From the IMG/VR virus record IMGVR_UViG_3300020430_000009: DNA of 64,000 bases. The stretch is one strand, 5' to 3'. Below the pieces are notes generated by a model that was not told where the DNA came from, ran no database searches, and worked only from the letters and a program-made list of their open reading frames with translations. Source of the stretch: a virus. Position numbers and translations under genes: made by a program. Below are positions 1-64,000 of this stretch, in pieces; the stretch's first letter is position 1; each line of letters opens with the position of its first letter.

Positions 1-990
1 GTTACGTCTACAGCGAATGGAATAGGTAACACCTTTCATAAGATATGGGAAGGAGCCATTCAAGGTGTAAATGAGTATTCTCATTTTAGAGTTGATTGGT
101 GGGATGTCCCGGGAAGAAACGAGAAGTGGAAAGAAGAAACTATAAACAATACTTCTCAAGTACAATTCGACCAAGAGTTTGGAAATACTTTCTTTGGAAC
201 TGGTAACACTTTAATAAATGCTCAAACGCTTTTAGATTTAAGAGCTAGAAAACCATTAAGAATGTTGGAAGGAGGAGATTGCTTAATATATAAAGAACCA
301 GTAAAAAAGCATGATTATATATTAGTCGCGGATGTAAGTAAGGGAAGAGGACAGGACTATTCTACTTTTTCATTAGTCGATATTAGCACAAGACCTTTTG
401 AACAGGTAGCTGTTTATCGCAACAACACTATCTCTCCATTACTCTTCCCTAATATTATATATAAGTACGCGAATGTCTACAACCAAGCTTATGCAATAGT
501 CGAGGCTAATGATCAAGGTTCAGTAGTCTGTAATGGTTTATATTATGATTTAGAATATGAAAACATGCATGTAGAATCAGCTGTAAAAGCTGGAGCTATC
601 GGTATTGAAATAAACAGAAAATCCAAAAGATTAGGTTGTTCGGCTTTAAAAGACCTTTTAGAAAATAGAAAGATCGATATCGTCGACGAAAATACTATTT
701 TAGAAATATCTACATTCGAAGCAAAAGGCCAAACGTTTGAAGCTTCTACCGGTAATAACGATGATTTAGTTATGAACTTAGTTATGTTTGGTTACTTTAT
801 TTCTTCAGCTTACTTCTCAAACATGACAGATATTAATATCAAAGAAATGATATTTAAGCAAAAACTACAAGCGATGGAAGACGATATAGTTCCCTTTGGC
901 TTTATAGACGATGGTAGCGAACAAATTAAAAAAGCTGAAAAAGACGATGATGATAGTCCATGGGCCATAGAATATGATAGAGACTTATAA
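1..990 (+). CDS. gp17: Terminase large subunit, C-terminal part (5' truncated by window)
   Basis: Frame 1 is open from base 1 (VTSTANG...DWWDVPGR...QEFGNTF); nuclease motifs ADVSKGRGQDYS and DDLVM; lies directly before gp18. Confidence 0.95.
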   Translation, partial: VTSTANGIGNTFHKIWEGAIQGVNEYSHFRVDWWDVPGRNEKWKEETINNTSQVQFDQEFGNTFFGTGNTLINAQTLLDLRARKPLRMLEGGDCLIYKEPVKKHDYILVADVSKGRGQDYSTFSLVDISTRPFEQVAVYRNNTISPLLFPNIIYKYANVYNQAYAIVEANDQGSVVCNGLYYDLEYENMHVESAVKAGAIGIEINRKSKRLGCSALKDLLENRKIDIVDENTILEISTFEAKGQTFEASTGNNDDLVMNLVMFGYFISSAYFSNMTDINIKEMIFKQKLQAMEDDIVPFGFIDDGSEQIKKAEKDDDDSPWAIEYDRDL

Positions 991-993
991 TCT

Positions 994-1001
994 TATAAAT
1001 A
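994..1001 (+). promoter_or_regulatory. T4-type late promoter
   Basis: TATAAATA upstream of the tail sheath gene. Confidence 0.8.
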
Positions 1002-1065
1002 ATGGTATATTGAAAAATCTTATTATGATAACTTATAATTAGTAACCGAAAAGAGGAAAAAGAAA

Positions 1066-2835
1066 ATGGCACTCTCTGCACCATCCGAATCACCAGCAGT
1101 TGTTGTCAAAGAAATAGATCTGACTGGCGGCGTGCCAAACGTCCAGTCGACTACAGGCGCAACTGTTATAAAATCGCGATGGGGTCCAGTAGATGAAAGA
1201 GTTTTAGTAGACAATGAGGCTACTCTTGTTGAAAAATTCGCATCACCTGACTCAGATCACGCGATTTCGCATCACAGAGCATCATTCTTCTTGAGATATT
1301 CAAGTACTTTACAGTTAGTTAGGGTTATCGACGCTAATGCAAAGAACGCCAGATCAACTACAGGCCAGTCATCCAGCGATAGCGATGGATCTCTACCTGC
1401 CGAAGTAATTAAGAATGAAGCTGACTTTAACACTCAACTATCTGCACTAGATTCAGATAGTCATACCTTTATTGGTAAATACCCAGGAGCACTTGGAAAT
1501 AGCTTACAAGTTTCTATATGTCCGCATTCTGCTAACGACTCAGCATTTTCGCAGTGGACATTTAAAGATAACTTTGATGCCGCTCCAGCAACATCCGATT
1601 TCGCTTCCGATAGAAATGCTTCAAACGACGAAGTTCACGTGGCGATTGTAGATAAAGAAGGAAAATTTACAGGAACTAAAGGCACACTCCTTGAATCTTT
1701 TGCTTTCTTATCATTAGGTTCAAACGCAAAGAAATCAGATGGAACTAATAACTTTGTAAAAGAAGTTGTAAATAGAAATTCTCAGTATGTGTGGCTTATC
1801 GATTTTGATTCAGACTTCAAATCAGCTGGAGCTGGAACATCGATAGACAGTGGCGACAATTTTACTAAGACAACTGGTACTACAAATACTGACGTCGACT
1901 ATAACTTTAGTGGTGGAGTCGATGTTGCCTCTCTTACAACTGGAAATATCTTAGCTGGTTATGATCTTTTCGAAGATAAAGACCAAGTTGAGATCGACTT
2001 CTTGATTGCACCAGCGATGGTATCAAGAGCTGATCAAACTACAGTTGTTAACGATCTTGTAAGCACTGCAGCTTCTACTAGAAAAGACTGTGTAGTTGTT
2101 ACATCTCCAGCTAGAAGTGATGTAGTTAATGTTACTTCAGCTTCTACAGCTGTAACAAATACTATAGCAACTGCAGATACGTTTACAAAGTCATCGTATC
2201 TATTCATGGATAATAACTATTTGAAAGTCTATGACAAGTTCAACGACCAATTTATTGATATTCCTGCTTCATCTTCTACTGCAGGTATCATGGCAGCGAC
2301 TGACTTAAACAGAGCTCCATGGTTCTCTCCAGCAGGTTCTAGAAGAGGACAGTATTTTGGAATCACTTCTTTGGCTTATACACCTACTAAGTCACAGAGA
2401 GATCAGCTTTACAGAGCTGGTGTGAATCCAATTGCTAATATCCCAGGAGCCGGAGTCATCTTGTTTGGCGATAAGACTAAACTCGCGAGACCTTCTGCAT
2501 TCGATAGAATCAACGTAAGAAGATTATTCTTAGTACTTGAAAGAGCTATCGCAAGAGCAGCAGAGCAAGTTCTCTTTGAATTCAACGATGAATTTACGAG
2601 AGCTGAGTTTGTCAATATTGTTGAGCCGGTGCTTAGAGAAGTAAAAGGTAGACGTGGAATCACGGACTTCAGAGTTGTAGCCGATGAGACTAACAACACT
2701 CCTGAAGTAATTGATAGAAACGAGTTTATCGCAAGTATCTTCATCAAACCGGCAAGATCAATCAACTTCGTCACACTGAACTTTGTGGCCGTAAGAACTG
2801 GCGTCGACTTCGAAGAAGTCGTTGGAACGGTTTAA
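1066..2835 (+). CDS. gp18: Tail sheath protein
   Basis: SPAVVVKEID start, WGPVDE, PWFSPAGSRRG, RINVRRLF, FIKPARSINFVTLNF. Confidence 0.97.
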   Translation: MALSAPSESPAVVVKEIDLTGGVPNVQSTTGATVIKSRWGPVDERVLVDNEATLVEKFASPDSDHAISHHRASFFLRYSSTLQLVRVIDANAKNARSTTGQSSSDSDGSLPAEVIKNEADFNTQLSALDSDSHTFIGKYPGALGNSLQVSICPHSANDSAFSQWTFKDNFDAAPATSDFASDRNASNDEVHVAIVDKEGKFTGTKGTLLESFAFLSLGSNAKKSDGTNNFVKEVVNRNSQYVWLIDFDSDFKSAGAGTSIDSGDNFTKTTGTTNTDVDYNFSGGVDVASLTTGNILAGYDLFEDKDQVEIDFLIAPAMVSRADQTTVVNDLVSTAASTRKDCVVVTSPARSDVVNVTSASTAVTNTIATADTFTKSSYLFMDNNYLKVYDKFNDQFIDIPASSSTAGIMAATDLNRAPWFSPAGSRRGQYFGITSLAYTPTKSQRDQLYRAGVNPIANIPGAGVILFGDKTKLARPSAFDRINVRRLFLVLERAIARAAEQVLFEFNDEFTRAEFVNIVEPVLREVKGRRGITDFRVVADETNNTPEVIDRNEFIASIFIKPARSINFVTLNFVAVRTGVDFEEVVGTV

Positions 2836-2846
2836 GGAGGTAGACA

Positions 2847-3374
2847 ATGGCAGTACTAGGCGTAGATGATTTTAAATCAAAGCTAAGAGGCGGCGGGGCT
2901 AGACCTAACCTCTTCAAAGCAACAATTAACTTCCCCGGCTATGCCGATGGTGATCCGGAATTGACGTCTTTCCTATGTGAAACCGCTCAATTACCAGGGT
3001 CAACACTTGGGCAAATTGTAGTTCCTTTTAGAGGAAGACAGCTCAAGATGGCCGGTGATAGAACTTTCGATGTGTGGACTGTAACTATCATCAATGATAC
3101 AGATTTTGCTATCAGAAACTCAATGGAAAGATGGATGAACGGTATGAATGCTCACTCAGCAAATACTGGTCTTACTTCTCCTGTTGCGTACGAAGCTGAT
3201 CTGTTAGTTGAGCAACTTGATAGGTCAGGCGACGTACTTAAGAAGTATACCTTTAGAGGATCATATCCACAGGATATGTCAGCTATCGATCTTGCATACG
3301 CAACTAATGACGAGATCGAAAGGTTTACTGTAACGTTTGCCTATCAGTACTACGAGACAGACACCACGAGCTAA
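2847..3374 (+). CDS. gp19: Tail tube protein
   Basis: GGARPNLF, VPFRGRQLKMAGDRTFDVWTVTIIND, IERFTVTFAYQY; T4 synteny. Confidence 0.97.
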   Translation: MAVLGVDDFKSKLRGGGARPNLFKATINFPGYADGDPELTSFLCETAQLPGSTLGQIVVPFRGRQLKMAGDRTFDVWTVTIINDTDFAIRNSMERWMNGMNAHSANTGLTSPVAYEADLLVEQLDRSGDVLKKYTFRGSYPQDMSAIDLAYATNDEIERFTVTFAYQYYETDTTS

Positions 3375-3384
3375 ATGATAAATA

Positions 3385-3411
3385 CTAGGAGGGCAGAAAC
3401 AGCCCTCCTAG
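3385..3411 (+). terminator. GC-rich intergenic hairpin between gp19 and gp20 (terminator or processing stem)
   Basis: CTAGGAGGGC-agaaaca-GCCCTCCTAG perfect stem; U-tract is weak. Confidence 0.45.
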
Positions 3412-3428
3412 ATTTAAAAGGAATTACA

Positions 3429-4919
3429 ATGGCAGACAGTTTTAAATTATTTGGTTTTGAAATAAGTCGTGTAAAACCCGGCAAGAATATGAAATCTATC
3501 GTTCCACCTACGGACGATGATGGAGCCGGTTATGTGTCATCTAAAGTTGGTGGTGGCCACTATGGTACGTACATCAATATGGATGGAGACGATTCCAAAG
3601 ATAACGCTCAACTTATACTTAAGTATAGAGGAAGTGCGATGCATCCAGAAGCTGATGCAGCTATCGAAGACATCGTTAATGAAGCAATCACGGCTAGCGA
3701 CAAAAAGCCAGCACTTGCACTTAACTTAGATTTAGTTCCAGTTAGCGCGAGTATAAAGAAACAAATTACAGAAGAATTTGAAAAAATTTATAATATGCTT
3801 AACTTTAAAGAGTTAGGTCATGACATTTTTAGAAGATGGTATGTTGATGGAAGAATATATCATCACTTAGTTGCAGATGAAAATAACTTGAATGCAGGTA
3901 TTCAAGAAATTAGATATGTAGACACTGCAAAAATTAGAAAAGTTAAACAAGTAAAACATAAGAAAGATCCTGTAACAGGAGCTAAGATAGTTGAGAAAGT
4001 AGATGAATTTTATATCTACCAAGAAAAGCCAGGGAATCAAACCGCTGGAATAAAACTTACGGCCGATTCTGTAAGTTATTGTACTTCTGGTTTGATGGAC
4101 GAACATAGAAAGAAAGTTATTTCGTACTTACACAAAGCTTTAAAGCCAATAACTCAACTAAGAATGATGGAAGACTCTTTAGTTATTTACAGGCTAGCAA
4201 GAGCTCCAGAAAGAAGAATGTTTTACATAGATGTTGGTAACTTACCAAGAGGTAAGGCCGAACAATACATGAAAGATATTATGGCAAAGTACAGAAATAA
4301 ATTAGTGTACGATGCCAAGACCGGCGAGATACGTGACGATAGAAAACATATGTCGATGCTGGAAGATTTTTGGTTACCAAGAAGAGAGGGAGGCCGTGGT
4401 ACTGAGATTACCACATTACCAGGGGGAGAGAACCTAGGACAGATCGAAGACGTAATATATTTTCAAAAGAGGTTGTACAGGTCACTAAATGTTCCAATGA
4501 ACAGGCTTGAACAAGAACAACAATTTTCTCTTGGAAGAGCGACTGAGATAAGTAGAGATGAATTAAAGTTTCAAAAGTTTATCGATAGAATAAGAAACAG
4601 ATTTGCTAATCTTTTCTATGATATTCTTAAGAAACAGTTAATCATGAAGTCTATTATTACTGAAGAAGATTGGCAACAGTGGAATAATAAACTAAATGTA
4701 GACTTTTTGAGAGATAATCATTTCGCGGAATTAAAAGAAGCCGAACTTCTTAGAGAAAAGATACAAACTTTAGACCAAATTTCGCAATATGTAGGTGATT
4801 ATTTCTCCAAAGAGTATGTTCAAAAGCATGTATTAATGCTTGACGACGATCAAATTGATAAAATGGAAAAAGAAATAGCAGCAGCGCAACAACAAGATGA
4901 CGATCAAGGAGCAGTATAA
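3429..4919 (+). CDS. gp20: Portal vertex protein
   Basis: MADSFKLFGFEI, WYVDGRIY, YRLARAPERRMFYIDVGNLP, EDFWLPRREGGRGTEITTLPGG; start moved to ATG 3429. Confidence 0.97.
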   Translation: MADSFKLFGFEISRVKPGKNMKSIVPPTDDDGAGYVSSKVGGGHYGTYINMDGDDSKDNAQLILKYRGSAMHPEADAAIEDIVNEAITASDKKPALALNLDLVPVSASIKKQITEEFEKIYNMLNFKELGHDIFRRWYVDGRIYHHLVADENNLNAGIQEIRYVDTAKIRKVKQVKHKKDPVTGAKIVEKVDEFYIYQEKPGNQTAGIKLTADSVSYCTSGLMDEHRKKVISYLHKALKPITQLRMMEDSLVIYRLARAPERRMFYIDVGNLPRGKAEQYMKDIMAKYRNKLVYDAKTGEIRDDRKHMSMLEDFWLPRREGGRGTEITTLPGGENLGQIEDVIYFQKRLYRSLNVPMNRLEQEQQFSLGRATEISRDELKFQKFIDRIRNRFANLFYDILKKQLIMKSIITEEDWQQWNNKLNVDFLRDNHFAELKEAELLREKIQTLDQISQYVGDYFSKEYVQKHVLMLDDDQIDKMEKEIAAAQQQDDDQGAV

Positions 4920-5314
4920 TGAATGATGCAACAGCTAAAGTTGAAAACGAACAAGAAGTTAATCCAATTGAAGATCTGGTGAAAGCTTCTATGGCTCAGG
5001 ACTTTAATAAAGCCGGAGCTATTTTTGGAGAAGTCATGACAATTAAACTTAATGACATACTCGATCAAGAAAAAACAAGATTGGCAGGTCAAATCTATAA
5101 TGGAGAAGAAGAACCAGAAGAGCCAGAGCTCGATCTTGACGGCGATGAAGAAGACGATGAAGATCTTCAAGGCGCCGAAGATGACGGTGACTCAGGCGAC
5201 ACAGATGAAGAGGATGAGGTTGAAGCTGGATCCGAAGAAGAGTCCGATAGTGATGACGAACTCGAAGTGGGAGACGAAGAACTGGACGGACAAGAAGGGG
5301 AACGTGAAGAGTAA
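4919..5314 (+). CDS. Acidic prohead core protein (gp67-like)
   Basis: Very D/E-rich small ORF between portal and protease, the position of T4 gp67. Confidence 0.6.
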   Translation: MNDATAKVENEQEVNPIEDLVKASMAQDFNKAGAIFGEVMTIKLNDILDQEKTRLAGQIYNGEEEPEEPELDLDGDEEDDEDLQGAEDDGDSGDTDEEDEVEAGSEEESDSDDELEVGDEELDGQEGEREE

Positions 5315-5351
5315 ACAGGTTCTTGTTGATCTAAGTAGAAAACCTTAAAAG

Positions 5352-5359
5352 TATAAATA
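5352..5359 (+). promoter_or_regulatory. T4-type late promoter
   Basis: TATAAATA 12 nt before ORF 5371. Confidence 0.8.
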
Positions 5360-5370
5360 AAGGTAATGGA

Positions 5371-5589
5371 ATGAAAACTTTTTTACATTTGAGAGAACTA
5401 GCTGGTAGAAAACCAGAGGGTAAGGAAGTATATAATAAGAAGATTGGCAGAGTTACTGTCAAAATTCATAAGGAACGAAATGGATTTGTTGCTTATGTTG
5501 ATGGTGATAGACTCGATGTATACCGTTCTCAAAGCGAAGCTGAAAAGGCGTCAAAAGAGTTTTTAAAACAATACAGAAGAATGAAGTAG
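5371..5589 (+). CDS. Small basic prohead core/internal protein (gp68 position)
   Basis: Synteny; N-terminus MKTFLHLRE resembles the T4 capsid-targeting sequence. Confidence 0.5.
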   Translation: MKTFLHLRELAGRKPEGKEVYNKKIGRVTVKIHKERNGFVAYVDGDRLDVYRSQSEAEKASKEFLKQYRRMK

Positions 5590-5597
5590 GAAATAAC

Positions 5598-6257
5598 ATG
5601 AAGCTTATATCAGAATATACCGAAAGCGATTTAGAATACATAGTTGAAGCCGACGAAAAGACCGGCAAAAAGAACTATAAGATTCAAGGTATCTTCGCTC
5701 AAGCTAATGTAAAGAATCGAAACGGTCGTATATATCCAAAGCCTATCATGGAGAAAGCTCTTGGTAGGTACATTGATACTCAGGTTTCCAAAGGCAGAGC
5801 CGTTGGAGAATTAAACCACCCTGAAGGTCCGACCGTTAATTTAGATAGGGTTTCCCACAAGATTGAAAGTCTAGAAATGGACGGTGACAATGTTGTGGGC
5901 AAGGCATCGATATTAGAAACTCCCATGGGGCAGGTTGTAAAAGGGCTGCTTGACGGTAAAGTTAATTTCGGTGTTTCGACTCGTGGTATGGGAAGTTTGA
6001 AGCAAAATGGTAACACCATGGTCGTTAATGACGATTATCTCTTAAACGCGATTGATATCGTGCAAGATCCATCAGCACCTAGTGCTTTCGTTAATGGAAT
6101 AATGGAAGGAGTTGAATGGGTCTGGAATAACGGAATTATCGAAGCTCGAACAATTGAACAAATGGAGACTGAAATTAAGAAAGCTCCACGTGCTGATCTC
6201 TATGAGACTCAGGTTCGTGAGTTTAAAAATTTCCTCTCGTTACTTAAATCAAAATAA
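5598..6257 (+). CDS. gp21: Prohead core protease
   Basis: MKLISE, KNRNGRIYP, ALGELNHP-like AVGELNHP, GVSTRGMGS, DIVQDPSAP. Confidence 0.97.
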   Translation: MKLISEYTESDLEYIVEADEKTGKKNYKIQGIFAQANVKNRNGRIYPKPIMEKALGRYIDTQVSKGRAVGELNHPEGPTVNLDRVSHKIESLEMDGDNVVGKASILETPMGQVVKGLLDGKVNFGVSTRGMGSLKQNGNTMVVNDDYLLNAIDIVQDPSAPSAFVNGIMEGVEWVWNNGIIEARTIEQMETEIKKAPRADLYETQVREFKNFLSLLKSK

Positions 6258-6268
6258 GGAGTCAAAAA

Positions 6269-7348
6269 ATGACTGATGAAAATCAAATCGAAGATCAGGA
6301 TGTTGAACTCCAAGAAGACGATGAGGAAATCTTGGAAATGAAACACGATCCTAAGAATGCTGAAGCCCAATCAGTCGCAAGTGTAGACAAGGCTGGTGAC
6401 GCAACTGGTACTGCAGGTGGTCGTAAGATGGCCGGTGGAACAGCTGCTGATAGCACCAAAAAAGATCCAATGCCTAAGTTAACTAAATCAGGCATGATTA
6501 ACGCGATGTATCAAAAGATGAACAAAGCCAAAAAAGGCGCAGTTGAAGCTATGTACTCGCAAGTCATGAAAGATCACGTCGAGAATGAGGAAGATGCAAT
6601 CATTGAAGATAAGCCTTCAATCGATTACAAAGCCGATTTCAAAGATGATCTTAAAGCATTGGTGTCTGAAGAAGCTACACTTTCAGACGATTTTAAGGCA
6701 AAGGCAGAAACTATCTTTGAAGCCGCAATTCAATCAAAGCTTTCAGACGAGGTTGATAGGCTAGAAGAAAAGTACAATGAGGAATTAGCTGCAGAAATCG
6801 ATCAGACAAAAGCAGACCTCGTAGAGAAAGTAGACAGCTATTTAAACTACGTAGTTGAAAACTGGATGTCAGAAAACAAGTTGGCAATTCAAAATGGTCT
6901 AAGAACCGAGATTGCAGAAGACTTTATGAATAAGTTGAAAGACCTATTTACAGAGTCATACATCGAGGTACCAGAAGGAAAAACCGATCTTGTTGACGAA
7001 CTTGCCGGGACAGTTGACGATCTAGAGCAAAAGCTCAATGACACAACTGGTCAAGCAATCGCAATGGCCGAAGAATTGGAAGGTTATAAACGCGAAGCGG
7101 TTATCCGTGAAGCATCAAAAGACCTAGCCGAGACTCAGGTTGAAAAGCTTAAAGGCTTAGTAGAGAATATTGATTTTGAAGATGAAGAGACTTTCGCTAA
7201 GAAAGTAGCAACAGTCAAAGAATCATACTTTACTAAAGCTGCAAATACTGCTAGCGGTGAAGCTGAAGCAGAAGATGGTCCAATTGTGGAAACATCTGAC
7301 TCTATGGCATCATACCTTAGCGCAATTAAGAAAACTGCTAACAAATAA
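6269..7348 (+). CDS. gp22: Prohead core scaffold protein
   Basis: Acidic coiled coil with KAETIFEAA, VDSYLNYVVENW, FTESYIEVPE; between gp21 and gp23. Confidence 0.95.
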   Translation: MTDENQIEDQDVELQEDDEEILEMKHDPKNAEAQSVASVDKAGDATGTAGGRKMAGGTAADSTKKDPMPKLTKSGMINAMYQKMNKAKKGAVEAMYSQVMKDHVENEEDAIIEDKPSIDYKADFKDDLKALVSEEATLSDDFKAKAETIFEAAIQSKLSDEVDRLEEKYNEELAAEIDQTKADLVEKVDSYLNYVVENWMSENKLAIQNGLRTEIAEDFMNKLKDLFTESYIEVPEGKTDLVDELAGTVDDLEQKLNDTTGQAIAMAEELEGYKREAVIREASKDLAETQVEKLKGLVENIDFEDEETFAKKVATVKESYFTKAANTASGEAEAEDGPIVETSDSMASYLSAIKKTANK

Positions 7349-7362
7349 CGGGAGCACTAGCT

Positions 7363-8703
7363 ATGCAAAATACAGCATCATACGATAAGTTGATCGAAAA
7401 GTGGTCTCCAGTATTGAACGAAGAGTCAGCTGGTAAGATTACAGATCATCATAAAAAAGCCGTAACTGCAGCAATTCTCGAAAACCAAGAAATCGCCCTT
7501 AGAGAAGAAGGTATGATTTCAGAGAATGCAGGAGTTCCGACTAACTCTACCGCGAGTACTGCTAACTGGAACCCGGTCTTGATCGCACTCGTAAGACGTG
7601 CAATGCCAAACTTGATGGCATACGATGTCTGCGGCGTGCAGCCAATGTCCGGTCCAACAGGCTTGATCTTCGCAATGAAGTCAAGATATAACGCGGCAAA
7701 TACTTCAGCAAAAGAAGCATTGTTTAACGAAGCTGAAACTCAATTCTCAGGTGACAGCGCCGGAACACACGATTCCGATAATGCTTCAGGCTTAAATGGC
7801 ATTACTGATACAGATAGTGACTCAACTATCGACGATCAGAGACTGACTAATATCTTCGCAGGTGGTATGTCAACTGCAGACGGAGAGGCACTTGGAGTAA
7901 CCGGTGGTTCAGACTTCCATCAAATGGGATTCACCATCGAAAAAGCAACTGTTACTGCTAAGTCAAGAGCGCTTAAAGCAGAATACAGCTTGGAATTGGC
8001 TCAAGACCTTAAAGCAATTCATGGTCTAGACGCTGAGACTGAGTTGGCAAATATTCTGTCAACAGAGATCTTGGCTGAAATTAATAGAGAAGTTATTAGA
8101 ACTATTAACTCTCAAGCTAAGACAGGCGCACTTCAAGCTAACACTGCTATTAACGGTATCTTCAACGTTCAGACAGACGCCGATGGTAGATGGTCAGTTG
8201 AGAAGTTTAAAGGTTTGATTCTTCAAATTGAAAGAGAGTCAAACGTAATTGCTAAAGAGACACGTAGAGGTAAAGGTAACTTTATGATCTGCTCATCTGA
8301 CGTAGCATCTGCACTAGCCGCAGCTGGCATGCTCGATTACACTCCAGCATTGTCAACTAACTTGAATGTAGATGACACAGGTAATACTTTTGCCGGTGTA
8401 ATGAACGGCAGAATGAGAGTCTACATCGACCCGTACGCTTCAGTGGACTACGTAAACGTAGGCTATAAGGGTACAAATCCATACGATGCAGGTGTCTTCT
8501 ATTGTCCATACGTACCATTGACAATGGTAAGAGCAGTTGGTGAGAACACATTCCAGCCAAAAATCGGGTTTAAAACCAGATATGGAATGGTATCAAACCC
8601 ATTCGTCGATACAGCTTCTATGTCTGGAAGAGACGGATTAGCTGCTGTTAAAACTAATCAGTACTACAGAATTTTCAGAGTTGATAATATTCTTGGTGCA
8701 TAA
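7363..8703 (+). CDS. gp23: Major capsid protein
   Basis: LIEKWSPVL, VRRAMPNLMAYDVCGVQPMSGPTGLIFAM, LKAEYSLELAQDLKAIHGLDAE, FQPKIGFKTRYG. Confidence 0.99.
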   Translation: MQNTASYDKLIEKWSPVLNEESAGKITDHHKKAVTAAILENQEIALREEGMISENAGVPTNSTASTANWNPVLIALVRRAMPNLMAYDVCGVQPMSGPTGLIFAMKSRYNAANTSAKEALFNEAETQFSGDSAGTHDSDNASGLNGITDTDSDSTIDDQRLTNIFAGGMSTADGEALGVTGGSDFHQMGFTIEKATVTAKSRALKAEYSLELAQDLKAIHGLDAETELANILSTEILAEINREVIRTINSQAKTGALQANTAINGIFNVQTDADGRWSVEKFKGLILQIERESNVIAKETRRGKGNFMICSSDVASALAAAGMLDYTPALSTNLNVDDTGNTFAGVMNGRMRVYIDPYASVDYVNVGYKGTNPYDAGVFYCPYVPLTMVRAVGENTFQPKIGFKTRYGMVSNPFVDTASMSGRDGLAAVKTNQYYRIFRVDNILGA

Positions 8704-8727
8704 TTAGATTTAATGCAAAAAATCACT

Positions 8728-8754
8728 GGGGTCGGTTCGCCGGCCCCTTTTTTT
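8728..8754 (+). terminator. Rho-independent terminator after gp23
   Basis: GGGGTCGG-TTCG-CCGGCCCC followed by a T7 tract. Confidence 0.9.
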
Positions 8755-8766
8755 GCTTACAAACGA

Positions 8767-8774
8767 TATAAATA
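8767..8774 (+). promoter_or_regulatory. T4-type late promoter
   Basis: TATAAATA just before the gp3 ATG at 8780. Confidence 0.8.
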
Positions 8775-8779
8775 GATAC

Positions 8780-9349
8780 ATGGCGAACCTTACAAAGAAT
8801 TTTAATTACTTACAACCTACGAATTTTAGGGCAGTAATTGACAGACAGAATTATCCAAATTTAGAGTTTTTTGTTCAAGACTTTACACACCCCGGTGTAA
8901 TCATGAATCCAGTTGAGATGAGCTACAAGAAGATAGCTTCTGTACCTTTTATTGGTGATAAGTTAACATATAACGAATTGTTAATAAATATTATATTAGA
9001 TGAAGACATGAAGTCATACACTGAAATGCATAACTGGATGAGAAGAGTTCTAGATCAGGATATGACAACTCCGATAGATAGATTTAAAGCTAAAACTGAA
9101 AAGCCTCCAGCCGAGTCAGATATAACTTTATCTATTTTATCGAGTCACAACAATCCAATAAAAAGAATTCAATACGTTAACTGCATACCGATAGCTTTAA
9201 CTGATATACAATTTGCTTCTACACAGGGAGGAGAGTCTTTTATAACATTTGGAGCTTCTTTTAGATTTACTTATTTTAATTTACTTACTAAAAATTCTAC
9301 AGGACAATTTGTAGATTCATTCGACGTTACTGGAACTGTTGGTTCTTAG
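8780..9349 (+). CDS. gp3: Tail completion/terminator protein
   Basis: NYLQPTNF, GDKLTYNEL, LDEDMKSYTEMHNWM, SDITLSILSSHNNP; position after gp23 as in marine T4-like phages. Confidence 0.85.
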   Translation: MANLTKNFNYLQPTNFRAVIDRQNYPNLEFFVQDFTHPGVIMNPVEMSYKKIASVPFIGDKLTYNELLINIILDEDMKSYTEMHNWMRRVLDQDMTTPIDRFKAKTEKPPAESDITLSILSSHNNPIKRIQYVNCIPIALTDIQFASTQGGESFITFGASFRFTYFNLLTKNSTGQFVDSFDVTGTVGS

Positions 9350-9384
9350 AACCTTATATATAATTTAAACATAATGGAAAAAAG

Positions 9385-9831
9385 ATGATTGACTTAAATA
9401 AAGTCCACGAGATGTGGCAAAAGGACAGTGTTATCGATAATCACTCATTAGATGACACTTCTAGAAACACTCCCAAATTACATTCAAAATATCTTCAAAT
9501 GTGGTCCGAAGCTAAATTGTCTCTTAAAAGAGCAGAATTCGAACAGAAGAAACTTTTAAAAGATAAGTGGCTTTACTATAATGGAAAGATGGATAGGGAA
9601 ACTTTAGAAGAAAAAGGATGGGAACCAGATCCATTTGATGGATTGAAGATACTAAAAGGCGAAATGGATTACTATTACGATAGCGATCCTGAGATACAAA
9701 AATCAGAAGAAAAAATTCAATATTGGAAAACTACTATTGATACATTAACAGAGATAATAGATAATTTAAAATGGCGGCACCAGACTATATCGAACATAAT
9801 CAAATGGAAACAATTCGAATCCGGAAACTAA
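9385..9831 (+). CDS. uvsY: Recombination mediator UvsY
   Basis: WQKDSVID, PKLHSKYL, YYNGK, LKWRHQTISNIIKWKQFESG. Confidence 0.9.
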   Translation: MIDLNKVHEMWQKDSVIDNHSLDDTSRNTPKLHSKYLQMWSEAKLSLKRAEFEQKKLLKDKWLYYNGKMDRETLEEKGWEPDPFDGLKILKGEMDYYYDSDPEIQKSEEKIQYWKTTIDTLTEIIDNLKWRHQTISNIIKWKQFESGN

Positions 9832-11285
9832 ATCACGCAACTTTATTTTTAGAATGCGACCGAAGTATAAGCGCAGAACTAAGAGAGTTCTTTTCTTTCT
9901 ACGTCCCTGGCTACAGGTTTATGCCGGCGTATAAGAATAGAATGTGGGATGGAAAGATTAGACTATACAATCAAATAACTGGAGAACTTCCAGCTGGTCT
10001 GTGGCCACAAGTTCTATCTTTTGCTGAAAGCAGAGAATACGAGATAGATATTGAAGAGACCGAATATGGAAGTCCAAACGAAGGTAATCCAGTAAATGCT
10101 GATTTTATGATGAAATTTATAGAAGCTTTGAAGTTACCTTTTGAAATAAGAGACTATCAGTTTGATGCCGTGTGTACTGGCATACAAAGAAAAAATTCAA
10201 TATTGTTATCACCAACTGGTTCAGGTAAGTCTCTTATAATTTATGTTCTTGCGAGATGGTTACTATGTTCTCTTGAAGAAAAAAAGCAAGATATACTGAT
10301 CATAGTACCAACTACTTCTTTAGTTGAACAAATGTACAATGACTTTAAAACTTATGGTTATGACGTTGAAAGACACTGTCATAGAATATATTCCGGAAAA
10401 GACAAGAATACTTACAAAAGAATAGTTATTAGTACTTGGCAGTCAATATACAAATTTCAAAGAGATTGGTTTGCAAGATTTGGAGCAGTGTTTGGTGACG
10501 AGTGCCATGGCTTTAAGTCTAAGTCATTAACAACTATTATGAATAAGTGTACCGAGGCTGGATATAGATTTGGAACCACCGGTACTTTAGATGGAGCACT
10601 AACACATGAACTCGTATTACAAGGATTATTCGGTAAAGTATACCGCGTTACCAGCACAAGAGCCTTACAAGATAACGATACGCTCGCTAAGTTACACATT
10701 AGAAGAATCGTACTCGAGTACGAAGACAAAACGAGAAAAGAATTTGGAAAGAAAACTTATCAAGAAGAAATAGAACACATAGTGACATATGAGAAAAGAA
10801 ATAAGTTCATAAGAAATCTAACTCTAGACCTTAAAGGAAATACGTTAGTCTTATATAATTACGTAGAAAAACATGGAAAGCCATTACATAAACTTATAAC
10901 GGAGAAAGCACATGAAACTCGCAAGGTTTTTTTCGTGTCTGGACAGACTGAAACTTCTGACAGAGAAGCAATTAGAGGTATTGTGGAAAAGCAGAGGAAT
11001 GCTATTATAGTAGCCTCACTCGGTACGTTTAGTACAGGTATAAATATAAGGAACCTACATAATATCGTATTCGCTTCTCCATCAAAGTCACAGATACGAG
11101 TACTACAAAGTATTGGAAGAGGATTAAGGAAAACAGACGATGGTAAAGAAACAACTCTTTACGACATTGTTGACGACATATCTTGGAAGTCTCGCAAGAA
11201 CTTTGGTATCTTGCATGCAGATGAAAGACTTAGAATATATGGCCGAGAAAAATTTAACCATAAAACTTATAAAGTACAATTATGA
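9804..11285 (+). CDS. uvsW: SF2 DNA helicase UvsW
   Basis: SPTGSGKS, GDECHGF, GTTGTL, STGINIRNLHNIVFASPSKSQIRVLQSIGRGLR. Confidence 0.97.
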   Translation: METIRIRKLNHATLFLECDRSISAELREFFSFYVPGYRFMPAYKNRMWDGKIRLYNQITGELPAGLWPQVLSFAESREYEIDIEETEYGSPNEGNPVNADFMMKFIEALKLPFEIRDYQFDAVCTGIQRKNSILLSPTGSGKSLIIYVLARWLLCSLEEKKQDILIIVPTTSLVEQMYNDFKTYGYDVERHCHRIYSGKDKNTYKRIVISTWQSIYKFQRDWFARFGAVFGDECHGFKSKSLTTIMNKCTEAGYRFGTTGTLDGALTHELVLQGLFGKVYRVTSTRALQDNDTLAKLHIRRIVLEYEDKTRKEFGKKTYQEEIEHIVTYEKRNKFIRNLTLDLKGNTLVLYNYVEKHGKPLHKLITEKAHETRKVFFVSGQTETSDREAIRGIVEKQRNAIIVASLGTFSTGINIRNLHNIVFASPSKSQIRVLQSIGRGLRKTDDGKETTLYDIVDDISWKSRKNFGILHADERLRIYGREKFNHKTYKVQL

Positions 11286-11779
11286 AAAATATAAAGCAAT
11301 TTAAACTTACTAATAACGAAGAAATAGTCTGCGAAGTCTTAGAGTGGGATACTCAAGACGAAATCGCCGATATTCTTATAAGCAAAACTCTTAGAATAGT
11401 AACCGTAGAGGACTATGCAAGAGGATATAAGTTTTTTGCCTTTAGACCCTGGCTGTCTTTTACTGAAGATCCAGAGTCTTTACAAACTCTTAATTCATCT
11501 CATGTTGTTGTTGCCTCCAATCCTTCGCCCGATCTTTTAAAGCACTACAAAGCTTGTATATACTCGATAAGGGCAGATTTAAAAAATAGCAATAAGAAGA
11601 GAAAAGCTTATATCAATACGGATGAAATAGCACACGCAGTCGAAGAACTGACAGAAGAAGAGATGGACCAATTTTTAGCTGAAAAGTACGGCCACATGGT
11701 ACGTGAGGACGACATTGATCCAGATTCTGATTTAGGCACTAATATTATTCCGTTTAAGCCAAAGGGTACGTTGCATTAA
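11282..11779 (+). CDS. Conserved T4-like hypothetical protein
   Basis: KLTNNEEIVCEV start (Sm-like N-terminus) between uvsW and gp55; ATG overlaps upstream stop. Confidence 0.6.
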   Translation: MKNIKQFKLTNNEEIVCEVLEWDTQDEIADILISKTLRIVTVEDYARGYKFFAFRPWLSFTEDPESLQTLNSSHVVVASNPSPDLLKHYKACIYSIRADLKNSNKKRKAYINTDEIAHAVEELTEEEMDQFLAEKYGHMVREDDIDPDSDLGTNIIPFKPKGTLH

Positions 11780-11878
11780 AAAGGTATATTCCTCCCTCCC
11801 CATACTACTCTTATATTCTATCATAAAAATGGGCGTTTGTAAACAAGTATTTTCACGTTTGAAAGAAAAAAATAATCA

Positions 11879-11907
11879 TTTACATTTACACTTTTTTAGT
11901 GTATAAT
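11879..11907 (+). promoter_or_regulatory. Sigma70-like early/middle promoter
   Basis: TTTACA-N17-TATAAT before gp55. Confidence 0.75.
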
Positions 11908-11928
11908 ATATTATGAAAGGTGGTAAAA

Positions 11929-12519
11929 ATGGCACGTAAAAAAAGCATTCATTACGTCAATAATGCTCAGTTTTCGTCGGCTGTTGTCGATTATGTTACT
12001 ATCGTAGAACAATCCCGTAACGATGGAACCGAAATTCCAAAAGTACCAGACTATATAGCGCAATGTTTCTTAAGAATTGCGGAAGGTTTATCTCATAAAT
12101 CTAATTTTATTCGTTATACTTATCGCGAAGAAATGGTAATGGATGCGGTAGAAAATTGTTTAAAGGCTATTGGTAACTATAACCTAGAGGCAGCAACAAG
12201 AACTGGAAAGCCAAATGCATTTGCATATTTTACGCAGATAACTTGGTACGCGTTTTTAAGACGTATTACAAAAGAAAAGAAACAACAAGAAATCAAACTT
12301 AAATATCTTACAAAATCTGGAGTTGAAAACTTTATCGACGTCGATATGTCTCAAGGCGATGTTGGTCAACAAGTAGCAACACACTTTGTTGATACATTAA
12401 GAGACAGAATTGAAAGAGTTAGAACTACTGACAGTGAGATTAAAGAACTCGTAAAAGAAGAAAAGAAAAGAAAAAGGACTAAAGTAGCTGATTCAGACTT
12501 AAGTGAATTCATGGCATGA
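11929..12519 (+). CDS. gp55: Late transcription sigma factor
   Basis: HYVNNAQF, YIAQCFLRIAEGLSHKSNFIRYTYREEMVMDAVENC, NAFAYFTQITWYAFLRRI. Confidence 0.97.
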   Translation: MARKKSIHYVNNAQFSSAVVDYVTIVEQSRNDGTEIPKVPDYIAQCFLRIAEGLSHKSNFIRYTYREEMVMDAVENCLKAIGNYNLEAATRTGKPNAFAYFTQITWYAFLRRITKEKKQQEIKLKYLTKSGVENFIDVDMSQGDVGQQVATHFVDTLRDRIERVRTTDSEIKELVKEEKKRKRTKVADSDLSEFMA

Positions 12520-13577
12520 AGATAGCAATACTAAATGATACCCATTGTGGTATACGTAACTCATCAGAAATATTCTTAGCAAATGCAGAAGATTTCTACT
12601 CAAATATATTTTTTCCGGAATGCGATAAAAGAGATATAAAACAAATATTGCATTTAGGAGATTATTATGATCACAGAAAGTTTATAAACTTTAAAGCACT
12701 TAATCATAATAGAAGAGTGTTCTTAGATCAAGTCAGAAAACGTGGTATGTCTATGGATATTATTCCTGGGAATCACGATACTTATTTTAAGAATACTAAT
12801 GAGCTTAACTCTTTAAAAGAGTGTTTAGGCCATTACATGAACGAAGTCCATATTATTATGGAACCTACTGTCATGAAATATGATTCTTTAAAAATAGGAT
12901 TGGTACCGTGGATATGTAACGATAACTACGATCAATGCATGACTTTTATTAAAGAATGTCAAGCTGATTGGATTGGCGCTCATCTAGAACTTACAGGATT
13001 CGAGATGATGAGAGGTATTACTAACGTTCATGGTATGAATCCAAAGATCTTTAAAAGATTTGAAATGGTTTTATCAGGTCATTTTCATACGTCATCTAGA
13101 AAAGATAATATATGGTACTTAGGTAATCCTATGGAATTCTTTTGGAACGACGCACATGATCCAAAGTACTTTCATATTTTAGATACTGAAACTCGTGAGA
13201 TAGAAAGAATTAGAAATCCTTATACTATCTTTGAAAAAGTATTATATGACGATGAAAAAAATGATTACAGTAATTTTGACGTGACTAAGTTTAATAAAAA
13301 GTTTGTAAAAGTTATTGTGATAAATAAGACTGATCCTTTTACTTTCGATAGATTTATCGATAATATTCAAAATCAAGAGATATATGAACTAAAGATTGCT
13401 GAAAACTTTAATGAGTTTATGGGAACTAATGTTGAAGAAGAAAACATGAGTTTTGAAGATACAGCAGAAATAGTTGACTCTTACATTGAAGCAGTCGATA
13501 CAGATCTAGATAAGAATAAAATTAAAGTTCAAATGCGAGAACTTATGACTGAAGCACAGGCAACTGAAATAGCATGA
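12516..13577 (+). CDS. gp47: Recombination endonuclease subunit (Mre11/SbcD-like)
   Basis: DTHCG, LGDYYD, GNHD, SGHFH metallophosphoesterase motifs. Confidence 0.96.
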   Translation: MKIAILNDTHCGIRNSSEIFLANAEDFYSNIFFPECDKRDIKQILHLGDYYDHRKFINFKALNHNRRVFLDQVRKRGMSMDIIPGNHDTYFKNTNELNSLKECLGHYMNEVHIIMEPTVMKYDSLKIGLVPWICNDNYDQCMTFIKECQADWIGAHLELTGFEMMRGITNVHGMNPKIFKRFEMVLSGHFHTSSRKDNIWYLGNPMEFFWNDAHDPKYFHILDTETREIERIRNPYTIFEKVLYDDEKNDYSNFDVTKFNKKFVKVIVINKTDPFTFDRFIDNIQNQEIYELKIAENFNEFMGTNVEEENMSFEDTAEIVDSYIEAVDTDLDKNKIKVQMRELMTEAQATEIA

Positions 13578-15286
13578 TTATATTTAAAACTATTCGTTAT
13601 AAAAACTTTTTGTCCTCGGGTAATAGCTTTACAGAAATAGAACTTAACAGAAATAAGTCTACACTTGTTGTGGGTCAAAATGGAGCTGGCAAGTCGACTA
13701 TGTTAGACGCTTTGTCATTCGCTTTATTTGGTAGGCCTCATAGAAATATCAACAAAAGTAAACTCGTAAATTCTATCAATCAAAAGCAGTGCGTAGTAGA
13801 AGTTAAATTTACTATTGGACAATCCAATTTTCATATCATCAGAGGTATAAAACCAACAATCTTTGAGATATGGAAAGACGGCATGATGATTAACCAATCT
13901 TCTCATGCCAATGAATATCAAAAGATCCTCGAGTCTAACATCTTGAAACTCAATCATAAGAGTTTCCATCAGGTCGTTGTTCTAGGTTCTTCCTCCTTCA
14001 TTCCTTTTATGCAACTTAATGCTGGAAATCGTAGGGATGTTATCGAGGATCTTTTAGATATTAACATTTTTTCAAAGATGAATGTTATCTTACGAGAAAA
14101 GAATGGCATCTTAAAAGAAAAGATGAAAAAGATCGGTCACGACATAGAGTTAATAAAATCTAAAGTTGATCAACAAACAAAATATATTAGAGACATTACA
14201 GCATTAACGGAAGAGAATCGAAAAGAATATGAACATCGGATATCTGGAGCGCAGAATAGCATCGATGAATTACAGGCTAAGAATAGTGAGCTTAGCTTGG
14301 GTCTCGACGACGCTATTAAAGAAACCGAAAAAAGGATGGACACTTTACAGGATAGGAGGCAGGGACTATTACTCAGAAGTCAGGATGCACAGACGAGGAT
14401 TTCCGACGTCGATACCCGCATCTCTTTTTTCGAAGAGAATGAGACGTGTCCCGTATGCGACCAAGCCTTGGCAGACGGGCATAAACATTCTATACTCAGC
14501 CAGTGCCAAGAAGAGAAAGATAGGAATAAAGCAACGCTTAAGTCTATTGGAAAAGAAGGAACGGGCGTGGAAGAGGAGATTACAGAGACCAGCGGCATAT
14601 TACTATCGCTTCGAGATAAAGTATCTAAACTCTCTGAAAACAACAGGGAGATCTCATCATTACAGCGTAACATAGCTGACTATAGAAAATATTTAGATAA
14701 AGATGTTTCTGCTGATTTAAACACAGCAAAGAAAGAACTAACTGATTTAAATCAAAACAAAGAAAATATGTTTGAAGAAAAGCTCATGGTCTCCGAGCAG
14801 TTTAACTACAATGGTGTCATAGCGGAAATGTTGAAAGATACCGGAATTAAAACTAAGATTATTAAACAGTATCTACCAGCTATCAACAAGTTAGTCAATC
14901 AATATCTACAAGTACTTGACTTTTATGTTCAGTTTGATTTAGATGAAAACTTTCAAGAAACTATTAGATCAAGACACAGAGATGATTTTATATACGAGTC
15001 ATTTAGTGAAGGTGAAAAGCAAAGGATAGATCTATCGTTATTGTTTACTTGGAGACAGATAGCCAAGATGAAAAACTCAGTGGCTACAAACTTATTAATG
15101 CTAGATGAAACGTTTGATTCATCATTAGATCATGATGGTATTGAAAACTTATTGAAGATACTTAATATGCTTGACGATGATACAAACACTTTCATCATAT
15201 CGCATAAAGGAGACATCTTAGATGGAAAATTCGAGTCGAAAATAGAATTTGTAAAAGATCGTAATTTCTCTAAGATGAAAAATTAA
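13574..15286 (+). CDS. gp46: Recombination ATPase subunit (Rad50/SbcC-like)
   Basis: GQNGAGKST, CPVC zinc hook, FSEGEKQR signature, LDETFDSSLD. Confidence 0.97.
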   Translation: MIIFKTIRYKNFLSSGNSFTEIELNRNKSTLVVGQNGAGKSTMLDALSFALFGRPHRNINKSKLVNSINQKQCVVEVKFTIGQSNFHIIRGIKPTIFEIWKDGMMINQSSHANEYQKILESNILKLNHKSFHQVVVLGSSSFIPFMQLNAGNRRDVIEDLLDINIFSKMNVILREKNGILKEKMKKIGHDIELIKSKVDQQTKYIRDITALTEENRKEYEHRISGAQNSIDELQAKNSELSLGLDDAIKETEKRMDTLQDRRQGLLLRSQDAQTRISDVDTRISFFEENETCPVCDQALADGHKHSILSQCQEEKDRNKATLKSIGKEGTGVEEEITETSGILLSLRDKVSKLSENNREISSLQRNIADYRKYLDKDVSADLNTAKKELTDLNQNKENMFEEKLMVSEQFNYNGVIAEMLKDTGIKTKIIKQYLPAINKLVNQYLQVLDFYVQFDLDENFQETIRSRHRDDFIYESFSEGEKQRIDLSLLFTWRQIAKMKNSVATNLLMLDETFDSSLDHDGIENLLKILNMLDDDTNTFIISHKGDILDGKFESKIEFVKDRNFSKMKN

Positions 15287-15289
15287 ATG

Positions 15290-15318
15290 TTTACAAACAC
15301 TAAAAAATATTATATAAT
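15290..15318 (+). promoter_or_regulatory. Sigma70-like early/middle promoter
   Basis: TTTACA-N17-TATAAT before gp45. Confidence 0.75.
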
Positions 15319-15350
15319 ATACTATCAAAATGAAACAGGAAAGGTTTGTT

Positions 15351-16028
15351 ATGGAACTAAGTGAAAATACCCTACAAGTTCTTAGGAACTTCTCTGGCAT
15401 TAATCAAAACATGATGATTAGGTCAGGGACTACTATTAAGACTATTAGCGAAGCTCGAAACGTAGTAGCTCGAGCTGACGTTACAGAAGAATTCGCCAAA
15501 GATTTTGGAATCTATGATTTAAATGAATTTATTGGCGTTATTGGACTAGTGAATCAACCTAGTCTAACTTTTGAAGATGAATATGTTGTCGTTGCTGACG
15601 CAAGCGGAAGATCTAAAGTAAAGTACTTCTATGCTGCCGAAGAAACTTTAACATCTCCTTCAAAAGATGTTACTATGCCAGAGCCAGATGTCAAGTTTAC
15701 TTTGGACAACGATACTCTAAATCGTCTAAAGAAAGCCGCTTCTACTCTTGGTCATAATGAAGTATCAATTCAAGCAAAAGATGGTGTACTAAGTTTGTCA
15801 GTTGTTGAGAACCAAAACGCTACGTCTAATGCTTATTCAATTGATATTGACGGCGAGTTTAAACAGGACGCTGTTTTTAACTTTATATTGAGCATTTCTA
15901 ATCTTAAGATTCTCCCTGGTGATTATGATGTAGAGATCTCTTCTAAACTAATTACGCAATTCAAGCATAAAGAAATGCCATTGACATATTGGATTGCGCT
16001 TGAAAAATCTTCAACTTACGGAGCATAA
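15351..16028 (+). CDS. gp45: Sliding clamp
   Basis: LSENTLQVLRNFSGINQ, FGIYDLNEF, YWIALE. Confidence 0.96.
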   Translation: MELSENTLQVLRNFSGINQNMMIRSGTTIKTISEARNVVARADVTEEFAKDFGIYDLNEFIGVIGLVNQPSLTFEDEYVVVADASGRSKVKYFYAAEETLTSPSKDVTMPEPDVKFTLDNDTLNRLKKAASTLGHNEVSIQAKDGVLSLSVVENQNATSNAYSIDIDGEFKQDAVFNFILSISNLKILPGDYDVEISSKLITQFKHKEMPLTYWIALEKSSTYGA

Positions 16029-16032
16029 CGTT

Positions 16033-16278
16033 ATGTCGCAAAATATTGAGCAATTAAAAGACCTTACTAATAAGGCATCTAGAAGTACAGTAGCTGTTAT
16101 TGATGCTGTTACTCAGAGAGGTGGATTTAAAGGTGAAGAACTATCCACCATTGGAGCACTAAGAGACCAGTGCATTCAAATTATCCAGCTGTCTGAACAG
16201 ATTCAGCAGGAAGAAGCAATGAAAGATTCTAGTGAACAACCCGCACCAGAAGAAAAATCAAAGGCTTCTGAAAAATAG
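16033..16278 (+). CDS. Hypothetical protein
   Basis: Compact ORF between gp45 and gp44 (VIDAVTQRGGFKGEELSTIG). Confidence 0.6.
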   Translation: MSQNIEQLKDLTNKASRSTVAVIDAVTQRGGFKGEELSTIGALRDQCIQIIQLSEQIQQEEAMKDSSEQPAPEEKSKASEK

Positions 16279-16327
16279 TTTACGTAATGTGTGAATTTTA
16301 TTATTATTTGTTATGGAGAATACGTAA

Positions 16328-17266
16328 ATGTCAAAAGACTTTTTATGGGTCGAAAAATATCGGCCAACTAAAATACAAGATTGCATATTAGACGAGTCGC
16401 TTAAGCAAACCTTCCTTAAGATAGTAAAAAGTGGCGAATTGCCTAATATGTTACTCACCGGCTCTGCCGGCCTGGGTAAAACAACAGTGGCTCGAGCTCT
16501 ATGTAATGAGCTCGAGCTAGACTATATCTTGATCAATGGTTCTGAAGAAGGTAACATTGACACCTTAAGAACTAAGATTAAACAATTCGCTTCATCTGTA
16601 TCGCTACAAGGCGGCCTAAAAGTCGTTATTCTCGATGAAGCTGATTATCTAAATCCACAATCTACTCAACCAGCTCTTCGTGCTTTTATTGAAGAGTTTT
16701 CTAATAACTGTAGATTTATTCTTACATGTAATTTTAAGAATCGTATCATCGAGCCATTACATTCTCGATGTGGTGTATATGAATTTAATATTGGTGATAA
16801 GGCTACGTTATGTGGTGAGTTTATGACTCGTTGTCAGCTGATACTTATCGATGAAGGTATCGTGTGTGCTGACAATCAAGTACTCGCTGATATCATTATG
16901 AAACACTTTCCTGATTGGAGGCGTGTTCTTAATGAACTTCAAAGGTTTGGTATTGCCAATGGTTCTATAGATAAAAGTATCTTAGTAAATATTTCTGATA
17001 CCAATTACGATAATCTTTTCACTCATTTGAAAAATAAAGATTTTAAAAAGATGCGTAATTGGGTTGTAAATAATATAGATACAGATGCAAGCGCAATTTT
17101 TAGAGCAATTTATGATAGAATGTCTGACAAGGTATCACCTCAGTCTATTCCTCAACTTGTCTTAATCTTAGCCGATTATCAGTACAAAAATGCGTTTGTT
17201 GCAGATCACGAACTTAATGTAGTAGCTTGTTTAACGGAGGTAATGTCAGATGTACAATTCAGCTAA
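16328..17266 (+). CDS. gp44: Clamp loader ATPase subunit
   Basis: LWVEKYRP, GSAGLGKTT, ILDEADYL, SRC motif. Confidence 0.97.
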   Translation: MSKDFLWVEKYRPTKIQDCILDESLKQTFLKIVKSGELPNMLLTGSAGLGKTTVARALCNELELDYILINGSEEGNIDTLRTKIKQFASSVSLQGGLKVVILDEADYLNPQSTQPALRAFIEEFSNNCRFILTCNFKNRIIEPLHSRCGVYEFNIGDKATLCGEFMTRCQLILIDEGIVCADNQVLADIIMKHFPDWRRVLNELQRFGIANGSIDKSILVNISDTNYDNLFTHLKNKDFKKMRNWVVNNIDTDASAIFRAIYDRMSDKVSPQSIPQLVLILADYQYKNAFVADHELNVVACLTEVMSDVQFS

Positions 17267-17540
17267 TCTTACTTTATACACTCAAAATAACTGTGCCTAT
17301 TGTAATATTATGAAACAAAAACTTCTTGAATGGGGCTTTGAGTATAGAGAAGTTAACTTAAGTTACGACTTAAAAGCTCGAAGTTTTATGAAAGAGATGA
17401 AACTAAGAACGGTTCCACAATTGTTTCGTGATCGCACGCATCTTAATAAAAATGTTGACACAATAGACTTTACAAAAGAACGACTGTTAGAAGAACTAGA
17501 CTTTGATAACTATCAAGGTGGAGTCGAGTCTTGGGCGTAA
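17250..17540 (+). CDS. Glutaredoxin-like protein
   Basis: CAYC active site, RTVPQLF. Confidence 0.85.
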   Translation: MYNSANLTLYTQNNCAYCNIMKQKLLEWGFEYREVNLSYDLKARSFMKEMKLRTVPQLFRDRTHLNKNVDTIDFTKERLLEELDFDNYQGGVESWA

Positions 17541-18685
17541 AGAGCGCTGCAATAGTTGGAGCTGGAGTCGCTGGAATTACAACCGCGTATTTCTTAGCTA
17601 AAGAAGGATACAAGGTCAGAGTTTACGATCCTAATGGTATAGCGTCTCAGTGTAGTTACGCTAATGGTGGTCAACTTTCTGTGTGTAATGCAGAAGTCTG
17701 GAACTCTTATGGTAATATAGTTAAAGGTATAAAATGGTTAAGTCAACCTGATGCTCCTCTTGCTTTTAGACCAGACCATTGGTCATGGCCAAAAATAAAA
17801 TGGATTGCAGGATTTATTGGCGCCACTATTACTAACTCATATAATAAAAATACTAGAAAGACTATTGAATATAGTTTAAGATCTCGTGAGTTGATGGAAG
17901 AACTAGTTAAGGAACTTAATTTAGACTATCATCAAAATGAATGTGGCATATTACACATATATAAAAATGAAAAATCATGGAATAAAGCTAGAAAAACTTT
18001 AGATAAGTTTAAAGATACAGGTTGGGGTAGAGTAAAAGTTGCTACTGAAGATTTGGCTGGAAAGTACAATATATATTCTAAAGACATTGTAGGTGCCACT
18101 TATACTGAAGAAGATTCTGTTGGAGATATTTACACGTTTTGTAATGAATTATCTAAAATGTTAAAAGATAAATATGATTATGCAGTAATTGAACTAGGTG
18201 TAGATAAAAAAGATTTACCTAACTTACAAAAAAGATTTGATGAAGTTATCATATGTGCAGGAGCATACACTTCTAAATTAGTGCCAAGTTTAAATATATA
18301 CCCTATCAAAGGTTATTCTATAACTTACACAGGCAGAGACGCCGAAGACGCGCCATGGACATCGATATTAGATGATGACGCTAAAATAGTAGCATCAACA
18401 TTTAGTAATCTAACTTTTAGAGTAGCAGGAACTGCTGAACTTGCTGGTTGGAATCATAGTATAAGACAAGACAGAATCAAACCTTTAGTTGATTGGGTAC
18501 GTGATAATACATTTGTGGATAGCGAAAATTATAAAAAATGGGCTTGTTTAAGACCTATGACTCCTAATATGTTACCAATAATAACTAAAGTAAAAGACCT
18601 TTGGATTAACAGCGGAGCAGGACATCTAGGGTGGACAATGGGAATGGCTTTAGCCGAACAATTAGTAAATAGGAGAATGGCATGA
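17531..18685 (+). CDS. dadA: D-amino acid dehydrogenase (FAD-dependent)
   Basis: GAGVAG FAD motif, SYANGGQLS, YPIKGYSIT, RVAGTAE, WACLRPMTPNMLP, GAGHLGWT. Confidence 0.88.
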   Translation: MGVKSAAIVGAGVAGITTAYFLAKEGYKVRVYDPNGIASQCSYANGGQLSVCNAEVWNSYGNIVKGIKWLSQPDAPLAFRPDHWSWPKIKWIAGFIGATITNSYNKNTRKTIEYSLRSRELMEELVKELNLDYHQNECGILHIYKNEKSWNKARKTLDKFKDTGWGRVKVATEDLAGKYNIYSKDIVGATYTEEDSVGDIYTFCNELSKMLKDKYDYAVIELGVDKKDLPNLQKRFDEVIICAGAYTSKLVPSLNIYPIKGYSITYTGRDAEDAPWTSILDDDAKIVASTFSNLTFRVAGTAELAGWNHSIRQDRIKPLVDWVRDNTFVDSENYKKWACLRPMTPNMLPIITKVKDLWINSGAGHLGWTMGMALAEQLVNRRMA

Positions 18686-19038
18686 AACTAGATATATATA
18701 ATAGGATAGCTTTGATATTCTTTTCATTATGGATATCGTTTACTGTAACGGCGGCATATGCTGGACAGTGGAATGATAAGCCAGTAATGTGCGAACAAAA
18801 AGAAGAATTTGAAACAGTAATGGTTCAAAGAGGTGAAATACTATTTTCACAAGGAGAAATGCTAGCAACCGTAAGAACTAAAGAAGGGTTGTCAGATATT
18901 CCAGCTATATTACCATTAAGAATCTATATAAATCCACAAAAGAAAACATTTACTGTAGCTGAGTTTCATAGAGACCATAACACAGTTTGTGTGTTGGCTT
19001 TTGGAAATAACTATTCAACACTAGGTGTATCTAGTTAA
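18682..19038 (+). CDS. Hypothetical secreted protein
   Basis: Hydrophobic N-terminus ending AAYA, two Cys. Confidence 0.55.
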   Translation: MKLDIYNRIALIFFSLWISFTVTAAYAGQWNDKPVMCEQKEEFETVMVQRGEILFSQGEMLATVRTKEGLSDIPAILPLRIYINPQKKTFTVAEFHRDHNTVCVLAFGNNYSTLGVSS

Positions 19039-19054
19039 TCAGAAAGACTATATT

Positions 19055-19432
19055 ATGAATCCATTTGAATATGTAAATGCAATAAACTCTACAAAAAAAG
19101 ATATTATGATAGACGACGTGGCTGAAAAAGCATACGCACCTTTCATGATTAATCGATCTTTGTCTTATTTTGCAGACACTGTACTTGCCGCTAACGAGAT
19201 GAATAGATATGCTCACGCTGATAATCGCCTCCAATTCGATTTTCTTATAAATATAGTTAGAAAGCGTAAAAGGTTTTCAAAATGGTTTAAACCTGAAACT
19301 ATCAGTGACGTGGAAACAATAAAAGCTTATTATGGGTATAGCAATGAAAAAGCCCGCCAAGTTTTAAAATTATTCACAGCTGATCAGTTAAATGAATTGA
19401 GAAACAAGGTGGCTAAAGGTGGAAAGCAATAA
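19055..19432 (+). CDS. gp62: Clamp loader small subunit
   Basis: NPFEYVNAIN, YAPFMINRSLS, ANEMN, KRKRFSKW, YYGYSNEKA. Confidence 0.95.
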   Translation: MNPFEYVNAINSTKKDIMIDDVAEKAYAPFMINRSLSYFADTVLAANEMNRYAHADNRLQFDFLINIVRKRKRFSKWFKPETISDVETIKAYYGYSNEKARQVLKLFTADQLNELRNKVAKGGKQ

Positions 19433-19835
19433 CATTATAGAATGGGATTCTAGCAATATGCTAGAAGTAACATTGAACGAGCCAGATGATTTTTTAAAGA
19501 TCAAAGAAACACTTACTCGAATCGGCGTAGCATCACGCAAAGACAACAAACTATATCAGTCCTGTCATATCCTTCATAAACAAGGTAGATATTTCATAGT
19601 ACATTTTAAAGAACTCTTTCTATTAGATGGAAAGAAATCTAATTTGGAAGAAAATGATATAGCACGTAGAAACACAATCGCTACGCTCATGAGTGATTGG
19701 GGTCTACTAACTGTAGATACCAATAAGAAGCTAGAACCTCTAGCTCCACTCAGGCAGATTAAGATAATTTCTTTCAAAGATAAAAACAAATGGCAACTTT
19801 GTCCAAAGTACAATATAGGAAACGGATCAAAGTAA
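19419..19835 (+). CDS. regA: Translational repressor RegA
   Basis: EPDDFLKIKETLTRIG, LYQSCHILHKQGRYFIVHFKELF, KYNIG. Confidence 0.98.
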   Translation: MESNNIIEWDSSNMLEVTLNEPDDFLKIKETLTRIGVASRKDNKLYQSCHILHKQGRYFIVHFKELFLLDGKKSNLEENDIARRNTIATLMSDWGLLTVDTNKKLEPLAPLRQIKIISFKDKNKWQLCPKYNIGNGSK

Positions 19836-19891
19836 AAAAAAATTTAACGTGAACCGTTTAAATTTGGAAAAAAGTAATTATATATATTATA

Positions 19892-19947
19892 GGATGCCGG
19901 ATTGGCCGGGTCCGTTTTTAAACCTTGCTTAACAGGAGGATAATATG
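19892..19947 (+). promoter_or_regulatory. ROSE-like RNA thermometer in hsp20 5' UTR
   Basis: CCUUGCU-uaac-AGGAGG pairs over the SD with a bulged G (ROSE core UYGCU/AGGA), preceded by hairpin GGAUGCCGG...CCGGGUCC. Confidence 0.6.
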
Positions 19948-20355
19948 ACTGGAAACTTTGTATTCCCAAGAAACGCTTTTTTAGGTTTTGATCACATTTT
20001 CGATGCATTGCAGGATATTCATACGCATGCAAACGATGGTTACCCACCACATAACGTTGTAAGAGAAGAAGACAATAAGTACATTATTGAAATGGCTGTT
20101 GCTGGCTTCAAGAAATCTGACATCGAGATTAAGGTGAAGGAACATATCCTAACTATCGAAGGAAATAGAGATAAACGAAGAGAAGCAGATGCTTACGTGC
20201 ATAAAGGAATTAGCGCACGTAAATTTGCCAAGTCATTCAGACTGTCCGAATATACGGAAGTGACTGGTGCAGACATGACGGATGGAATCTTAACTGTCAA
20301 ACTAGAAGTAATTCTACCGGAAGAGAAGCAGCCTCGTACAATTAACATCGACTAA
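19945..20355 (+). CDS. hsp20: Small heat shock protein Hsp20/IbpA family
   Basis: FLGFD, YPPHNV, EMAVAGF, HKGISARKF, GILTV. Confidence 0.95.
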   Translation: MTGNFVFPRNAFLGFDHIFDALQDIHTHANDGYPPHNVVREEDNKYIIEMAVAGFKKSDIEIKVKEHILTIEGNRDKRREADAYVHKGISARKFAKSFRLSEYTEVTGADMTDGILTVKLEVILPEEKQPRTINID

Positions 20356-20370
20356 TTTAACGAGGAACTA

Positions 20371-20595
20371 ATGACTACAATAGCAATACCAGCATTCGCA
20401 TGTAAAGCATGTGAAGCTATTTCTTCTTTCTTTAAGAGAGCACTAAAAAACTATCAGTTTGCCAGACAAATGGCTGCTAATAGAGAGATCGCGAGTCAAA
20501 TGATTCATTTAGGTTTTAATCAGCAAAAAGAGTATGAGCAAATTTTGCAAAAGATGAATGATAGAACCATTGAAGAATACCATTCGAGGTACTAA
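20371..20595 (+). CDS. Small protein, DUF1127-like
   Basis: Short basic helical ORF with strong SD (GAGGA) after hsp20; family call tentative. Confidence 0.4.
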   Translation: MTTIAIPAFACKACEAISSFFKRALKNYQFARQMAANREIASQMIHLGFNQQKEYEQILQKMNDRTIEEYHSRY

Positions 20596-20596
20596 T

Positions 20597-20641
20597 ATGT
20601 GGCCCTATACTGAAGAAGAAAATGACTTTTTGTCAAAATAA
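20597..20641 (+). CDS. 14-aa small ORF MWPYTEEENDFLSK
   Basis: GAGG SD 6 nt upstream; fills the gap between the previous stop and the terminator. Confidence 0.35.
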   Translation: MWPYTEEENDFLSK

Positions 20642-20650
20642 ATCCCCACA

Positions 20651-20676
20651 GGCGTAGGCGTCAGTCTACGCCTTTT
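20651..20676 (+). terminator. Rho-independent terminator of hsp20 unit
   Basis: GGCGTAG-N8-CTACGCC-TTTT. Confidence 0.75.
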
Positions 20677-20680
20677 CCAT

Positions 20681-20688
20681 TATAAATA
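20681..20688 (+). promoter_or_regulatory. T4-type late promoter
   Basis: TATAAATA before the lysozyme gene. Confidence 0.8.
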
Positions 20689-20708
20689 GATATTTAAGGA
20701 GTAAAATA

Positions 20709-21152
20709 ATGGATATTGATAAGCTAAGAGAAGAGCTGACTGTAGACGAAGGTTGTAAATACGAAATCTATAAAGACCATCTAGGCTATCCAACTTTTGG
20801 TATTGGCCACCTTGTAACTGAGGCTGATCCAGAGAAAGGAATGGAAATTGGTACTCCAGTTTCTGAAGAAAGAGTCATAGAAGTCTTTGAAAGAGATATT
20901 GAAATTACTTTAGCCGAATGTCAAAAACTTTACGATGATTGGTCAGATTTACCAGAAGAAGTCCAGCTAATTGTGGCTAACATGATGTTCAACATGGGAT
21001 TGCCTAGACTTTCTAAGTTTAAAGGTATGAAAGCCGGTGTTGATGCTAAAGACTGGAATAAAGCTGCTGATGAAATGGTTGATTCTAGATGGTATAAACA
21101 AGTAACCAATCGAGCTGATAGATTAGTTGAGAGGATGAGAGCCCTTGCCTAA
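20709..21152 (+). CDS. Phage lysozyme (GH24, T4 e-like)
   Basis: DEGCKYEIYKDHLGYPTFGIGH catalytic E/D/T pattern, NMMFNMG, SRWYKQVTNRA. Confidence 0.92.
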   Translation: MDIDKLREELTVDEGCKYEIYKDHLGYPTFGIGHLVTEADPEKGMEIGTPVSEERVIEVFERDIEITLAECQKLYDDWSDLPEEVQLIVANMMFNMGLPRLSKFKGMKAGVDAKDWNKAADEMVDSRWYKQVTNRADRLVERMRALA

Positions 21153-21411
21153 CGACGATTTCTTTGATTTTGGTTTTACCGCAGTTACTGAAGATGAACT
21201 TGAAGTTGTAACAAAAAAGACTACTGAAGTTGCCTCTGCTAAAGAAGCCGCTGAAACTACGCAAGATAGACTAGATAGACTTTTTAACGCTATAACACCT
21301 TTACTTACTAACTTAAAAGCTAATCCAGAGAAAGAGTATATTCTTTGGCCTAACCGTTTAGAAAAGGTAGAGCAATTCGAGGACCACATACAAAAAATTT
21401 ACCGAGGGTGA
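21145..21411 (+). CDS. Hypothetical protein
   Basis: FDFGFTAV...NPEKEYILWPNR; overlaps lysozyme stop. Confidence 0.6.
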   Translation: MPNDDFFDFGFTAVTEDELEVVTKKTTEVASAKEAAETTQDRLDRLFNAITPLLTNLKANPEKEYILWPNRLEKVEQFEDHIQKIYRG

Positions 21412-21419
21412 TTTTTTTG

Positions 21420-21447
21420 TTTACTTTTCCGTCGAATATGTTATAAT
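21420..21447 (+). promoter_or_regulatory. Sigma70-like promoter
   Basis: TTTACT-N16-TATAAT. Confidence 0.6.
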
Positions 21448-21454
21448 ATAAACA

Positions 21455-22060
21455 ATGGTAAAGTTTAAACAATTTTTAGAAGAACAATCAGGAAAAGGTT
21501 TAACTATCTTTGACATTGATGAAACCATGTTTAAGACTTCTGCTAAGGTTGAAGTTAAAAAAGACGGTAAGACTATAAAGAAACTCGACAATCAGCAATT
21601 CAATAATTACAAACTTAAAACTGGCGAGAAGTTTGATTTTGGCCAGTTTACTAACGCTGAAATTTTCAATAAAACTTCTACACCGATCGCAAGAATGATT
21701 AACAAAGTTAAGGCTATACTTAAGAACGCAACGAAGAGAGGTTCAAGAGTAATAATTGTTACGGCAAGACCTAACTTTGATAACAAAGATCTTTTTCTAG
21801 ATACTTTTAGAAATCAAGGAATTGACATAGATAAAATCTATGTTGAAAGAGCTGGCAACCTTGGTACAGGTCCAGCAGCAGAAAACAAGAAAGTTATTTT
21901 TAGAAAATATTTAGATCAAAAAATATTCAAAAGAATAAGATTATTTGATGATGCTAAATCTAATCTAAAAGCTTTCTTATCATTACAAAACAACTACCCC
22001 GGAGTTAGCTTTGAAGCATTCTTAGCTAAACCAAACGGCTCTGTTTCACGAGTAAGATAA
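21455..22060 (+). CDS. HAD-superfamily phosphatase-like protein with capsid-targeting-like N-terminus
   Basis: FDIDET motif I, VTAR motif II, K, LFDD motif IV; starts MVKFKQFLEE. Confidence 0.75.
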   Translation: MVKFKQFLEEQSGKGLTIFDIDETMFKTSAKVEVKKDGKTIKKLDNQQFNNYKLKTGEKFDFGQFTNAEIFNKTSTPIARMINKVKAILKNATKRGSRVIIVTARPNFDNKDLFLDTFRNQGIDIDKIYVERAGNLGTGPAAENKKVIFRKYLDQKIFKRIRLFDDAKSNLKAFLSLQNNYPGVSFEAFLAKPNGSVSRVR

Positions 22061-22069
22061 GGAGTAAAA

Positions 22070-23092
22070 ATGAAACCGTTAAAGCACGCACTGGCAGTGC
22101 TATCACTGTCACTTTTGTTCTGTTTTCCAGCTTTCGCAGACAAACTGAAAGTTGGCTTCATCTATGTAGGACCAGTTGGAGATCATGGTTGGACTTACAT
22201 GCATGACAAAGGACGTCAAGCTATTGAAAACGAGTTTGGCGATAAAGTAGAAACTACATATATGGAAAGCGTAAAGTATGGTCCTGAGGCAGAAACAGCC
22301 ATAAGAAATATGGCTAATGCTGGCATGGACATTATCTTTGCGACTTCTTTTGGTTACATGGAACCAATGTTAAAAGTAGCTAAAGAGTTTCCAAACGTAA
22401 AATTTGAACACGCAACTGGCTATAAGACTAATGACAATATGTCAGTATACTCTTCTAAGTTTTATCAAGGAAGATATATTCAAGGTGTTATCGCTGGCCA
22501 CATGAGTGACAAAGGAAAAGCAGGTTACATTGCATCGTTTCCAATTCCTGAAGTCATCAGAGGAATCAATGCATTTTACTTAGGTGCTGCGTCGGTAAAT
22601 CCAAAGTTCGATCTTGACATCGTATGGGTTAACACGTGGTATGATCCTGTAAAAGAGTCAGATGCAGCTAAAGTTCTAATTGCTGAAGGCTCAGACATTA
22701 TCACACAGCATACAGATAGTCCAGCGGCTCTGCAGGCAGCTGAAAAAGCAGGCGTATACGCATTTGGACAGGCTAGTGATATGATTCAATTTGCTCCTAA
22801 AGCTCAACTTACTTCTATTATTGATGACTGGGCTCCTTATTACGTGTCAAGAGTTAAGGCAGTAATGGATGGAACGTGGAAGTCATCTGATACATGGGGA
22901 GGCATGGACACCGGCATGGTGAAAATGGCACCTATGACTAACATGAATGACGTTCTTGCAGCTCATGCTGAGCAACTGATATATGAAATCAAAAACGGAA
23001 AATTTGATCCATTTGGTGGTAAATATACAGAAAAAGAGCTGTTAACCATGAATAAATATGTTAAAGGGATTGATGCAACGGTGCCGCAATAA
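22070..23092 (+). CDS. BMP-family ABC transporter substrate-binding protein (purine nucleoside type)
   Basis: Signal peptide, KVGFIYVGPVGDHGWT, FATSFGYM, EHATGYK, ITQHTDSPA. Confidence 0.9.
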   Translation: MKPLKHALAVLSLSLLFCFPAFADKLKVGFIYVGPVGDHGWTYMHDKGRQAIENEFGDKVETTYMESVKYGPEAETAIRNMANAGMDIIFATSFGYMEPMLKVAKEFPNVKFEHATGYKTNDNMSVYSSKFYQGRYIQGVIAGHMSDKGKAGYIASFPIPEVIRGINAFYLGAASVNPKFDLDIVWVNTWYDPVKESDAAKVLIAEGSDIITQHTDSPAALQAAEKAGVYAFGQASDMIQFAPKAQLTSIIDDWAPYYVSRVKAVMDGTWKSSDTWGGMDTGMVKMAPMTNMNDVLAAHAEQLIYEIKNGKFDPFGGKYTEKELLTMNKYVKGIDATVPQ

Positions 23093-23113
23093 TTACTTTA
23101 ATATAGGTAAATA

Positions 23114-23431
23114 ATGAATGACAGAAATAAAATAATGTCTCAGGTTGTTAAAAACTTAGAACAAGTATACGATCCTGAAATGCCAAGTATTTCTGTCATT
23201 CATCTAGGACTAATATACGATATAGAGATACTAGAAGATAATACTTTAGTTAAAATTACGCACACACTTACAAGCGCTTTTTGTCCAATGGCTGATGAAA
23301 TAAATCAGAATATACAAAAGGCTGGTATGGTTGAAGGTATAAAAGAGTGCATTGCAAACTGCACGTTTCAACCGCCGTTCAGTATGGACATGGTTCCTGA
23401 AGAAACAAAAATGGCAATGGGGTGGCTATAA
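23114..23431 (+). CDS. Fe-S biogenesis DUF59/SufT (MIP18-like) protein
   Basis: VYDPEMPSISVIHLGLIYDI, TLTSAFCP, PPFSMDM. Confidence 0.88.
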   Translation: MNDRNKIMSQVVKNLEQVYDPEMPSISVIHLGLIYDIEILEDNTLVKITHTLTSAFCPMADEINQNIQKAGMVEGIKECIANCTFQPPFSMDMVPEETKMAMGWL

Positions 23432-24045
23432 TGAGAAACTTTAAATATTTTACTGAAAACTTTAAATTTTTTCCAGAAGAACCATTAACAAATATATCTA
23501 TTCCTAGTCCTAATCTGGATCTCGATTCAGCAGTAGAAAAACTAAAAAAGTTAATGTCTACACGGACTCCAGAAAACGAAGAATCTATACGTTTACACGA
23601 TGAACAACCGTTCTATGCAATAGAAAAATATTGCGAAAAGAATGGATTGATGTTTCATGACAATGAAATGATGGATATTGTAAGAGACGCAAATCCAACC
23701 ATATATCATTTTAAAAACAAATTCAAACTTACAAGACCGTTTGATCACGATCGAAGTATCGCACCTATGGTAAGTACTACTAACAAAACTTTTTCTTATC
23801 CAAGTGGTCACGCCACTCAATCCATGCTGGTAGGTCTATATGTAAGTTCAAAGTTTCCGGAACATAAAGAAGGTGTAATCGAAGCTGCTAAAGAATGTGG
23901 ATATGGTAGAGTGTTAGCAGGTTGGCACTATATGCAAGATTATACAGCTGGCAATCTTCTTGCTGAAAAAATGTTTCCATTGATGAATAAATCAGACTAC
24001 GGAAAAGCTCTATCTAAAAATGATAAACTTGACAGAAAACGCTAA
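23431..24045 (+). CDS. PAP2/acid phosphatase-haloperoxidase family protein
   Basis: KNKFKLTRP, SYPSGHA, RVLAGWHY motifs; starts MRNFKYFTE. Confidence 0.85.
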   Translation: MRNFKYFTENFKFFPEEPLTNISIPSPNLDLDSAVEKLKKLMSTRTPENEESIRLHDEQPFYAIEKYCEKNGLMFHDNEMMDIVRDANPTIYHFKNKFKLTRPFDHDRSIAPMVSTTNKTFSYPSGHATQSMLVGLYVSSKFPEHKEGVIEAAKECGYGRVLAGWHYMQDYTAGNLLAEKMFPLMNKSDYGKALSKNDKLDRKR

Positions 24046-24325
24046 AGAATATTTAACAACCACCACTAAAAAAAGTGGTAAGAAATATGCTTACCTTGGA
24101 GTCCTTGGTGGTGGATGTTCTGGCTTTCAATATGAATGGCAGATGACAGACGATACAGACAAGGGAGTCTTAATAGAAGACATTCTTGTTTTAGATAAAC
24201 TAGCCGAGATGTTCGTCATAGGATGTACAGTGGATTATGTACAGGAGTTTGGCGGTTCTTATCTCAAAGTAATAAACCCTAATGCAACTGCACAATGTGG
24301 TTGCGGTGAAAGTTTTGCAGTTTAA
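24020..24325 (+). CDS. iscA: A-type Fe-S carrier IscA/ErpA/HesB
   Basis: GGGCSGFQY, VDYV, NPNATAQCGCGESF. Confidence 0.93.
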   Translation: MINLTENAKEYLTTTTKKSGKKYAYLGVLGGGCSGFQYEWQMTDDTDKGVLIEDILVLDKLAEMFVIGCTVDYVQEFGGSYLKVINPNATAQCGCGESFAV

Positions 24326-24338
24326 TTTCACTTTTTCC

Positions 24339-24367
24339 TTTACATTCATCAATTTTTGTGGTATAAT
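24339..24367 (+). promoter_or_regulatory. Sigma70-like early/middle promoter
   Basis: TTTACA-N17-TATAAT before gp43. Confidence 0.8.
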
Positions 24368-24376
24368 ACTTATATT

Positions 24377-26863
24377 ATGATGTTCTATACAAATGTTCTA
24401 AGATTTAAAAATAATATTCTCTATCGTGGTTATAGCAATGGCGAAAAAGTCATGCGCAAAGACCATTTCAAACCAAAGTTTTATGTAACATCTCAAAAAG
24501 ATACTGGTGTTTACAGTATTGACGGTAAGCCTGTTGGCTCTGTAACGTTTGAAAGTATGTGGGATGCAAACCAGTGGCTAAAACAAAATATAGATGTTTC
24601 AGGTAGAACCATATATGGCAACAAAAAATTTATTCAACAGTACATTACCGATAAGTTTCCAAAAGATATACAATTTAATCGTGACGACATCGATGTAGGT
24701 ACCTTTGATATTGAAACAGATTATGACAATGGATTTCCTACACCAAGTGAGGCTAGCCAAAAAATTCTGTCTATCACGTATAAATCATCTAAGAGTAAAT
24801 TATATCGTGTGTGGGGCTATGGCGACTTTAATGAATCAAAATCTTTAATTCAGCCTGTAAGATATTATAAATGTAAAGATGAAGCTGAGTTATTATCAAA
24901 GTTTCTTGAATTTTGGTCAAATCCAAAACGTACACCAGACGTGATCACCGGTTGGAATGTTAGGTTCTTTGATATTCCTTACCTTATTGTTCGCGTATCA
25001 AAAGTTCTAGGTGTCGGCGAAATATTTAAGTTCTCTCCATGGGGCATGCAACCTGATGCTAGAGACGTACTTAGGCGTGGTAAGTCAGAAACTGTATATG
25101 AAATCCCAGGCATTCAGTGTTTAGACTATATGGAATTATTTCAAAAGTTTGGCTACTCTTATGGCCCTCAAGAATCATATGCTCTTAATCATATCGCATA
25201 CGTAGTTCTTGGCGAAAAGAAACTATCATTTGAAGAATCAGGTTCACTTAAAAATCTTTATAAAGATGATCACCAAAAGTACATTGATTATAATATGAAA
25301 GATGTTGACTTAGTCGATCGTCTCGAAGATAAAATGGGTCTTATTACGTTGGCCATGACTATGGCTTATAAAGGTGGTGTTAATTATCAAGACACCTTTG
25401 GCGTTACAGCTATATGGGAATCTATTATATATCGAAGACTGAATCAGCAAAATAAAGTAGTTGATATTAACAATGATCCTCCTCCAGCAAAACGTGACTT
25501 TGCTGGTGGCTATGTTAAAGATCCGCAAATTGGTAGACATGATTGGGTAGTATCTTTTGATTTGAATTCTCTATATCCTAACTTAATTGTGCAGTATAAT
25601 ATGTCGCCTGAAACTATTGTCGATCAGTCAGAAGTTGAAGGTGTACAATATTATCTTGCTGGTTCAGCTGTAAAAGGTAATTTTGCAGTTGCAGCCAACG
25701 GTTCAAGATACAGAAAAGATGTTGATGGTATTATACCACAAATTATCGAAGAATATTATGATGAACGTGTATCAGTTAAGAAGATGATGCTGGCATCTCA
25801 AAAACAAATACAGGAAGGATATAGTTATGATTTGGAAAGGGATATCAACACTTTGGAAAATCGTCAAATGGCTATTAAAATCTTGCTTAATAGCCTTTAT
25901 GGTGCTCTTGGCAATCGCTATTTTCATTATTTTGATATGAGATTAGCAGAAGGCGTAACTTTATCTGGTCAACTTGCGATTCAATGGGCTGAAAAAGCAT
26001 TGAACGCATCTATGAATGAGTTGCTAGATACACAAGATGATTATGTTATTGCTATCGATACAGATTCTTTATATGTAAACTTTGGTCCACTAGTCAAAAA
26101 GTTAAATCCAAAAGATCCAGTCAAATGGCTTGATAAAATTTGTAGCGAACACTTTGAACCAGTACTGCAAAAAGCATATACAACGCTATTTGATAATATG
26201 AATGCTCATAAAAACAGAATGACTATGGCTCGTGAAGGTATATCCGACAGAGGTATTTGGACTGCAAAGAAAAGATATATTTTAAACGTACACAATAATG
26301 AAGGCGTACAATACAAAGAACCTAAACTTAAGATTATGGGCATTGAAGCCATCAAGTCATCTACACCTGAAGTTGTACGTGGTAAGTTCAAAGAAGTATT
26401 CAAAATGATTATATCAGGTTCTCAATCCGACACTCAAAAGTTTATTCAAGAGTTTAAAGAAGAGTTTAGGACATTTCAACCTGAGCAAATAGCTTTTCCA
26501 AGAAGAGTAAGTAATATATCTGACTGGTATGACAGAAAGACCATATACAAAAAGAGTTGTCCTATACATGTACGTGGTTCTTTACTCTTCAATAAGTACG
26601 TCAAAGACGCAAAGTTACAAAATAAATATGAACTAATTACAGGTGGTGATAGAATAAAATTTGTATATTTAAAACTGCCGAACCCCATAAAAGAAAACGT
26701 AATATCTTTTCATGAAGCGTTACCAAAAGAACTAAACATACATAAGTATGTCGATCATGATACGCAATTTGAAAAGACTTTTATTGAACCACTTAAACTA
26801 ATACTGGATGCTGTTGGCTGGCAGACAGAAGAACAAGCAACATTGGAGGACTTTTTTACATGA
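24377..26863 (+). CDS. gp43: Family B DNA polymerase
   Basis: [40 protein letters not shown]; uninterrupted. Confidence 0.99.
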
Positions 26864-27279
26864 GTACAAATTGGTTTAAAGACATGCAAGCCATGCATGA
26901 AAAATATGGCGTAAATAAATGGATGAGCGATGAAAAGAAATCAGAGTGGTCAAGGCTATCCAAGTTTATGCAATTTCGGCTTGATATGATGCAAGAAGAA
27001 CTTGATGAAACAAAGAAAGCTTTTGAACAAAAAGACGCGCCAGAGATGGTCGATGGTATTATCGACTTATGTGTTTTCGCCATCGGCACTCTAGAAGTAT
27101 TTGGAGTAGATGCTAACAAGGCGTGGGATGAAGTATATAAAGCCAATATGGCAAAAAATGTTGGTATTAAAGAAGGTCGACCTAATCCACTTGGATTACC
27201 AGATTTGGTAAAACCAGATGGTTGGGAAGGTCCAGTACATGAGGATAATTGTGGAAATATCACTGACTCTTTTCAATAG
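26860..27279 (+). CDS. All-alpha NTP pyrophosphohydrolase (MazG/PRA-PH-like; candidate dCTPase)
   Basis: QEELDET...EMVDGIIDL acidic metal motif, KANMAK. Confidence 0.75.
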
Positions 27280-28177
27280 TATCTTCGATAATAAGACTAC
27301 GCAAAGGTTAACTTTTAAAGACTTCGATGGCTTTGAAAAGGCTTTGTATGGTTTAGCACAAAGAAGAATTAAATCTAAAAAAGACGCTCCACTTATGTCT
27401 CCTGCGCAGTACAAACCTGATACTACTCGCGCAAATGCTAACGTTACGGTATGGGCAGGCTGGTGTGCAGTTGATGTTGATGATTTTGAATTTGAAGGAG
27501 ACTTGAATGACGCACTTAATGATAGGTTTAGTAATTGGAAGTATGTTTGTTATTCTACTGCTAGTAGTACACAATCTACTCCAAAGTTTCGCCTTGTCTT
27601 CCCACTTACAAAAAATGTACAAGCTGAAAAGATTAGACATTTTTGGTATGCTCTCCAAACAGAACTTGGAGACCTGGGAGATAAGCAGACCAAAGACTTT
27701 TCTCGCATGTATTATATACCAGCAGAATACGATAATGCTTACAATTTTATTTTTAGTCATGACGGTAATCCTATCGATCCTGATACCTTGATGAGTAAGT
27801 ATCCCTATCGACAAAAAGGTGGCAATAGTTTTTTTGATAGGTTACCTGAAGATATGCAAAGAGAAATAATTGAACATAGAAAATCCAAATTAGATAATGT
27901 GAATGTGAATTGGTCCTCGTATAAGAACTGCCCGTTCCTTCCTAAACAACTCGTACAAGAGTACAAATTAATTACTAACACTGGTTGGTATCATAAGATG
28001 TATCAGATAATGGTTGCTATAGCTGGTAGAGCTGTAGAACACAAATATCCAATTACAGCTCAAGAAATTACTATATTATGTAGAGAACTTGATAGCGAAA
28101 CTGGAAACTGGTACAAGAACAGACCGATGGAAAAGGAGGCAGACCGTGCAATTGAATATGTCTATAGAGGCATTTAA
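27251..28177 (+). CDS. Putative primase of AEP/PrimPol-like type (non-DnaG)
   Basis: AVDVDD (DxD), YSTASS, PKFRLVFPL, KDFSRMYYIP; GTG start with GAGG SD; no TOPRIM motifs. Confidence 0.65.
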   Translation: MEISLTLFNSIFDNKTTQRLTFKDFDGFEKALYGLAQRRIKSKKDAPLMSPAQYKPDTTRANANVTVWAGWCAVDVDDFEFEGDLNDALNDRFSNWKYVCYSTASSTQSTPKFRLVFPLTKNVQAEKIRHFWYALQTELGDLGDKQTKDFSRMYYIPAEYDNAYNFIFSHDGNPIDPDTLMSKYPYRQKGGNSFFDRLPEDMQREIIEHRKSKLDNVNVNWSSYKNCPFLPKQLVQEYKLITNTGWYHKMYQIMVAIAGRAVEHKYPITAQEITILCRELDSETGNWYKNRPMEKEADRAIEYVYRGI

Positions 28178-28604
28178 CTGCTATAAAGATTTGGATAAAG
28201 AATTTTGGTTAAATAGAGCTGAAAAAGAAGCCAAATTAATTTACTCAAAACCAGGGCCAAGACGTGGTAGATCTTTAGAAGAAATCATAAAAACTACAGC
28301 ATTTGGTCATGCGGCAGAATGTTGGTTAATGAAAAAATATAATTTTAAAGACGACTTAAGACCATATAAAGATCTAATTTATGAAAATGTTCCAGTAGAA
28401 GTAAAAGCAGTTAATCATGTTGGCAATGTACCATACATGCTTCAAACTTGTGTAGACTATAAATTAGAGAAGTGGCGTAAGTTTCCAGATATAGTTTATA
28501 TGTTTATTGGTAACAAATTTAGTGGAGACTATCATTTTCACAAAGCATACAAGTGGAATGCCACAGCATTTCAAGGGATAACGCGTGGTGGATTGTTCGT
28601 TTGA
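28158..28604 (+). CDS. Hypothetical protein, possible PD-(D/E)xK nuclease fold
   Basis: GHAAECWL...KDL...PVEVKA pattern. Confidence 0.45.
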   Translation: MSIEAFNCYKDLDKEFWLNRAEKEAKLIYSKPGPRRGRSLEEIIKTTAFGHAAECWLMKKYNFKDDLRPYKDLIYENVPVEVKAVNHVGNVPYMLQTCVDYKLEKWRKFPDIVYMFIGNKFSGDYHFHKAYKWNATAFQGITRGGLFV

Positions 28605-28610
28605 GAAAAA

Positions 28611-28665
28611 AAATTCACTTTTAGGTGATTTTTTTGTTTACAAAGTGATTTTTTTATGGTATAAT
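28611..28665 (+). promoter_or_regulatory. Early promoter with upstream TCAC-N6-GTGA dyad
   Basis: TTCACttttagGTGAT, then TTTACA(28637)-N17-TATAAT(28660). Confidence 0.8.
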
Positions 28666-28699
28666 ATACTTATAAAAATTAATAATGAGGAGTTAAATT

Positions 28700-29065
28700 A
28701 TGGTACAATTAGAATTATTTACAAATAGCTGGGGTGTTAACTCAGGTTTTAGGAGATTAGCAGATGAGTTACATGCTCTTTTACCAATGCAAGGTAGATG
28801 TTCAAAGCCAATGTCTGATAATAAGCATTTAGAAAAGTTTAGAAGAGCTCAAAACGCAGCTTATGACTTCTTTAACAACGGTCTTTGTAACAAAAGAGGA
28901 TTGTTCATTAGTGTATTTGGTCAAGATATTGACACTTGGAATATTCCTACTTACAAAAGTTTCAGTGGATTTACTAAAGTTAGCTGGGAACAATGGGAGA
29001 GCCACATCGAAAAGATTATGACTCCTATTATTATAGCCGCGGCTAAAGAACAAGGAATTAAATAA
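28700..29065 (+). CDS. Hypothetical early protein
   Basis: Strong SD GAGGAG after promoter; YDFFNNGLCN. Confidence 0.65.
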   Translation: MVQLELFTNSWGVNSGFRRLADELHALLPMQGRCSKPMSDNKHLEKFRRAQNAAYDFFNNGLCNKRGLFISVFGQDIDTWNIPTYKSFSGFTKVSWEQWESHIEKIMTPIIIAAAKEQGIK

Positions 29066-29397
29066 TGAAAAATATGCATAGAAAAGAATCAGTAAAAGTC
29101 TTAGAAGAATGTATGCAATTGCAACTTCGCAAGTCTGAAGACTATCAAAGCAGTGGCTCCAATATTACTCAAGCCATGCATTATCGTCGTGGTGTCGATA
29201 CCATTCATGACATTATCTTAGGCAAAGTTATTCGAGCTACCTCTTTGCTCGAGTCTGGTAATAATCCAAACTTCGAGTCTCTCGAAGATACTTACAAAGA
29301 TATGATAAACTATTGCTCTTTTGCAGTATCATACATGCGTGGCAAAATGGAAGGTCAATCTACTGGTCACGATATGTTTAACCGGAAAAAATCATGA
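29065..29397 (+). CDS. Nucleotide-modification-associated all-alpha protein (Nmad1/DUF1599-like)
   Basis: RKSEDY, KVIRA, ESLEDTYKDMINY pattern. Confidence 0.7.
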   Translation: MKNMHRKESVKVLEECMQLQLRKSEDYQSSGSNITQAMHYRRGVDTIHDIILGKVIRATSLLESGNNPNFESLEDTYKDMINYCSFAVSYMRGKMEGQSTGHDMFNRKKS

Positions 29398-30143
29398 AAA
29401 TATTAATCACAGGTCATACTGGCTTTATCGGTCAAAGCTTATGGAAATATCTCAGCGAGTTTAATGATAATCAACTTATGGGTCTTGACGCAAATGACGT
29501 CAGGTCTTTTGATATTACAAAAGATAATTTAAGTGATGTCGTAAGTAATAAAGATGAAATTGATTTAGTAATACACCTTGCTGGTATTGGAGGCGTAAGA
29601 GAAAGTCTTGAAAATCCTAAGAAATATTGGGACACCAACGTCGAAGGTACTAAAAAAGTACTAAGTTTTTTTAAAAATAATTACGTGTTAGTTGCTAGTT
29701 CTAGTTCTCAATATGAACCTCATTTAAATCCATACGCGGCGAGTAAACACTTAATTGAATACATTCCACATAAGCAAGTTTGCTTTATGAGATTTCATAC
29801 AGTGTATGGTCCTAATCCAAGAGCAAAGATGTTTTTTGATAAATTACTAAATAATGAACTTAAGTACGTTACTAATCATGAAAGAGACTTTATTCATATT
29901 GATGATTTATGTACAGCCATAGATACTATAATTACAAATAAGGTTGTTGGTACTATAGATATAGGTACAGGTAATCCAGTTAGAATAGATAAGATAAGAC
30001 CTGATTTACCAGTTAAGCTTTCTACTGTCGGCGAAAGACAGAGAACCTGTGCGAATACTGCCAAGTTAAAAGCATTAGGCTGGAGACCAAACATTAACGT
30101 ACGAGATTTTTTGAAGGAGAATGGTTATGAATACAACGCGTGA
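29394..30143 (+). CDS. NAD-dependent NDP-sugar epimerase/dehydratase (extended SDR)
   Basis: TGHTGFIG, HLAG, ASSSS, YAASK, RFHTVYGP, RDFIHIDD. Confidence 0.9.
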   Translation: MKILITGHTGFIGQSLWKYLSEFNDNQLMGLDANDVRSFDITKDNLSDVVSNKDEIDLVIHLAGIGGVRESLENPKKYWDTNVEGTKKVLSFFKNNYVLVASSSSQYEPHLNPYAASKHLIEYIPHKQVCFMRFHTVYGPNPRAKMFFDKLLNNELKYVTNHERDFIHIDDLCTAIDTIITNKVVGTIDIGTGNPVRIDKIRPDLPVKLSTVGERQRTCANTAKLKALGWRPNINVRDFLKENGYEYNA

Positions 30144-30804
30144 CATTGCTAAATTTTTTATTAATAGTCTTAAAAATGAAGAGTTTGTTACTGATAGAAC
30201 CGGTCAAAAAACTATTGAAATATTAGGTGCTACATTCTTAGCCGATGAACCAGCGATATTTGGTACTCCAAACGAATCTTACATTGAGATCGAAAAAGCT
30301 TGGTATGAAAGTCAGTCGACTAATGTTAATTGGATGTCTGAAACTTATAATAGAAATGTACCTGAAGCGTGGAAGTATGCTGCAAATTCTTATGGTGAAA
30401 TCAATTCTAATTATGGCCATATAATTTACTCAGATAAATATCATCATCAGTTTGGCAGAGTTCTTGATGAATTGCTTAATAATAAAGACGGTCGTAGAGC
30501 TACAATGGTCTACACCAGACCAAGTATATGGGAGGAATACGATGAAGATGGTAAGAATGATTTTATATGTACTAACGCCGTTACTTATTACATTCGTGAT
30601 GGTAAAATACACTGCGTGGTCCAAATGCGCTCAAACGATGTCGTGTTCGGATATAAAAATGACTATGCTTGGCAGCTTCATGTTTTAAAACAATTAACTG
30701 ATGAATACAATGCGTGTTCCATGGAAGGAATGGATGTTGGTAATATAATCTGGCAAGTACAAAACTTGCACGTATATGAAAGGCACTTTGATCTTGTCAA
30801 ATAA
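30127..30804 (+). CDS. gp42: dCMP hydroxymethylase (thymidylate synthase superfamily)
   Basis: KTIEILGATFLADEP, GEINSNYG, DFICTN, MRSNDVVFGYKNDYAW closely match T4 gp42 (RSNDVVFGFRNDYAW), including the dCMP-specifying Asp. Confidence 0.92.
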   Translation: MNTTRDIAKFFINSLKNEEFVTDRTGQKTIEILGATFLADEPAIFGTPNESYIEIEKAWYESQSTNVNWMSETYNRNVPEAWKYAANSYGEINSNYGHIIYSDKYHHQFGRVLDELLNNKDGRRATMVYTRPSIWEEYDEDGKNDFICTNAVTYYIRDGKIHCVVQMRSNDVVFGYKNDYAWQLHVLKQLTDEYNACSMEGMDVGNIIWQVQNLHVYERHFDLVK

Positions 30805-31267
30805 ATTTAACTTTAGAGTAGATACAAAGCCCGGTGTATGGGATAAGAGATTTTTAAAAGTAGCTGCTGAAGTGGCCACTTGGTCTAAGGATCCATCAAC
30901 TAAAGTTGGTGCGATCGCTGTAAAAGATAAGAAAGTAATTGCACAAGGGTACAATGGCTTTCCAAAAGGAATAAACGATCTAAGCGATAGATATAACGAT
31001 AGAGAAACAAAATACAAATATATCGTACATGCTGAAATGAACGTGATATATAACGCTGCAGAAAATGGTGTATCATTACGTGGTTCAGACTTGTACGTTT
31101 ACGGGCTCCCAGCTTGTAGTGATTGTGCAAGAGGCATTATACAAGTTGGAGTAAATAGAGTCATCATGCCTACGCAAGAACTACCAGATAAATGGAAGAA
31201 ATCGTGGGAGATGACTGTTGAAATGTTCGACGAGGCTGGTGTGATATGGAACTTTGTAACGTTATAA
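30776..31267 (+). CDS. cd: dCMP deaminase
   Basis: SKDPSTKVGA, GYNGFP, HAEMN, PACSDCA zinc motifs; true start may be TTG 30794. Confidence 0.93.
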   Translation: MKGTLILSNKFNFRVDTKPGVWDKRFLKVAAEVATWSKDPSTKVGAIAVKDKKVIAQGYNGFPKGINDLSDRYNDRETKYKYIVHAEMNVIYNAAENGVSLRGSDLYVYGLPACSDCARGIIQVGVNRVIMPTQELPDKWKKSWEMTVEMFDEAGVIWNFVTL

Positions 31268-31593
31268 TAGTTGGTCAAAATCCATCTAATGTTGAAAACT
31301 CTGGTTCAATAAAACGTCTATGGAAGTGGACTCAATCTTGGGGTCTAGAAAACTGGACATTTATTAACTGCAGTGACGACGTTGGACAAAAATATACCAT
31401 TGACTACGAAAGATTAAAAGAAGCTTCTACATACGATAAGGTTATCGCACTTGGTAATGTGGCTTCTGACGCTCTTAAAAAAGTTGGTGTAGACCATTTT
31501 AAAATGCCGCACCCGTCTGGTTTGAACAGACAGCTCAATGACAAGAGCTTCGAAGAAAGTAAAGTTAAGGAGTGTTATAACTACTTACACTAG
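31246..31593 (+). CDS. Small uracil-DNA-glycosylase-superfamily protein
   Basis: VIIVGQNP (motif A), VIALG, MPHPSGLNR (motif B). Confidence 0.7.
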   Translation: MELCNVIIVGQNPSNVENSGSIKRLWKWTQSWGLENWTFINCSDDVGQKYTIDYERLKEASTYDKVIALGNVASDALKKVGVDHFKMPHPSGLNRQLNDKSFEESKVKECYNYLH

Positions 31594-31663
31594 AGATTAT
31601 CGTGAGCTACTCTACTCCAGACAAAACACTCACGCTAATAAACTGATATAAAGGAGAATATAA

Positions 31664-32962
31664 ATGTCTGAAAAAATTAAAGTCGCCATCGTTGGTGTTG
31701 GCAACTGCGCAAAATCCCTAGTCGAAGGGATTCAATACTACAAAGAAAATCCAAAAGACACGGTTGGTCTAATGTACGATGATATTGGTGGTTACAAAGC
31801 TGCTGATATTGAATTTGTCGTAGGCTTTGACGTGGATAGAAGGAAAGTAAATAAGCCATTGGTAGAAGCTTTAAGAGCTGCTCCTAATTGTGCTATGGAT
31901 CATGTAACTGAAATTTTAGAAAATGGTTCAAATTCTCAAGGTTGTGTTAAGAGAGGAGCTAAAGTTTATTCTGGTCCAGAAATGGACGGGGTAGCACCTC
32001 ACATGCTTGACTATCCAGCTGAAGTATCTTTTAGAACTGGTGCTCAGGCTCATATATCTTTTCAAGATATTGTAGATTTACTAGAAGATAATAACGTTGA
32101 TGTAGTTATCAACTATCTTCCAGTTGGATCTGAAAGAGCTTCTGAATTTTATATGGACGCAGCCATAAAAGCTGGTTGTCATTTTGTAAACTGTATTCCA
32201 ACTCTAATTTCTACTAAAGATTCACAAAGAGTAGAACAGAAGTTTATTGATGCTGGTTTAACAATCGTAGGATCTGATATGAGATCAGCTTGGGGTGCAT
32301 CTAGAATGTCTGAAGTACTTCAAGGCGCGATGCTAGACTCTGGTCTTAAAGTAACTCAGCATATTCAAATGAACATGGCTGCAGGTTCTACTCAAGGACA
32401 AGAGAATATTAGGACTGGTAGAACTGCCAATACTGATTTCTTAAATATGGCAAAGGTAGAAAGACTGCACAATAAACACGTCTCAAAAGAAAATGTGTTA
32501 AAAGGACAAAACACTGTTCGAGATGAAAAGATTGCGGGTAGTACTTTATTTGCTGGTCCATCTTTGACTGTCCAACAAAAGCCGGGAGGTAGGTTTGTAG
32601 GTTCAGATCAAAAGATAGCTAACTTTGATATCGTTGGCTATGGATTTGGTGGAGCTAGATATGAACTTACAGCGAGGCTTGCTGTTCAAGACTCTCCGAA
32701 CTCTGGTGGTGTAGTTGTATCTGCTATCAGGTTCTGTAAAGTAGCTTCTGAAATGGGAATTGTTGGTTATCTTCGTGGTCCATCGGCTTGGACACAAAAG
32801 ACACCACCACTTCAACTTAAAACAGACGAGGCAAAATTTGAATGTGACATGTTAGCTGCAAGATCTCTTACAGATATTACTGAAGCTCAACATGTAGATA
32901 ACAATCCATGTGCTAAAAACTTAGCTTACACATTCCAAGCTGGAGAAACAGATTATGAGTAG
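31664..32962 (+). CDS. ino1: myo-Inositol-1-phosphate synthase (bacterial Ino1 type)
   Basis: VAIVGVGNCAKSLVEG, FDVDRRKV, VVINYLPVGS, FVNCIP, GSDMRS, N...DFLNM, K.VSK, DSPNSGGVVV.AIR.CK. Confidence 0.9.
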   Translation: MSEKIKVAIVGVGNCAKSLVEGIQYYKENPKDTVGLMYDDIGGYKAADIEFVVGFDVDRRKVNKPLVEALRAAPNCAMDHVTEILENGSNSQGCVKRGAKVYSGPEMDGVAPHMLDYPAEVSFRTGAQAHISFQDIVDLLEDNNVDVVINYLPVGSERASEFYMDAAIKAGCHFVNCIPTLISTKDSQRVEQKFIDAGLTIVGSDMRSAWGASRMSEVLQGAMLDSGLKVTQHIQMNMAAGSTQGQENIRTGRTANTDFLNMAKVERLHNKHVSKENVLKGQNTVRDEKIAGSTLFAGPSLTVQQKPGGRFVGSDQKIANFDIVGYGFGGARYELTARLAVQDSPNSGGVVVSAIRFCKVASEMGIVGYLRGPSAWTQKTPPLQLKTDEAKFECDMLAARSLTDITEAQHVDNNPCAKNLAYTFQAGETDYE

Positions 32963-33362
32963 AAAGCCTTTTGAAAGTTGGGAAGAAATTCCTAAAGGTG
33001 TAATCAACTCTTATGATATTGATGGTGTCATATATATGGGTGAAGGTCTAGATGGTTTAAGACCAGGGCCAAGAGATATCGTGATTACTGGCAGATCGGT
33101 CGAGACAGAAGTATTGACTAAGAAAATGCTTAGTGATAAAGGTATACATAACCCATTATATATGAACAATAAGAGTAAAGACTGGAATAACAGAGAGCAA
33201 TCTGGATTTCACAAAGGCTGGACTCTATTTCATCTTGAACAGATTGGATATAGATTTGGTATTCATTACGATGACGATCCAATACAGATCGAAAAGATAA
33301 GACAAATGATGCCACATATTCATATCGTTCATGTAAACCATGATTTAGTTCCAAAGGAGTAA
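32955..33362 (+). CDS. HAD-superfamily phosphatase (candidate inositol-1-P phosphatase)
   Basis: YDIDGV, ITGR, K, YDDD motifs; overlaps the ino1 stop. Confidence 0.7.
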   Translation: MSRKPFESWEEIPKGVINSYDIDGVIYMGEGLDGLRPGPRDIVITGRSVETEVLTKKMLSDKGIHNPLYMNNKSKDWNNREQSGFHKGWTLFHLEQIGYRFGIHYDDDPIQIEKIRQMMPHIHIVHVNHDLVPKE

Positions 33363-33364
33363 AT

Positions 33365-34435
33365 ATGTACAATTATGATTGGTGGTCTTACGATAAAGAC
33401 ATTATGAAAGATTTTAATCATTTCTTGAAAAAGATCAACACTCGTGCTTGTATCAATTATGGTTTTATAAATGAAGATTACGTCAATATCAATCGTCACG
33501 GCGAAGTCGATCATGGCTTAGGCCGTGACGTTGAGTACTTTCACCCAACAATTACGTTGGATGATAGAATGAGATATATAGGTACTGTTATTGCTCAACA
33601 AGATATGTCCCCCTTTAATATCTTAGGCAATGGTATCATATCTCACTTCTACGGAGCACGTGGCTGTCATATGGCAGTCACTGGCTCCAATGATCCAAAT
33701 GATTGTTTTGTAGATTTTGATAGACTAGCTGATAATGATAAAGAATATCTTAACCATCTTAGACTTAATATCGATAATTCAAAGAGGCTTAAAAAACCAA
33801 TATGGGGAACTACAGAGCTTCATACTTCTTTACAAGCTGCTTCAAGAAATTATTGTCGTAAAAAGTATGACGATCCAGAAAGAGTATTTCATCCAGTTGA
33901 CATAGTTGATTGGGTTGCTTCTTTTAGAGATAATGGTACGTACGAAGAACTTTATGAAGCCGATCACATTGGTCAAGCTTATAAGATATTAAGAAAGTTA
34001 CCGGGTGTTGGTGAATACTATGGATTTCATGGTGCTGCTTCTACGAGCGTTTTACCTCAAATGAAATATTATCATGATGACAAGTTTGTGGCACCAGGGC
34101 CAGGGGCAGTTTATACAATAGGTCTTATGTGGCCAAGAGCGCCACGCAAACATTACGCAGAAGCTATTTACTTTTTAAGAGAAAATAGCGATGAGATTGG
34201 TCTTACAACTAACGTTGAATTTCACCCAGGCGCTTATAATATAGACATGCCAAATGGAAAGAAGTTATTTAGAGAAGATCAAAAGACTCTTAAATATTAC
34301 GGTACGGAAGTTCTGTCTTGTCAGTTTGGTATATACTTACAGATTAGAGAAGACGCTAAGATGTGTGCAAAGCGTCAAGTTTCAAGAGCCACTGCACTTA
34401 CCGATCAGTCTACTTTAGAGGAGTTTATGCAATGA
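33365..34435 (+). CDS. aGPT-Pplase/hm-base DNA transferase-like protein (HhH glycosylase-like fold)
   Basis: LRKLPGVGEYYGFH HhH-like segment and FVAPGPGA, resembling the GPGA motif of aGPT-Pplase clade 1; inside a base-modification operon. Confidence 0.55.
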   Translation: MYNYDWWSYDKDIMKDFNHFLKKINTRACINYGFINEDYVNINRHGEVDHGLGRDVEYFHPTITLDDRMRYIGTVIAQQDMSPFNILGNGIISHFYGARGCHMAVTGSNDPNDCFVDFDRLADNDKEYLNHLRLNIDNSKRLKKPIWGTTELHTSLQAASRNYCRKKYDDPERVFHPVDIVDWVASFRDNGTYEELYEADHIGQAYKILRKLPGVGEYYGFHGAASTSVLPQMKYYHDDKFVAPGPGAVYTIGLMWPRAPRKHYAEAIYFLRENSDEIGLTTNVEFHPGAYNIDMPNGKKLFREDQKTLKYYGTEVLSCQFGIYLQIREDAKMCAKRQVSRATALTDQSTLEEFMQ

Positions 34436-35469
34436 AAGCTATAATGAACTGTCCATTTATTCCTATCGCCACCAGAGTTCAATCTCACAGAGGAGCTCTT
34501 GGTGTAATATATGCAGATCAGTTAAAACAAACTGGAGTTGATGTAGAAATCAATTGGGCTGGTAAGATAGAAGACCACAATCAGTTTGATGAGATGTATG
34601 TATACCATGGCAGCGACTGGACAGGTGGACTAAACTTTTTTGGTGGAGTTGCAGGATTTCCATACGTTGAAAATACTAGAAACTTTTCACAGTTTAAAGG
34701 AAAAGTCTACTCATTAGAAATACCATTTCCACCATATCATGAGATGATAAAAGAGAGAATTGATAGGGCTATGGAAAAAGGTACTGCAATTCTCGACGCA
34801 TGGAAAGACGTAGATCTAGATAATCTTAAAAGAATGCATGATACTGCAGAAGTTATTAAATATCCAAAGGTCACTAGAAATCTAGTGATAGGTGATAGCC
34901 ATTCCATTTGCATGTATCGTCCAGAATGGACAGTAAATTCTGTTCCATTTAAAACTTTAAATGGAGCTATAAATAGTGGTCTACATACATTTATAGAAGA
35001 TGTCGGTAAAATTGAGGATTTTGATAAGCTTGAAGTTTACTTTGGCAATATTGATGTTCGACATCACTTATGTAGAATTGGCGATAATGTAGACGAAAAC
35101 GTAAAAGACTTAGCCAAAAGGTATGTGGAAGCAGTTGAAGCTGTAGACATAAAAGAAGTTTATATTTACGAGTTATTGCCTATTGAAGATGAATCTAGAA
35201 AATTACCAAAGTCTGGTTTCTATAAGAACAAACCTTTTTGGGGAACATGGGAACAACGTAACAGATGCAGGTTATTATTTAGAGATTATATAGAACAGTT
35301 TGCTACTCGAGCTAAAATCATAAGATGGACTGACTATTTGTTAAATAAAGAAGGTCAACTAGATTTTAAACACATGGAGATGCCACATTCTATTCACTTA
35401 TCACGTGGTTCATATCCTCATTGGACTGGTGAAGAAAAGCCAAACACATTAGAGGAGTTTTTTGTATGA
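34432..35469 (+). CDS. Putative DNA transferase: beta-glucosyltransferase-like N-domain plus SGNH-like C-domain
   Basis: FDEMYVYH...LNFFGG...FSQFKGKVYSLE aligns by eye with T4 BGT YDRLIVVN..INFFGG...FMAKYKSKIYYL; C-part has GDSH, GNID, HSIH. Confidence 0.55.
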   Translation: MKAIMNCPFIPIATRVQSHRGALGVIYADQLKQTGVDVEINWAGKIEDHNQFDEMYVYHGSDWTGGLNFFGGVAGFPYVENTRNFSQFKGKVYSLEIPFPPYHEMIKERIDRAMEKGTAILDAWKDVDLDNLKRMHDTAEVIKYPKVTRNLVIGDSHSICMYRPEWTVNSVPFKTLNGAINSGLHTFIEDVGKIEDFDKLEVYFGNIDVRHHLCRIGDNVDENVKDLAKRYVEAVEAVDIKEVYIYELLPIEDESRKLPKSGFYKNKPFWGTWEQRNRCRLLFRDYIEQFATRAKIIRWTDYLLNKEGQLDFKHMEMPHSIHLSRGSYPHWTGEEKPNTLEEFFV

Positions 35470-36659
35470 AGTACGCAAGTATAGTACCACTAATCGGCGG
35501 TGAAACCATCGCCATGCAAAACGTATTTAATAAGAAACCGGAGTATATTTTAAGCTATGAAGCCTTTCAACCAAATGATCAAAACCTTGTGGAGTACTAC
35601 AAAAGAGAAGTCCCCTACCATCTTCTTAATGGTAATCGGAAACCTGCTCTTCCTTACGTCGACGCTGTTAATACCGTTTGCCCTTGTGCTGGTCTTTCTA
35701 GTCTCAATCCTTCAGCCAATTCTGATGCTGCTATTAACGATTGGATGCCTACCACTGCTCGTTACGTTTTGGGCACACTCAAACCTAAAGTATTCTGGGG
35801 CGAAAACGCGCCACGATTTGCTTCAAGAATGGGTGAGCCTATTAGAGAAAACCTCAGACGTATTGGGCAAGAAAACGGATATACTTTCAGCATATATAAA
35901 ACGAAAAGTATCTTACATGGACTCGGACAAGTAAGAGATCGTTCATTTTATTTTTTCTGGAAGGGAAATAAAGTACCTAAACTTGAATATATAAAAAGGA
36001 AGCACGAAAGAATTGAGGATACGATTCGTTCCGTGAAACGCAGGTCGAACGACCCAATGAATGTCCTTACTAATTCAAGTGTTCCAAGTGAGAATCCTTT
36101 TTACTCATTTGTTCTTAATGAACTTGAGGGAGGGAAATCGCATGCAGAGTTCCAAGATACTTTGCCTTTGTCGATCAACGTATTAACTTATATAGAGTCA
36201 AAAACAAAATATGATGTAGTTGCCAAATGGATGTTCAAAAATGGATATGATAAAGAGGCAGCAAAATGCGAAAGAATCCACAAAAAATTAGAGGCAGGTT
36301 TAAACTTTATGAGAAAGAACATAGAGTTTCCGAGGAACTATATTGGAGCGTTCGTAGGCCATTTGCCTACTATGCTTACACACCCCGACGAAGACAGGTT
36401 CTTAACTATTAGAGAATGTCTATCAATTATGAAATTGCCAGAAGATTTTATGCTTCAAGGCGGTGTCAAAAATGTTAATCATATATGCCAAAATGTGCCA
36501 GTAACAACTGCACAAGATATGGCTGAAAATGTTATAAAATTTTGTGATGGAAGATTGGATAACCAACTTATAGAGACAGACTACGCTATGCAAGATAATA
36601 AGAGTAAGTCTATAAGAGTTGAAAATAATCCTTTACAACTAGATGAATTTATGTTATAA
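35466..36659 (+). CDS. DNA cytosine-C5 methyltransferase-fold protein with atypical motif I
   Basis: CPCAG (IV), ENAP (VI), QVRDRS (VIII), RFLTIRECLSIMKLPEDF (IX), QNVPV (X); motif I is VPLIGG instead of FxGxG. Confidence 0.8.
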   Translation: MKYASIVPLIGGETIAMQNVFNKKPEYILSYEAFQPNDQNLVEYYKREVPYHLLNGNRKPALPYVDAVNTVCPCAGLSSLNPSANSDAAINDWMPTTARYVLGTLKPKVFWGENAPRFASRMGEPIRENLRRIGQENGYTFSIYKTKSILHGLGQVRDRSFYFFWKGNKVPKLEYIKRKHERIEDTIRSVKRRSNDPMNVLTNSSVPSENPFYSFVLNELEGGKSHAEFQDTLPLSINVLTYIESKTKYDVVAKWMFKNGYDKEAAKCERIHKKLEAGLNFMRKNIEFPRNYIGAFVGHLPTMLTHPDEDRFLTIRECLSIMKLPEDFMLQGGVKNVNHICQNVPVTTAQDMAENVIKFCDGRLDNQLIETDYAMQDNKSKSIRVENNPLQLDEFML

Positions 36660-36660
36660 T
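36632..36660 (+). promoter_or_regulatory. Sigma70-like early/middle promoter
   Basis: TTTACA-N17-TATAAT inside the MTase 3' end. Confidence 0.7.
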
Positions 36661-36681
36661 GTAAACAAAATGGAGATGCGC

Positions 36682-37131
36682 ATGTTTAAATATTACATTG
36701 GACTAATATGGAGTCTTGCTTTTTTAGGCGGCTTCTTTAGTGGTCAAAGTCTCGTATTCGCTGCCGATATGGATATTGAGATGTTAAATAAAAGAGCTGA
36801 CGGCGAAAAGATGGTATATTCTGTCGACGTAGCTAAGGTAGATGTCGGCGATACTATTACTTGGTTACCTACAAGTAAAGGTCATAACGTACATTTTATT
36901 TCTGCTCCTGACGGCTGGAAAATACCAAAGAAAAGTAAAAATAATAAAGAAGTTAAGATTACTTTTGACGTCCCAGGAGTTTACTTATATCAATGTACTC
37001 CTCATAAAGCCATGGGTATGATTGGCTTAGTAGTTGTTGGTGGTAATACTGATAATTTAGATAGTATTAAAAAAGCCAAGGTACTAGGTAAAAGTAAAAA
37101 GAAACTTAAAAAGATCTTAGGAGATGTTTAA
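36682..37131 (+). CDS. Pseudoazurin/plastocyanin-type blue copper protein
   Basis: Signal peptide, EMLNK, GDTITW, KGHNV, YQCTPHKAMGM (His, Cys, His, Met ligands). Confidence 0.9.
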   Translation: MFKYYIGLIWSLAFLGGFFSGQSLVFAADMDIEMLNKRADGEKMVYSVDVAKVDVGDTITWLPTSKGHNVHFISAPDGWKIPKKSKNNKEVKITFDVPGVYLYQCTPHKAMGMIGLVVVGGNTDNLDSIKKAKVLGKSKKKLKKILGDV

Positions 37132-38177
37132 TGTCTATTATGGACAAATTGAAAAAGAACAGTAAGTCTGACTACACGTCAATTCTTGCTGATTCTAAAT
37201 TTTTTAATGAAAAAGACATGGTGGCTACAGAGGTACCTATGATGAACGTAGCTCTATCAGGCTCCATGGACGGTGGCGTAGCGCCAGGACTTACAGTTCT
37301 GGCCGGCCCATCAAAACATTTTAAGACTTCATTTGCTCTTATTATGGCAAGTGCTTATCTTAAAAGATATGACGATGCAGTACTTTTATTTTATGATTCA
37401 GAGTTTGGTTCTCCTCAATCTTATTTCCAAAACTTTGATATCGATACAAATAGAGTATTGCATAGTCCAATAACTAATGTGGAAGAACTTAAGTTTGATA
37501 TTATAAGTCAACTCGAAGGTTTGGACCGAGGCGATAAAGTTGTCATTGTTATCGATTCAATTGGTAACTTAGCCTCAAAGAAAGAACTTGAAGATGCTAT
37601 CAATGAAAAGTCAGTGGCAGATATGTCAAGAGCTAAAGCACTAAAAGGTCTGTTTAGAATGATTACACCTTATCTTAACATGAAAGATATTCCACTTTTA
37701 GCTGTTAATCATACATACAAAGAGATTGGCCTATTTCCAAAAGACGTAGTATCTGGTGGTACTGGTATCTACTACAGTGCAGATAATATTTGGATTATTG
37801 GTAGACAACAGGACAAGCAGGGTACAGAAATTAAAGGCTATCACTTTGTAATCAACGTGGAGAAGTCAAGATATGTTAGAGAAAAGTCTAAAATTCCTAT
37901 TTCTGTTAGTTGGGACGGTGGTGTTCAACGTTGGAGTGGTATTCTTGATATTGCTATCGCTGGTAATTACGTTGCTAAGCCTTCTAACGGTTGGTATTGT
38001 AGGGTCGATCGCAGTACTGGAGAATTATTGGAACCAAAAGTTAGAGAAAAAGATACCCTTTCGGAAGAGTTCTGGAAACCCGTAATGGAAGAAACTGATT
38101 TTAAGCAGTACATCATAGATAGATTTGCTATTGGTAATAATGGTGGAATCAATATGGAGAAGATGGATCAGCATTAA
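37131..38177 (+). CDS. uvsX: RecA-like recombinase UvsX
   Basis: AGPSKHFKT, YDSEFG, IDSIGNLASKKE, VSGGTGIYYSAD. Confidence 0.97.
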   Translation: MSIMDKLKKNSKSDYTSILADSKFFNEKDMVATEVPMMNVALSGSMDGGVAPGLTVLAGPSKHFKTSFALIMASAYLKRYDDAVLLFYDSEFGSPQSYFQNFDIDTNRVLHSPITNVEELKFDIISQLEGLDRGDKVVIVIDSIGNLASKKELEDAINEKSVADMSRAKALKGLFRMITPYLNMKDIPLLAVNHTYKEIGLFPKDVVSGGTGIYYSADNIWIIGRQQDKQGTEIKGYHFVINVEKSRYVREKSKIPISVSWDGGVQRWSGILDIAIAGNYVAKPSNGWYCRVDRSTGELLEPKVREKDTLSEEFWKPVMEETDFKQYIIDRFAIGNNGGINMEKMDQH

Positions 38178-38479
38178 TGGTCATGGAAGAAAACGTACAT
38201 TATGAAATTATTCCTGATAGAGGCGACGAACAGTCTTGGAATGTCAGAATATTAACAGGACCATTTACTGAAACGGTAATTAAATATGGAGTTGTCAGGT
38301 TCAATGAGATCCCTGGCAACATGTCTTTTAACTTTGATATAATTTACACTCCTGATTCAGAACTGAAAGTAAGTGACGAGCCATTACAAGATTTTGTAGG
38401 CGAGATGCTCGAACAGATTATGGCTCAAGGTATAAAAGACGGACAAGTGATAACAAGGGAGAAACCAGTTGGCGACTAA
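38177..38479 (+). CDS. Hypothetical protein at gp40 position
   Basis: Between uvsX and gp41 as for T4 gp40; no decisive motif. Confidence 0.5.
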   Translation: MVMEENVHYEIIPDRGDEQSWNVRILTGPFTETVIKYGVVRFNEIPGNMSFNFDIIYTPDSELKVSDEPLQDFVGEMLEQIMAQGIKDGQVITREKPVGD

Positions 38480-39836
38480 TTTAGAACAAACTGTATTAAA
38501 AAATCTTCTCACTAACGAGAAGTACATGCGAAAAGTTCTGCCCTTCATTAAGCCGGATTACTTCGAAGGCGTTTATAGAATATTGTTTAAAGAAGTTGGA
38601 AAGTTTGTCGCTAAATACAATAAACTTCCATCAGCAGAATCATTTAAGATTGAGTTAGATCAGTCTGATAAATTAACTGACGATCAATATAATATGGCTA
38701 TGGATATCGTTCCACAGCTTTTTACTAAAAACGAGTCAGATGAGCAATGGCTCATGGATACCACAGAAAAGTGGTGTCAGGACAGAGCAATATATAATGC
38801 AATCATGGAGTCTATATCGATAATTGATGGCAAACATGAAACTTTAAACAAAGGCGCATTACCAGATCTTTTAACTAAAGCTCTTGGCGTAGGATTTGAT
38901 CTTACTGTTGGTCATGATTACATAGAAAACGTAGAGGACCGATATGAGTTTTATCACAGAGACGAAGACCGTATTCCATTTGATATTGAATTTTTTAATA
39001 AAATTACCAAAGGAGGAGTTCCTAATAAAACTCTTAATATCGCTCTTGCTGGGACAGGTGTTGGTAAGTCTTTGTATATGTGCCATGTTGCTGCTAATGC
39101 ATTAACAGACGGCCGTGATGTTTTATACATTACTATGGAAATGGCTGAAGAAAGAATAGCTGAACGTATTGATGCCAATTTATTAAATGTACCAATTGAC
39201 CAGCTCGATAAATTATCAAAAGACATGTTTACTACAAAAGTAGCAGATATCGCAAGAAAGACTACTGGTAAGCTAATCATAAAAGAATATCCTACTGGTG
39301 CAGCTCATTCTGGCCACTTTAGAGCTTTATTAAATGAACTTAAACTTAAACGACAATTTGAACCAGATATAATCTTTATTGATTATTTGAATATCTGTTC
39401 AAGTTCTAGAATGAAAGGACTTGGTGGTGCAATCAATACATACTCTTACGTTAAAGCAATTGCTGAAGAGTTACGCGGCCTTGCGGTCGAGTACGACGTA
39501 CCGATCTTCTCTGCAACGCAAACGACTCGTTCTGGTTTTAGTAACTCGGATGTTGGGCTTGAAGATACGTCCGAGTCTTTTGGATTACCCGCTACCGCGG
39601 ATCTAATGTTCGCTCTTATAAGTACTGAAGAGCTAGAGCAAAAAGGCGAGATAATGGTCAAACAGCTTAAGAACAGGTATAATGATCCAACTGTACATAA
39701 AAGATTTGTCATTGGCGTAGATAGAAGTAAGATGAGACTTTTTGATGTAGAAGAAGACAGTCAAAACTTAGTAGACGATACCCCAGTGTTTGATAAGACT
39801 GATACTGGCAAAAGATTTAAAGACTTTAAACTTTAG
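38469..39836 (+). CDS. gp41: Replicative helicase
   Basis: LAGTGVGKS, ITMEMAEE, FIDYLNI, ATQTTRSG, SESFGLPATAD, KQLKNRY. Confidence 0.98.
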   Translation: MATNLEQTVLKNLLTNEKYMRKVLPFIKPDYFEGVYRILFKEVGKFVAKYNKLPSAESFKIELDQSDKLTDDQYNMAMDIVPQLFTKNESDEQWLMDTTEKWCQDRAIYNAIMESISIIDGKHETLNKGALPDLLTKALGVGFDLTVGHDYIENVEDRYEFYHRDEDRIPFDIEFFNKITKGGVPNKTLNIALAGTGVGKSLYMCHVAANALTDGRDVLYITMEMAEERIAERIDANLLNVPIDQLDKLSKDMFTTKVADIARKTTGKLIIKEYPTGAAHSGHFRALLNELKLKRQFEPDIIFIDYLNICSSSRMKGLGGAINTYSYVKAIAEELRGLAVEYDVPIFSATQTTRSGFSNSDVGLEDTSESFGLPATADLMFALISTEELEQKGEIMVKQLKNRYNDPTVHKRFVIGVDRSKMRLFDVEEDSQNLVDDTPVFDKTDTGKRFKDFKL

Positions 39837-39880
39837 GAGAAAACAATGAACGATTCAGATGATTTTGAAGGAGTCCCAGT

Positions 39881-40564
39881 ATGAAGGTCAAGCTGATAAG
39901 CTATTCAAGGCCACCTATTATAGGAGAGATAAATGAAGATCTACAAGAACTTATCGCGTATTGCGCCCGTGTATCGAACCCCTCGAACCAAAACAACAGT
40001 AAAACGTCAGAAAAGCTGTTACGTTACCTTGCCAAACACAAACACTGGTCGCCTTTCGAGATGGTTAGCGTTAACTTGGAGATAGAAACCACTAGAGATA
40101 TCGCTAGGCAGATACTCAGACACAGAAGTTTTTCTTTTCAAGAGTTCAGTCAAAGATATGCAGATCCGGTAGAAGAACTTGAATTTACTTTAAGAGAAGC
40201 AAGACTTCAAGATCAAAAAAACAGACAAAACTCGATAGCTACTACAGACGTAGATCTACAGATGGATTGGCTGAAAGAACAAAGTAAAGTTTGGAGTCAA
40301 GCTAAAAAATCTTACAAATGGGCTATTGAAAACGGAATAGCGAAAGAAGTAGCTCGAGCAGTTCTTCCGGAAGGCTTGACACAGTCACGCCTCTACGTTC
40401 ACGGAACTATTAGATCGTGGATACATTTTATAGAATTAAGATCAGCAAATGGCACGCAAAAAGAAAGTATTGAAATAGCTCAAGCGTGCGCAGCAGTAAT
40501 TGGAGATATATTTCCACTCATAAAGGAGTATTGCCATGAGCCAACAAGTAGTTTACATAAATAA
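39881..40564 (+). CDS. thyX: Flavin-dependent thymidylate synthase
   Basis: HWSPFE, RQILRHRSFSFQEFSQRY, EVARAVLP. Confidence 0.96.
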   Translation: MKVKLISYSRPPIIGEINEDLQELIAYCARVSNPSNQNNSKTSEKLLRYLAKHKHWSPFEMVSVNLEIETTRDIARQILRHRSFSFQEFSQRYADPVEELEFTLREARLQDQKNRQNSIATTDVDLQMDWLKEQSKVWSQAKKSYKWAIENGIAKEVARAVLPEGLTQSRLYVHGTIRSWIHFIELRSANGTQKESIEIAQACAAVIGDIFPLIKEYCHEPTSSLHK

Positions 40565-40691
40565 AGAAAGATTTTATTGTGACGGAGGAGACGAATTAGG
40601 TCATCCAAGAGTCTACTACACTATGGTTAATGGTGAAGCAGTTTGTGGTTACTGTAATATAAAATACGTATTGGAAAAAGATGATGAATAA
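40536..40691 (+). CDS. zf-CHCC zinc-finger protein (51 aa, not in ORF track)
   Basis: MSQQVVYINKERFYCDGGDELGHPRVYYTMVNGEAVCGYCNIKY; AAGGAG SD upstream. Confidence 0.8.
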   Translation: MSQQVVYINKERFYCDGGDELGHPRVYYTMVNGEAVCGYCNIKYVLEKDDE

Positions 40692-40890
40692 TTATACGCA
40701 AGATATGACTGGCTTAGGTACGCACGTTACTCTACCTGATCCGCCAGAATGGCCAAAGACATACACAGTTGATGGTAAAACTATAACTATACAAGACCCA
40801 GGTCCAGAACCGGCTCGATACTACGACTGGATGTTATGGAAATTAAGACAAGATCCTAATTGGGTGGCTATGATGAATAGTGATAAGTGA
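40681..40890 (+). CDS. Hypothetical protein
   Basis: Coupled overlap with the upstream ORF. Confidence 0.5.
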   Translation: MMNNYTQDMTGLGTHVTLPDPPEWPKTYTVDGKTITIQDPGPEPARYYDWMLWKLRQDPNWVAMMNSDK

Positions 40891-40948
40891 TTTTTTTTCA
40901 CTTTGAGGTGATTTTTTTGTTTACAAAGCCTTTTTTTTATGGTATAAT
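40889..40948 (+). promoter_or_regulatory. Early promoter with upstream TCAC-N6-GTGA dyad
   Basis: TTCACtttgagGTGAT, TTTACA(40920)-N17-TATAAT(40943). Confidence 0.8.
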
Positions 40949-40983
40949 ATACTTATAAAATAAAAAATTAAGGAGTTGAAGAA

Positions 40984-41265
40984 ATGAAAAAGTTAGTTTT
41001 AAAAAATTTAGGTAAACTAATCGTTGAAACTGCAAATGAAGCTAAGTCTGATTGGGCCATAAAGGAAGATATGGCTGATATGTACAAGGCTGATTGGATG
41101 GATTACGTTAAAGTAAGTGACTTAATCGTATGTGGAAAAACTCACACCGCTATGAAAAAGCTTCAGTACATGGACACTCTTCCAAGAGACAACGCAATCA
41201 TAGCAATCGCAAAGGACTTAGGTAGTAAGTGGGTCCTTGAAAATCTTAACTATCACGTAGCATAA
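40984..41265 (+). CDS. Hypothetical early protein
   Basis: AAGGAG SD after promoter. Confidence 0.65.
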   Translation: MKKLVLKNLGKLIVETANEAKSDWAIKEDMADMYKADWMDYVKVSDLIVCGKTHTAMKKLQYMDTLPRDNAIIAIAKDLGSKWVLENLNYHVA

Positions 41266-41279
41266 AGAAGGAGTATATT

Positions 41280-41504
41280 ATGGGTAAGTTGAAAAATCAC
41301 ATGATGGATGTACAAGAGCAGGTCTTAGATAGCACTGATCTTGAAAATATAATAACAGAGTCTGATACTGTTGAGCAGGCTCAAAATGTAGTAGCTGGTC
41401 TTATGGCTCATCTAAACAGCTTTGATTTAGATATAGCTAAAGATTACGTAGCTGAATGTTGGAACGAGCTTTGGGGCAACGTTCACGGCGGGCCTTATGG
41501 TTAA
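41280..41504 (+). CDS. Hypothetical protein
   Basis: AAGGAG SD; MGKLKNHMMD start. Confidence 0.6.
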   Translation: MGKLKNHMMDVQEQVLDSTDLENIITESDTVEQAQNVVAGLMAHLNSFDLDIAKDYVAECWNELWGNVHGGPYG

Positions 41505-42054
41505 GACTACATCGTTGGTAAAAGGTGGCATTGCTACCTTAGTAATGCTTGGTGGATTAGCGTTTTGCGGTACACCAGCTCCAGCGTACGAGGCCAGAGC
41601 CGGCTCAGTACATTTATCGATACCTGAACAAAGATGTCTAGCTGACAATATATATTGGGAAGCTCGAAATCAACCTCCAAAGGGTATGATGGCTGTGGCC
41701 ATGGTTACTCGTAATAGAGTTGAAGATAATCGTTATCCTCACTCTTATTGTGAAGTTGTAACGCAAGGTCCTACCAAACCATCTTGGAAAGATCCAAATG
41801 TTTGGTACCCAGTAAGACATAGATGTCAGTTCAGTTGGTTTTGCGATGGCAAGGGCGATAAGATTCCTAGCGTAGACAGAGATCTATACAACTTTATAAA
41901 AATGATAGCTTTTAAAATTTACCATGGAGAAATGGAAGATTTTACCGAAGGCGCAACGCATTATCATGCAGAATACGTAAAGCCAGAATGGGCTGCCACT
42001 AAAACTATGACAATGAAAATTGGCGAGCATATATTTTATAGGTGGGAAAAGTAA
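41497..42054 (+). CDS. Cell-wall hydrolase, SleB/Hydrolase_2 family
   Basis: CLADNIYWEAR, AVAMVTRNRV, CQFSWFCDG, GATHYHA, IGEHIFY; N-terminal TM helix. Confidence 0.9.
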   Translation: MVKTTSLVKGGIATLVMLGGLAFCGTPAPAYEARAGSVHLSIPEQRCLADNIYWEARNQPPKGMMAVAMVTRNRVEDNRYPHSYCEVVTQGPTKPSWKDPNVWYPVRHRCQFSWFCDGKGDKIPSVDRDLYNFIKMIAFKIYHGEMEDFTEGATHYHAEYVKPEWAATKTMTMKIGEHIFYRWEK

Positions 42055-42206
42055 TGGAAAAAGGATGGTGGGAGCATTACTGTTATGTAGAAAAAGACAT
42101 AATGGGATTTCAAAAAGGTGTTGAGTGTGATTGGTGTGGCATGAAAGAACCTATAAAAATAGTAGTAAGAAACGATGAACAAGGAGAAGACGAATGCGAA
42201 GACTAA
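42054..42206 (+). CDS. Small Cys/His-containing protein (50 aa)
   Basis: MEKGWWEHYCYVEKD...ECDWCG; coupled TAATG start. Confidence 0.5.
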   Translation: MEKGWWEHYCYVEKDIMGFQKGVECDWCGMKEPIKIVVRNDEQGEDECED

Positions 42207-42565
42207 TATATGAAGGATGGGAAGGTGTCATGAATCATGAGTACAATCCTCTAAGACACATTCCAGATTTACAAACTAGGCATCTCATAATGCAGATACT
42301 CGCATGGATGTGGTGTATGATATTTTCATTTTATCTTGGTAGCTATATAGTTTTCGGTATTTCTGCAGTCGCGCACGTTATATTTTTAGCAGGCATAGCA
42401 GTGACTGTAGCTACGTTTGAAACTGCAAAGCGTAGTCCAAATTTCTTTTTAAGAATGGAACAAGGTACAAACGGCTATCATACTCCAAGTAGAACTAGAC
42501 ATATGTATTATAATGGAAAAAGAATTGAATTAGATAAAAATGATCCAGGGGGAGAACACGAGTGA
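42194..42565 (+). CDS. Hypothetical membrane protein
   Basis: NPLRHIPDLQTRHLIMQILAWMWC followed by a hydrophobic segment. Confidence 0.65.
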   Translation: MRRLIYEGWEGVMNHEYNPLRHIPDLQTRHLIMQILAWMWCMIFSFYLGSYIVFGISAVAHVIFLAGIAVTVATFETAKRSPNFFLRMEQGTNGYHTPSRTRHMYYNGKRIELDKNDPGGEHE

Positions 42566-42747
42566 GCACTTTTAATAATGATGATTTGATGGACAAACTA
42601 AGAGAGTTACAAACACAAATAGATAATATAGAAACTAAAGTAGAAAGCCTAGATGATAAACTTCAAAAGCATATTAAATTTATTGACAAGACCTACGAAG
42701 GTCTTAGAAACCCAATCGCAACAGCAACAAAATTCTTTAGAAGATAG
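42562..42747 (+). CDS. Small coiled-coil protein
   Basis: Heptad-rich 61 aa ORF, GTG start overlapping previous stop. Confidence 0.5.
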   Translation: MSTFNNDDLMDKLRELQTQIDNIETKVESLDDKLQKHIKFIDKTYEGLRNPIATATKFFRR

Positions 42748-42879
42748 CACTGAAGTCATGGTAGCCAAAGGAGTGGTTGAGCTTCACGCGTGGTCTATTG
42801 AAAAAGGAAAGATACACGAAAATAACGGTACAGTTGTTGATTGGATAAATAACGCAAAGCAAATAATAAAGGAAGCAAA

Positions 42880-43638
42880 GTGAAAATTGTAATTGCAGGT
42901 TATGGTTACGTTGGGAAGGCAGTAGAAGCTGCTCTTAAAAGTTACCACGAAGTTAGAGTAGTGGATCCAGCTATTAACAATGACACCATCACCAGTAAAG
43001 TATATGACGCATTGATTATATGCGTATCGACACCAGAAGGACTAGATGGCTGGTGTAACATGCAAAACGTGTACGATGTCATAAAGCAGTCAACGTACAA
43101 ACCTATTTTAATAAAAAGTACTATCAGCCTAGAAGGTTGGAAACACTTGGCTGAAGAAGTACCAGAAAAAGATATATCGTTTTCCCCTGAGTTCTTAAGG
43201 GCCAACACGGCCCTTGAGGATTTTTCTAAGCAGAAGACGATGTACATTAGTGAAAATAACTTTGACTTTTGGGCTCAAATATTTAGAGAAGCTTTTCCGG
43301 ATATAAGTTTTAAAACTGCTCCGACAGAAGAACTTATATTGACAAAGTATTTAAGGAATAGCTTTTTAGCTCTTAAAGTTGCATACTTTAACCAAGTCAA
43401 AGATCTGTGTGATGCCACTTTTACAGACTTCGAGACAGTAAGAAGATATGTTACCGATGACAAAAGAATTGGTGATGGTCATTCTTACGTTACAGAAGAA
43501 AAAGGATTCGGTGGACACTGTTTTCCAAAAGACACCGCTGCTATCTTAAACTCAGCCAGAGAAGTTGGTGAAGAGTTTAGTATTTTAAGAAAAGCAGTTT
43601 CATATAACAGGAGTATAAGGAGTGGTATACGTGAGTAG
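42880..43638 (+). CDS. ugd: UDP-glucose/GDP-mannose dehydrogenase family protein (short form)
   Basis: GYGYVG, CVSTP, KST, SPEFLR, KYLRNSFLALKV, GFGGHCFPKD; lacks the usual C-terminal domain. Confidence 0.85.
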   Translation: MKIVIAGYGYVGKAVEAALKSYHEVRVVDPAINNDTITSKVYDALIICVSTPEGLDGWCNMQNVYDVIKQSTYKPILIKSTISLEGWKHLAEEVPEKDISFSPEFLRANTALEDFSKQKTMYISENNFDFWAQIFREAFPDISFKTAPTEELILTKYLRNSFLALKVAYFNQVKDLCDATFTDFETVRRYVTDDKRIGDGHSYVTEEKGFGGHCFPKDTAAILNSAREVGEEFSILRKAVSYNRSIRSGIRE

Positions 43639-44005
43639 TATAGTTGATGATGTTTTAAATTTTAATATGAGAAAAGAAAAAAAGATTGCACGCAAAGAAG
43701 TGGCAGAAGCCATGGAAAAAGTAGTGAAAAGAATACCATATAAGTTTCAAGAAGACAGGTCGATCAAAGAGCTGTTGGAACATATTAACAATACGTATGA
43801 TAGCCACTATTCAAAAGAGAAGTTTCAAGCCACAGAGTTTATAATCGACGGTGGGCATGGTACAGGATTTTGTATTGGAAACATTTTGAAGTACGCTCAA
43901 AGATACGGTAAAAAAGGTACTAGAGAAGAAGCTAGAAAAGATCTATTAAAGATCTTACATTACGCTGTTATTCAACTTTACGTACATGATACTAATAAAG
44001 AGTAG
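43622..44005 (+). CDS. DUF3310/SaV-like protein
   Basis: HYS...FCIGNILKYAQRYGKK...DLLKILHY. Confidence 0.7.
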   Translation: MVYVSSIVDDVLNFNMRKEKKIARKEVAEAMEKVVKRIPYKFQEDRSIKELLEHINNTYDSHYSKEKFQATEFIIDGGHGTGFCIGNILKYAQRYGKKGTREEARKDLLKILHYAVIQLYVHDTNKE

Positions 44006-44210
44006 GCGTTTTTTCGTTAATATAAACTGGTTTACAATATGCGGTAGCTCTATGCTCTTCAGGAACTAAGTAGTTGTGAGTATAGTTACCGTATCTTTGT
44101 ACTATTTTTGATGCAAAATAATTACAATCGTTGATATTGCGAAAGTACATTGGTTGGCCACCTTGCTTAACATCACCAAGCAAAAACACTAATAAAAAAG
44201 CGTGAATCAA
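43992..44210 (-). CDS. Hypothetical secreted protein
   Basis: Hydrophobic N-terminus, two Cys; last gene of a late minus-strand operon. Confidence 0.55.
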   Translation of the reverse strand: MIHAFLLVFLLGDVKQGGQPMYFRNINDCNYFASKIVQRYGNYTHNYLVPEEHRATAYCKPVYINEKTPTLY

Positions 44211-44329
44211 TCTTCTTCCTTACACTCACAAGTATAACATACATCATTTGAACAGTTAGGGCATTCTGGCGAATAGCAATGACATCTACATTTACATTTA
44301 TTACAGTATCTTTCTGGACTACCTGACAT
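44207..44329 (-). CDS. 40-aa Cys-rich metallothionein-like peptide (not in ORF track)
   Basis: MSGSPERYCNKCKCRCHCYSPECPNCSNDVCYTCECKEED: 10 Cys and 1 His; coupled at both ends (TAATG, TTGA). Confidence 0.7.
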   Translation of the reverse strand: MSGSPERYCNKCKCRCHCYSPECPNCSNDVCYTCECKEED

Positions 44330-44697
44330 TACTTGTTACCTTTCTTTATTGAATTAAGACTGTTGATTATGTCGTCAATATTTGGTTCTTTAGTCCATGG
44401 GTTATATATACACCGATATTTAGCTGGACAGTTATCTTCATACATTAAAGTGTAAGTCTTATTGCCTCCACGATAAACGCATGCTTGTCTACCGGTAATC
44501 CTTGACTTTAATCTTTTCATGAGTCGGCAAGTGGTGTACTTTTTCTTTTTGTCGCCAAGGCCTCTGTTTATTTTTTGCTGATTAGTATATGGTTTCTTTT
44601 GTCCGTACTTACGGTCTTGTGGTTCGTAGATCTTACCTCCAGCGTGAGCCATTATAGTATAAGCAAAAAAGAGAAATGTACCTATCCATAATTTCAA
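44329..44697 (-). CDS. Hypothetical secreted Cys-containing protein
   Basis: Signal peptide; C..C.Y...CP..Y.C.YNP. Confidence 0.6.
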   Translation of the reverse strand: MKLWIGTFLFFAYTIMAHAGGKIYEPQDRKYGQKKPYTNQQKINRGLGDKKKKYTTCRLMKRLKSRITGRQACVYRGGNKTYTLMYEDNCPAKYRCIYNPWTKEPNIDDIINSLNSIKKGNK

Positions 44698-45186
44698 TTA
44701 TAGTACGCCTCTTGTTTCTAAAGCCAGTACTAGTAACCAGAATAAAAAGCCACCTACAACGGCGATACCGATAGTTATCGCTGTCCACTCTACAACTTTT
44801 CTTCTGTACTCTTGTTGATCATATATTGCTTTTTGTCTCTTCTTTCGAATATCTGCTTCTGTTTTAAGCAGTTCGTCCCATGCACTTGGACCTCTGGTAA
44901 GAGTAATAAGCTGACGTAACTGATTCCGCATATCTTCGGCTTTCTTCTTAGCCATAAAGACTTGCATAGCTTCTTCCTCGACAGATCCAGCTGCGAATAA
45001 TTTTTTAAATAGCGGAGGTTTTTTAGTATATTCTTCTGCCTTCTTAATGTCACTGACAGCGCCCATCCATCTTCCAAGATCTTTTGACATGCCTTCAATG
45101 TCGCGTCCAGCGGCGAATCCAGCTTTGATAGCGTTGAAAGCTCCTGTCGCAATGCTTATTGCGGCACCTACTTCTATCATATTCAA
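44698..45186 (-). CDS. Hypothetical membrane protein
   Basis: Amphipathic N-terminus, coiled coil, C-terminal TM; SD AGGAG and late promoter upstream. Confidence 0.65.
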   Translation of the reverse strand: MNMIEVGAAISIATGAFNAIKAGFAAGRDIEGMSKDLGRWMGAVSDIKKAEEYTKKPPLFKKLFAAGSVEEEAMQVFMAKKKAEDMRNQLRQLITLTRGPSAWDELLKTEADIRKKRQKAIYDQQEYRRKVVEWTAITIGIAVVGGFLFWLLVLALETRGVL

Positions 45187-45203
45187 CTCCTCTTCTTCAT
45201 TAC

Positions 45204-45211
45204 TATTTATA
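45204..45211 (-). promoter_or_regulatory. T4-type late promoter (minus strand)
   Basis: Plus-strand TATTTATA = TATAAATA. Confidence 0.75.
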
Positions 45212-45221
45212 AAAATAATCG

Positions 45222-45250
45222 TTTACATTCAATAATTTTTGTGGTATAAT
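45222..45250 (+). promoter_or_regulatory. Sigma70-like promoter of tmRNA/tRNA-Cys/radical SAM unit
   Basis: TTTACA-N17-TATAAT. Confidence 0.8.
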
Positions 45251-45256
45251 ATATAG

Positions 45257-45517
45257 TATATAGCGATGAAACTGCGTAAAAAATAGACTGGACCCGGGGG
45301 CGGTACCCGGCGCCTCCACCAAAATACTGTTATCGAGTTTTTTTATGGGGGCGAAATAGGATCGACAGGTATTGAATAGCAAAGTGGAGCTGTCCGGCGG
45401 AAGCTCGGTTAACGCAACGTTCAACTAAACGCAAACGATAACTTTGCACCTCAGGAGTTCGCGCAAGCCGCGTAATTCCTATGCGCCCGGAGAGAGCGTG
45501 GAAACAGAATCTCTCCA
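45257..45517 (+). ncRNA. ssrA: Circularly permuted (two-piece) tmRNA, alphaproteobacterial type
   Basis: T-arm CCGGG-GGCGGTA-CCCGG and CGCCTCC-A-CCA (ends 45321), 25-nt spacer, then GGGGGCGAAATAGGATCGAC (45347); 7-bp acceptor with G3.U70; tag 45431-45475 ANDNFAPQEFAQAA*. Outer ends approximate. Confidence 0.93.
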
Positions 45518-45521
45518 CTAT

Positions 45522-45595
45522 GAGGGTATGGCAGAGTGGCTATGCGATGGACTGCAAATCCATTTACCTTGGTTCGATTCCAAGTATCCTCTCCA
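45522..45595 (+). tRNA. tRNA-Cys(GCA)
   Basis: GAGGGTA/TATCCTC acceptor, ATGGA-CTGCAAA-TCCAT, GGTTCGATTCC, encoded CCA. Confidence 0.95.
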
Positions 45596-45610
45596 AATTT
45601 AAGGAAACAA

Positions 45611-46837
45611 ATGTTAATATCAAAACACTTTTGCCCGCAGCCGTTTGTATACATTTATCCTAATCATGATGGCTCTTGGAAACCATGCTGTAAGGCTGGA
45701 ACTTATCCAAAGAAAAATATGTCATTTGACGAATGGTGGTATGAAGATCAAGATTTGAATGATCTGAGAAAAGCACTACTTAGCGACGAGTGGAGTCGAC
45801 CATTGGAAGATGTGTGCGGCCCTTGTTTTGGACCAGAGTCTCGAGGTGTAAAATCATACAGACAATTTCAAGTAGAGACTTGGTCAGAGCCTCTAGCAAA
45901 GGGAAAGATAGAAAGACTAATATCTTTTTTTAAACATACTGGAGAAGTTCAAGCTGGCGAAAGGATGTTTATCGTACAAGTTAAAGGAATTGGAAACCAA
46001 TGTAACTTAAAATGTTATATGTGTGCCCCACATAACTCTACGAGCAGAACCACAGAACTACTCAAAGGCACTGAAGAAACTGCAGAATTATTTTATAAAG
46101 GCAAAGGGATGTCTAGGCTTATTTTTAATAAGACTGCGTATCTAAATACAGATTCTGAGAAGAAACAGTTATTTGACGTTATAGAAGAGCTAGGTCCATA
46201 TATAAAAAAATTAAACTTTAGTGGTGGTGAACCTGCGATGATAGGAAACTACTATGATTTGATGGATAAGATTATAGAAACTGGAAACAGTAAACATATA
46301 CAGATATTCATGAACAGTAACTTAACTAGATTAAATCTAAAAAACAGAAGTATGGCAGACTATTTTCCACGTTTTGATCGTTTTGATATTCAAGCTTCTG
46401 TCGACGACATATTTGAAAGAGATGAATACATCAGATATCCATCTAAGTTTAAAAAAGTTTTAGAAAATTATCAATATTTAAACAGCATAAATAACGTTAA
46501 CATGTCTATTAACGTGACGTGGTCGTTACTTAACGCCGCCAACGCTGAAAACATATGCGACTTTTTTACTGAAAATAAATATAGAATAAGTAGGATGACA
46601 AATTTTGTAAGTAATCCAATTGAATTACACGTAAAAAATCACCCACTTAAAGATGAGTTAATGGAAAGGTTTAAAGAGTCAAAGTACAGAACAGTACGAG
46701 AGGTAGCTTTAGAAATGAACGATGAGTATAACGAATTAGAATTTTTTAAGGCAGTGGCATACATAAAGGATTTAGACAGAATTAGAAACACACAAAGTTG
46801 GAAGGTATTTCCAGAGCTATCTAATTGGTTGAAATGA
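45611..46837 (+). CDS. Radical SAM protein with N-terminal SPASM/twitch-like Cys domain
   Basis: FCPQPF...KPCC...CGPC; CNLKCYMC; FSGGEP; MNSNLT. Start reset to 45611 because the longer ORF overlaps tRNA-Cys. Confidence 0.9.
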   Translation: MLISKHFCPQPFVYIYPNHDGSWKPCCKAGTYPKKNMSFDEWWYEDQDLNDLRKALLSDEWSRPLEDVCGPCFGPESRGVKSYRQFQVETWSEPLAKGKIERLISFFKHTGEVQAGERMFIVQVKGIGNQCNLKCYMCAPHNSTSRTTELLKGTEETAELFYKGKGMSRLIFNKTAYLNTDSEKKQLFDVIEELGPYIKKLNFSGGEPAMIGNYYDLMDKIIETGNSKHIQIFMNSNLTRLNLKNRSMADYFPRFDRFDIQASVDDIFERDEYIRYPSKFKKVLENYQYLNSINNVNMSINVTWSLLNAANAENICDFFTENKYRISRMTNFVSNPIELHVKNHPLKDELMERFKESKYRTVREVALEMNDEYNELEFFKAVAYIKDLDRIRNTQSWKVFPELSNWLK

Positions 46838-48240
46838 GAATTAAAAGTAAAAAAGCGAGTAAAAAACTTAATGTTTTAAGCGAAGACTTAGTAAAAGCTT
46901 CTTATCTTAGAGAGAATTCGGTACAAAATTCTCCTGTAAAAAACTTGCGACAAGATTATAGTAAGATGCTTGATAGTATAATTAAAAAGGAAGGATCTTT
47001 CTTCTGCTCTCAGCCTTTTATTCATTTATACGTACCAACTTATGGATTTGCGCATCCTTGCTGTAATACTACCGTGAATGTTAAAAAACACGTTTCTCAA
47101 ACAGGTCTTAATGGTATATGGAATCAGCCTGAATTTGCTAACTTACGAAAAGAGATGGCAAATGGACATAAAGAAAGAGACGCCACTTTAAGAACATGCT
47201 ACAGATGTATAGAGGTAGAGTATAACGGATTTGAAAACATTAGAAAACAGTATAACAATGATTTAGCGCGAGACAAAGAATATAAAGAAGAATTAGATAG
47301 ATTAGTAAAATTTGTAGTAGACAATCCTGAGGAAGAATATCCAACTCCAAATAAAGTTCATACGATAGAGTTAAAATTATTTGGAAACTATTGTAACTTA
47401 AAGTGTTTGTTTTGTAACTCTGCTGACTCTTCTTCTGTATCTGAAGAGTGGATGTTATTAGGAGAAGCTTCGTACGATCAACAAAATGAAAAAATGAAGT
47501 CTAGATCAGGATCAGAGATTCCTTACAGCTTTCCACTAATTAACTATCAAGATAACGATATAGACGAAGATGAATTTTGGGATATGATTAGAAAATCCAA
47601 GAGAATAAAATTAGTAGGAGGAGAAACTTGGCTAATTAAACAATACGTACAAATACTAGAAAGATGTGTTGAAGAAGGATGGGCTAAAGATAAAAAGGTA
47701 TTTGCTTTTTCGAATAATTTCGGTCATCCAAACATGCAGCATATCTACGATCTATTAAAAGAGTTTGAAAAAGTAACATATAAATGCTCTCTAGAAATGT
47801 GGGGAGATAGAAACGACTATATAAGATACCCGTCAAAGTGGCCAGAGGTTTATAAAAATATAAAACTGATAAGTACGCTACCAAACGTCAGTCTAGGACT
47901 TACTCTTACGGTAGGACCATTAAATATAGGATACGTTGACGATTTTGTAAGAGGTGCTCAAGAGATAGAAAAGAAAGTATTTACTTTTAACACTATCACA
48001 AGACCAGCTTGGTATACGCTCAAGAGCATGCCACCTGATTTAAAAGAATTTTACTTAGATAAATTATATAGAAATTCTTACGATATATTAGAAAAGATAG
48101 AAAAACCTATACAGTTTTTGGAAGAAGCCGAGCATAATGAGATGCAACAACATCTGATGATTTCTAATATTAAAGCTCGGGATAAATTAAGAGGTGATAA
48201 CATCTTAAATTACTTTCCAGAATGGAAGCCTTACTTATAG
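46834..48240 (+). CDS. Radical SAM protein, paralogous architecture
   Basis: FCSQPF...HPCC...CYRC; CNLKCLFC; VGGETW; DYIRYPSKW shared with the upstream paralogue. Confidence 0.9.
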   Translation: MRIKSKKASKKLNVLSEDLVKASYLRENSVQNSPVKNLRQDYSKMLDSIIKKEGSFFCSQPFIHLYVPTYGFAHPCCNTTVNVKKHVSQTGLNGIWNQPEFANLRKEMANGHKERDATLRTCYRCIEVEYNGFENIRKQYNNDLARDKEYKEELDRLVKFVVDNPEEEYPTPNKVHTIELKLFGNYCNLKCLFCNSADSSSVSEEWMLLGEASYDQQNEKMKSRSGSEIPYSFPLINYQDNDIDEDEFWDMIRKSKRIKLVGGETWLIKQYVQILERCVEEGWAKDKKVFAFSNNFGHPNMQHIYDLLKEFEKVTYKCSLEMWGDRNDYIRYPSKWPEVYKNIKLISTLPNVSLGLTLTVGPLNIGYVDDFVRGAQEIEKKVFTFNTITRPAWYTLKSMPPDLKEFYLDKLYRNSYDILEKIEKPIQFLEEAEHNEMQQHLMISNIKARDKLRGDNILNYFPEWKPYL

Positions 48241-48255
48241 AGAATAGGAGTACTC

Positions 48256-48468
48256 ATGGCGGAAGAAAAAAAGAACGGAGTTACCGTAAAGAACGAGCAC
48301 AACGAATTTGAGCTCGCTCTTAGATTTCTTGGTAACGAATTAATAGCTATAAAATTAGCTGCAACTAACTTTAGCGGTAAACTTATCGTTTGGAGCATTC
48401 TATTACTATTATTTAGTTTTATGTTGCTCGAGGTCTTCGGCCTATCAGCTTACATGGGCGTAAGCTAA
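48256..48468 (+). CDS. Small membrane protein
   Basis: AGGAG SD; C-terminal hydrophobic helix. Confidence 0.6.
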   Translation: MAEEKKNGVTVKNEHNEFELALRFLGNELIAIKLAATNFSGKLIVWSILLLLFSFMLLEVFGLSAYMGVS

Positions 48469-48659
48469 TGGCAGTTGGAGTTACACTAGATCTTTTTGAA
48501 TATACCGGCCAAGTCGGTAAATGCGAAAAAGGTCACGTAGTCACAATACAAACTAATGGCTATGGTTTTTGCGCAGAATGCGCTAACGACATAGATGGCT
48601 ACAGTACTCTGTACGTAATACCAAAAGGCCATCAAACACCCGGCGCACCAACAACTTAG
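48468..48659 (+). CDS. Small Cys/His protein (Zn-ribbon-like)
   Basis: CEKGH...CAEC; coupled start. Confidence 0.55.
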   Translation: MAVGVTLDLFEYTGQVGKCEKGHVVTIQTNGYGFCAECANDIDGYSTLYVIPKGHQTPGAPTT

Positions 48660-48732
48660 GAGAGATAAATGGCACCCAATCCACATTATGTAAATATGTT
48701 AATAAATTTTAGTATACTTGGAACATTAATAT

Positions 48733-49257
48733 ATGTTGCCTTTCAAGTATCGTAAGAAGATAGTCCAGCATAGAAAGCTACCTAAATTTAGATTTGTTGG
48801 TTATATGCCAGAGCAGTTTATGGAGCAAAGACTTCTAGATTGTGCAAACAGCTCTGACACTACCGAAAAGTCTAAGAAAAATAACGTCGATTTTGGAGAC
48901 TATAGCTTTCTAGAACACTACAGTCAAAGACACCTTCGTGGCACGTGGTTGCCAGAGGTGTTTGACGTATTTGGAAATATGTATGATCTTAGGTATGCTA
49001 TTTTAGAAAAAGATAAAAAGATCCCGTGGCATATTGATATACCAGAAGGCCATAGATTTATAGCAATGTTAAAAGGTTCTCATCTTTACAAAGTAGAAGG
49101 CTATAAACATTCTGTAGAAATGCTAAAAGGCGAGGTATGGTTTATTAATTCTAGTTATCGCCACGAGATAGAGAATACCACTGAAGGCGATAGGGTAGCA
49201 TTACTAGGAAAATTTGATGACACAACTGAATTATTACGAACTCGAGCCAGAAGATAA
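48733..49257 (+). CDS. Fe(II)/2OG oxygenase (Asp/Asn beta-hydroxylase-like)
   Basis: IPWHID, GEVWFINSSYRHEIEN, DRVALL (HxD...H...R). Confidence 0.8.
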   Translation: MLPFKYRKKIVQHRKLPKFRFVGYMPEQFMEQRLLDCANSSDTTEKSKKNNVDFGDYSFLEHYSQRHLRGTWLPEVFDVFGNMYDLRYAILEKDKKIPWHIDIPEGHRFIAMLKGSHLYKVEGYKHSVEMLKGEVWFINSSYRHEIENTTEGDRVALLGKFDDTTELLRTRARR

Positions 49258-50128
49258 TCACTTCACTGACGTCGTTGTCGACGTCACGCATCGATGTAAT
49301 ATGAAATGTAAGAACTGCTATATACCTAATCGTGAGATACCCGACATGGACGCAGATCTCATGATAGAAACTATCAAGAAGTTTCCAAAAAGAGTCACGA
49401 TTAGAATAATAGGAGCAGAACCTACCATGAGAAAAGACCTGCCAGAGCTGATAACGCGTGTTCTAGATACTGGCCACAAGGTCACGCTGCTGACTAACGG
49501 GCTGAGACTGTCTTTGGAAAAGTATGTTAAGAGTCTTAAAGACGCTGGATTGAAACACCTGTACATGAGTCTTAACGGAGTTGATAACGACGACTGGTAC
49601 GAAAAAATAGACGAGATGAGATGCTCTAAGAAGAAAATTCAGGCTATGGTAAATGCAAATAAATACAACTTACTAAGAGACGTAGGTTGTATCATAGTCA
49701 ATGGCGTCAACGAAGAGGCTCCAGTCAGAATGATTGAGATGTTTAAGAGATACGATATTAAAAATGTGGTAGTAAGATTTAAGACGATAGGCCAGCTTGG
49801 TAGGTACATGGAAGGTGTTCATCAGATGGGCATGGATAGTCTTATCGATATCGTGTGCAAACAACTTAATCTCAAGGAAGACTATGTCAGGTGGTGGCAG
49901 AATAATTGGATATATCCTGAGAGTCGACAAGAAAAAGATAGCTTCTTATTTCCATTAAATCCAGATCAGAAGCTCGTGTACAAAGGAATATGGATAAAGC
50001 TCGTAAATTGGAATACCGAAGGAAAAAGTACGGTTCTCGAGAACAGCACCAGACGAGGTAGAGTCACTGAAAATTTTAAGGTTGCTCCGTTCTTCGAGCA
50101 CGTAACTAATAATGAAGGAGGATATTGA
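49217..50128 (+). CDS. Radical SAM protein (MoaA-like core)
   Basis: THRCNMKCKNCYIP, GAEPTMR, LLTNG, MSLNG. Confidence 0.88.
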   Translation: MTQLNYYELEPEDNHFTDVVVDVTHRCNMKCKNCYIPNREIPDMDADLMIETIKKFPKRVTIRIIGAEPTMRKDLPELITRVLDTGHKVTLLTNGLRLSLEKYVKSLKDAGLKHLYMSLNGVDNDDWYEKIDEMRCSKKKIQAMVNANKYNLLRDVGCIIVNGVNEEAPVRMIEMFKRYDIKNVVVRFKTIGQLGRYMEGVHQMGMDSLIDIVCKQLNLKEDYVRWWQNNWIYPESRQEKDSFLFPLNPDQKLVYKGIWIKLVNWNTEGKSTVLENSTRRGRVTENFKVAPFFEHVTNNEGGY

Positions 50129-50679
50129 TGTTTAAAGTGGTTAATACGTGGGAGTCACCAGAGTACTTGACTCCACTACAGAATTATGTTAAGACTATAA
50201 GTGGATTAAGATCAGAGAATTACATCAATTTAAAAGTAGACAGAGCTTCCGCTTGGTGGATACTATACGATGGTAAGTGGATAGTCGGTTTCTCTGGAGT
50301 ACAGATTCCAGACTCTTGGCAAAATAAAAGAGTAGCTCGTATGCTGTACAGAACTTATCTCGCTCCAGAGGTAAGAGGTAAAGGCATGAAACCAACGAGG
50401 CATAATTGGCACTACTCTGGAGAATTGCAGATCAATTTCTGTAAGAGCTTTGGTCTCACGCCGGTAATATCGAGAGAGAACACTGGTCTTTCTAACTCGT
50501 CAAGAAATATAGTCAAGACGGCGAACGAGTATACTGGTGAAAAGAAGTGGACTCTCTTACCGGGGTACTATTACACCTGCAAGGGAGAGCCTAATGATAA
50601 TCCTAAGTGTTGGCAAAAGTTAGTGTGTTATGGCGACACTCGACACGTGCAAAAGCTCCCGCATAAAATGGTGTTATGA
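50125..50679 (+). CDS. GNAT-like protein
   Basis: IVGFSG...RMLYRTYLAPEVRGKG motif-A-like segment. Confidence 0.5.
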   Translation: MMFKVVNTWESPEYLTPLQNYVKTISGLRSENYINLKVDRASAWWILYDGKWIVGFSGVQIPDSWQNKRVARMLYRTYLAPEVRGKGMKPTRHNWHYSGELQINFCKSFGLTPVISRENTGLSNSSRNIVKTANEYTGEKKWTLLPGYYYTCKGEPNDNPKCWQKLVCYGDTRHVQKLPHKMVL

Positions 50680-51161
50680 AACGTCTCCATATTAAAACCT
50701 CTAGTATTACGCTGATTAAGAAGCACACGTATACTAATTATTTTAAGGCGGAGCAGAAAGCACGAACGCTAGAAAAACTCAAGCAGAGGTCGAAAGAATT
50801 TCTTCCTATAAGAATACCTGAGTTCAGGTACTCGCACAAGCAGTACAGTTCTCTCGTCACGATAGAGTCAGAATTCATAAAGGGTAGGCATCTTCTGTTT
50901 GGTGATATATCAATTAAAGACAAGCATTACTTTCGCATGATCATCAAGCATCTCGTGCTGAGAGAAGACGAGTTCTCTTGCATTGACTACTCGAATCATA
51001 ACTTTATTATCCATCACCTGACCAAAGAGTTGTACGCAGTCGACGAGGAAGGATTTGGAGAGCACACTATATCAAGAAGAATAAAAAATTACAATAGTCC
51101 TACGCGTGACGAGAGCGTGCGGTATCGACCACCTCAGTCACCGAGCGTGATGGCTGGCTAG
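50676..51161 (+). CDS. Hypothetical protein, possible kinase-like fold
   Basis: IPEF...ESEFIKG...DYSNHNFI...AVDEEG pattern. Confidence 0.4.
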   Translation: MKRLHIKTSSITLIKKHTYTNYFKAEQKARTLEKLKQRSKEFLPIRIPEFRYSHKQYSSLVTIESEFIKGRHLLFGDISIKDKHYFRMIIKHLVLREDEFSCIDYSNHNFIIHHLTKELYAVDEEGFGEHTISRRIKNYNSPTRDESVRYRPPQSPSVMAG

Positions 51162-51424
51162 GCTTCGTATACTTGGTGTTGTGGATGCCAGTTTCCGAGA
51201 GACATGCTGTAGTCGGCGATTCGCTGATAAGTACCAGCGCTGTCGCACTCGATGTCGATGGTAAGAGTATTGTCTTTATCCCAGTCGGAGCGTTCCCACT
51301 TGATAAGACTTCCTTCGGCCTTCAGCTTATCCTTAAACGTCTCCATGTCCGCTGTCTTAGCGAGACTTGCGATAGACGGCGCCCCTTCTTCCTTGACGAC
51401 TTTAAGTTGTTTTTTGAATGTCAT
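51158..51424 (-). CDS. Hypothetical protein
   Basis: Preceded by minus-strand TATAAATA at 51470-51477. Confidence 0.55.
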   Translation of the reverse strand: MTFKKQLKVVKEEGAPSIASLAKTADMETFKDKLKAEGSLIKWERSDWDKDNTLTIDIECDSAGTYQRIADYSMSLGNWHPQHQVYEA

Positions 51425-52110
51425 ACATGTATTCCTTTGCCAGATGGACTAACGTCGTTATCTAAACAGTATTTATAAAACTTTCTACGCGCAGTATCAA
51501 AATCCATATCAGGTAGTGATAATTTAAACAGCACTCTGTCCTCGGTAGTGGCGGTAACCTGATGCTCCTGCTGAACGTCGATTATCGCGGTCCTGTACCT
51601 GTAGACTCTGTGGCGAAACTCGATAGGATCTCGAGAGGTCGTGAGCACGAAGTTGATGGCGCTCTGAGTTCCTCTGTCCTGATGCCACGGTACCGTGAAC
51701 CCCATCGTCTGTATGTAGAACCTCGGCTTGACTTTCGTCTCGAGTATCGTGGCGAAGTCTTCGGTTATGGTCTTGGCGTAGTTGTCGACCTCTCTCTTTA
51801 TGAGCCAGTCTTTCGACACCTTTCCGTTCTTCGGGTCCACGAACGGTCCGTATCCGTCCGGACGAAGAGCCTCGTCCAGCAGTCGCTCCTTGTCGAAGTC
51901 GTATCCTATCTCTTCAATACACATCTTACCTCTCTTTTTCATGATCTCGAGCTCGTCTCTGAGCGCTCGCACTCGAGATCTTATCTCTTGTAAGTTCGAC
52001 CTGTCCTTGACTCTTAGGTCCGGATGCGCTCTCGGATTGTTAGGAGTCAGCAGGTTCTTGTCGAACGGTTTACTGTTAGGCTGCGACCAGTGTCTCTTGA
52101 TACTCGCCAT
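51421..52110 (-). CDS. Fe(II)/2OG oxygenase-like protein
   Basis: PWHQD...AINF...IDVQQEHQV...RVLFKL. Confidence 0.7.
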   Translation of the reverse strand: MASIKRHWSQPNSKPFDKNLLTPNNPRAHPDLRVKDRSNLQEIRSRVRALRDELEIMKKRGKMCIEEIGYDFDKERLLDEALRPDGYGPFVDPKNGKVSKDWLIKREVDNYAKTITEDFATILETKVKPRFYIQTMGFTVPWHQDRGTQSAINFVLTTSRDPIEFRHRVYRYRTAIIDVQQEHQVTATTEDRVLFKLSLPDMDFDTARRKFYKYCLDNDVSPSGKGIHV

Positions 52111-52591
52111 ATCTTCTCTTTACCTCGTGATAGTCGTGATCTAAGAATATCAGACTGAAAATGATCCTGTCTCGGTCGGCGACTCCTACCGAGTGTCTGT
52201 ACTGGTTGACGTTGATGAGCGCCGCCGAGTACGATAGTGCATTTCCTCCGATGTGCAAGGTGCATCCGCCGTCGGTAAGTAGCACGTTGATTCGAGTCAT
52301 GCAGCCGGTGTCCGTGTGCTCTTTGATCTCCTCGCCTCGAAGCTGTCTGTAGTATCCGACCGCGACTCTTCCTCCGCCGACGATGTCCTTCCAAGTCAGA
52401 GCGTGCTGCATTCCCATAGGACCGGCTCGATGTACCTTCAGCCAGCGAGGATTGTAGTCGCTGAACTCCTTCATCTCGTCCTTCAGGTCCTCGTAGTCCT
52501 CGAGCAGTCGAGGCGCGTTCCAGTCGAAGCCGTCGACGTCGTGCAGTAGCCTGCGAATAGGTTCTCCAAATAAGCTGAGCTGTGTCTCCAT
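52076..52591 (-). CDS. Fe(II)/2OG oxygenase-like protein
   Basis: KEHTD...RINV...INVNQYRHSV...RIIFSL; AGGAG SD. Confidence 0.72.
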   Translation of the reverse strand: METQLSLFGEPIRRLLHDVDGFDWNAPRLLEDYEDLKDEMKEFSDYNPRWLKVHRAGPMGMQHALTWKDIVGGGRVAVGYYRQLRGEEIKEHTDTGCMTRINVLLTDGGCTLHIGGNALSYSAALINVNQYRHSVGVADRDRIIFSLIFLDHDYHEVKRRYGEYQETLVAA

Positions 52592-52604
52592 GATGTAATT
52601 CTCC

Positions 52605-53108
52605 TTAGTTGCAATAGTTGATGATAAGACCCGCGTCGTTAAGCCTGTCCTCTACCTCCGACAGAGGATGTCGAAGACAGAACTTCAGTATCAGACGCTC
52701 GTTCGGGTCCGACTCGACGCCGTGCATGACGTGTCCGACGTCTATCAGAGCCGCCTCGTAAGGATACGGCTCGTGGTTCAGGTGTATGACCGGCGTCGAC
52801 TCTAACAGATTGATGTTGATAGACACCATCTCGTCCTCGTCGAGATGATGAGGCAGAGTCGTGTTAGGAAACTGATAGCTGAACCGAGGGTAGTTGTTCA
52901 TTCCGAGTATGTTCAGATCCTCCTCGACCGGCAGCATGTCCTTCTTTAACGGATGATCGTCCTTGATGAACAGCTGATACCACCACAGCCTCTGATCTCG
53001 TACGTTCGACCAGTGCCACTGTCCATACTTCTGTATACTATTATAGAACAGATCTCTGTACTTATTCTTATCGATATCGTAGTCTAAATGTCTAAACATG
53101 TATCTCAC
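52605..53108 (-). CDS. Fe(II)/2OG oxygenase-like protein
   Basis: PHHLD...SINI...IDVGHVMHGV...RLILKF; AGGAGG SD before GTG. Confidence 0.72.
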   Translation of the reverse strand: MRYMFRHLDYDIDKNKYRDLFYNSIQKYGQWHWSNVRDQRLWWYQLFIKDDHPLKKDMLPVEEDLNILGMNNYPRFSYQFPNTTLPHHLDEDEMVSININLLESTPVIHLNHEPYPYEAALIDVGHVMHGVESDPNERLILKFCLRHPLSEVEDRLNDAGLIINYCN

Positions 53109-53141
53109 CGCCCTCCTAAGGACTTTTTTTTAAAAAACTTG

Positions 53142-53169
53142 TTTACTTTTCGTCAGAATATGATATAAT
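53142..53169 (+). promoter_or_regulatory. Sigma70-like promoter
   Basis: TTTACT-N16-TATAAT. Confidence 0.6.
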
Positions 53170-53195
53170 ATACTTATAATAAAGAAGGAGAACAT

Positions 53196-53384
53196 ATGTC
53201 AAAACTACAACAACACTACTATAACTTTCAATCTTTACCTACAGTACCGGAAAAGATTCTATATCTACAAAAACATTCAAAAGATCTCTATCAGTACAAC
53301 ATCAACGTACGCAATCTTATAAGAGCTTGGTCCACTAACGACTGGCCGCACCTACGTCCTAAACAGGAACACGCAGGTTTCTAA
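53196..53384 (+). CDS. Hypothetical early protein
   Basis: AAGGAG SD after promoter. Confidence 0.65.
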   Translation: MSKLQQHYYNFQSLPTVPEKILYLQKHSKDLYQYNINVRNLIRAWSTNDWPHLRPKQEHAGF

Positions 53385-53545
53385 TCACTATATACTATAT
53401 ATGCATTCCGTCAGACGTGCAAGTCGGCATGCAAACAGAGAGAAACTAGGCTCTGGGTGCACACTCACGGAGTCTTTAGTCGCCAGCTCGCTCCGAGTTT
53501 CTCTTTGACTGCGAAACTTTTTTCACGGCGCGGTGCACTTTTTCC

Positions 53546-53573
53546 TTTACAACGGCTGAGAATATGTTATAAT
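53546..53573 (+). promoter_or_regulatory. Sigma70-like promoter
   Basis: TTTACA-N16-TATAAT. Confidence 0.65.
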
Positions 53574-53606
53574 AGATATAGAAGTTAACACAAAGGGAGT
53601 TAAATT

Positions 53607-53789
53607 ATGTTTGTTACTACGTTAGAGACAGTGGGTGGAGCAGTATATACAGCCACGGAGGCCACAGAGGGTCAGTCAGTCACTCAAGCTATTAAGAGCT
53701 ATGAGGAAGGTCGTAACTACTTTGAAGGGGACGTTCTCGTGATCGAGACTCGCGAGCTCCCTGCTGTGAACGACAACGTCGCGGCATAG
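53607..53789 (+). CDS. Hypothetical early protein
   Basis: GGGAG SD after promoter. Confidence 0.6.
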   Translation: MFVTTLETVGGAVYTATEATEGQSVTQAIKSYEEGRNYFEGDVLVIETRELPAVNDNVAA

Positions 53790-53988
53790 GTCTATATAGA
53801 GAGCGCGCGCTCGGTCCCTCAGCGTGTATCTGAGGGACTCGCTATAGAGGGGGTTTATATTCGAGAGATTCGCCCCGCCTATAACAGTGAGCTCGTATGC
53901 CTCGTGTTTATATGGAACCTGAGATTTTTTTTCAAAAGCCTTTTCTGAAAATTTTTTTTCTCGGGAAAACTCGCGTCGAGACCTTTTT

Positions 53989-54081
53989 TCAGAGAGCGAG
54001 TCGCTGATGTCTTATAAGACGAGCGTACGCGAGTTTCCTCTGATAGTTTCTTATAAAGTACTGAAAATCGTATATACTCAT
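53989..54081 (-). CDS. 30-aa small ORF MSIYDFQYFIRNYQRKLAYARLIRHQRLAL
   Basis: AAGGAG SD, downstream of a structured leader and a minus-strand late promoter. Confidence 0.55.
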   Translation of the reverse strand: MSIYDFQYFIRNYQRKLAYARLIRHQRLAL

Positions 54082-54116
54082 GACACTTCTCCTTTCGTAT
54101 AACGATCGTTGAAGTG

Positions 54117-54161
54117 CGTTCCTTCGGCGATTGCCTACTTCCGTCTCTTGAGAGATGAACG
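54117..54161 (-). ncRNA. Structured 5' leader RNA (multi-stem; reminiscent of cyanophage PhotoRC-II/wcaG-type leaders)
   Basis: CGUUC-AUC-UCUCAAGAGA-CGGAAGUA-GGCAAUCGCC-GAAG-GAACG: closing stem plus two hairpins. Confidence 0.5.
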
Positions 54162-54170
54162 ATACGTATC

Positions 54171-54178
54171 TATTTATA
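54171..54178 (-). promoter_or_regulatory. T4-type late promoter (minus strand)
   Basis: Plus-strand TATTTATA. Confidence 0.7.
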
Positions 54179-54180
54179 AA

Positions 54181-54237
54181 AAAAAATCACTTTGAGGTGA
54201 TTTTATTGTTTACATTTGTCGAAAAGTATGGTATAAT
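54181..54237 (+). promoter_or_regulatory. Early promoter with upstream AAAATCAC-N6-GTGATTTT dyad
   Basis: TTTACA(54209)-N17-TATAAT(54232). Confidence 0.8.
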
Positions 54238-54270
54238 ACTCTTATAGAATAAAAACAGAGGAGATTTTCT

Positions 54271-54570
54271 ATGATAGTTCGAGTTACTTATAATAATACT
54301 TTCGGTGGTACGCCATACAACGCGGCAGCGGTCGACGCTCCGACTACCGACGTGATGGAGGCCCTGGAGTACGCGTTTCGCTGGACTCAGAATATTGCTG
54401 GTTCTTGGTCTAATAAGATCGGCGACGACGCTAACGATCGAGTAACCGTACTTCATTTTAATAACGACGGTTCCGGTCTGCGCAGCTCTATGGTAGGCGA
54501 TACCTTTTGCGCCGACGGCGTGGAGTACAAGGTCGCTCCTTTCGGTTTCGATAAAGTGGAGGTAAAGTAA
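54271..54570 (+). CDS. Hypothetical early protein
   Basis: GAGGAG SD; RSSMVGD...Y.VA.FGF. Confidence 0.7.
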   Translation: MIVRVTYNNTFGGTPYNAAAVDAPTTDVMEALEYAFRWTQNIAGSWSNKIGDDANDRVTVLHFNNDGSGLRSSMVGDTFCADGVEYKVAPFGFDKVEVK

Positions 54571-54725
54571 TGAAGATCAAGGGTGCTACAACGGTTCTTA
54601 AGAAAGAGGCCGAGTTCTTAGGACTCTCTATGGAAGAGTTAAAGATCATGGTAGAGCGTAATCCTTACGCTTTTCCTACGAAGGTCATCGAGGCATTTGG
54701 AATATATTATAGGGAGGCGAAGTAA
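54570..54725 (+). CDS. Small hypothetical protein (51 aa)
   Basis: GGAGG SD; coupled TAATG at both ends. Confidence 0.6.
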   Translation: MKIKGATTVLKKEAEFLGLSMEELKIMVERNPYAFPTKVIEAFGIYYREAK

Positions 54726-54961
54726 TGAGATATATAGATCTAGACGGTCCTGACGGTAACGCTTTCTTCTTACTCGGTCAGGCGCAACAGTGGTCTCGAG
54801 ATCTCGGGCTCGATGGAAAAAAAATCCTCGAGGAGATGAAGGCAGGTGATTACGCGAATCTCTGTCGAGTCTTCAACAGGTACTTCGGCGTGGTGGCTCA
54901 ACTGACCACCGAGGATGAGGAGCTCGAGAACAGCATCCAAGTCGAAGTTCACAACAACTGA
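54725..54961 (+). CDS. Hypothetical protein
   Basis: IDLDGPDGNAFFLLG...EMKAGDY.NL. Confidence 0.7.
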   Translation: MRYIDLDGPDGNAFFLLGQAQQWSRDLGLDGKKILEEMKAGDYANLCRVFNRYFGVVAQLTTEDEELENSIQVEVHNN

Positions 54962-55067
54962 AAGGAGATTCCGAGCGGTAAGTTAACGCGGTTAAGCCTG
55001 TAACGGAGTAAAAGTTAAGACGCAGGTGGGAAGGCAGCGCCCTCATAAGAAAGACTGCCACGATCGT

Positions 55068-55141
55068 AGAGGATAAGTGTTACGGTAGCACGGGTGGCTC
55101 CAACCCACCAAGCCAGGGTTCGACTCCTTGATCCTCTGCCA
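55068..55141 (+). tRNA. tRNA-Trp(CCA)
   Basis: AGAGGAT/ATCCTCT acceptor, GGTGG-CTCCAAC-CCACC, GGTTCGACTCC, CCA end. Confidence 0.88.
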
Positions 55142-55143
55142 AC

Positions 55144-55217
55144 GCGGGTATAGTATAACGGCATTATTACAGCCTTCCAAGCTGAGGATCGGAGTTCGAG
55201 TCTCCGTACCCGCTCCA
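55144..55217 (+). tRNA. tRNA-Gly(TCC)
   Basis: GCGGGTA/TACCCGC acceptor, CAGC-CTTCCAA-GCTG, GTTCGAGTC, CCA end. Confidence 0.93.
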
Positions 55218-55235
55218 AATTACGAGAGGTACGAC

Positions 55236-55430
55236 ATGCAGTCAATATGGAGTCTACTACTTACGGTCTGTTTCGAGAACTCGACGGCCTGCATGAGTCA
55301 GGACGTTCAGTGGTTCGACGACAAGACGACGTGCATAGAAATGAAGACGGCTCACGAAGAGATACCGCCGGACGGAAGCTTCAGCTCGGTCGAGTACGAG
55401 TGCGTTCCGGTAAACGGTGCGGAAGCTTGA
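55236..55430 (+). CDS. Small secreted Cys-containing protein
   Basis: GAGGT SD; MQSIWSLLLTVC...; 4 Cys. Confidence 0.55.
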   Translation: MQSIWSLLLTVCFENSTACMSQDVQWFDDKTTCIEMKTAHEEIPPDGSFSSVEYECVPVNGAEA

Positions 55431-55627
55431 GCAGGATCGATCCAAGATCGATTCACGTGGACCAGCGAAAGCGAGACACGAGAAGAGACGCGTGGAACAG
55501 AGACTACGCGCCTAACTGGACGAGGACAGAACCGTCCTCCGACGAAAAACGCCTAGAGAACGCGAAGCCGGTTTTCCTCTTCGCCTTCTTCTACGTTTGC
55601 ATCTTAATCATGATAGGGAGTGACTGA
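55427..55627 (+). CDS. Small membrane protein
   Basis: TTG start overlapping previous stop; C-terminal hydrophobic helix. Confidence 0.4.
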   Translation: MSRIDPRSIHVDQRKRDTRRDAWNRDYAPNWTRTEPSSDEKRLENAKPVFLFAFFYVCILIMIGSD

Positions 55628-55803
55628 TGAAAAAGAACAGCGTGATAAAGGACATGTGGACTGCCTTTAGAAAAGACGATCGTCCACACTGGGAGATAAT
55701 GGCCGACGACGGAATGAACAAGTTTCTTAAGTTCTGCGTGACGTGCCTCTTCGCCTACGGCTTCTACGTCGTGGTGGTCGAGCTCTTGAGGAAGTTCGGA
55801 TGA
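55627..55803 (+). CDS. Small membrane protein (58 aa)
   Basis: GGGAG SD; C-terminal hydrophobic helix; coupled. Confidence 0.5.
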   Translation: MKKNSVIKDMWTAFRKDDRPHWEIMADDGMNKFLKFCVTCLFAYGFYVVVVELLRKFG

Positions 55804-56033
55804 TGCACCTGCCTCTCGAGAAAGACTTCAACAAGAAGCAGCAACGAGCGATGGCCGTCATCAGAGAGGTCGCGCTCGGTAAGGACCACAATCACACGGT
55901 ATACGGCGAGGCTCAGGTCGCTCTTAAGAAGAAGAGACTCGGTAAGGTCTTCAACCTCGAGGAGCTCTACTGGATATGCACCGAGGTATGGGTCGACCAG
56001 ACTTGTGGCGGAATTTCAGATGAAAAAAAGTGA
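55800..56033 (+). CDS. Hypothetical protein
   Basis: Coupled start; ends before the next promoter. Confidence 0.5.
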   Translation: MMHLPLEKDFNKKQQRAMAVIREVALGKDHNHTVYGEAQVALKKKRLGKVFNLEELYWICTEVWVDQTCGGISDEKK

Positions 56034-56062
56034 AAAAAAATCACTTAAAGTGAAAAAAGTCC

Positions 56063-56091
56063 TTTACATTTGAGAGAAAGTATGGTATAAT
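56063..56091 (+). promoter_or_regulatory. Early promoter
   Basis: TTTACA-N17-TATAAT with upstream TCAC-ttaaa-GTGA dyad. Confidence 0.8.
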
Positions 56092-56125
56092 ATACTTATA
56101 AAATAAAACATTGAGGAGTTACATT

Positions 56126-56389
56126 ATGATAGATTATATTTCAGCAGCAGACGGCAAGATCAACCTTCACCCAAAGGGTGGTTCTTCGATCATCTCGTCT
56201 AATAACGTCGAGTCTTTAGCTCACGTTCTCGCAAAAGAAGGTTTTGGAGAAACTTTCATGATGTCAAGCTCAATGGATTTTGCCGATGAAGAAGGTTTTG
56301 CTCATTACGACGACGCTAAGAAGCTTCTCTTCAAGGCCGTCGACAGAGCTTTGGTTATGATGGGAATCGATAAAGAGGAGTTAGTATAA
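56126..56389 (+). CDS. Hypothetical early protein
   Basis: GAGGAG SD; SSSMDFADEEGF. Confidence 0.65.
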   Translation: MIDYISAADGKINLHPKGGSSIISSNNVESLAHVLAKEGFGETFMMSSSMDFADEEGFAHYDDAKKLLFKAVDRALVMMGIDKEELV

Positions 56390-56589
56390 TGCAATTAGCT
56401 TATTGTGACTATATCGCTAAACAAATTTTCGATAACGCTATTCCTGATAATCAGATCATCGAGTCGGTGAGTAGCCCACGGTACGATCTTCACCCGACAG
56501 GTGGTTACTTCGTCTCTACTAAGAAGACCATCGAGATGCAAGATCAAAATGGCAAGAAATATAAGGTTACTGTTGAGGAGGTCGAGTAA
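56389..56589 (+). CDS. Hypothetical protein
   Basis: Coupled start; GYFVSTKKTI...KKYKVTVEE. Confidence 0.65.
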   Translation: MQLAYCDYIAKQIFDNAIPDNQIIESVSSPRYDLHPTGGYFVSTKKTIEMQDQNGKKYKVTVEEVE

Positions 56590-56728
56590 TGAAGACTTTT
56601 TTTGGAATGGTACTTATCATAGGATGCATCATGCTAGTAGGTTATATCGAAGACCCTTGCGCTACCGAAGGTCTTCCTGCAGGTTGCATGGAACAAAATC
56701 AATAATTGTGTAAAGAAGGAGAAATATT

Positions 56729-57685
56729 ATGGCACATATGGTAGAAACAATGGCTTACGCTGGAGAGGTTCCTTGGCACGGCCTAGGAGTTAAGGTTTCA
56801 AACGATCTTACTCCACAACAAATGATGGACAAGGCAGGTCTTAACTGGGAAGTTATCGAATGTCCGTCTTTCATCGAGCACGATGGCAAGAAGATCAATA
56901 CTGGTCAACGAGCTCTCGTAAGAAGTACTGACGGAAAGATTCTTACTAACGTCGGTCCGGTCTGGAATCCAGTTCAGAACGAAGATGCATTTAACTTCTT
57001 CAGTGAGTACACTCTCGCTGGTAACATGGAGATGCATACAGCTGGTTCTCTTCGTGGCGGTCAGATCGTATGGGCTTTGGCTAAGGTTAAAGAATCATTT
57101 GATCTTTTTGGTGGAGATCAGATAGACTCTTATCTTCTCTTCTCAAATCCTCATAGGTATGGTCATTCAATTGATATCAGATTTACTCCAATCAGAGTAG
57201 TCTGCAATAATACCTTATCTCTTTCTCTCGACATGCAGGCTGAAAAGTCAGTTCGAGTCGGTCATAGAGTAGAGTTCGATGCTCTTGAAGTTAAAAAGGC
57301 TCTTGGTATCGCTTCTTCTAAGCTTGATCAGTACAGAGAAATGGCCGAGTATCTTGGCTCAAAGAGGTACAACGTCGATAAGCTTATCGAGTACTACAAC
57401 ACAGTGTTCCCAAGGACCGCTGACAAGAGAGTACAAAATAAAGCCTTGTCTCTCGAGACTCTCTCACGTAACGCTAAGTTAGCTCACGATAACTTGCACA
57501 CTCAACCGGGCGCTAAGTACGCCGAAGGTTCTTGGTGGCAGGCTTTCAATTCAGTAACTTTCGTTACCGATCACTTGAAAGGTTCAAGCAACGACAACAG
57601 GATCTACTCCTCTTGGTTTGCTGGCGATCAAGCTCGTAAGAGAGATGCTCTTAAAACAGCTCTTGAATTTGCGGATGCAGCCTAA
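56729..57685 (+). CDS. DUF932/DUF945 phage-plasmid protein
   Basis: MAHMVETMAYAGEVPWHGLG, TAGSLRGG, FTPIRVVCNNT. Confidence 0.9.
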   Translation: MAHMVETMAYAGEVPWHGLGVKVSNDLTPQQMMDKAGLNWEVIECPSFIEHDGKKINTGQRALVRSTDGKILTNVGPVWNPVQNEDAFNFFSEYTLAGNMEMHTAGSLRGGQIVWALAKVKESFDLFGGDQIDSYLLFSNPHRYGHSIDIRFTPIRVVCNNTLSLSLDMQAEKSVRVGHRVEFDALEVKKALGIASSKLDQYREMAEYLGSKRYNVDKLIEYYNTVFPRTADKRVQNKALSLETLSRNAKLAHDNLHTQPGAKYAEGSWWQAFNSVTFVTDHLKGSSNDNRIYSSWFAGDQARKRDALKTALEFADAA

Positions 57686-57876
57686 TGGTTGAAGGCCCGC
57701 TAAAAACAGCATTCGACCTCTTAGATACCGAAGGCGTGGTATCTAGGAGGTTGACTACTATTCGTAAGACAGACTATGGAATTCGAATAGAAGAGGTAAC
57801 GAGAGATTATGTCGAAGGTGATTATCACGATCACACGTCTATAAAACCAATAGTTTTTAAAAAGGAGGAATTATGA
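57685..57876 (+). CDS. Hypothetical protein
   Basis: Coupled TAATG start. Confidence 0.55.
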   Translation: MVEGPLKTAFDLLDTEGVVSRRLTTIRKTDYGIRIEEVTRDYVEGDYHDHTSIKPIVFKKEEL

Positions 57877-58295
57877 AAAACGTTATTGGATACGCGGCAG
57901 TAGGATTATTTCTAGCCACGTCACAGGCTGGAGCTACACAGCCACACGCAGCAGTAGTAAAGGATCACTATAAGTCCGTGATTATCAAGCAACCATACTC
58001 GGTCGAAGTATGTACTCAAGGTCAGACCTCTGGAAACGGAAAGTCAGACATTCAAAACTTTTTAGAAGGTGCGCTCGTTGGCGGAGCTATTGGTAATAAT
58101 ATACCGGGCGAAAATAACGGCGGTGCTCTTGGTGCATTCTTAGGTGGGGTACTTAATACTGAAAAGAATAAGACTACTGGTCAAGTTTGTAGAACTGAAA
58201 CTCGATATAACGAGAGAACTCAAACTATGTACTCTCATTCTATTATTACTTTTACGTACGAAGGTAAGTCATATCAAGTGAGGTTCCAGAAATGA
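57873..58295 (+). CDS. Secreted glycine-zipper protein
   Basis: Signal peptide; GALVGGAIGN...GALGAFLGG. Confidence 0.75.
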   Translation: MKNVIGYAAVGLFLATSQAGATQPHAAVVKDHYKSVIIKQPYSVEVCTQGQTSGNGKSDIQNFLEGALVGGAIGNNIPGENNGGALGAFLGGVLNTEKNKTTGQVCRTETRYNERTQTMYSHSIITFTYEGKSYQVRFQK

Positions 58296-58504
58296 TTAAG
58301 CATAGCATGGAACAGACAGCCGCTTGGGCTAAGGATTGGGGTATCAAAGGATTCGAGCATCTTGATCCTCAAGCCCGTGAGCGTCATAAGAGAATCGAGT
58401 TGCAGAAAAAACAGGCTCGTGACAGAGGCGAAACTTGGAGACCAGCAAGAAAGTCTTCTCAAAGGAAAAAGTTTAACAAAAGTGTAACATTCAGAAGGCG
58501 CTGA
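58292..58504 (+). CDS. Small basic hypothetical protein
   Basis: Coupled start. Confidence 0.5.
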   Translation: MIKHSMEQTAAWAKDWGIKGFEHLDPQARERHKRIELQKKQARDRGETWRPARKSSQRKKFNKSVTFRRR

Positions 58505-58506
58505 TA

Positions 58507-58989
58507 TTGATACATAATAACATGAATGATTTAATTAAAAAGGTAAGCAAAATGGAACTAGGTAATCCCGTAATCACGGCACTCGTAGGATTGGTTGTAT
58601 TCTACATAGGACTTAAAATGTTTTCAGGTGGAATGAAATCTATGGGAAACTTAGAACACTTAAACTTTTTTTTAGGTAATCCAATTTATATGTTTATAGG
58701 TGGAATTGTTATGACGCTACTCTGGCAATCTTCATCGTTATCTACCACTGCAATTATAGCTCTTGTTGCAAGTGGAGCTCTTCCTCTACCGGCCGCCATA
58801 GCAGCAGTTCTTGGAGCGAACATAGGAACTACTGGTACGATATGGCTCGCAGGTTTCTTTGTATCAGACGGAATGCCAAAAGGCGATACTCTACGAATAG
58901 CACTAGCACATAGTGGTGCAAACTTATTCATGGCGGTAATGCTACTACCATGGGTACATCATATCGCTAGGTTTCTTGGCAGATTTTAA
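58507..58989 (+). CDS. Na+/phosphate cotransporter family protein (single repeat)
   Basis: FYIGLKMFSGGM, QSSSLST, GANIGTT signature; start uncertain. Confidence 0.85.
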   Translation: MIHNNMNDLIKKVSKMELGNPVITALVGLVVFYIGLKMFSGGMKSMGNLEHLNFFLGNPIYMFIGGIVMTLLWQSSSLSTTAIIALVASGALPLPAAIAAVLGANIGTTGTIWLAGFFVSDGMPKGDTLRIALAHSGANLFMAVMLLPWVHHIARFLGRF

Positions 58990-59007
58990 GTAAATCTTTA
59001 TTCAATT

Positions 59008-59031
59008 AAAGCGCCTCCGGGCGCTTTTTTT
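59008..59031 (+). terminator. Rho-independent terminator
   Basis: AAAGCGCC-TCCG-GGCGCTTT followed by T tract. Confidence 0.85.
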
Positions 59032-59044
59032 ATGTACAAACTAT

Positions 59045-59052
59045 TATAAATA
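59045..59052 (+). promoter_or_regulatory. T4-type late promoter
   Basis: TATAAATA heading the 59-64 kb operon. Confidence 0.8.
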
Positions 59053-59080
59053 GTGTATAATATAAACATTGGAGCTAACT

Positions 59081-59920
59081 ATGCGTAGATTCAAATCATT
59101 TATAAGGGAGATGGCCGAAGTGAGTATTGCTAATTTAAACCCTGACTTTCTTAAGAGAGCTCAAAAGGTAACGTCATTTAACCTTCGTGGATCTGACTTT
59201 GAGTCTTTAAAGTATAAGGCAGAAATACAGTATCTTTTTAGAACTTTCTTTTTTCCAAAGTTTAATTTAAATGAAACTCTTAAAGGAGACATTAAATTAA
59301 ATCAAGTTAATAAGTTGATTCAAAAACTCAAGAGTGAGAGTATGGTTAACTATAACAAGCTTCATTTTTATAATCTAAAAGGTGTAGGCCCAGGAGAAGC
59401 TACACTATATTTCTTACTTGATGACGCTCAACTTGGTGGTGGTACTTCTGCTGGAGTAGATTTGATAGTTGCCGGTAAGAAGTATGAAGTAAAAGCTGCT
59501 TTGTATTCTAAGAATGAAAAAACTTTATCTGGATTTAAGCTTGGTGGTACGGCTCCAGTAGGAAAATTAGTTACACAACTAGTAGACATGAAAGAAACTC
59601 TAGGCTTTCAAACTAAAGGTAAAGGTCAGGCAGAAGTTAACACGTCGCAGCTAAACGCTATAAGAAAAGAATTTCCAGCTGATATGAAAAGAATAGAAGC
59701 TGAATACGGTAAAATCGCAGGAAGATACTTTGGTAATATTCCTGTGATATTTGTAAACAATAACTCAAGTAATAAGATCGATCCAGAAGATACGGCTGAA
59801 AAGTCTAGACAATTAACAGGAGACGCTGGCGGTATAGTAGCAATTAAGAAGATCACACCAAAAGATATTCTTATGCACGTCGTAACACAAGGTACTATTA
59901 AGCCAAAAATAAAATTATGA
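59081..59920 (+). CDS. Hypothetical late protein with capsid-targeting-like N-terminus
   Basis: MRRFKSFIRE; GVGPGE...GVDL...YEVK suggests a PD-(D/E)xK-like core. Confidence 0.6.
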   Translation: MRRFKSFIREMAEVSIANLNPDFLKRAQKVTSFNLRGSDFESLKYKAEIQYLFRTFFFPKFNLNETLKGDIKLNQVNKLIQKLKSESMVNYNKLHFYNLKGVGPGEATLYFLLDDAQLGGGTSAGVDLIVAGKKYEVKAALYSKNEKTLSGFKLGGTAPVGKLVTQLVDMKETLGFQTKGKGQAEVNTSQLNAIRKEFPADMKRIEAEYGKIAGRYFGNIPVIFVNNNSSNKIDPEDTAEKSRQLTGDAGGIVAIKKITPKDILMHVVTQGTIKPKIKL

Positions 59921-61140
59921 GATTTGTAGAATTTATATCTGAGCAGAAGAATACTCACATGACTCATATCGAGGACAAGGTCCTATACGGTGGAGTCAAT
60001 GGAACAAGACAGGCGATACTAGCGTTAAGATCTTTAAGAGACATGCTAGGAGGAGTTAAAGATGGTTCTGTCAGCGTTAAGTGGGATGGAGCTCCTGCCA
60101 TTTTTTGCGGTACTGATCCTCGTGATGGCAAATTCTTTGTCGCAAAGAAAGGGATATTTAATAAATCACCAAAGGTATATAAGACCAATGCTGATATTGA
60201 TGATGACACTAGCGGTGATCTTAATGTAAAACTAAAAAATGCTCTTAAGTTTCTTCCTGCGCTTGGAATAAAAGGAGTTATTCAAGGAGACTTTTTGTTT
60301 GGCCCTGGCGATTTAAAAACTAAAAAGATTAAAGGTAAACCCTATCTTACGTTCCACCCTAATACAATAGTGTACGCGATACCAACAGGTACTGAAGCAG
60401 CTAAGAAAGCTAAAGCCGCTAAGATTGGTATAGTTTGGCATACAACATATAAAGGAAATACTTTTGAGACTATGAAAGCTTCATATGGAGTCAATACTTC
60501 AAAATTTAAATCAAAAGATGTTTGGTCTCAAGACGCCATGTTGAGAGACATGACACAATTTACTATGTCTAAAAAAGATACGGAGGAAGTAAATGCGCAC
60601 CTTAGCAACTGTGGCCGAATTTTTAACAAAATATCTGGGACTACGTTACGTAGCCTCGAAGCTAATCGTTCCCTTGCTGAAACTATTGAGACATATAATA
60701 ATACCTTTGTACGTAAAGGTGAAGTTATTAAAGATACGCGTCGTCATGTGGCTGGGCTCATTCGCTATATCGAAGGTAAGTACAAAAAAGAAATCGACAA
60801 GAGGAAGACCCAAAAAGGCAAGGACGTCCAACAAAAAAAGCTAGATGAAATTTTAAAATTCTTCTCACCCGAGAATAAAACAAGTTTACAGATGATGTTT
60901 GAACTGCAGAAATCTATAGTTCTAGCAAAACTAAAACTTATAAATATACTTAATAAGCTCAATAGTAATAAAACATTTTTGAAAACTAAAAATGGTTATG
61001 AAACTACAGGCCAAGAAGGTTATGTTGCTATTGATAAACTTGGTGGTGATGCAGTGAAAATTGTTGATCGTATGGAATTTTCATACGCCAACTTTTCACC
61101 AGATATATTAAAGGGATGGGACAAGCCAGGGAGGAACTAG
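59917..61140 (+). CDS. Covalent nucleotidyltransferase (RNA-ligase-fold) protein
   Basis: VKWDG (I), IQGDFLF (III), EGYVAI (IV), VKIVDR (V); N-terminus MRFVEFISE. Confidence 0.65.
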   Translation: MRFVEFISEQKNTHMTHIEDKVLYGGVNGTRQAILALRSLRDMLGGVKDGSVSVKWDGAPAIFCGTDPRDGKFFVAKKGIFNKSPKVYKTNADIDDDTSGDLNVKLKNALKFLPALGIKGVIQGDFLFGPGDLKTKKIKGKPYLTFHPNTIVYAIPTGTEAAKKAKAAKIGIVWHTTYKGNTFETMKASYGVNTSKFKSKDVWSQDAMLRDMTQFTMSKKDTEEVNAHLSNCGRIFNKISGTTLRSLEANRSLAETIETYNNTFVRKGEVIKDTRRHVAGLIRYIEGKYKKEIDKRKTQKGKDVQQKKLDEILKFFSPENKTSLQMMFELQKSIVLAKLKLINILNKLNSNKTFLKTKNGYETTGQEGYVAIDKLGGDAVKIVDRMEFSYANFSPDILKGWDKPGRN

Positions 61141-62153
61141 TGGCACCATACGATTTCAAACATCTCACTGTGGTTGATTATAAGCCGGGCAGTGACGATA
61201 ATATAGACTATTACGCTCAAAAGCGTAAGAAACAATATCACGGTAACGAGGGTAAAGGCGTAAAAGAACTCTCGATGAAACCGGATAAAAAACTTCCTAA
61301 TTTAAGAGTACCGGTCAAAGGTAAAAAAGGCGTAAGTAAGTTTATGCGTAAGAAAGCTGCCGCGACAGCTAAAGACGATATAAACGCACAAAAGAAGCCG
61401 AAGATCGATGAAGCGCTTAAGCCTATATCTACTTTAGATCAGGTCAAAGCTGCAATAAAGATAGCAAGAGACAAAAGATTCAACATGAAATCTCAGATCG
61501 ATAAGAAGACAGCTATTGAAAAGATCTCAAAAGATCTCTTAAAAGATCCTAAAGTTAAAAAAGAAATAGACAAGATCTATGAAGATCATCATTATGATGC
61601 ACACCGTGATGCTCAACAGCACTCAAATGGAAGTATGAGTGTTAAGAAAATTCCAAGTATGATTAAAAAACCAGGTGATAAACATTTACACTTACATATG
61701 AAGAGTTATCACAAAGAAAAAGATGGTCAAGATTTTGCAAAGAAGCACGGTTATAAAGTCAAAAATTTTGTGAAGACTCAGTCTGGAACTAGAATGGATC
61801 TTCATAAAGAAGAAGTTGAAGTTGATGTTGATGAAGCTTTAACACTACAACAAAGAATGAAAAGATCTCGTATGATGAGGCGTATGAGAACTCGAATTAA
61901 AGTTGGTAGAGAGCGAGCTAAAAGAAAAATGGCTAATAAAGAGAAGCTGGAGAAAAGAGCAAGAAGACAAGCTCGAAATATGATAGCCAAAAAGCTTACT
62001 AGAGGTATTCCTAAAGCTGAACTGACTTTTGCTAGAAAAAAAGAAATAGAAAAGAGACTTGATAAGCCAGTACTTCAGGCGAGAATAAAAAGAATTGCTA
62101 AAAGAATATTTAAAGACGTGAGGAAGAAAGAAGTTCAGAGGAAAAAAGGTTAA
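61140..62153 (+). CDS. Lys-rich late/internal virion protein
   Basis: GGAGG SD and GTG start; repeated xxE-A/D sites; C-terminal RMKRSRMMRR...KKRARRQAR block. Confidence 0.65.
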   Translation: MAPYDFKHLTVVDYKPGSDDNIDYYAQKRKKQYHGNEGKGVKELSMKPDKKLPNLRVPVKGKKGVSKFMRKKAAATAKDDINAQKKPKIDEALKPISTLDQVKAAIKIARDKRFNMKSQIDKKTAIEKISKDLLKDPKVKKEIDKIYEDHHYDAHRDAQQHSNGSMSVKKIPSMIKKPGDKHLHLHMKSYHKEKDGQDFAKKHGYKVKNFVKTQSGTRMDLHKEEVEVDVDEALTLQQRMKRSRMMRRMRTRIKVGRERAKRKMANKEKLEKRARRQARNMIAKKLTRGIPKAELTFARKKEIEKRLDKPVLQARIKRIAKRIFKDVRKKEVQRKKG

Positions 62154-63343
62154 TGATTAACTCCTTTAAGACATTTTTAGTCGAGGAAGAGAAGACACTG
62201 TACTTTGTGTGGGGACGTATGAATCCACCTACTGCTGGTCATGAAAAATTACTTGACTTTCTGAAAGCTAAAGCTGGAAGCAATCCTTTCAGAATTTATT
62301 TAACACAATCTGAAGATAAGAACAAGAATCCTATTCCATACGTACAAAAAATAAAGTTTGCGCGTAAAGGATTTCCACAGTACGCTCGACAGATTATGAT
62401 GGATAAGAAACTTAAAACAATTTTTAACGCGATGACGTCTTTCTATAATGAAGGATTTAAGCGCGTAGTTATCGTAGCAGGCGAAGATCGCGTAAGAGAA
62501 TATAATGTTACGCTAAACAAATATAACGGAGTAAAAAGTAGACACGGATTCTATAACTTTGAAAAGATTACCGTACTAAATGCAGGTAATAGAGATCCAG
62601 AGGCAAAAGGAGTTGAAGGTGTGTCAGGTACTAAGCTTCGTGGTTACGTAGATGATGGTGACTTTACTAAGTTCGCACAATACATGCCTAAGAGATTATC
62701 GAATACAGATACGAAGGCAGTATACAATGCGGTGCGCAAAGGGCGAGGTTTAAAAGAACAGAAAGACTATTTTAACAAACTTAACTTGTCACCAGTATCG
62801 GAAAGAAGAGAAGAATATGTCAAAGGAAATCTTTTTAATATTGGGGATAGTGTTATCCTTAGGGATACTAATGAACTTTGTCGTGTTACCTATCTTGGCA
62901 GCAATTACGTTATAGTAGAGTCTGCCGGTAAACAGTATCGTAAGTGGCTCGATGATATTGAGTTACATGAAAAAGAAAGAAAAAAAGAAGTAGCACAGGA
63001 TAAAGACGTAAAGAAAGCTAAAGGCAGTCAACCAAAAGTTTACTATAAAGGATTAAGCAAGTCAACTAAGCAGAAGAGACTTGCACATTTTAAAAAATAC
63101 GGAAAGTATGATGACGACAATCCGGCAGCGTACAAGAAAGCTCCCGGTGATAAAACAGCCAAGACTAAGCCAAGTGTACATACACTTAAATACAGAAGGA
63201 TGTATGGAGAGGATGCAGTTGAACTAGCGAAGAAAAAGATCGAGAGAGAAAAAGCGGTCGACAAAATGAAACACGCTAGAATGCTTAGCAGAGCAAAAGT
63301 AAGAAAAGCAAAAAATCAAATGAGGAGCGAAAAAGATGCTTAA
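62153..63343 (+). CDS. HIGH-superfamily nucleotidyltransferase (cytidylyl/NMN-adenylyltransferase-like) with C-terminal extensions
   Basis: WGRMNPPTAGHEKL, VAGEDR, VSGTKLR; N-terminus MINSFKTFLVE. Confidence 0.85.
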   Translation: MINSFKTFLVEEEKTLYFVWGRMNPPTAGHEKLLDFLKAKAGSNPFRIYLTQSEDKNKNPIPYVQKIKFARKGFPQYARQIMMDKKLKTIFNAMTSFYNEGFKRVVIVAGEDRVREYNVTLNKYNGVKSRHGFYNFEKITVLNAGNRDPEAKGVEGVSGTKLRGYVDDGDFTKFAQYMPKRLSNTDTKAVYNAVRKGRGLKEQKDYFNKLNLSPVSERREEYVKGNLFNIGDSVILRDTNELCRVTYLGSNYVIVESAGKQYRKWLDDIELHEKERKKEVAQDKDVKKAKGSQPKVYYKGLSKSTKQKRLAHFKKYGKYDDDNPAAYKKAPGDKTAKTKPSVHTLKYRRMYGEDAVELAKKKIEREKAVDKMKHARMLSRAKVRKAKNQMRSEKDA

Positions 63344-64000
63344 ATTTTCAAGTTACGATGAGGCCATCGACGAGTTGCTCGAAAACGAAGGCCTTAAAAA
63401 GAAAGCAGCTAAATCTGGCATCTCTTATGGTACTTTGAAAAAAGTCTATAATAGAGGAATGGCTGCTTGGAGAACTGGTCATAGGCCAGGGACTACTCCA
63501 CAGCAGTGGGGAATGGCTAGAGTTAACTCTTATATTGGTAAGGGTAAAGGTACTTATTACGGCGCAGATTCTGATCTAAGCGGTAAGGGTAAAAAGAAAA
63601 AGAACGAAGCCCTTGATAAAAAAGATGTCAGTACAGTTAAAGGGGTGATCAAAGGATTGAAGAAAGCTGTTGCTACTCATAGTAGTCAAGTTAAAACGCT
63701 AACTAAAGACATTAAAGATGATGTCGCAGCAGTAAAACAAAATAAGCCGCTTCAAAAGAAATTAGATAATCTTTATGGCCCAAAGAAAAAATCTCCGGAT
63801 CATCTTACTATCGCCAAAGCAAAAAAAGCATTTGCTCCTACTAAAGGCGGCGCTGATGTTAAAAAAGAAGCGATGTCTCCTGCAGATAAAGCAGCGCATG
63901 ATAGAGCTATTGCGGCATTTAAAGCCAAAGGCGGAAAGATTAAAAAACTTCCACCAGGGAAAGCTCAAGGTTATCACGGTAAGTCAGATCCAGCAGCCGG
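63336..64000 (+). CDS. Lys-rich late protein (3' truncated; not in ORF track)
   Basis: MLKFSSYDE...KVYNRGMAAWRTGHRPGTTPQQWGMARVNS; frame open to the window end. Confidence 0.75.
   Translation, partial: MLKFSSYDEAIDELLENEGLKKKAAKSGISYGTLKKVYNRGMAAWRTGHRPGTTPQQWGMARVNSYIGKGKGTYYGADSDLSGKGKKKKNEALDKKDVSTVKGVIKGLKKAVATHSSQVKTLTKDIKDDVAAVKQNKPLQKKLDNLYGPKKKSPDHLTIAKAKKAFAPTKGGADVKKEAMSPADKAAHDRAIAAFKAKGGKIKKLPPGKAQGYHGKSDPAA

Follow-up and report, generated by a model that had tools for sequence, protein, structure and literature searches.

A C5-cytosine-methyltransferase-fold protein with a rebuilt cofactor pocket ends the constant core of phage cytosine-replacement cassettes

The window, by which we mean the whole 64,000-nucleotide stretch analyzed from the viral record IMGVR_UViG_3300020430_000009, contains a cytosine-replacement cassette with a constant core and a variable module. 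The gene order that we propose for it is MazG-like NTPase, DUF1599 protein, gp42-type hydroxymethylase, dCMP deaminase, decorating module and, last, the methyltransferase-like protein studied here:

26860-27279, + strand: MazG/PRA-PH-type NTP pyrophosphatase, a candidate dCTPase, at the start of the constant core (PF01503, E 9e-10)
29065-29397, + strand: DUF1599 (nucleotide modification associated domain 1), constant core, conserved in relatives (PF07659, E 1.2e-7)
30121-30804, + strand: gp42-type dCMP hydroxymethylase (E 3e-66 to T4 dCMP hydroxymethylase)
30776-31267, + strand: dCMP deaminase, constant partner (PF00383, E 2.5e-20)
31246-35469, + strand: variable "decorating" module (UDG-like ORF, Ins1P-synthase-like, HAD/PNK-like and HMUDK_hel kinase-like genes and a 346-aa protein)
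35466-36659, + strand: C5-cytosine-methyltransferase-fold protein of 397 aa with a rebuilt cofactor pocket (PF00145, AlphaFold2, homologues)

The initial annotation had started from the premise that gp42 replaces dC in this genome, and the premise was borne out: 30121-30804, which lies 4.7 kb upstream of the methyltransferase-like gene, is a true T4 gp42 homologue that keeps the Asp of NDYAW, equivalent to the cytosine-specifying D179 of T4 (the entry for the T4 D179N mutant reads NNYAW). Because this is a T4-like gp42 with the cytosine-specifying Asp, C5 of the cytosines of this marine T4-like phage, which prepares its hydroxymethylcytosine in advance, should already be occupied. Of 38 loci whose upstream DNA extends to 6 kb or more, 34 have both the gp42 and the deaminase gene upstream of the methyltransferase-like gene. 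The MazG/PRA-PH-type gene is also kept upstream in relatives, and PRA-PH has been reported to co-localize with thymidylate synthase (TS) and deaminase on cytosine-modified contigs (bioRxiv 10.1101/2024.12.05.627091). The methyltransferase-like gene is the fixed last gene of this core of MazG, DUF1599, gp42 and dCMP deaminase, and is part of the constant cytosine-replacement core, not of the inositol branch.

The ORF begins with ATGA at 35466-35469, its ATG overlapping the stop of the preceding ORF; no upstream extension is possible, and the same start Met is found in all relatives. The product matches the Pfam DNA_methylase family PF00145 over residues 10-357 (E 1.1e-11, 45.3 bits vs a cut-off of 22). 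Its AlphaFold2 model (pLDDT 93.3, pTM 0.90) aligned with M.HaeIII (Z 25.7) and M.HhaI (Z 25.5) in VIA-align, with an rmsd of 3.1-3.4 over 279-297 residues, and model residues 1-366 were placed on residues 12-326 of the M.HhaI chain. The overall fold of the PF00145 methyltransferases, with its catalytic and target-recognition domains, is present, and the target-recognition insert (residues 171-299) is poorly conserved, like that of ordinary sequence-specific methylases. Only motifs IV-VIII and IX-X aligned in sequence and profile searches of the PDB and in hhalign against E. coli Dcm. Residues 1-55, which include 7 positions conserved at 90% or more, never aligned in sequence or profile searches against solved methyltransferases or in hhalign against Dcm. 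Because only the later motifs were alignable by sequence, the N-terminal register was taken from the structural alignment, in which V7 corresponds to F18 and L9 to G20 of M.HhaI.

Conservation was counted in 130 cluster representatives (clustering at 50% identity), which share 31-58% identity with the query, and compared with a control sample of 30 PF00145 proteins of the ordinary kind taken from 121 bacterial genomes, the N-terminus being visible in 29. The catalytic motifs are kept:

35682-35687, + strand: P73-C74, motif IV with the catalytic cysteine (C in 129 of 130)
35802-35813, + strand: E113-N114-A115-P116, motif VI (E 130, N 128, A 124, P 120 of 130)
35928-35942, + strand: Q155-V-R157-D-R159, motif VIII (Q 126, R 130, R 130 of 130)
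36489-36500, + strand: Q342-N343-V344-P345, motif X (Q 126, N 124, V 127, P 114 of 130)

The first three agree with the PC, ENxP and QxRxR motifs originally described as intact, and P73-C74 aligned to the PCQ of MET1/DNMT1, HhaI and HaeIII. Around these residues the family has a signature of its own: motif IV continues as A-G-L-S rather than Q-x-F-S, with A, S or G at the Q position in the 130 representatives; motif VI reads ENA, as opposed to ENV in 30 of 30 controls; and motif X is Q-N-V-P, where the controls have G-N-[AS]-V.

The rebuilt cofactor side includes:

35484-35501, + strand: V7-P8-L9-I10-G11-G12, in place of the SAM motif I F-x-G-x-G-G (from family counts and the register against HhaI residues 12-23)
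35553-35558, + strand: S30-Y31, at the end of strand beta2, at the site of the ribose-binding acid and aromatic residue (HhaI E40-W41)

Motif I does read VPLIGG, as first noted, but to call it a broken SAM motif was mistaken: the motif is not eroded but replaced by a different, strictly conserved one, [IV]-P-L-[IV]-G-G, which is fixed in ~125 of the 130 representatives down to 31% identity (P8 126, L9 125, G11 127, G12 124). Judged from these alignments, the conserved replacement is more than chance. Phe occurs at position 7 in 0 of the 130, V or I replacing HhaI F18, and the first Gly is Leu in 125 of 130 relatives vs Gly in all 29 controls with a visible N-terminus, which read [F/C]-x-G-x-[G/M]-x. 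Motifs II and III were placed by alignment and by the secondary structure of the model. At the motif II acid site the family has S or T (S30 in 115 of 130), where control methyltransferases mostly have E or D; position 31 is Y, F or W in 122 of 130 and position 32 is variable (S/P/D/K/E/T). No conserved acid follows beta3, position 55 being variable in the 130 representatives. On this placement, the family as a whole lacks the SAM-binding acid of motif II and Asp of motif III.

The strong conservation of three polar residues, N37, D/E38 and S30, in what was the cofactor half suggests that the pocket holds a ligand and is not empty. Since G11-G12, the aromatic residue at the HhaI W41 position and N343 are kept, this could be a divergent SAM site or a site for another nucleotide-like cofactor. 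The initial annotation had doubted that the enzyme is an ordinary SAM methylase, and we concur: throughout the family, Phe and the first Gly of motif I, the acid of motif II and the Asp of motif III have given way to other residues, the catalytic Cys, Glu and Arg stay, and a gp42-type dCMP hydroxymethylase is present. Since in many phages the gene accompanies cytosine-replacement genes and not the inositol genes, the protein probably does something other than ordinary methylation.

A single metagenome search returned 2482 homologues, and there are 242 clusters at E 1e-30 or better. The family is phage-only: a scan of GTDB genomes gave 18 matches, all on MAG contigs and with no restriction-modification context around them, and the clusters matched in the ESM Atlas were all viral "DNA methyltransferase" ones. 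Megablast with 32900-37200 as query matched none of 50,697 phage records, and with the protein as tblastn query the only matches were the S-TIM5 group and XG4, at ~32% identity. The distant members in cyanophage S-TIM5 (S-TIM54), Pseudoalteromonas phage XG4 and Bacillus phage G lie by Asp-type TS homologues, with two glycosyltransferases alongside in XG4. The S-TIM54 "ThyA" shares ~30% identity with many TS homologues, the RL38J1 5hodCMP synthase among them, and none of these singles out a product. Among fused forms of 598-1462 aa there is one CXXC zinc finger, and nothing matching their extensions was found in the window or the loci. We propose a new family, the "P-L-x-G-G" C5-methyltransferase-like proteins of cytosine-substituting phages, whose marks are all present here: [IV]-P-L-[IV]-G-G, PC-[AS]-G-L-S, E-N-A-P, Q-x-R-x-R, Q-N-V-P and a nearby Asp-type TS homologue. 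Databases and a jumbo-phage survey list such genes simply as DCMs, and we found no paper on the family, which may nonetheless already be published, in the literature searched on HMUDK, inositol and hmC, aGPT-Pplase, Cx-SAM, S-TIM5, MetaGPA, pelagimyophages and phage G.

The module between the deaminase and the methyltransferase-like gene bears on the suggestion, made in the initial annotation, that the enzyme might couple a ligand such as inositol to hmC. Here the gene lies directly downstream of Ins1P-synthase, HAD, HMUDK-like and SGNH-like genes (the last being the 346-aa protein, which has an SGNH-like C-terminal domain), and the same is true of relatives of 35-96% identity, as would be expected if it coupled inositol or inositol phosphate from the neighboring genes to hmC. 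However, in cassettes ending in equally close relatives, 62-71% identical, the Ins1P-synthase and HMUDK genes are replaced by a T4-type alpha-glucosyltransferase, a TET-associated glycosyltransferase, a UDP-galactopyranose mutase or nucleotidyl-transferases. The alternative modules comprise AGT (PF11440, E 3e-92 and 6e-33), TAGT (PF20691), GLF, NTP-transferases or MIPS/HMUDK, some of them sugar-nucleotide enzymes. Module types are interleaved on the tree of the methyltransferase-like protein (18 changes vs a minimum of 8), and 0 of 397 alignment columns separate inositol-type from glycosyl-type cassettes. The module, moreover, has candidate transferases of its own. The inositol genes are only one of several interchangeable decorating modules; we rejected inositol coupling as the general function of the protein and consider it very improbable in this phage also. 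The layout, a constant core with a swappable module, provides a simple guide for interpreting cytosine-modification cassettes in metaviromes.

The analysis establishes the fold, a motif pattern kept throughout the family and the setting of the gene; the substrate, the independence from SAM and the chemistry are inferred. Our main reading, to which we assign a probability of about 0.4, is that the protein is SAM-independent, uses its cysteine to attack C6 and completes the modification of cytosine in phage DNA. It would act on duplex phage DNA after replication, flipping a cytosine-type base out; with Glu113 and Arg157/Arg159 holding the base, Cys74 would attack C6, and C5 chemistry would then proceed without SAM. 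The target may be bare 5-hydroxymethylcytosine, whose hydroxyl would be expelled through an exocyclic-methylene intermediate that captures a small cellular nucleophile, or it may be residual unsubstituted C; with either target no cytosine would be left restriction-sensitive. This finishing role is supported by the intact fold and catalytic motifs together with the conserved cofactor-side replacement, by the constancy of the protein while the module changes and the position of its distant members beside Asp-type TS homologues, and by the precedent of C6 thiolate attack in the clade-2 aGPT-Pplases (PMC8989533). Counting against it, minimal cassettes encode no obvious nucleophile supply, and the insert is variable, as it is in sequence-specific methylases. 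T-even phages, furthermore, have fully glucosylated hmC DNA without such an enzyme. If the product of the S-TIM5 TS homologue were 5-methyl-dCMP, hydroxyl exchange could not be the function common to the whole family.

Part of this evidence can be read in other ways. A genuine but divergent SAM-dependent DNA cytosine-5 methyltransferase, acting on residual phage C at some motif or possibly on host DNA, would explain the above-cut-off PF00145 score, the retention of all catalytic motifs, of G11-G12, of an aromatic residue at position 31 and of N343, the variable insert so like a typical target-recognition domain and the DCM label in databases and the jumbo-phage survey. We nevertheless regard this as unlikely, given the Gly-to-Leu replacement in motif I and the unconserved motif II and III acids; even CmoX, which uses a SAM analogue, keeps the Phe, Glu and Asp (PMC12783734). 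In addition, with the gp42 system at work little substrate is left in phage DNA, and the GTDB scan never placed the family in cellular genomes or beside restriction genes. A tRNA or other non-DNA substrate, as for Dnmt2, or a non-catalytic role in DNA binding has very little to recommend it. Dnmt2 structures are among the fold matches (Z ~20), but Dnmt2 keeps its SAM motifs; in the family described here the catalytic Cys, Glu and Arg are invariant, and there is tight linkage with genes for DNA precursors and DNA glycosylation.

Another possibility is that the protein attacks unmodified host C DNA, where a cofactor-free C6 adduct would lead to C-to-U deamination or to a covalent DNA-protein block and mark host DNA for breakdown, with C5-substituted phage DNA immune. 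C5-methyltransferases deprived of SAM do deaminate the C that they target, and the weapons of T4 against host DNA include C-specific ones (EndoII/IV, Alc). If C5 substitution confers the immunity, the gene must travel with cytosine-replacement genes, and Asp-type TS homologues strictly accompany it, irrespective of which decorating module is present, its own sequence not varying with that module; a small UDG-superfamily ORF is also found in many cassettes. That ORF is only 115 aa, however, and the conserved polar N37, D/E38 and S30 point to a bound ligand and not to an empty pocket, so that we consider an attack on host DNA quite unlikely.

Returning to a SAM-independent enzyme, it is a tentative and somewhat doubtful further claim that this is the first natural C5-methyltransferase-fold family to dispense with SAM and to perform other covalent C6-thiolate chemistry on DNA, be it derivatization or exchange at 5-hmC, hydroxymethylation of residual C with a folate-type donor in the rebuilt pocket, or deamination of host C, and that it is a regular component of the systems with which abundant marine phages replace cytosine. 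The family, currently annotated as plain cytosine methylases, occurs in abundant ocean phages and in cultured ones (the S-TIM5 group, XG4 and Bacillus phage G). SAM independence would add a new reaction type both to phage DNA hypermodification and to a textbook enzyme fold, and could yield a tool with which 5-hmC or cytosine is modified at chosen sites.

Among known systems, a phage C5-methyltransferase homologue that transfers no methyl group already exists in CmoX, the DNA cytosine C5-carboxymethyltransferase of Synechococcus phage S-B43 (PDB 8YF3; PMC12783734), which was the only solved structure matched by plain sequence search (E 8.6e-6, C-terminal part only). CmoX keeps Phe25, Glu47/Phe48 and Asp69 for the adenosyl part of its cofactor and uses SPPC and Arg350 for the carboxyl (PMC12783734). 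The protein described here instead has C-P-C-A where CmoX has SPPC, keeps Asn343 where CmoX has Arg at the HhaI N304 position, and lacks the Phe, Glu and Asp; no CmoA is found among the annotated cassette genes. A Cx-SAM carboxymethyltransferase was accordingly rejected, its defining residues being absent. As for the post-replicative pathway of C5-methyltransferase, TET (5mYOX) and glycosyltransferase, in which a TET/JBP dioxygenase oxidizes 5mC that was made in DNA, a TET-associated glycosyltransferase is present in some relatives' cassettes; the cassette genes scanned, within the 64 kb of genome seen, gave no Tet_JBP match, and the gp42-type pre-replicative route is present.

The chemistry that we propose has two parallels. 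In clade-2 aGPT-Pplases from thymidine hypermodification (phages M6 and ViI), a thiolate of the active site bonds to C6 of a DNA pyrimidine whose 5-hydroxymethyl group is activated, so that a group at the 5-methylene can be exchanged (PMC8989533). This is a possible analogy of mechanism only and not family membership, and those enzymes, unlike ours, act on hmU derivatives after phosphorylation. Without SAM in vitro, C5-methyltransferases remove or exchange the hydroxymethyl group, couple thiols to hmC and deaminate C to U, so the fold is capable of the proposed chemistry with an empty cofactor pocket; these are, however, slow side reactions of SAM enzymes, and we know of no natural enzyme dedicated to them.

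The best full-length structural match was gp301 of Bacillus phage G, annotated as a DNA cytosine methyltransferase (TM 0.80 over 414 columns, 20% identity). It resembles the protein in having PC-S-G-L-S and ENAP and in lacking Gly at the first motif I position (..AFIFGG). Two annotated alpha-glucosyltransferase genes, a sugar-1-P nucleotidyltransferase and a HAD gene lie 3-10 kb away, and at 13 kb there is a second TS homologue, which has Asp at the N177 position. It differs in motif VIII (M-R-R-M-R) and motif X (Q-G-V-P) and in its host and phage type. With M.HhaI, M.HaeIII and Dcm (PF00145), finally, the protein has in common the two-domain fold (Z 25-26 over about 280-297 residues), the Pro-Cys nucleophile, the motif VI E-N, Q-x-R-x-R, motifs IX and X and an inserted target-recognition region. 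Unlike them, it has [IV]-P-L-[IV]-G-G as motif I and no conserved motif II acid or motif III Asp, reads PC-A, ENA-P and Q-N-V-P where they have PCQ, ENV and GN[AS]V, and belongs to a phage-only family found beside cytosine-specific thymidylate-synthase homologues.

The window derives from a T4-like marine myovirus. The features that concern us, including those flanking the methyltransferase-like (MTase-like) gene, are:

24356-26863, family-B DNA polymerase
30121-30804, gp42-like dCMP hydroxymethylase
33365-34435 (+), HMUDK-type protein
34429-35469 (+), 346-aa protein (PHROG 13881)
35466-36659 (+), MTase-like protein, 397 aa
36643-37131 (+), plastocyanin/azurin-family protein
37131-38177, UvsX
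38469-39836, gp41-type helicase
39881-40564, ThyX
45218-45519 (+), permuted tmRNA
45522-45595, tRNA-Cys

The ATG of the MTase-like ORF and the stop codon of the preceding ORF share an ATGA, and the 3′ end of the MTase-like ORF shares 17 bases with the start of the plastocyanin-like gene. A Pfam DNA_methylase match spans nearly the full protein (E 1.1e-11; 45.3 bits, cut-off 22), which also matches PHROG 116. An AlphaFold2 model built from 32 family members was confident (pLDDT 93.3, pTM 0.90), and this predicted structure superimposed on M.HaeIII (Z 25.7, 279 residues, rmsd 3.1) and on M.HhaI (Z 25.5; residues 1-366 on chain positions 12-326). MET1/DNMT1 and the carboxymethyltransferase CmoX also ranked high in Foldseek.

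Every motif named in the initial annotation was found: V7-P8-L9-I10-G11-G12, P73-C74, E113-N114-A115-P116 and Q155-x-R157-x-R159; Q342-N343-V344-P345 is present too. In the structural register, model residue 1 corresponds to HhaI residue 12, placing V7 on F18 and L9 on G20. Searching 1.84 billion cluster representatives gave 728 relatives (242 at E 1e-30 or better), and a second search gave 2482 homologues, chiefly from Tara and other ocean assemblies. Conservation counts come from 130 representatives of full length, whose identity to the query ranges from 31 to 58%. On the catalytic side, C74 was kept in 129, E113, R157 and R159 in all 130, A115 in 124 and P116 in 120; in motif X, Q342 was kept in 126 and N343 in 124. 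The SAM motif had been described as broken, and motif I indeed reads VPLIGG without FxGxG; however, neither chance nor decay accounts for it, as P8 occurs in 126 of the 130, L9 in 125, G11 in 127 and G12 in 124. S30 is kept in 115, an aromatic at position 31 in 122, F34 in 118 and N37 in 121. The residue after S30-Y31, where ordinary enzymes have a ribose-binding acid, varies among S, P, D, K, E and T, and the position after strand beta3, the expected site of the adenine-binding Asp, is likewise variable. By comparison, in a control set of ordinary PF00145 genes (30, drawn from 121 bacterial genomes), motif I is [F/C]-x-G-x-[G/M]-x in all 29 with a visible N-terminus, motif VI is ENV in all 30, and motif X, where recognisable, is GN[AS]V. 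Sequence and profile comparison with solved methyltransferases and E. coli Dcm aligned only motifs IV-VIII and IX-X and never residues 1-55, a part in which seven positions are at least 90% conserved within the family. Because the family conserves a motif of its own where the control enzymes have another, we conclude that its cofactor half was rebuilt and held fixed rather than lost.

The premise that the phage carries a gp42-type enzyme held up: T4 dCMP hydroxymethylase aligns with the gp42-like ORF at E 3e-66, far ahead of any thymidylate synthase (TS; about 1e-13 or weaker), and the ORF retains the Asp of ..NDYAW, the residue altered in the D179N mutant entry. Before it lie a MazG/PRA-PH NTPase and DUF1599, after it a dCMP deaminase. 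Metavirome contigs with modified cytosine typically carry an Asp-type TS homologue, a deaminase and PRA-PH (bioRxiv 10.1101/2024.12.05.627091). As 5-hydroxy-dCMP is another product of related TS homologues (PMC13326640), hmC is a predicted product, based on how closely the ORF resembles T4 gp42.

Contigs carrying relatives 35-96% identical share the order MazG, a 319-aa ORF, DUF1599, gp42-like gene, dCMP deaminase, a variable block, MTase-like gene and UvsX. Among the 38 loci that have 6 kb or more of upstream sequence, 34 carry the gp42-like gene together with the deaminase there; the other four are the most distant family members. In the window the variable block comprises a UDG-like ORF, Ins1P-synthase-like, HAD/PNK-like and HMUDK_hel kinase-like genes and the 346-aa protein. 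Relatives with an equally close MTase-like protein (62-71%) carry other blocks: a T4-type DNA alpha-glucosyltransferase (PF11440, E 6e-33; E 3e-92 in a 52% relative), a TET-associated glycosyltransferase (PF20691), nucleotidyl-transferases and epimerases, or UDP-galactopyranose mutase with an unknown 370-aa protein. A maximum-likelihood tree from a quick search, covering 83 MTase-like sequences, had the module labels interleaved (18 changes against a minimum of 8); the inositol/HMUDK label required at least six changes, and the window's clade was nested among glycosyl-type clades. None of 397 alignment columns separated proteins of inositol-type from those of glycosyl-type cassettes, and 72 were invariant across both. 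The proposed link to inositol is not supported; the protein is best read as lying outside the inositol branch, and its coupling of inositol to DNA is improbable.

Within the block, residues 148-337 of the 346-aa protein form a C-terminal domain of SGNH/GDSL-like type, matching GDSL esterases and acetyl-transferases at Z 10-12.5 and bearing an invariant G-D-S-H; the N-terminal 147 residues have no assigned fold, and a PDB sequence search of the protein gave no match. The HMUDK-type protein carries a 5-hmdU DNA kinase helical domain (PF18723, E 2.4e-9) in a cassette with a cytosine-specific TS homologue. It may phosphorylate hmC. Another candidate substrate is hmU, provided that the adjoining deaminase acts on some of the 5-hm-dC nucleotides in the way demonstrated for certain TS-linked deaminases.

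The MTase-like protein is best read as a live enzyme, given its invariant Cys, Glu and Arg, and as one that acts on DNA and forms a constant part of the cytosine-replacement system; a non-DNA or non-catalytic role appears the most remote of the readings considered. Ordinary SAM-dependent methylation is unlikely because the SAM-holding residues of every control enzyme and of CmoX are replaced and because the phage's own cytosines should already bear a C5 substituent. The earlier argument that methylation would be redundant gains from the T4-type gp42-like gene, whose hmC product is assigned by similarity. G11-G12, the aromatic at 31 and N343 are still present and the recognition insert is variable, as a divergent true methylase would have them; we consider such an enzyme unlikely. 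Slightly less likely still is an enzyme directed at unmodified host cytosine, which would account equally for obligatory travel with cytosine replacement and indifference to module type.

The reading we favor, at roughly 40%, is that the protein would finish phage DNA after replication, using C6-thiolate chemistry that does not need SAM. Undecorated hmC would be the likeliest target, its hydroxyl lost via an exocyclic methylene and a small nucleophile captured; residual C would be the alternative. The smaller residues that the family has near the reactive carbon (A/S for the Q of PCQ, A for the V of ENV) would fit a C5 substituent or bulkier partner, going by engineering work reported on M.HhaI. 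The unrelated clade-2 aGPT-Pplases offer a precedent for the proposed chemistry: in these a thiolate attacks C6 so that the group on the 5-methylene can be swapped (PMC8989533).

The family reaches well beyond close relatives. The homologue in cyanophage S-TIM54 is 32% identical, keeps every family motif and adjoins a 'ThyA' (5114-5953 of the locus L001); because Asp replaces E. coli TS N177 there, this is probably a dCMP-modifying enzyme, which may make a methyl, hydroxymethyl or hydroxy product. In Pseudoalteromonas phage XG4 the gene ends a run that holds a gp42-like gene, a HAD-like gene, a nucleotidyl-transferase/kinase and a pair of glycosyltransferase-like genes. Among viral structures, gp301 of Bacillus phage G matches best (TM 0.80, 20% identity; motifs ..AFIFGG, PC-S-G-L-S and ENAP). 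At 3-10 kb from gp301 lie two genes annotated as alpha-glucosyltransferases, together with a glucose-1-P thymidylyltransferase and a HAD (phosphatase) gene; 13 kb away is a second TS homologue, in which Asp occupies the N177 position. This gene set predicts glycosylated C5-substituted cytosine in the DNA of a classic jumbo phage. Among 185,579 GTDB species genomes, the family occurred only on 18 MAG contigs, phage-like in size or content, and never in an evident restriction-modification setting. Some metagenomic members (P0193, P0161, P0183, P0186) are fused to long C-terminal extensions (598-1462 aa); at the end of one of them lies a CXXC zinc finger (PF02008, E 6.6e-7), known from eukaryotic readers of unmethylated CpG.

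The tmRNA is of alphaproteobacterial type (Rfam RF01849, 139.8 bits; RF04321, 115.2 bits), which hints at an alphaproteobacterial host. ARAGORN reported three tRNAs and no tmRNA; tRNA-Cys immediately follows the tmRNA, and a radical-SAM protein gene lies immediately 3′ of both. The plastocyanin-family gene (PF00127, E 7e-16) is odd company for such a tmRNA; among relatives, only the closest (96% clade) carry it. Auxiliary genes at 21455-24045 and 45536-46837 include a HAD acid-phosphatase-like gene, a PAP2 phosphatase and a PnrA/Bmp-type ABC substrate-binding protein (E 7e-60). The two thymidylate synthases and dCMP deaminase fit the description of pelagimyophage group C (PMC7029224).

A literature search found no published description of the family, and a jumbo-phage survey entered such genes simply as cytosine methylases. 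New here are the control sample, the analysis of constant core and swappable modules, the testing of the inositol link by tree and by alignment column, which went against it, and the widening of the family to S-TIM5, XG4 and phage G. CmoX-type identity was rejected, as the family fails the defining residues of CmoX, which holds SAM through Phe25, Glu47 and Asp69 (PMC12783734). CmoX, itself a phage homologue of C5-methyltransferases, nonetheless shows that a change of cofactor is possible in such proteins.
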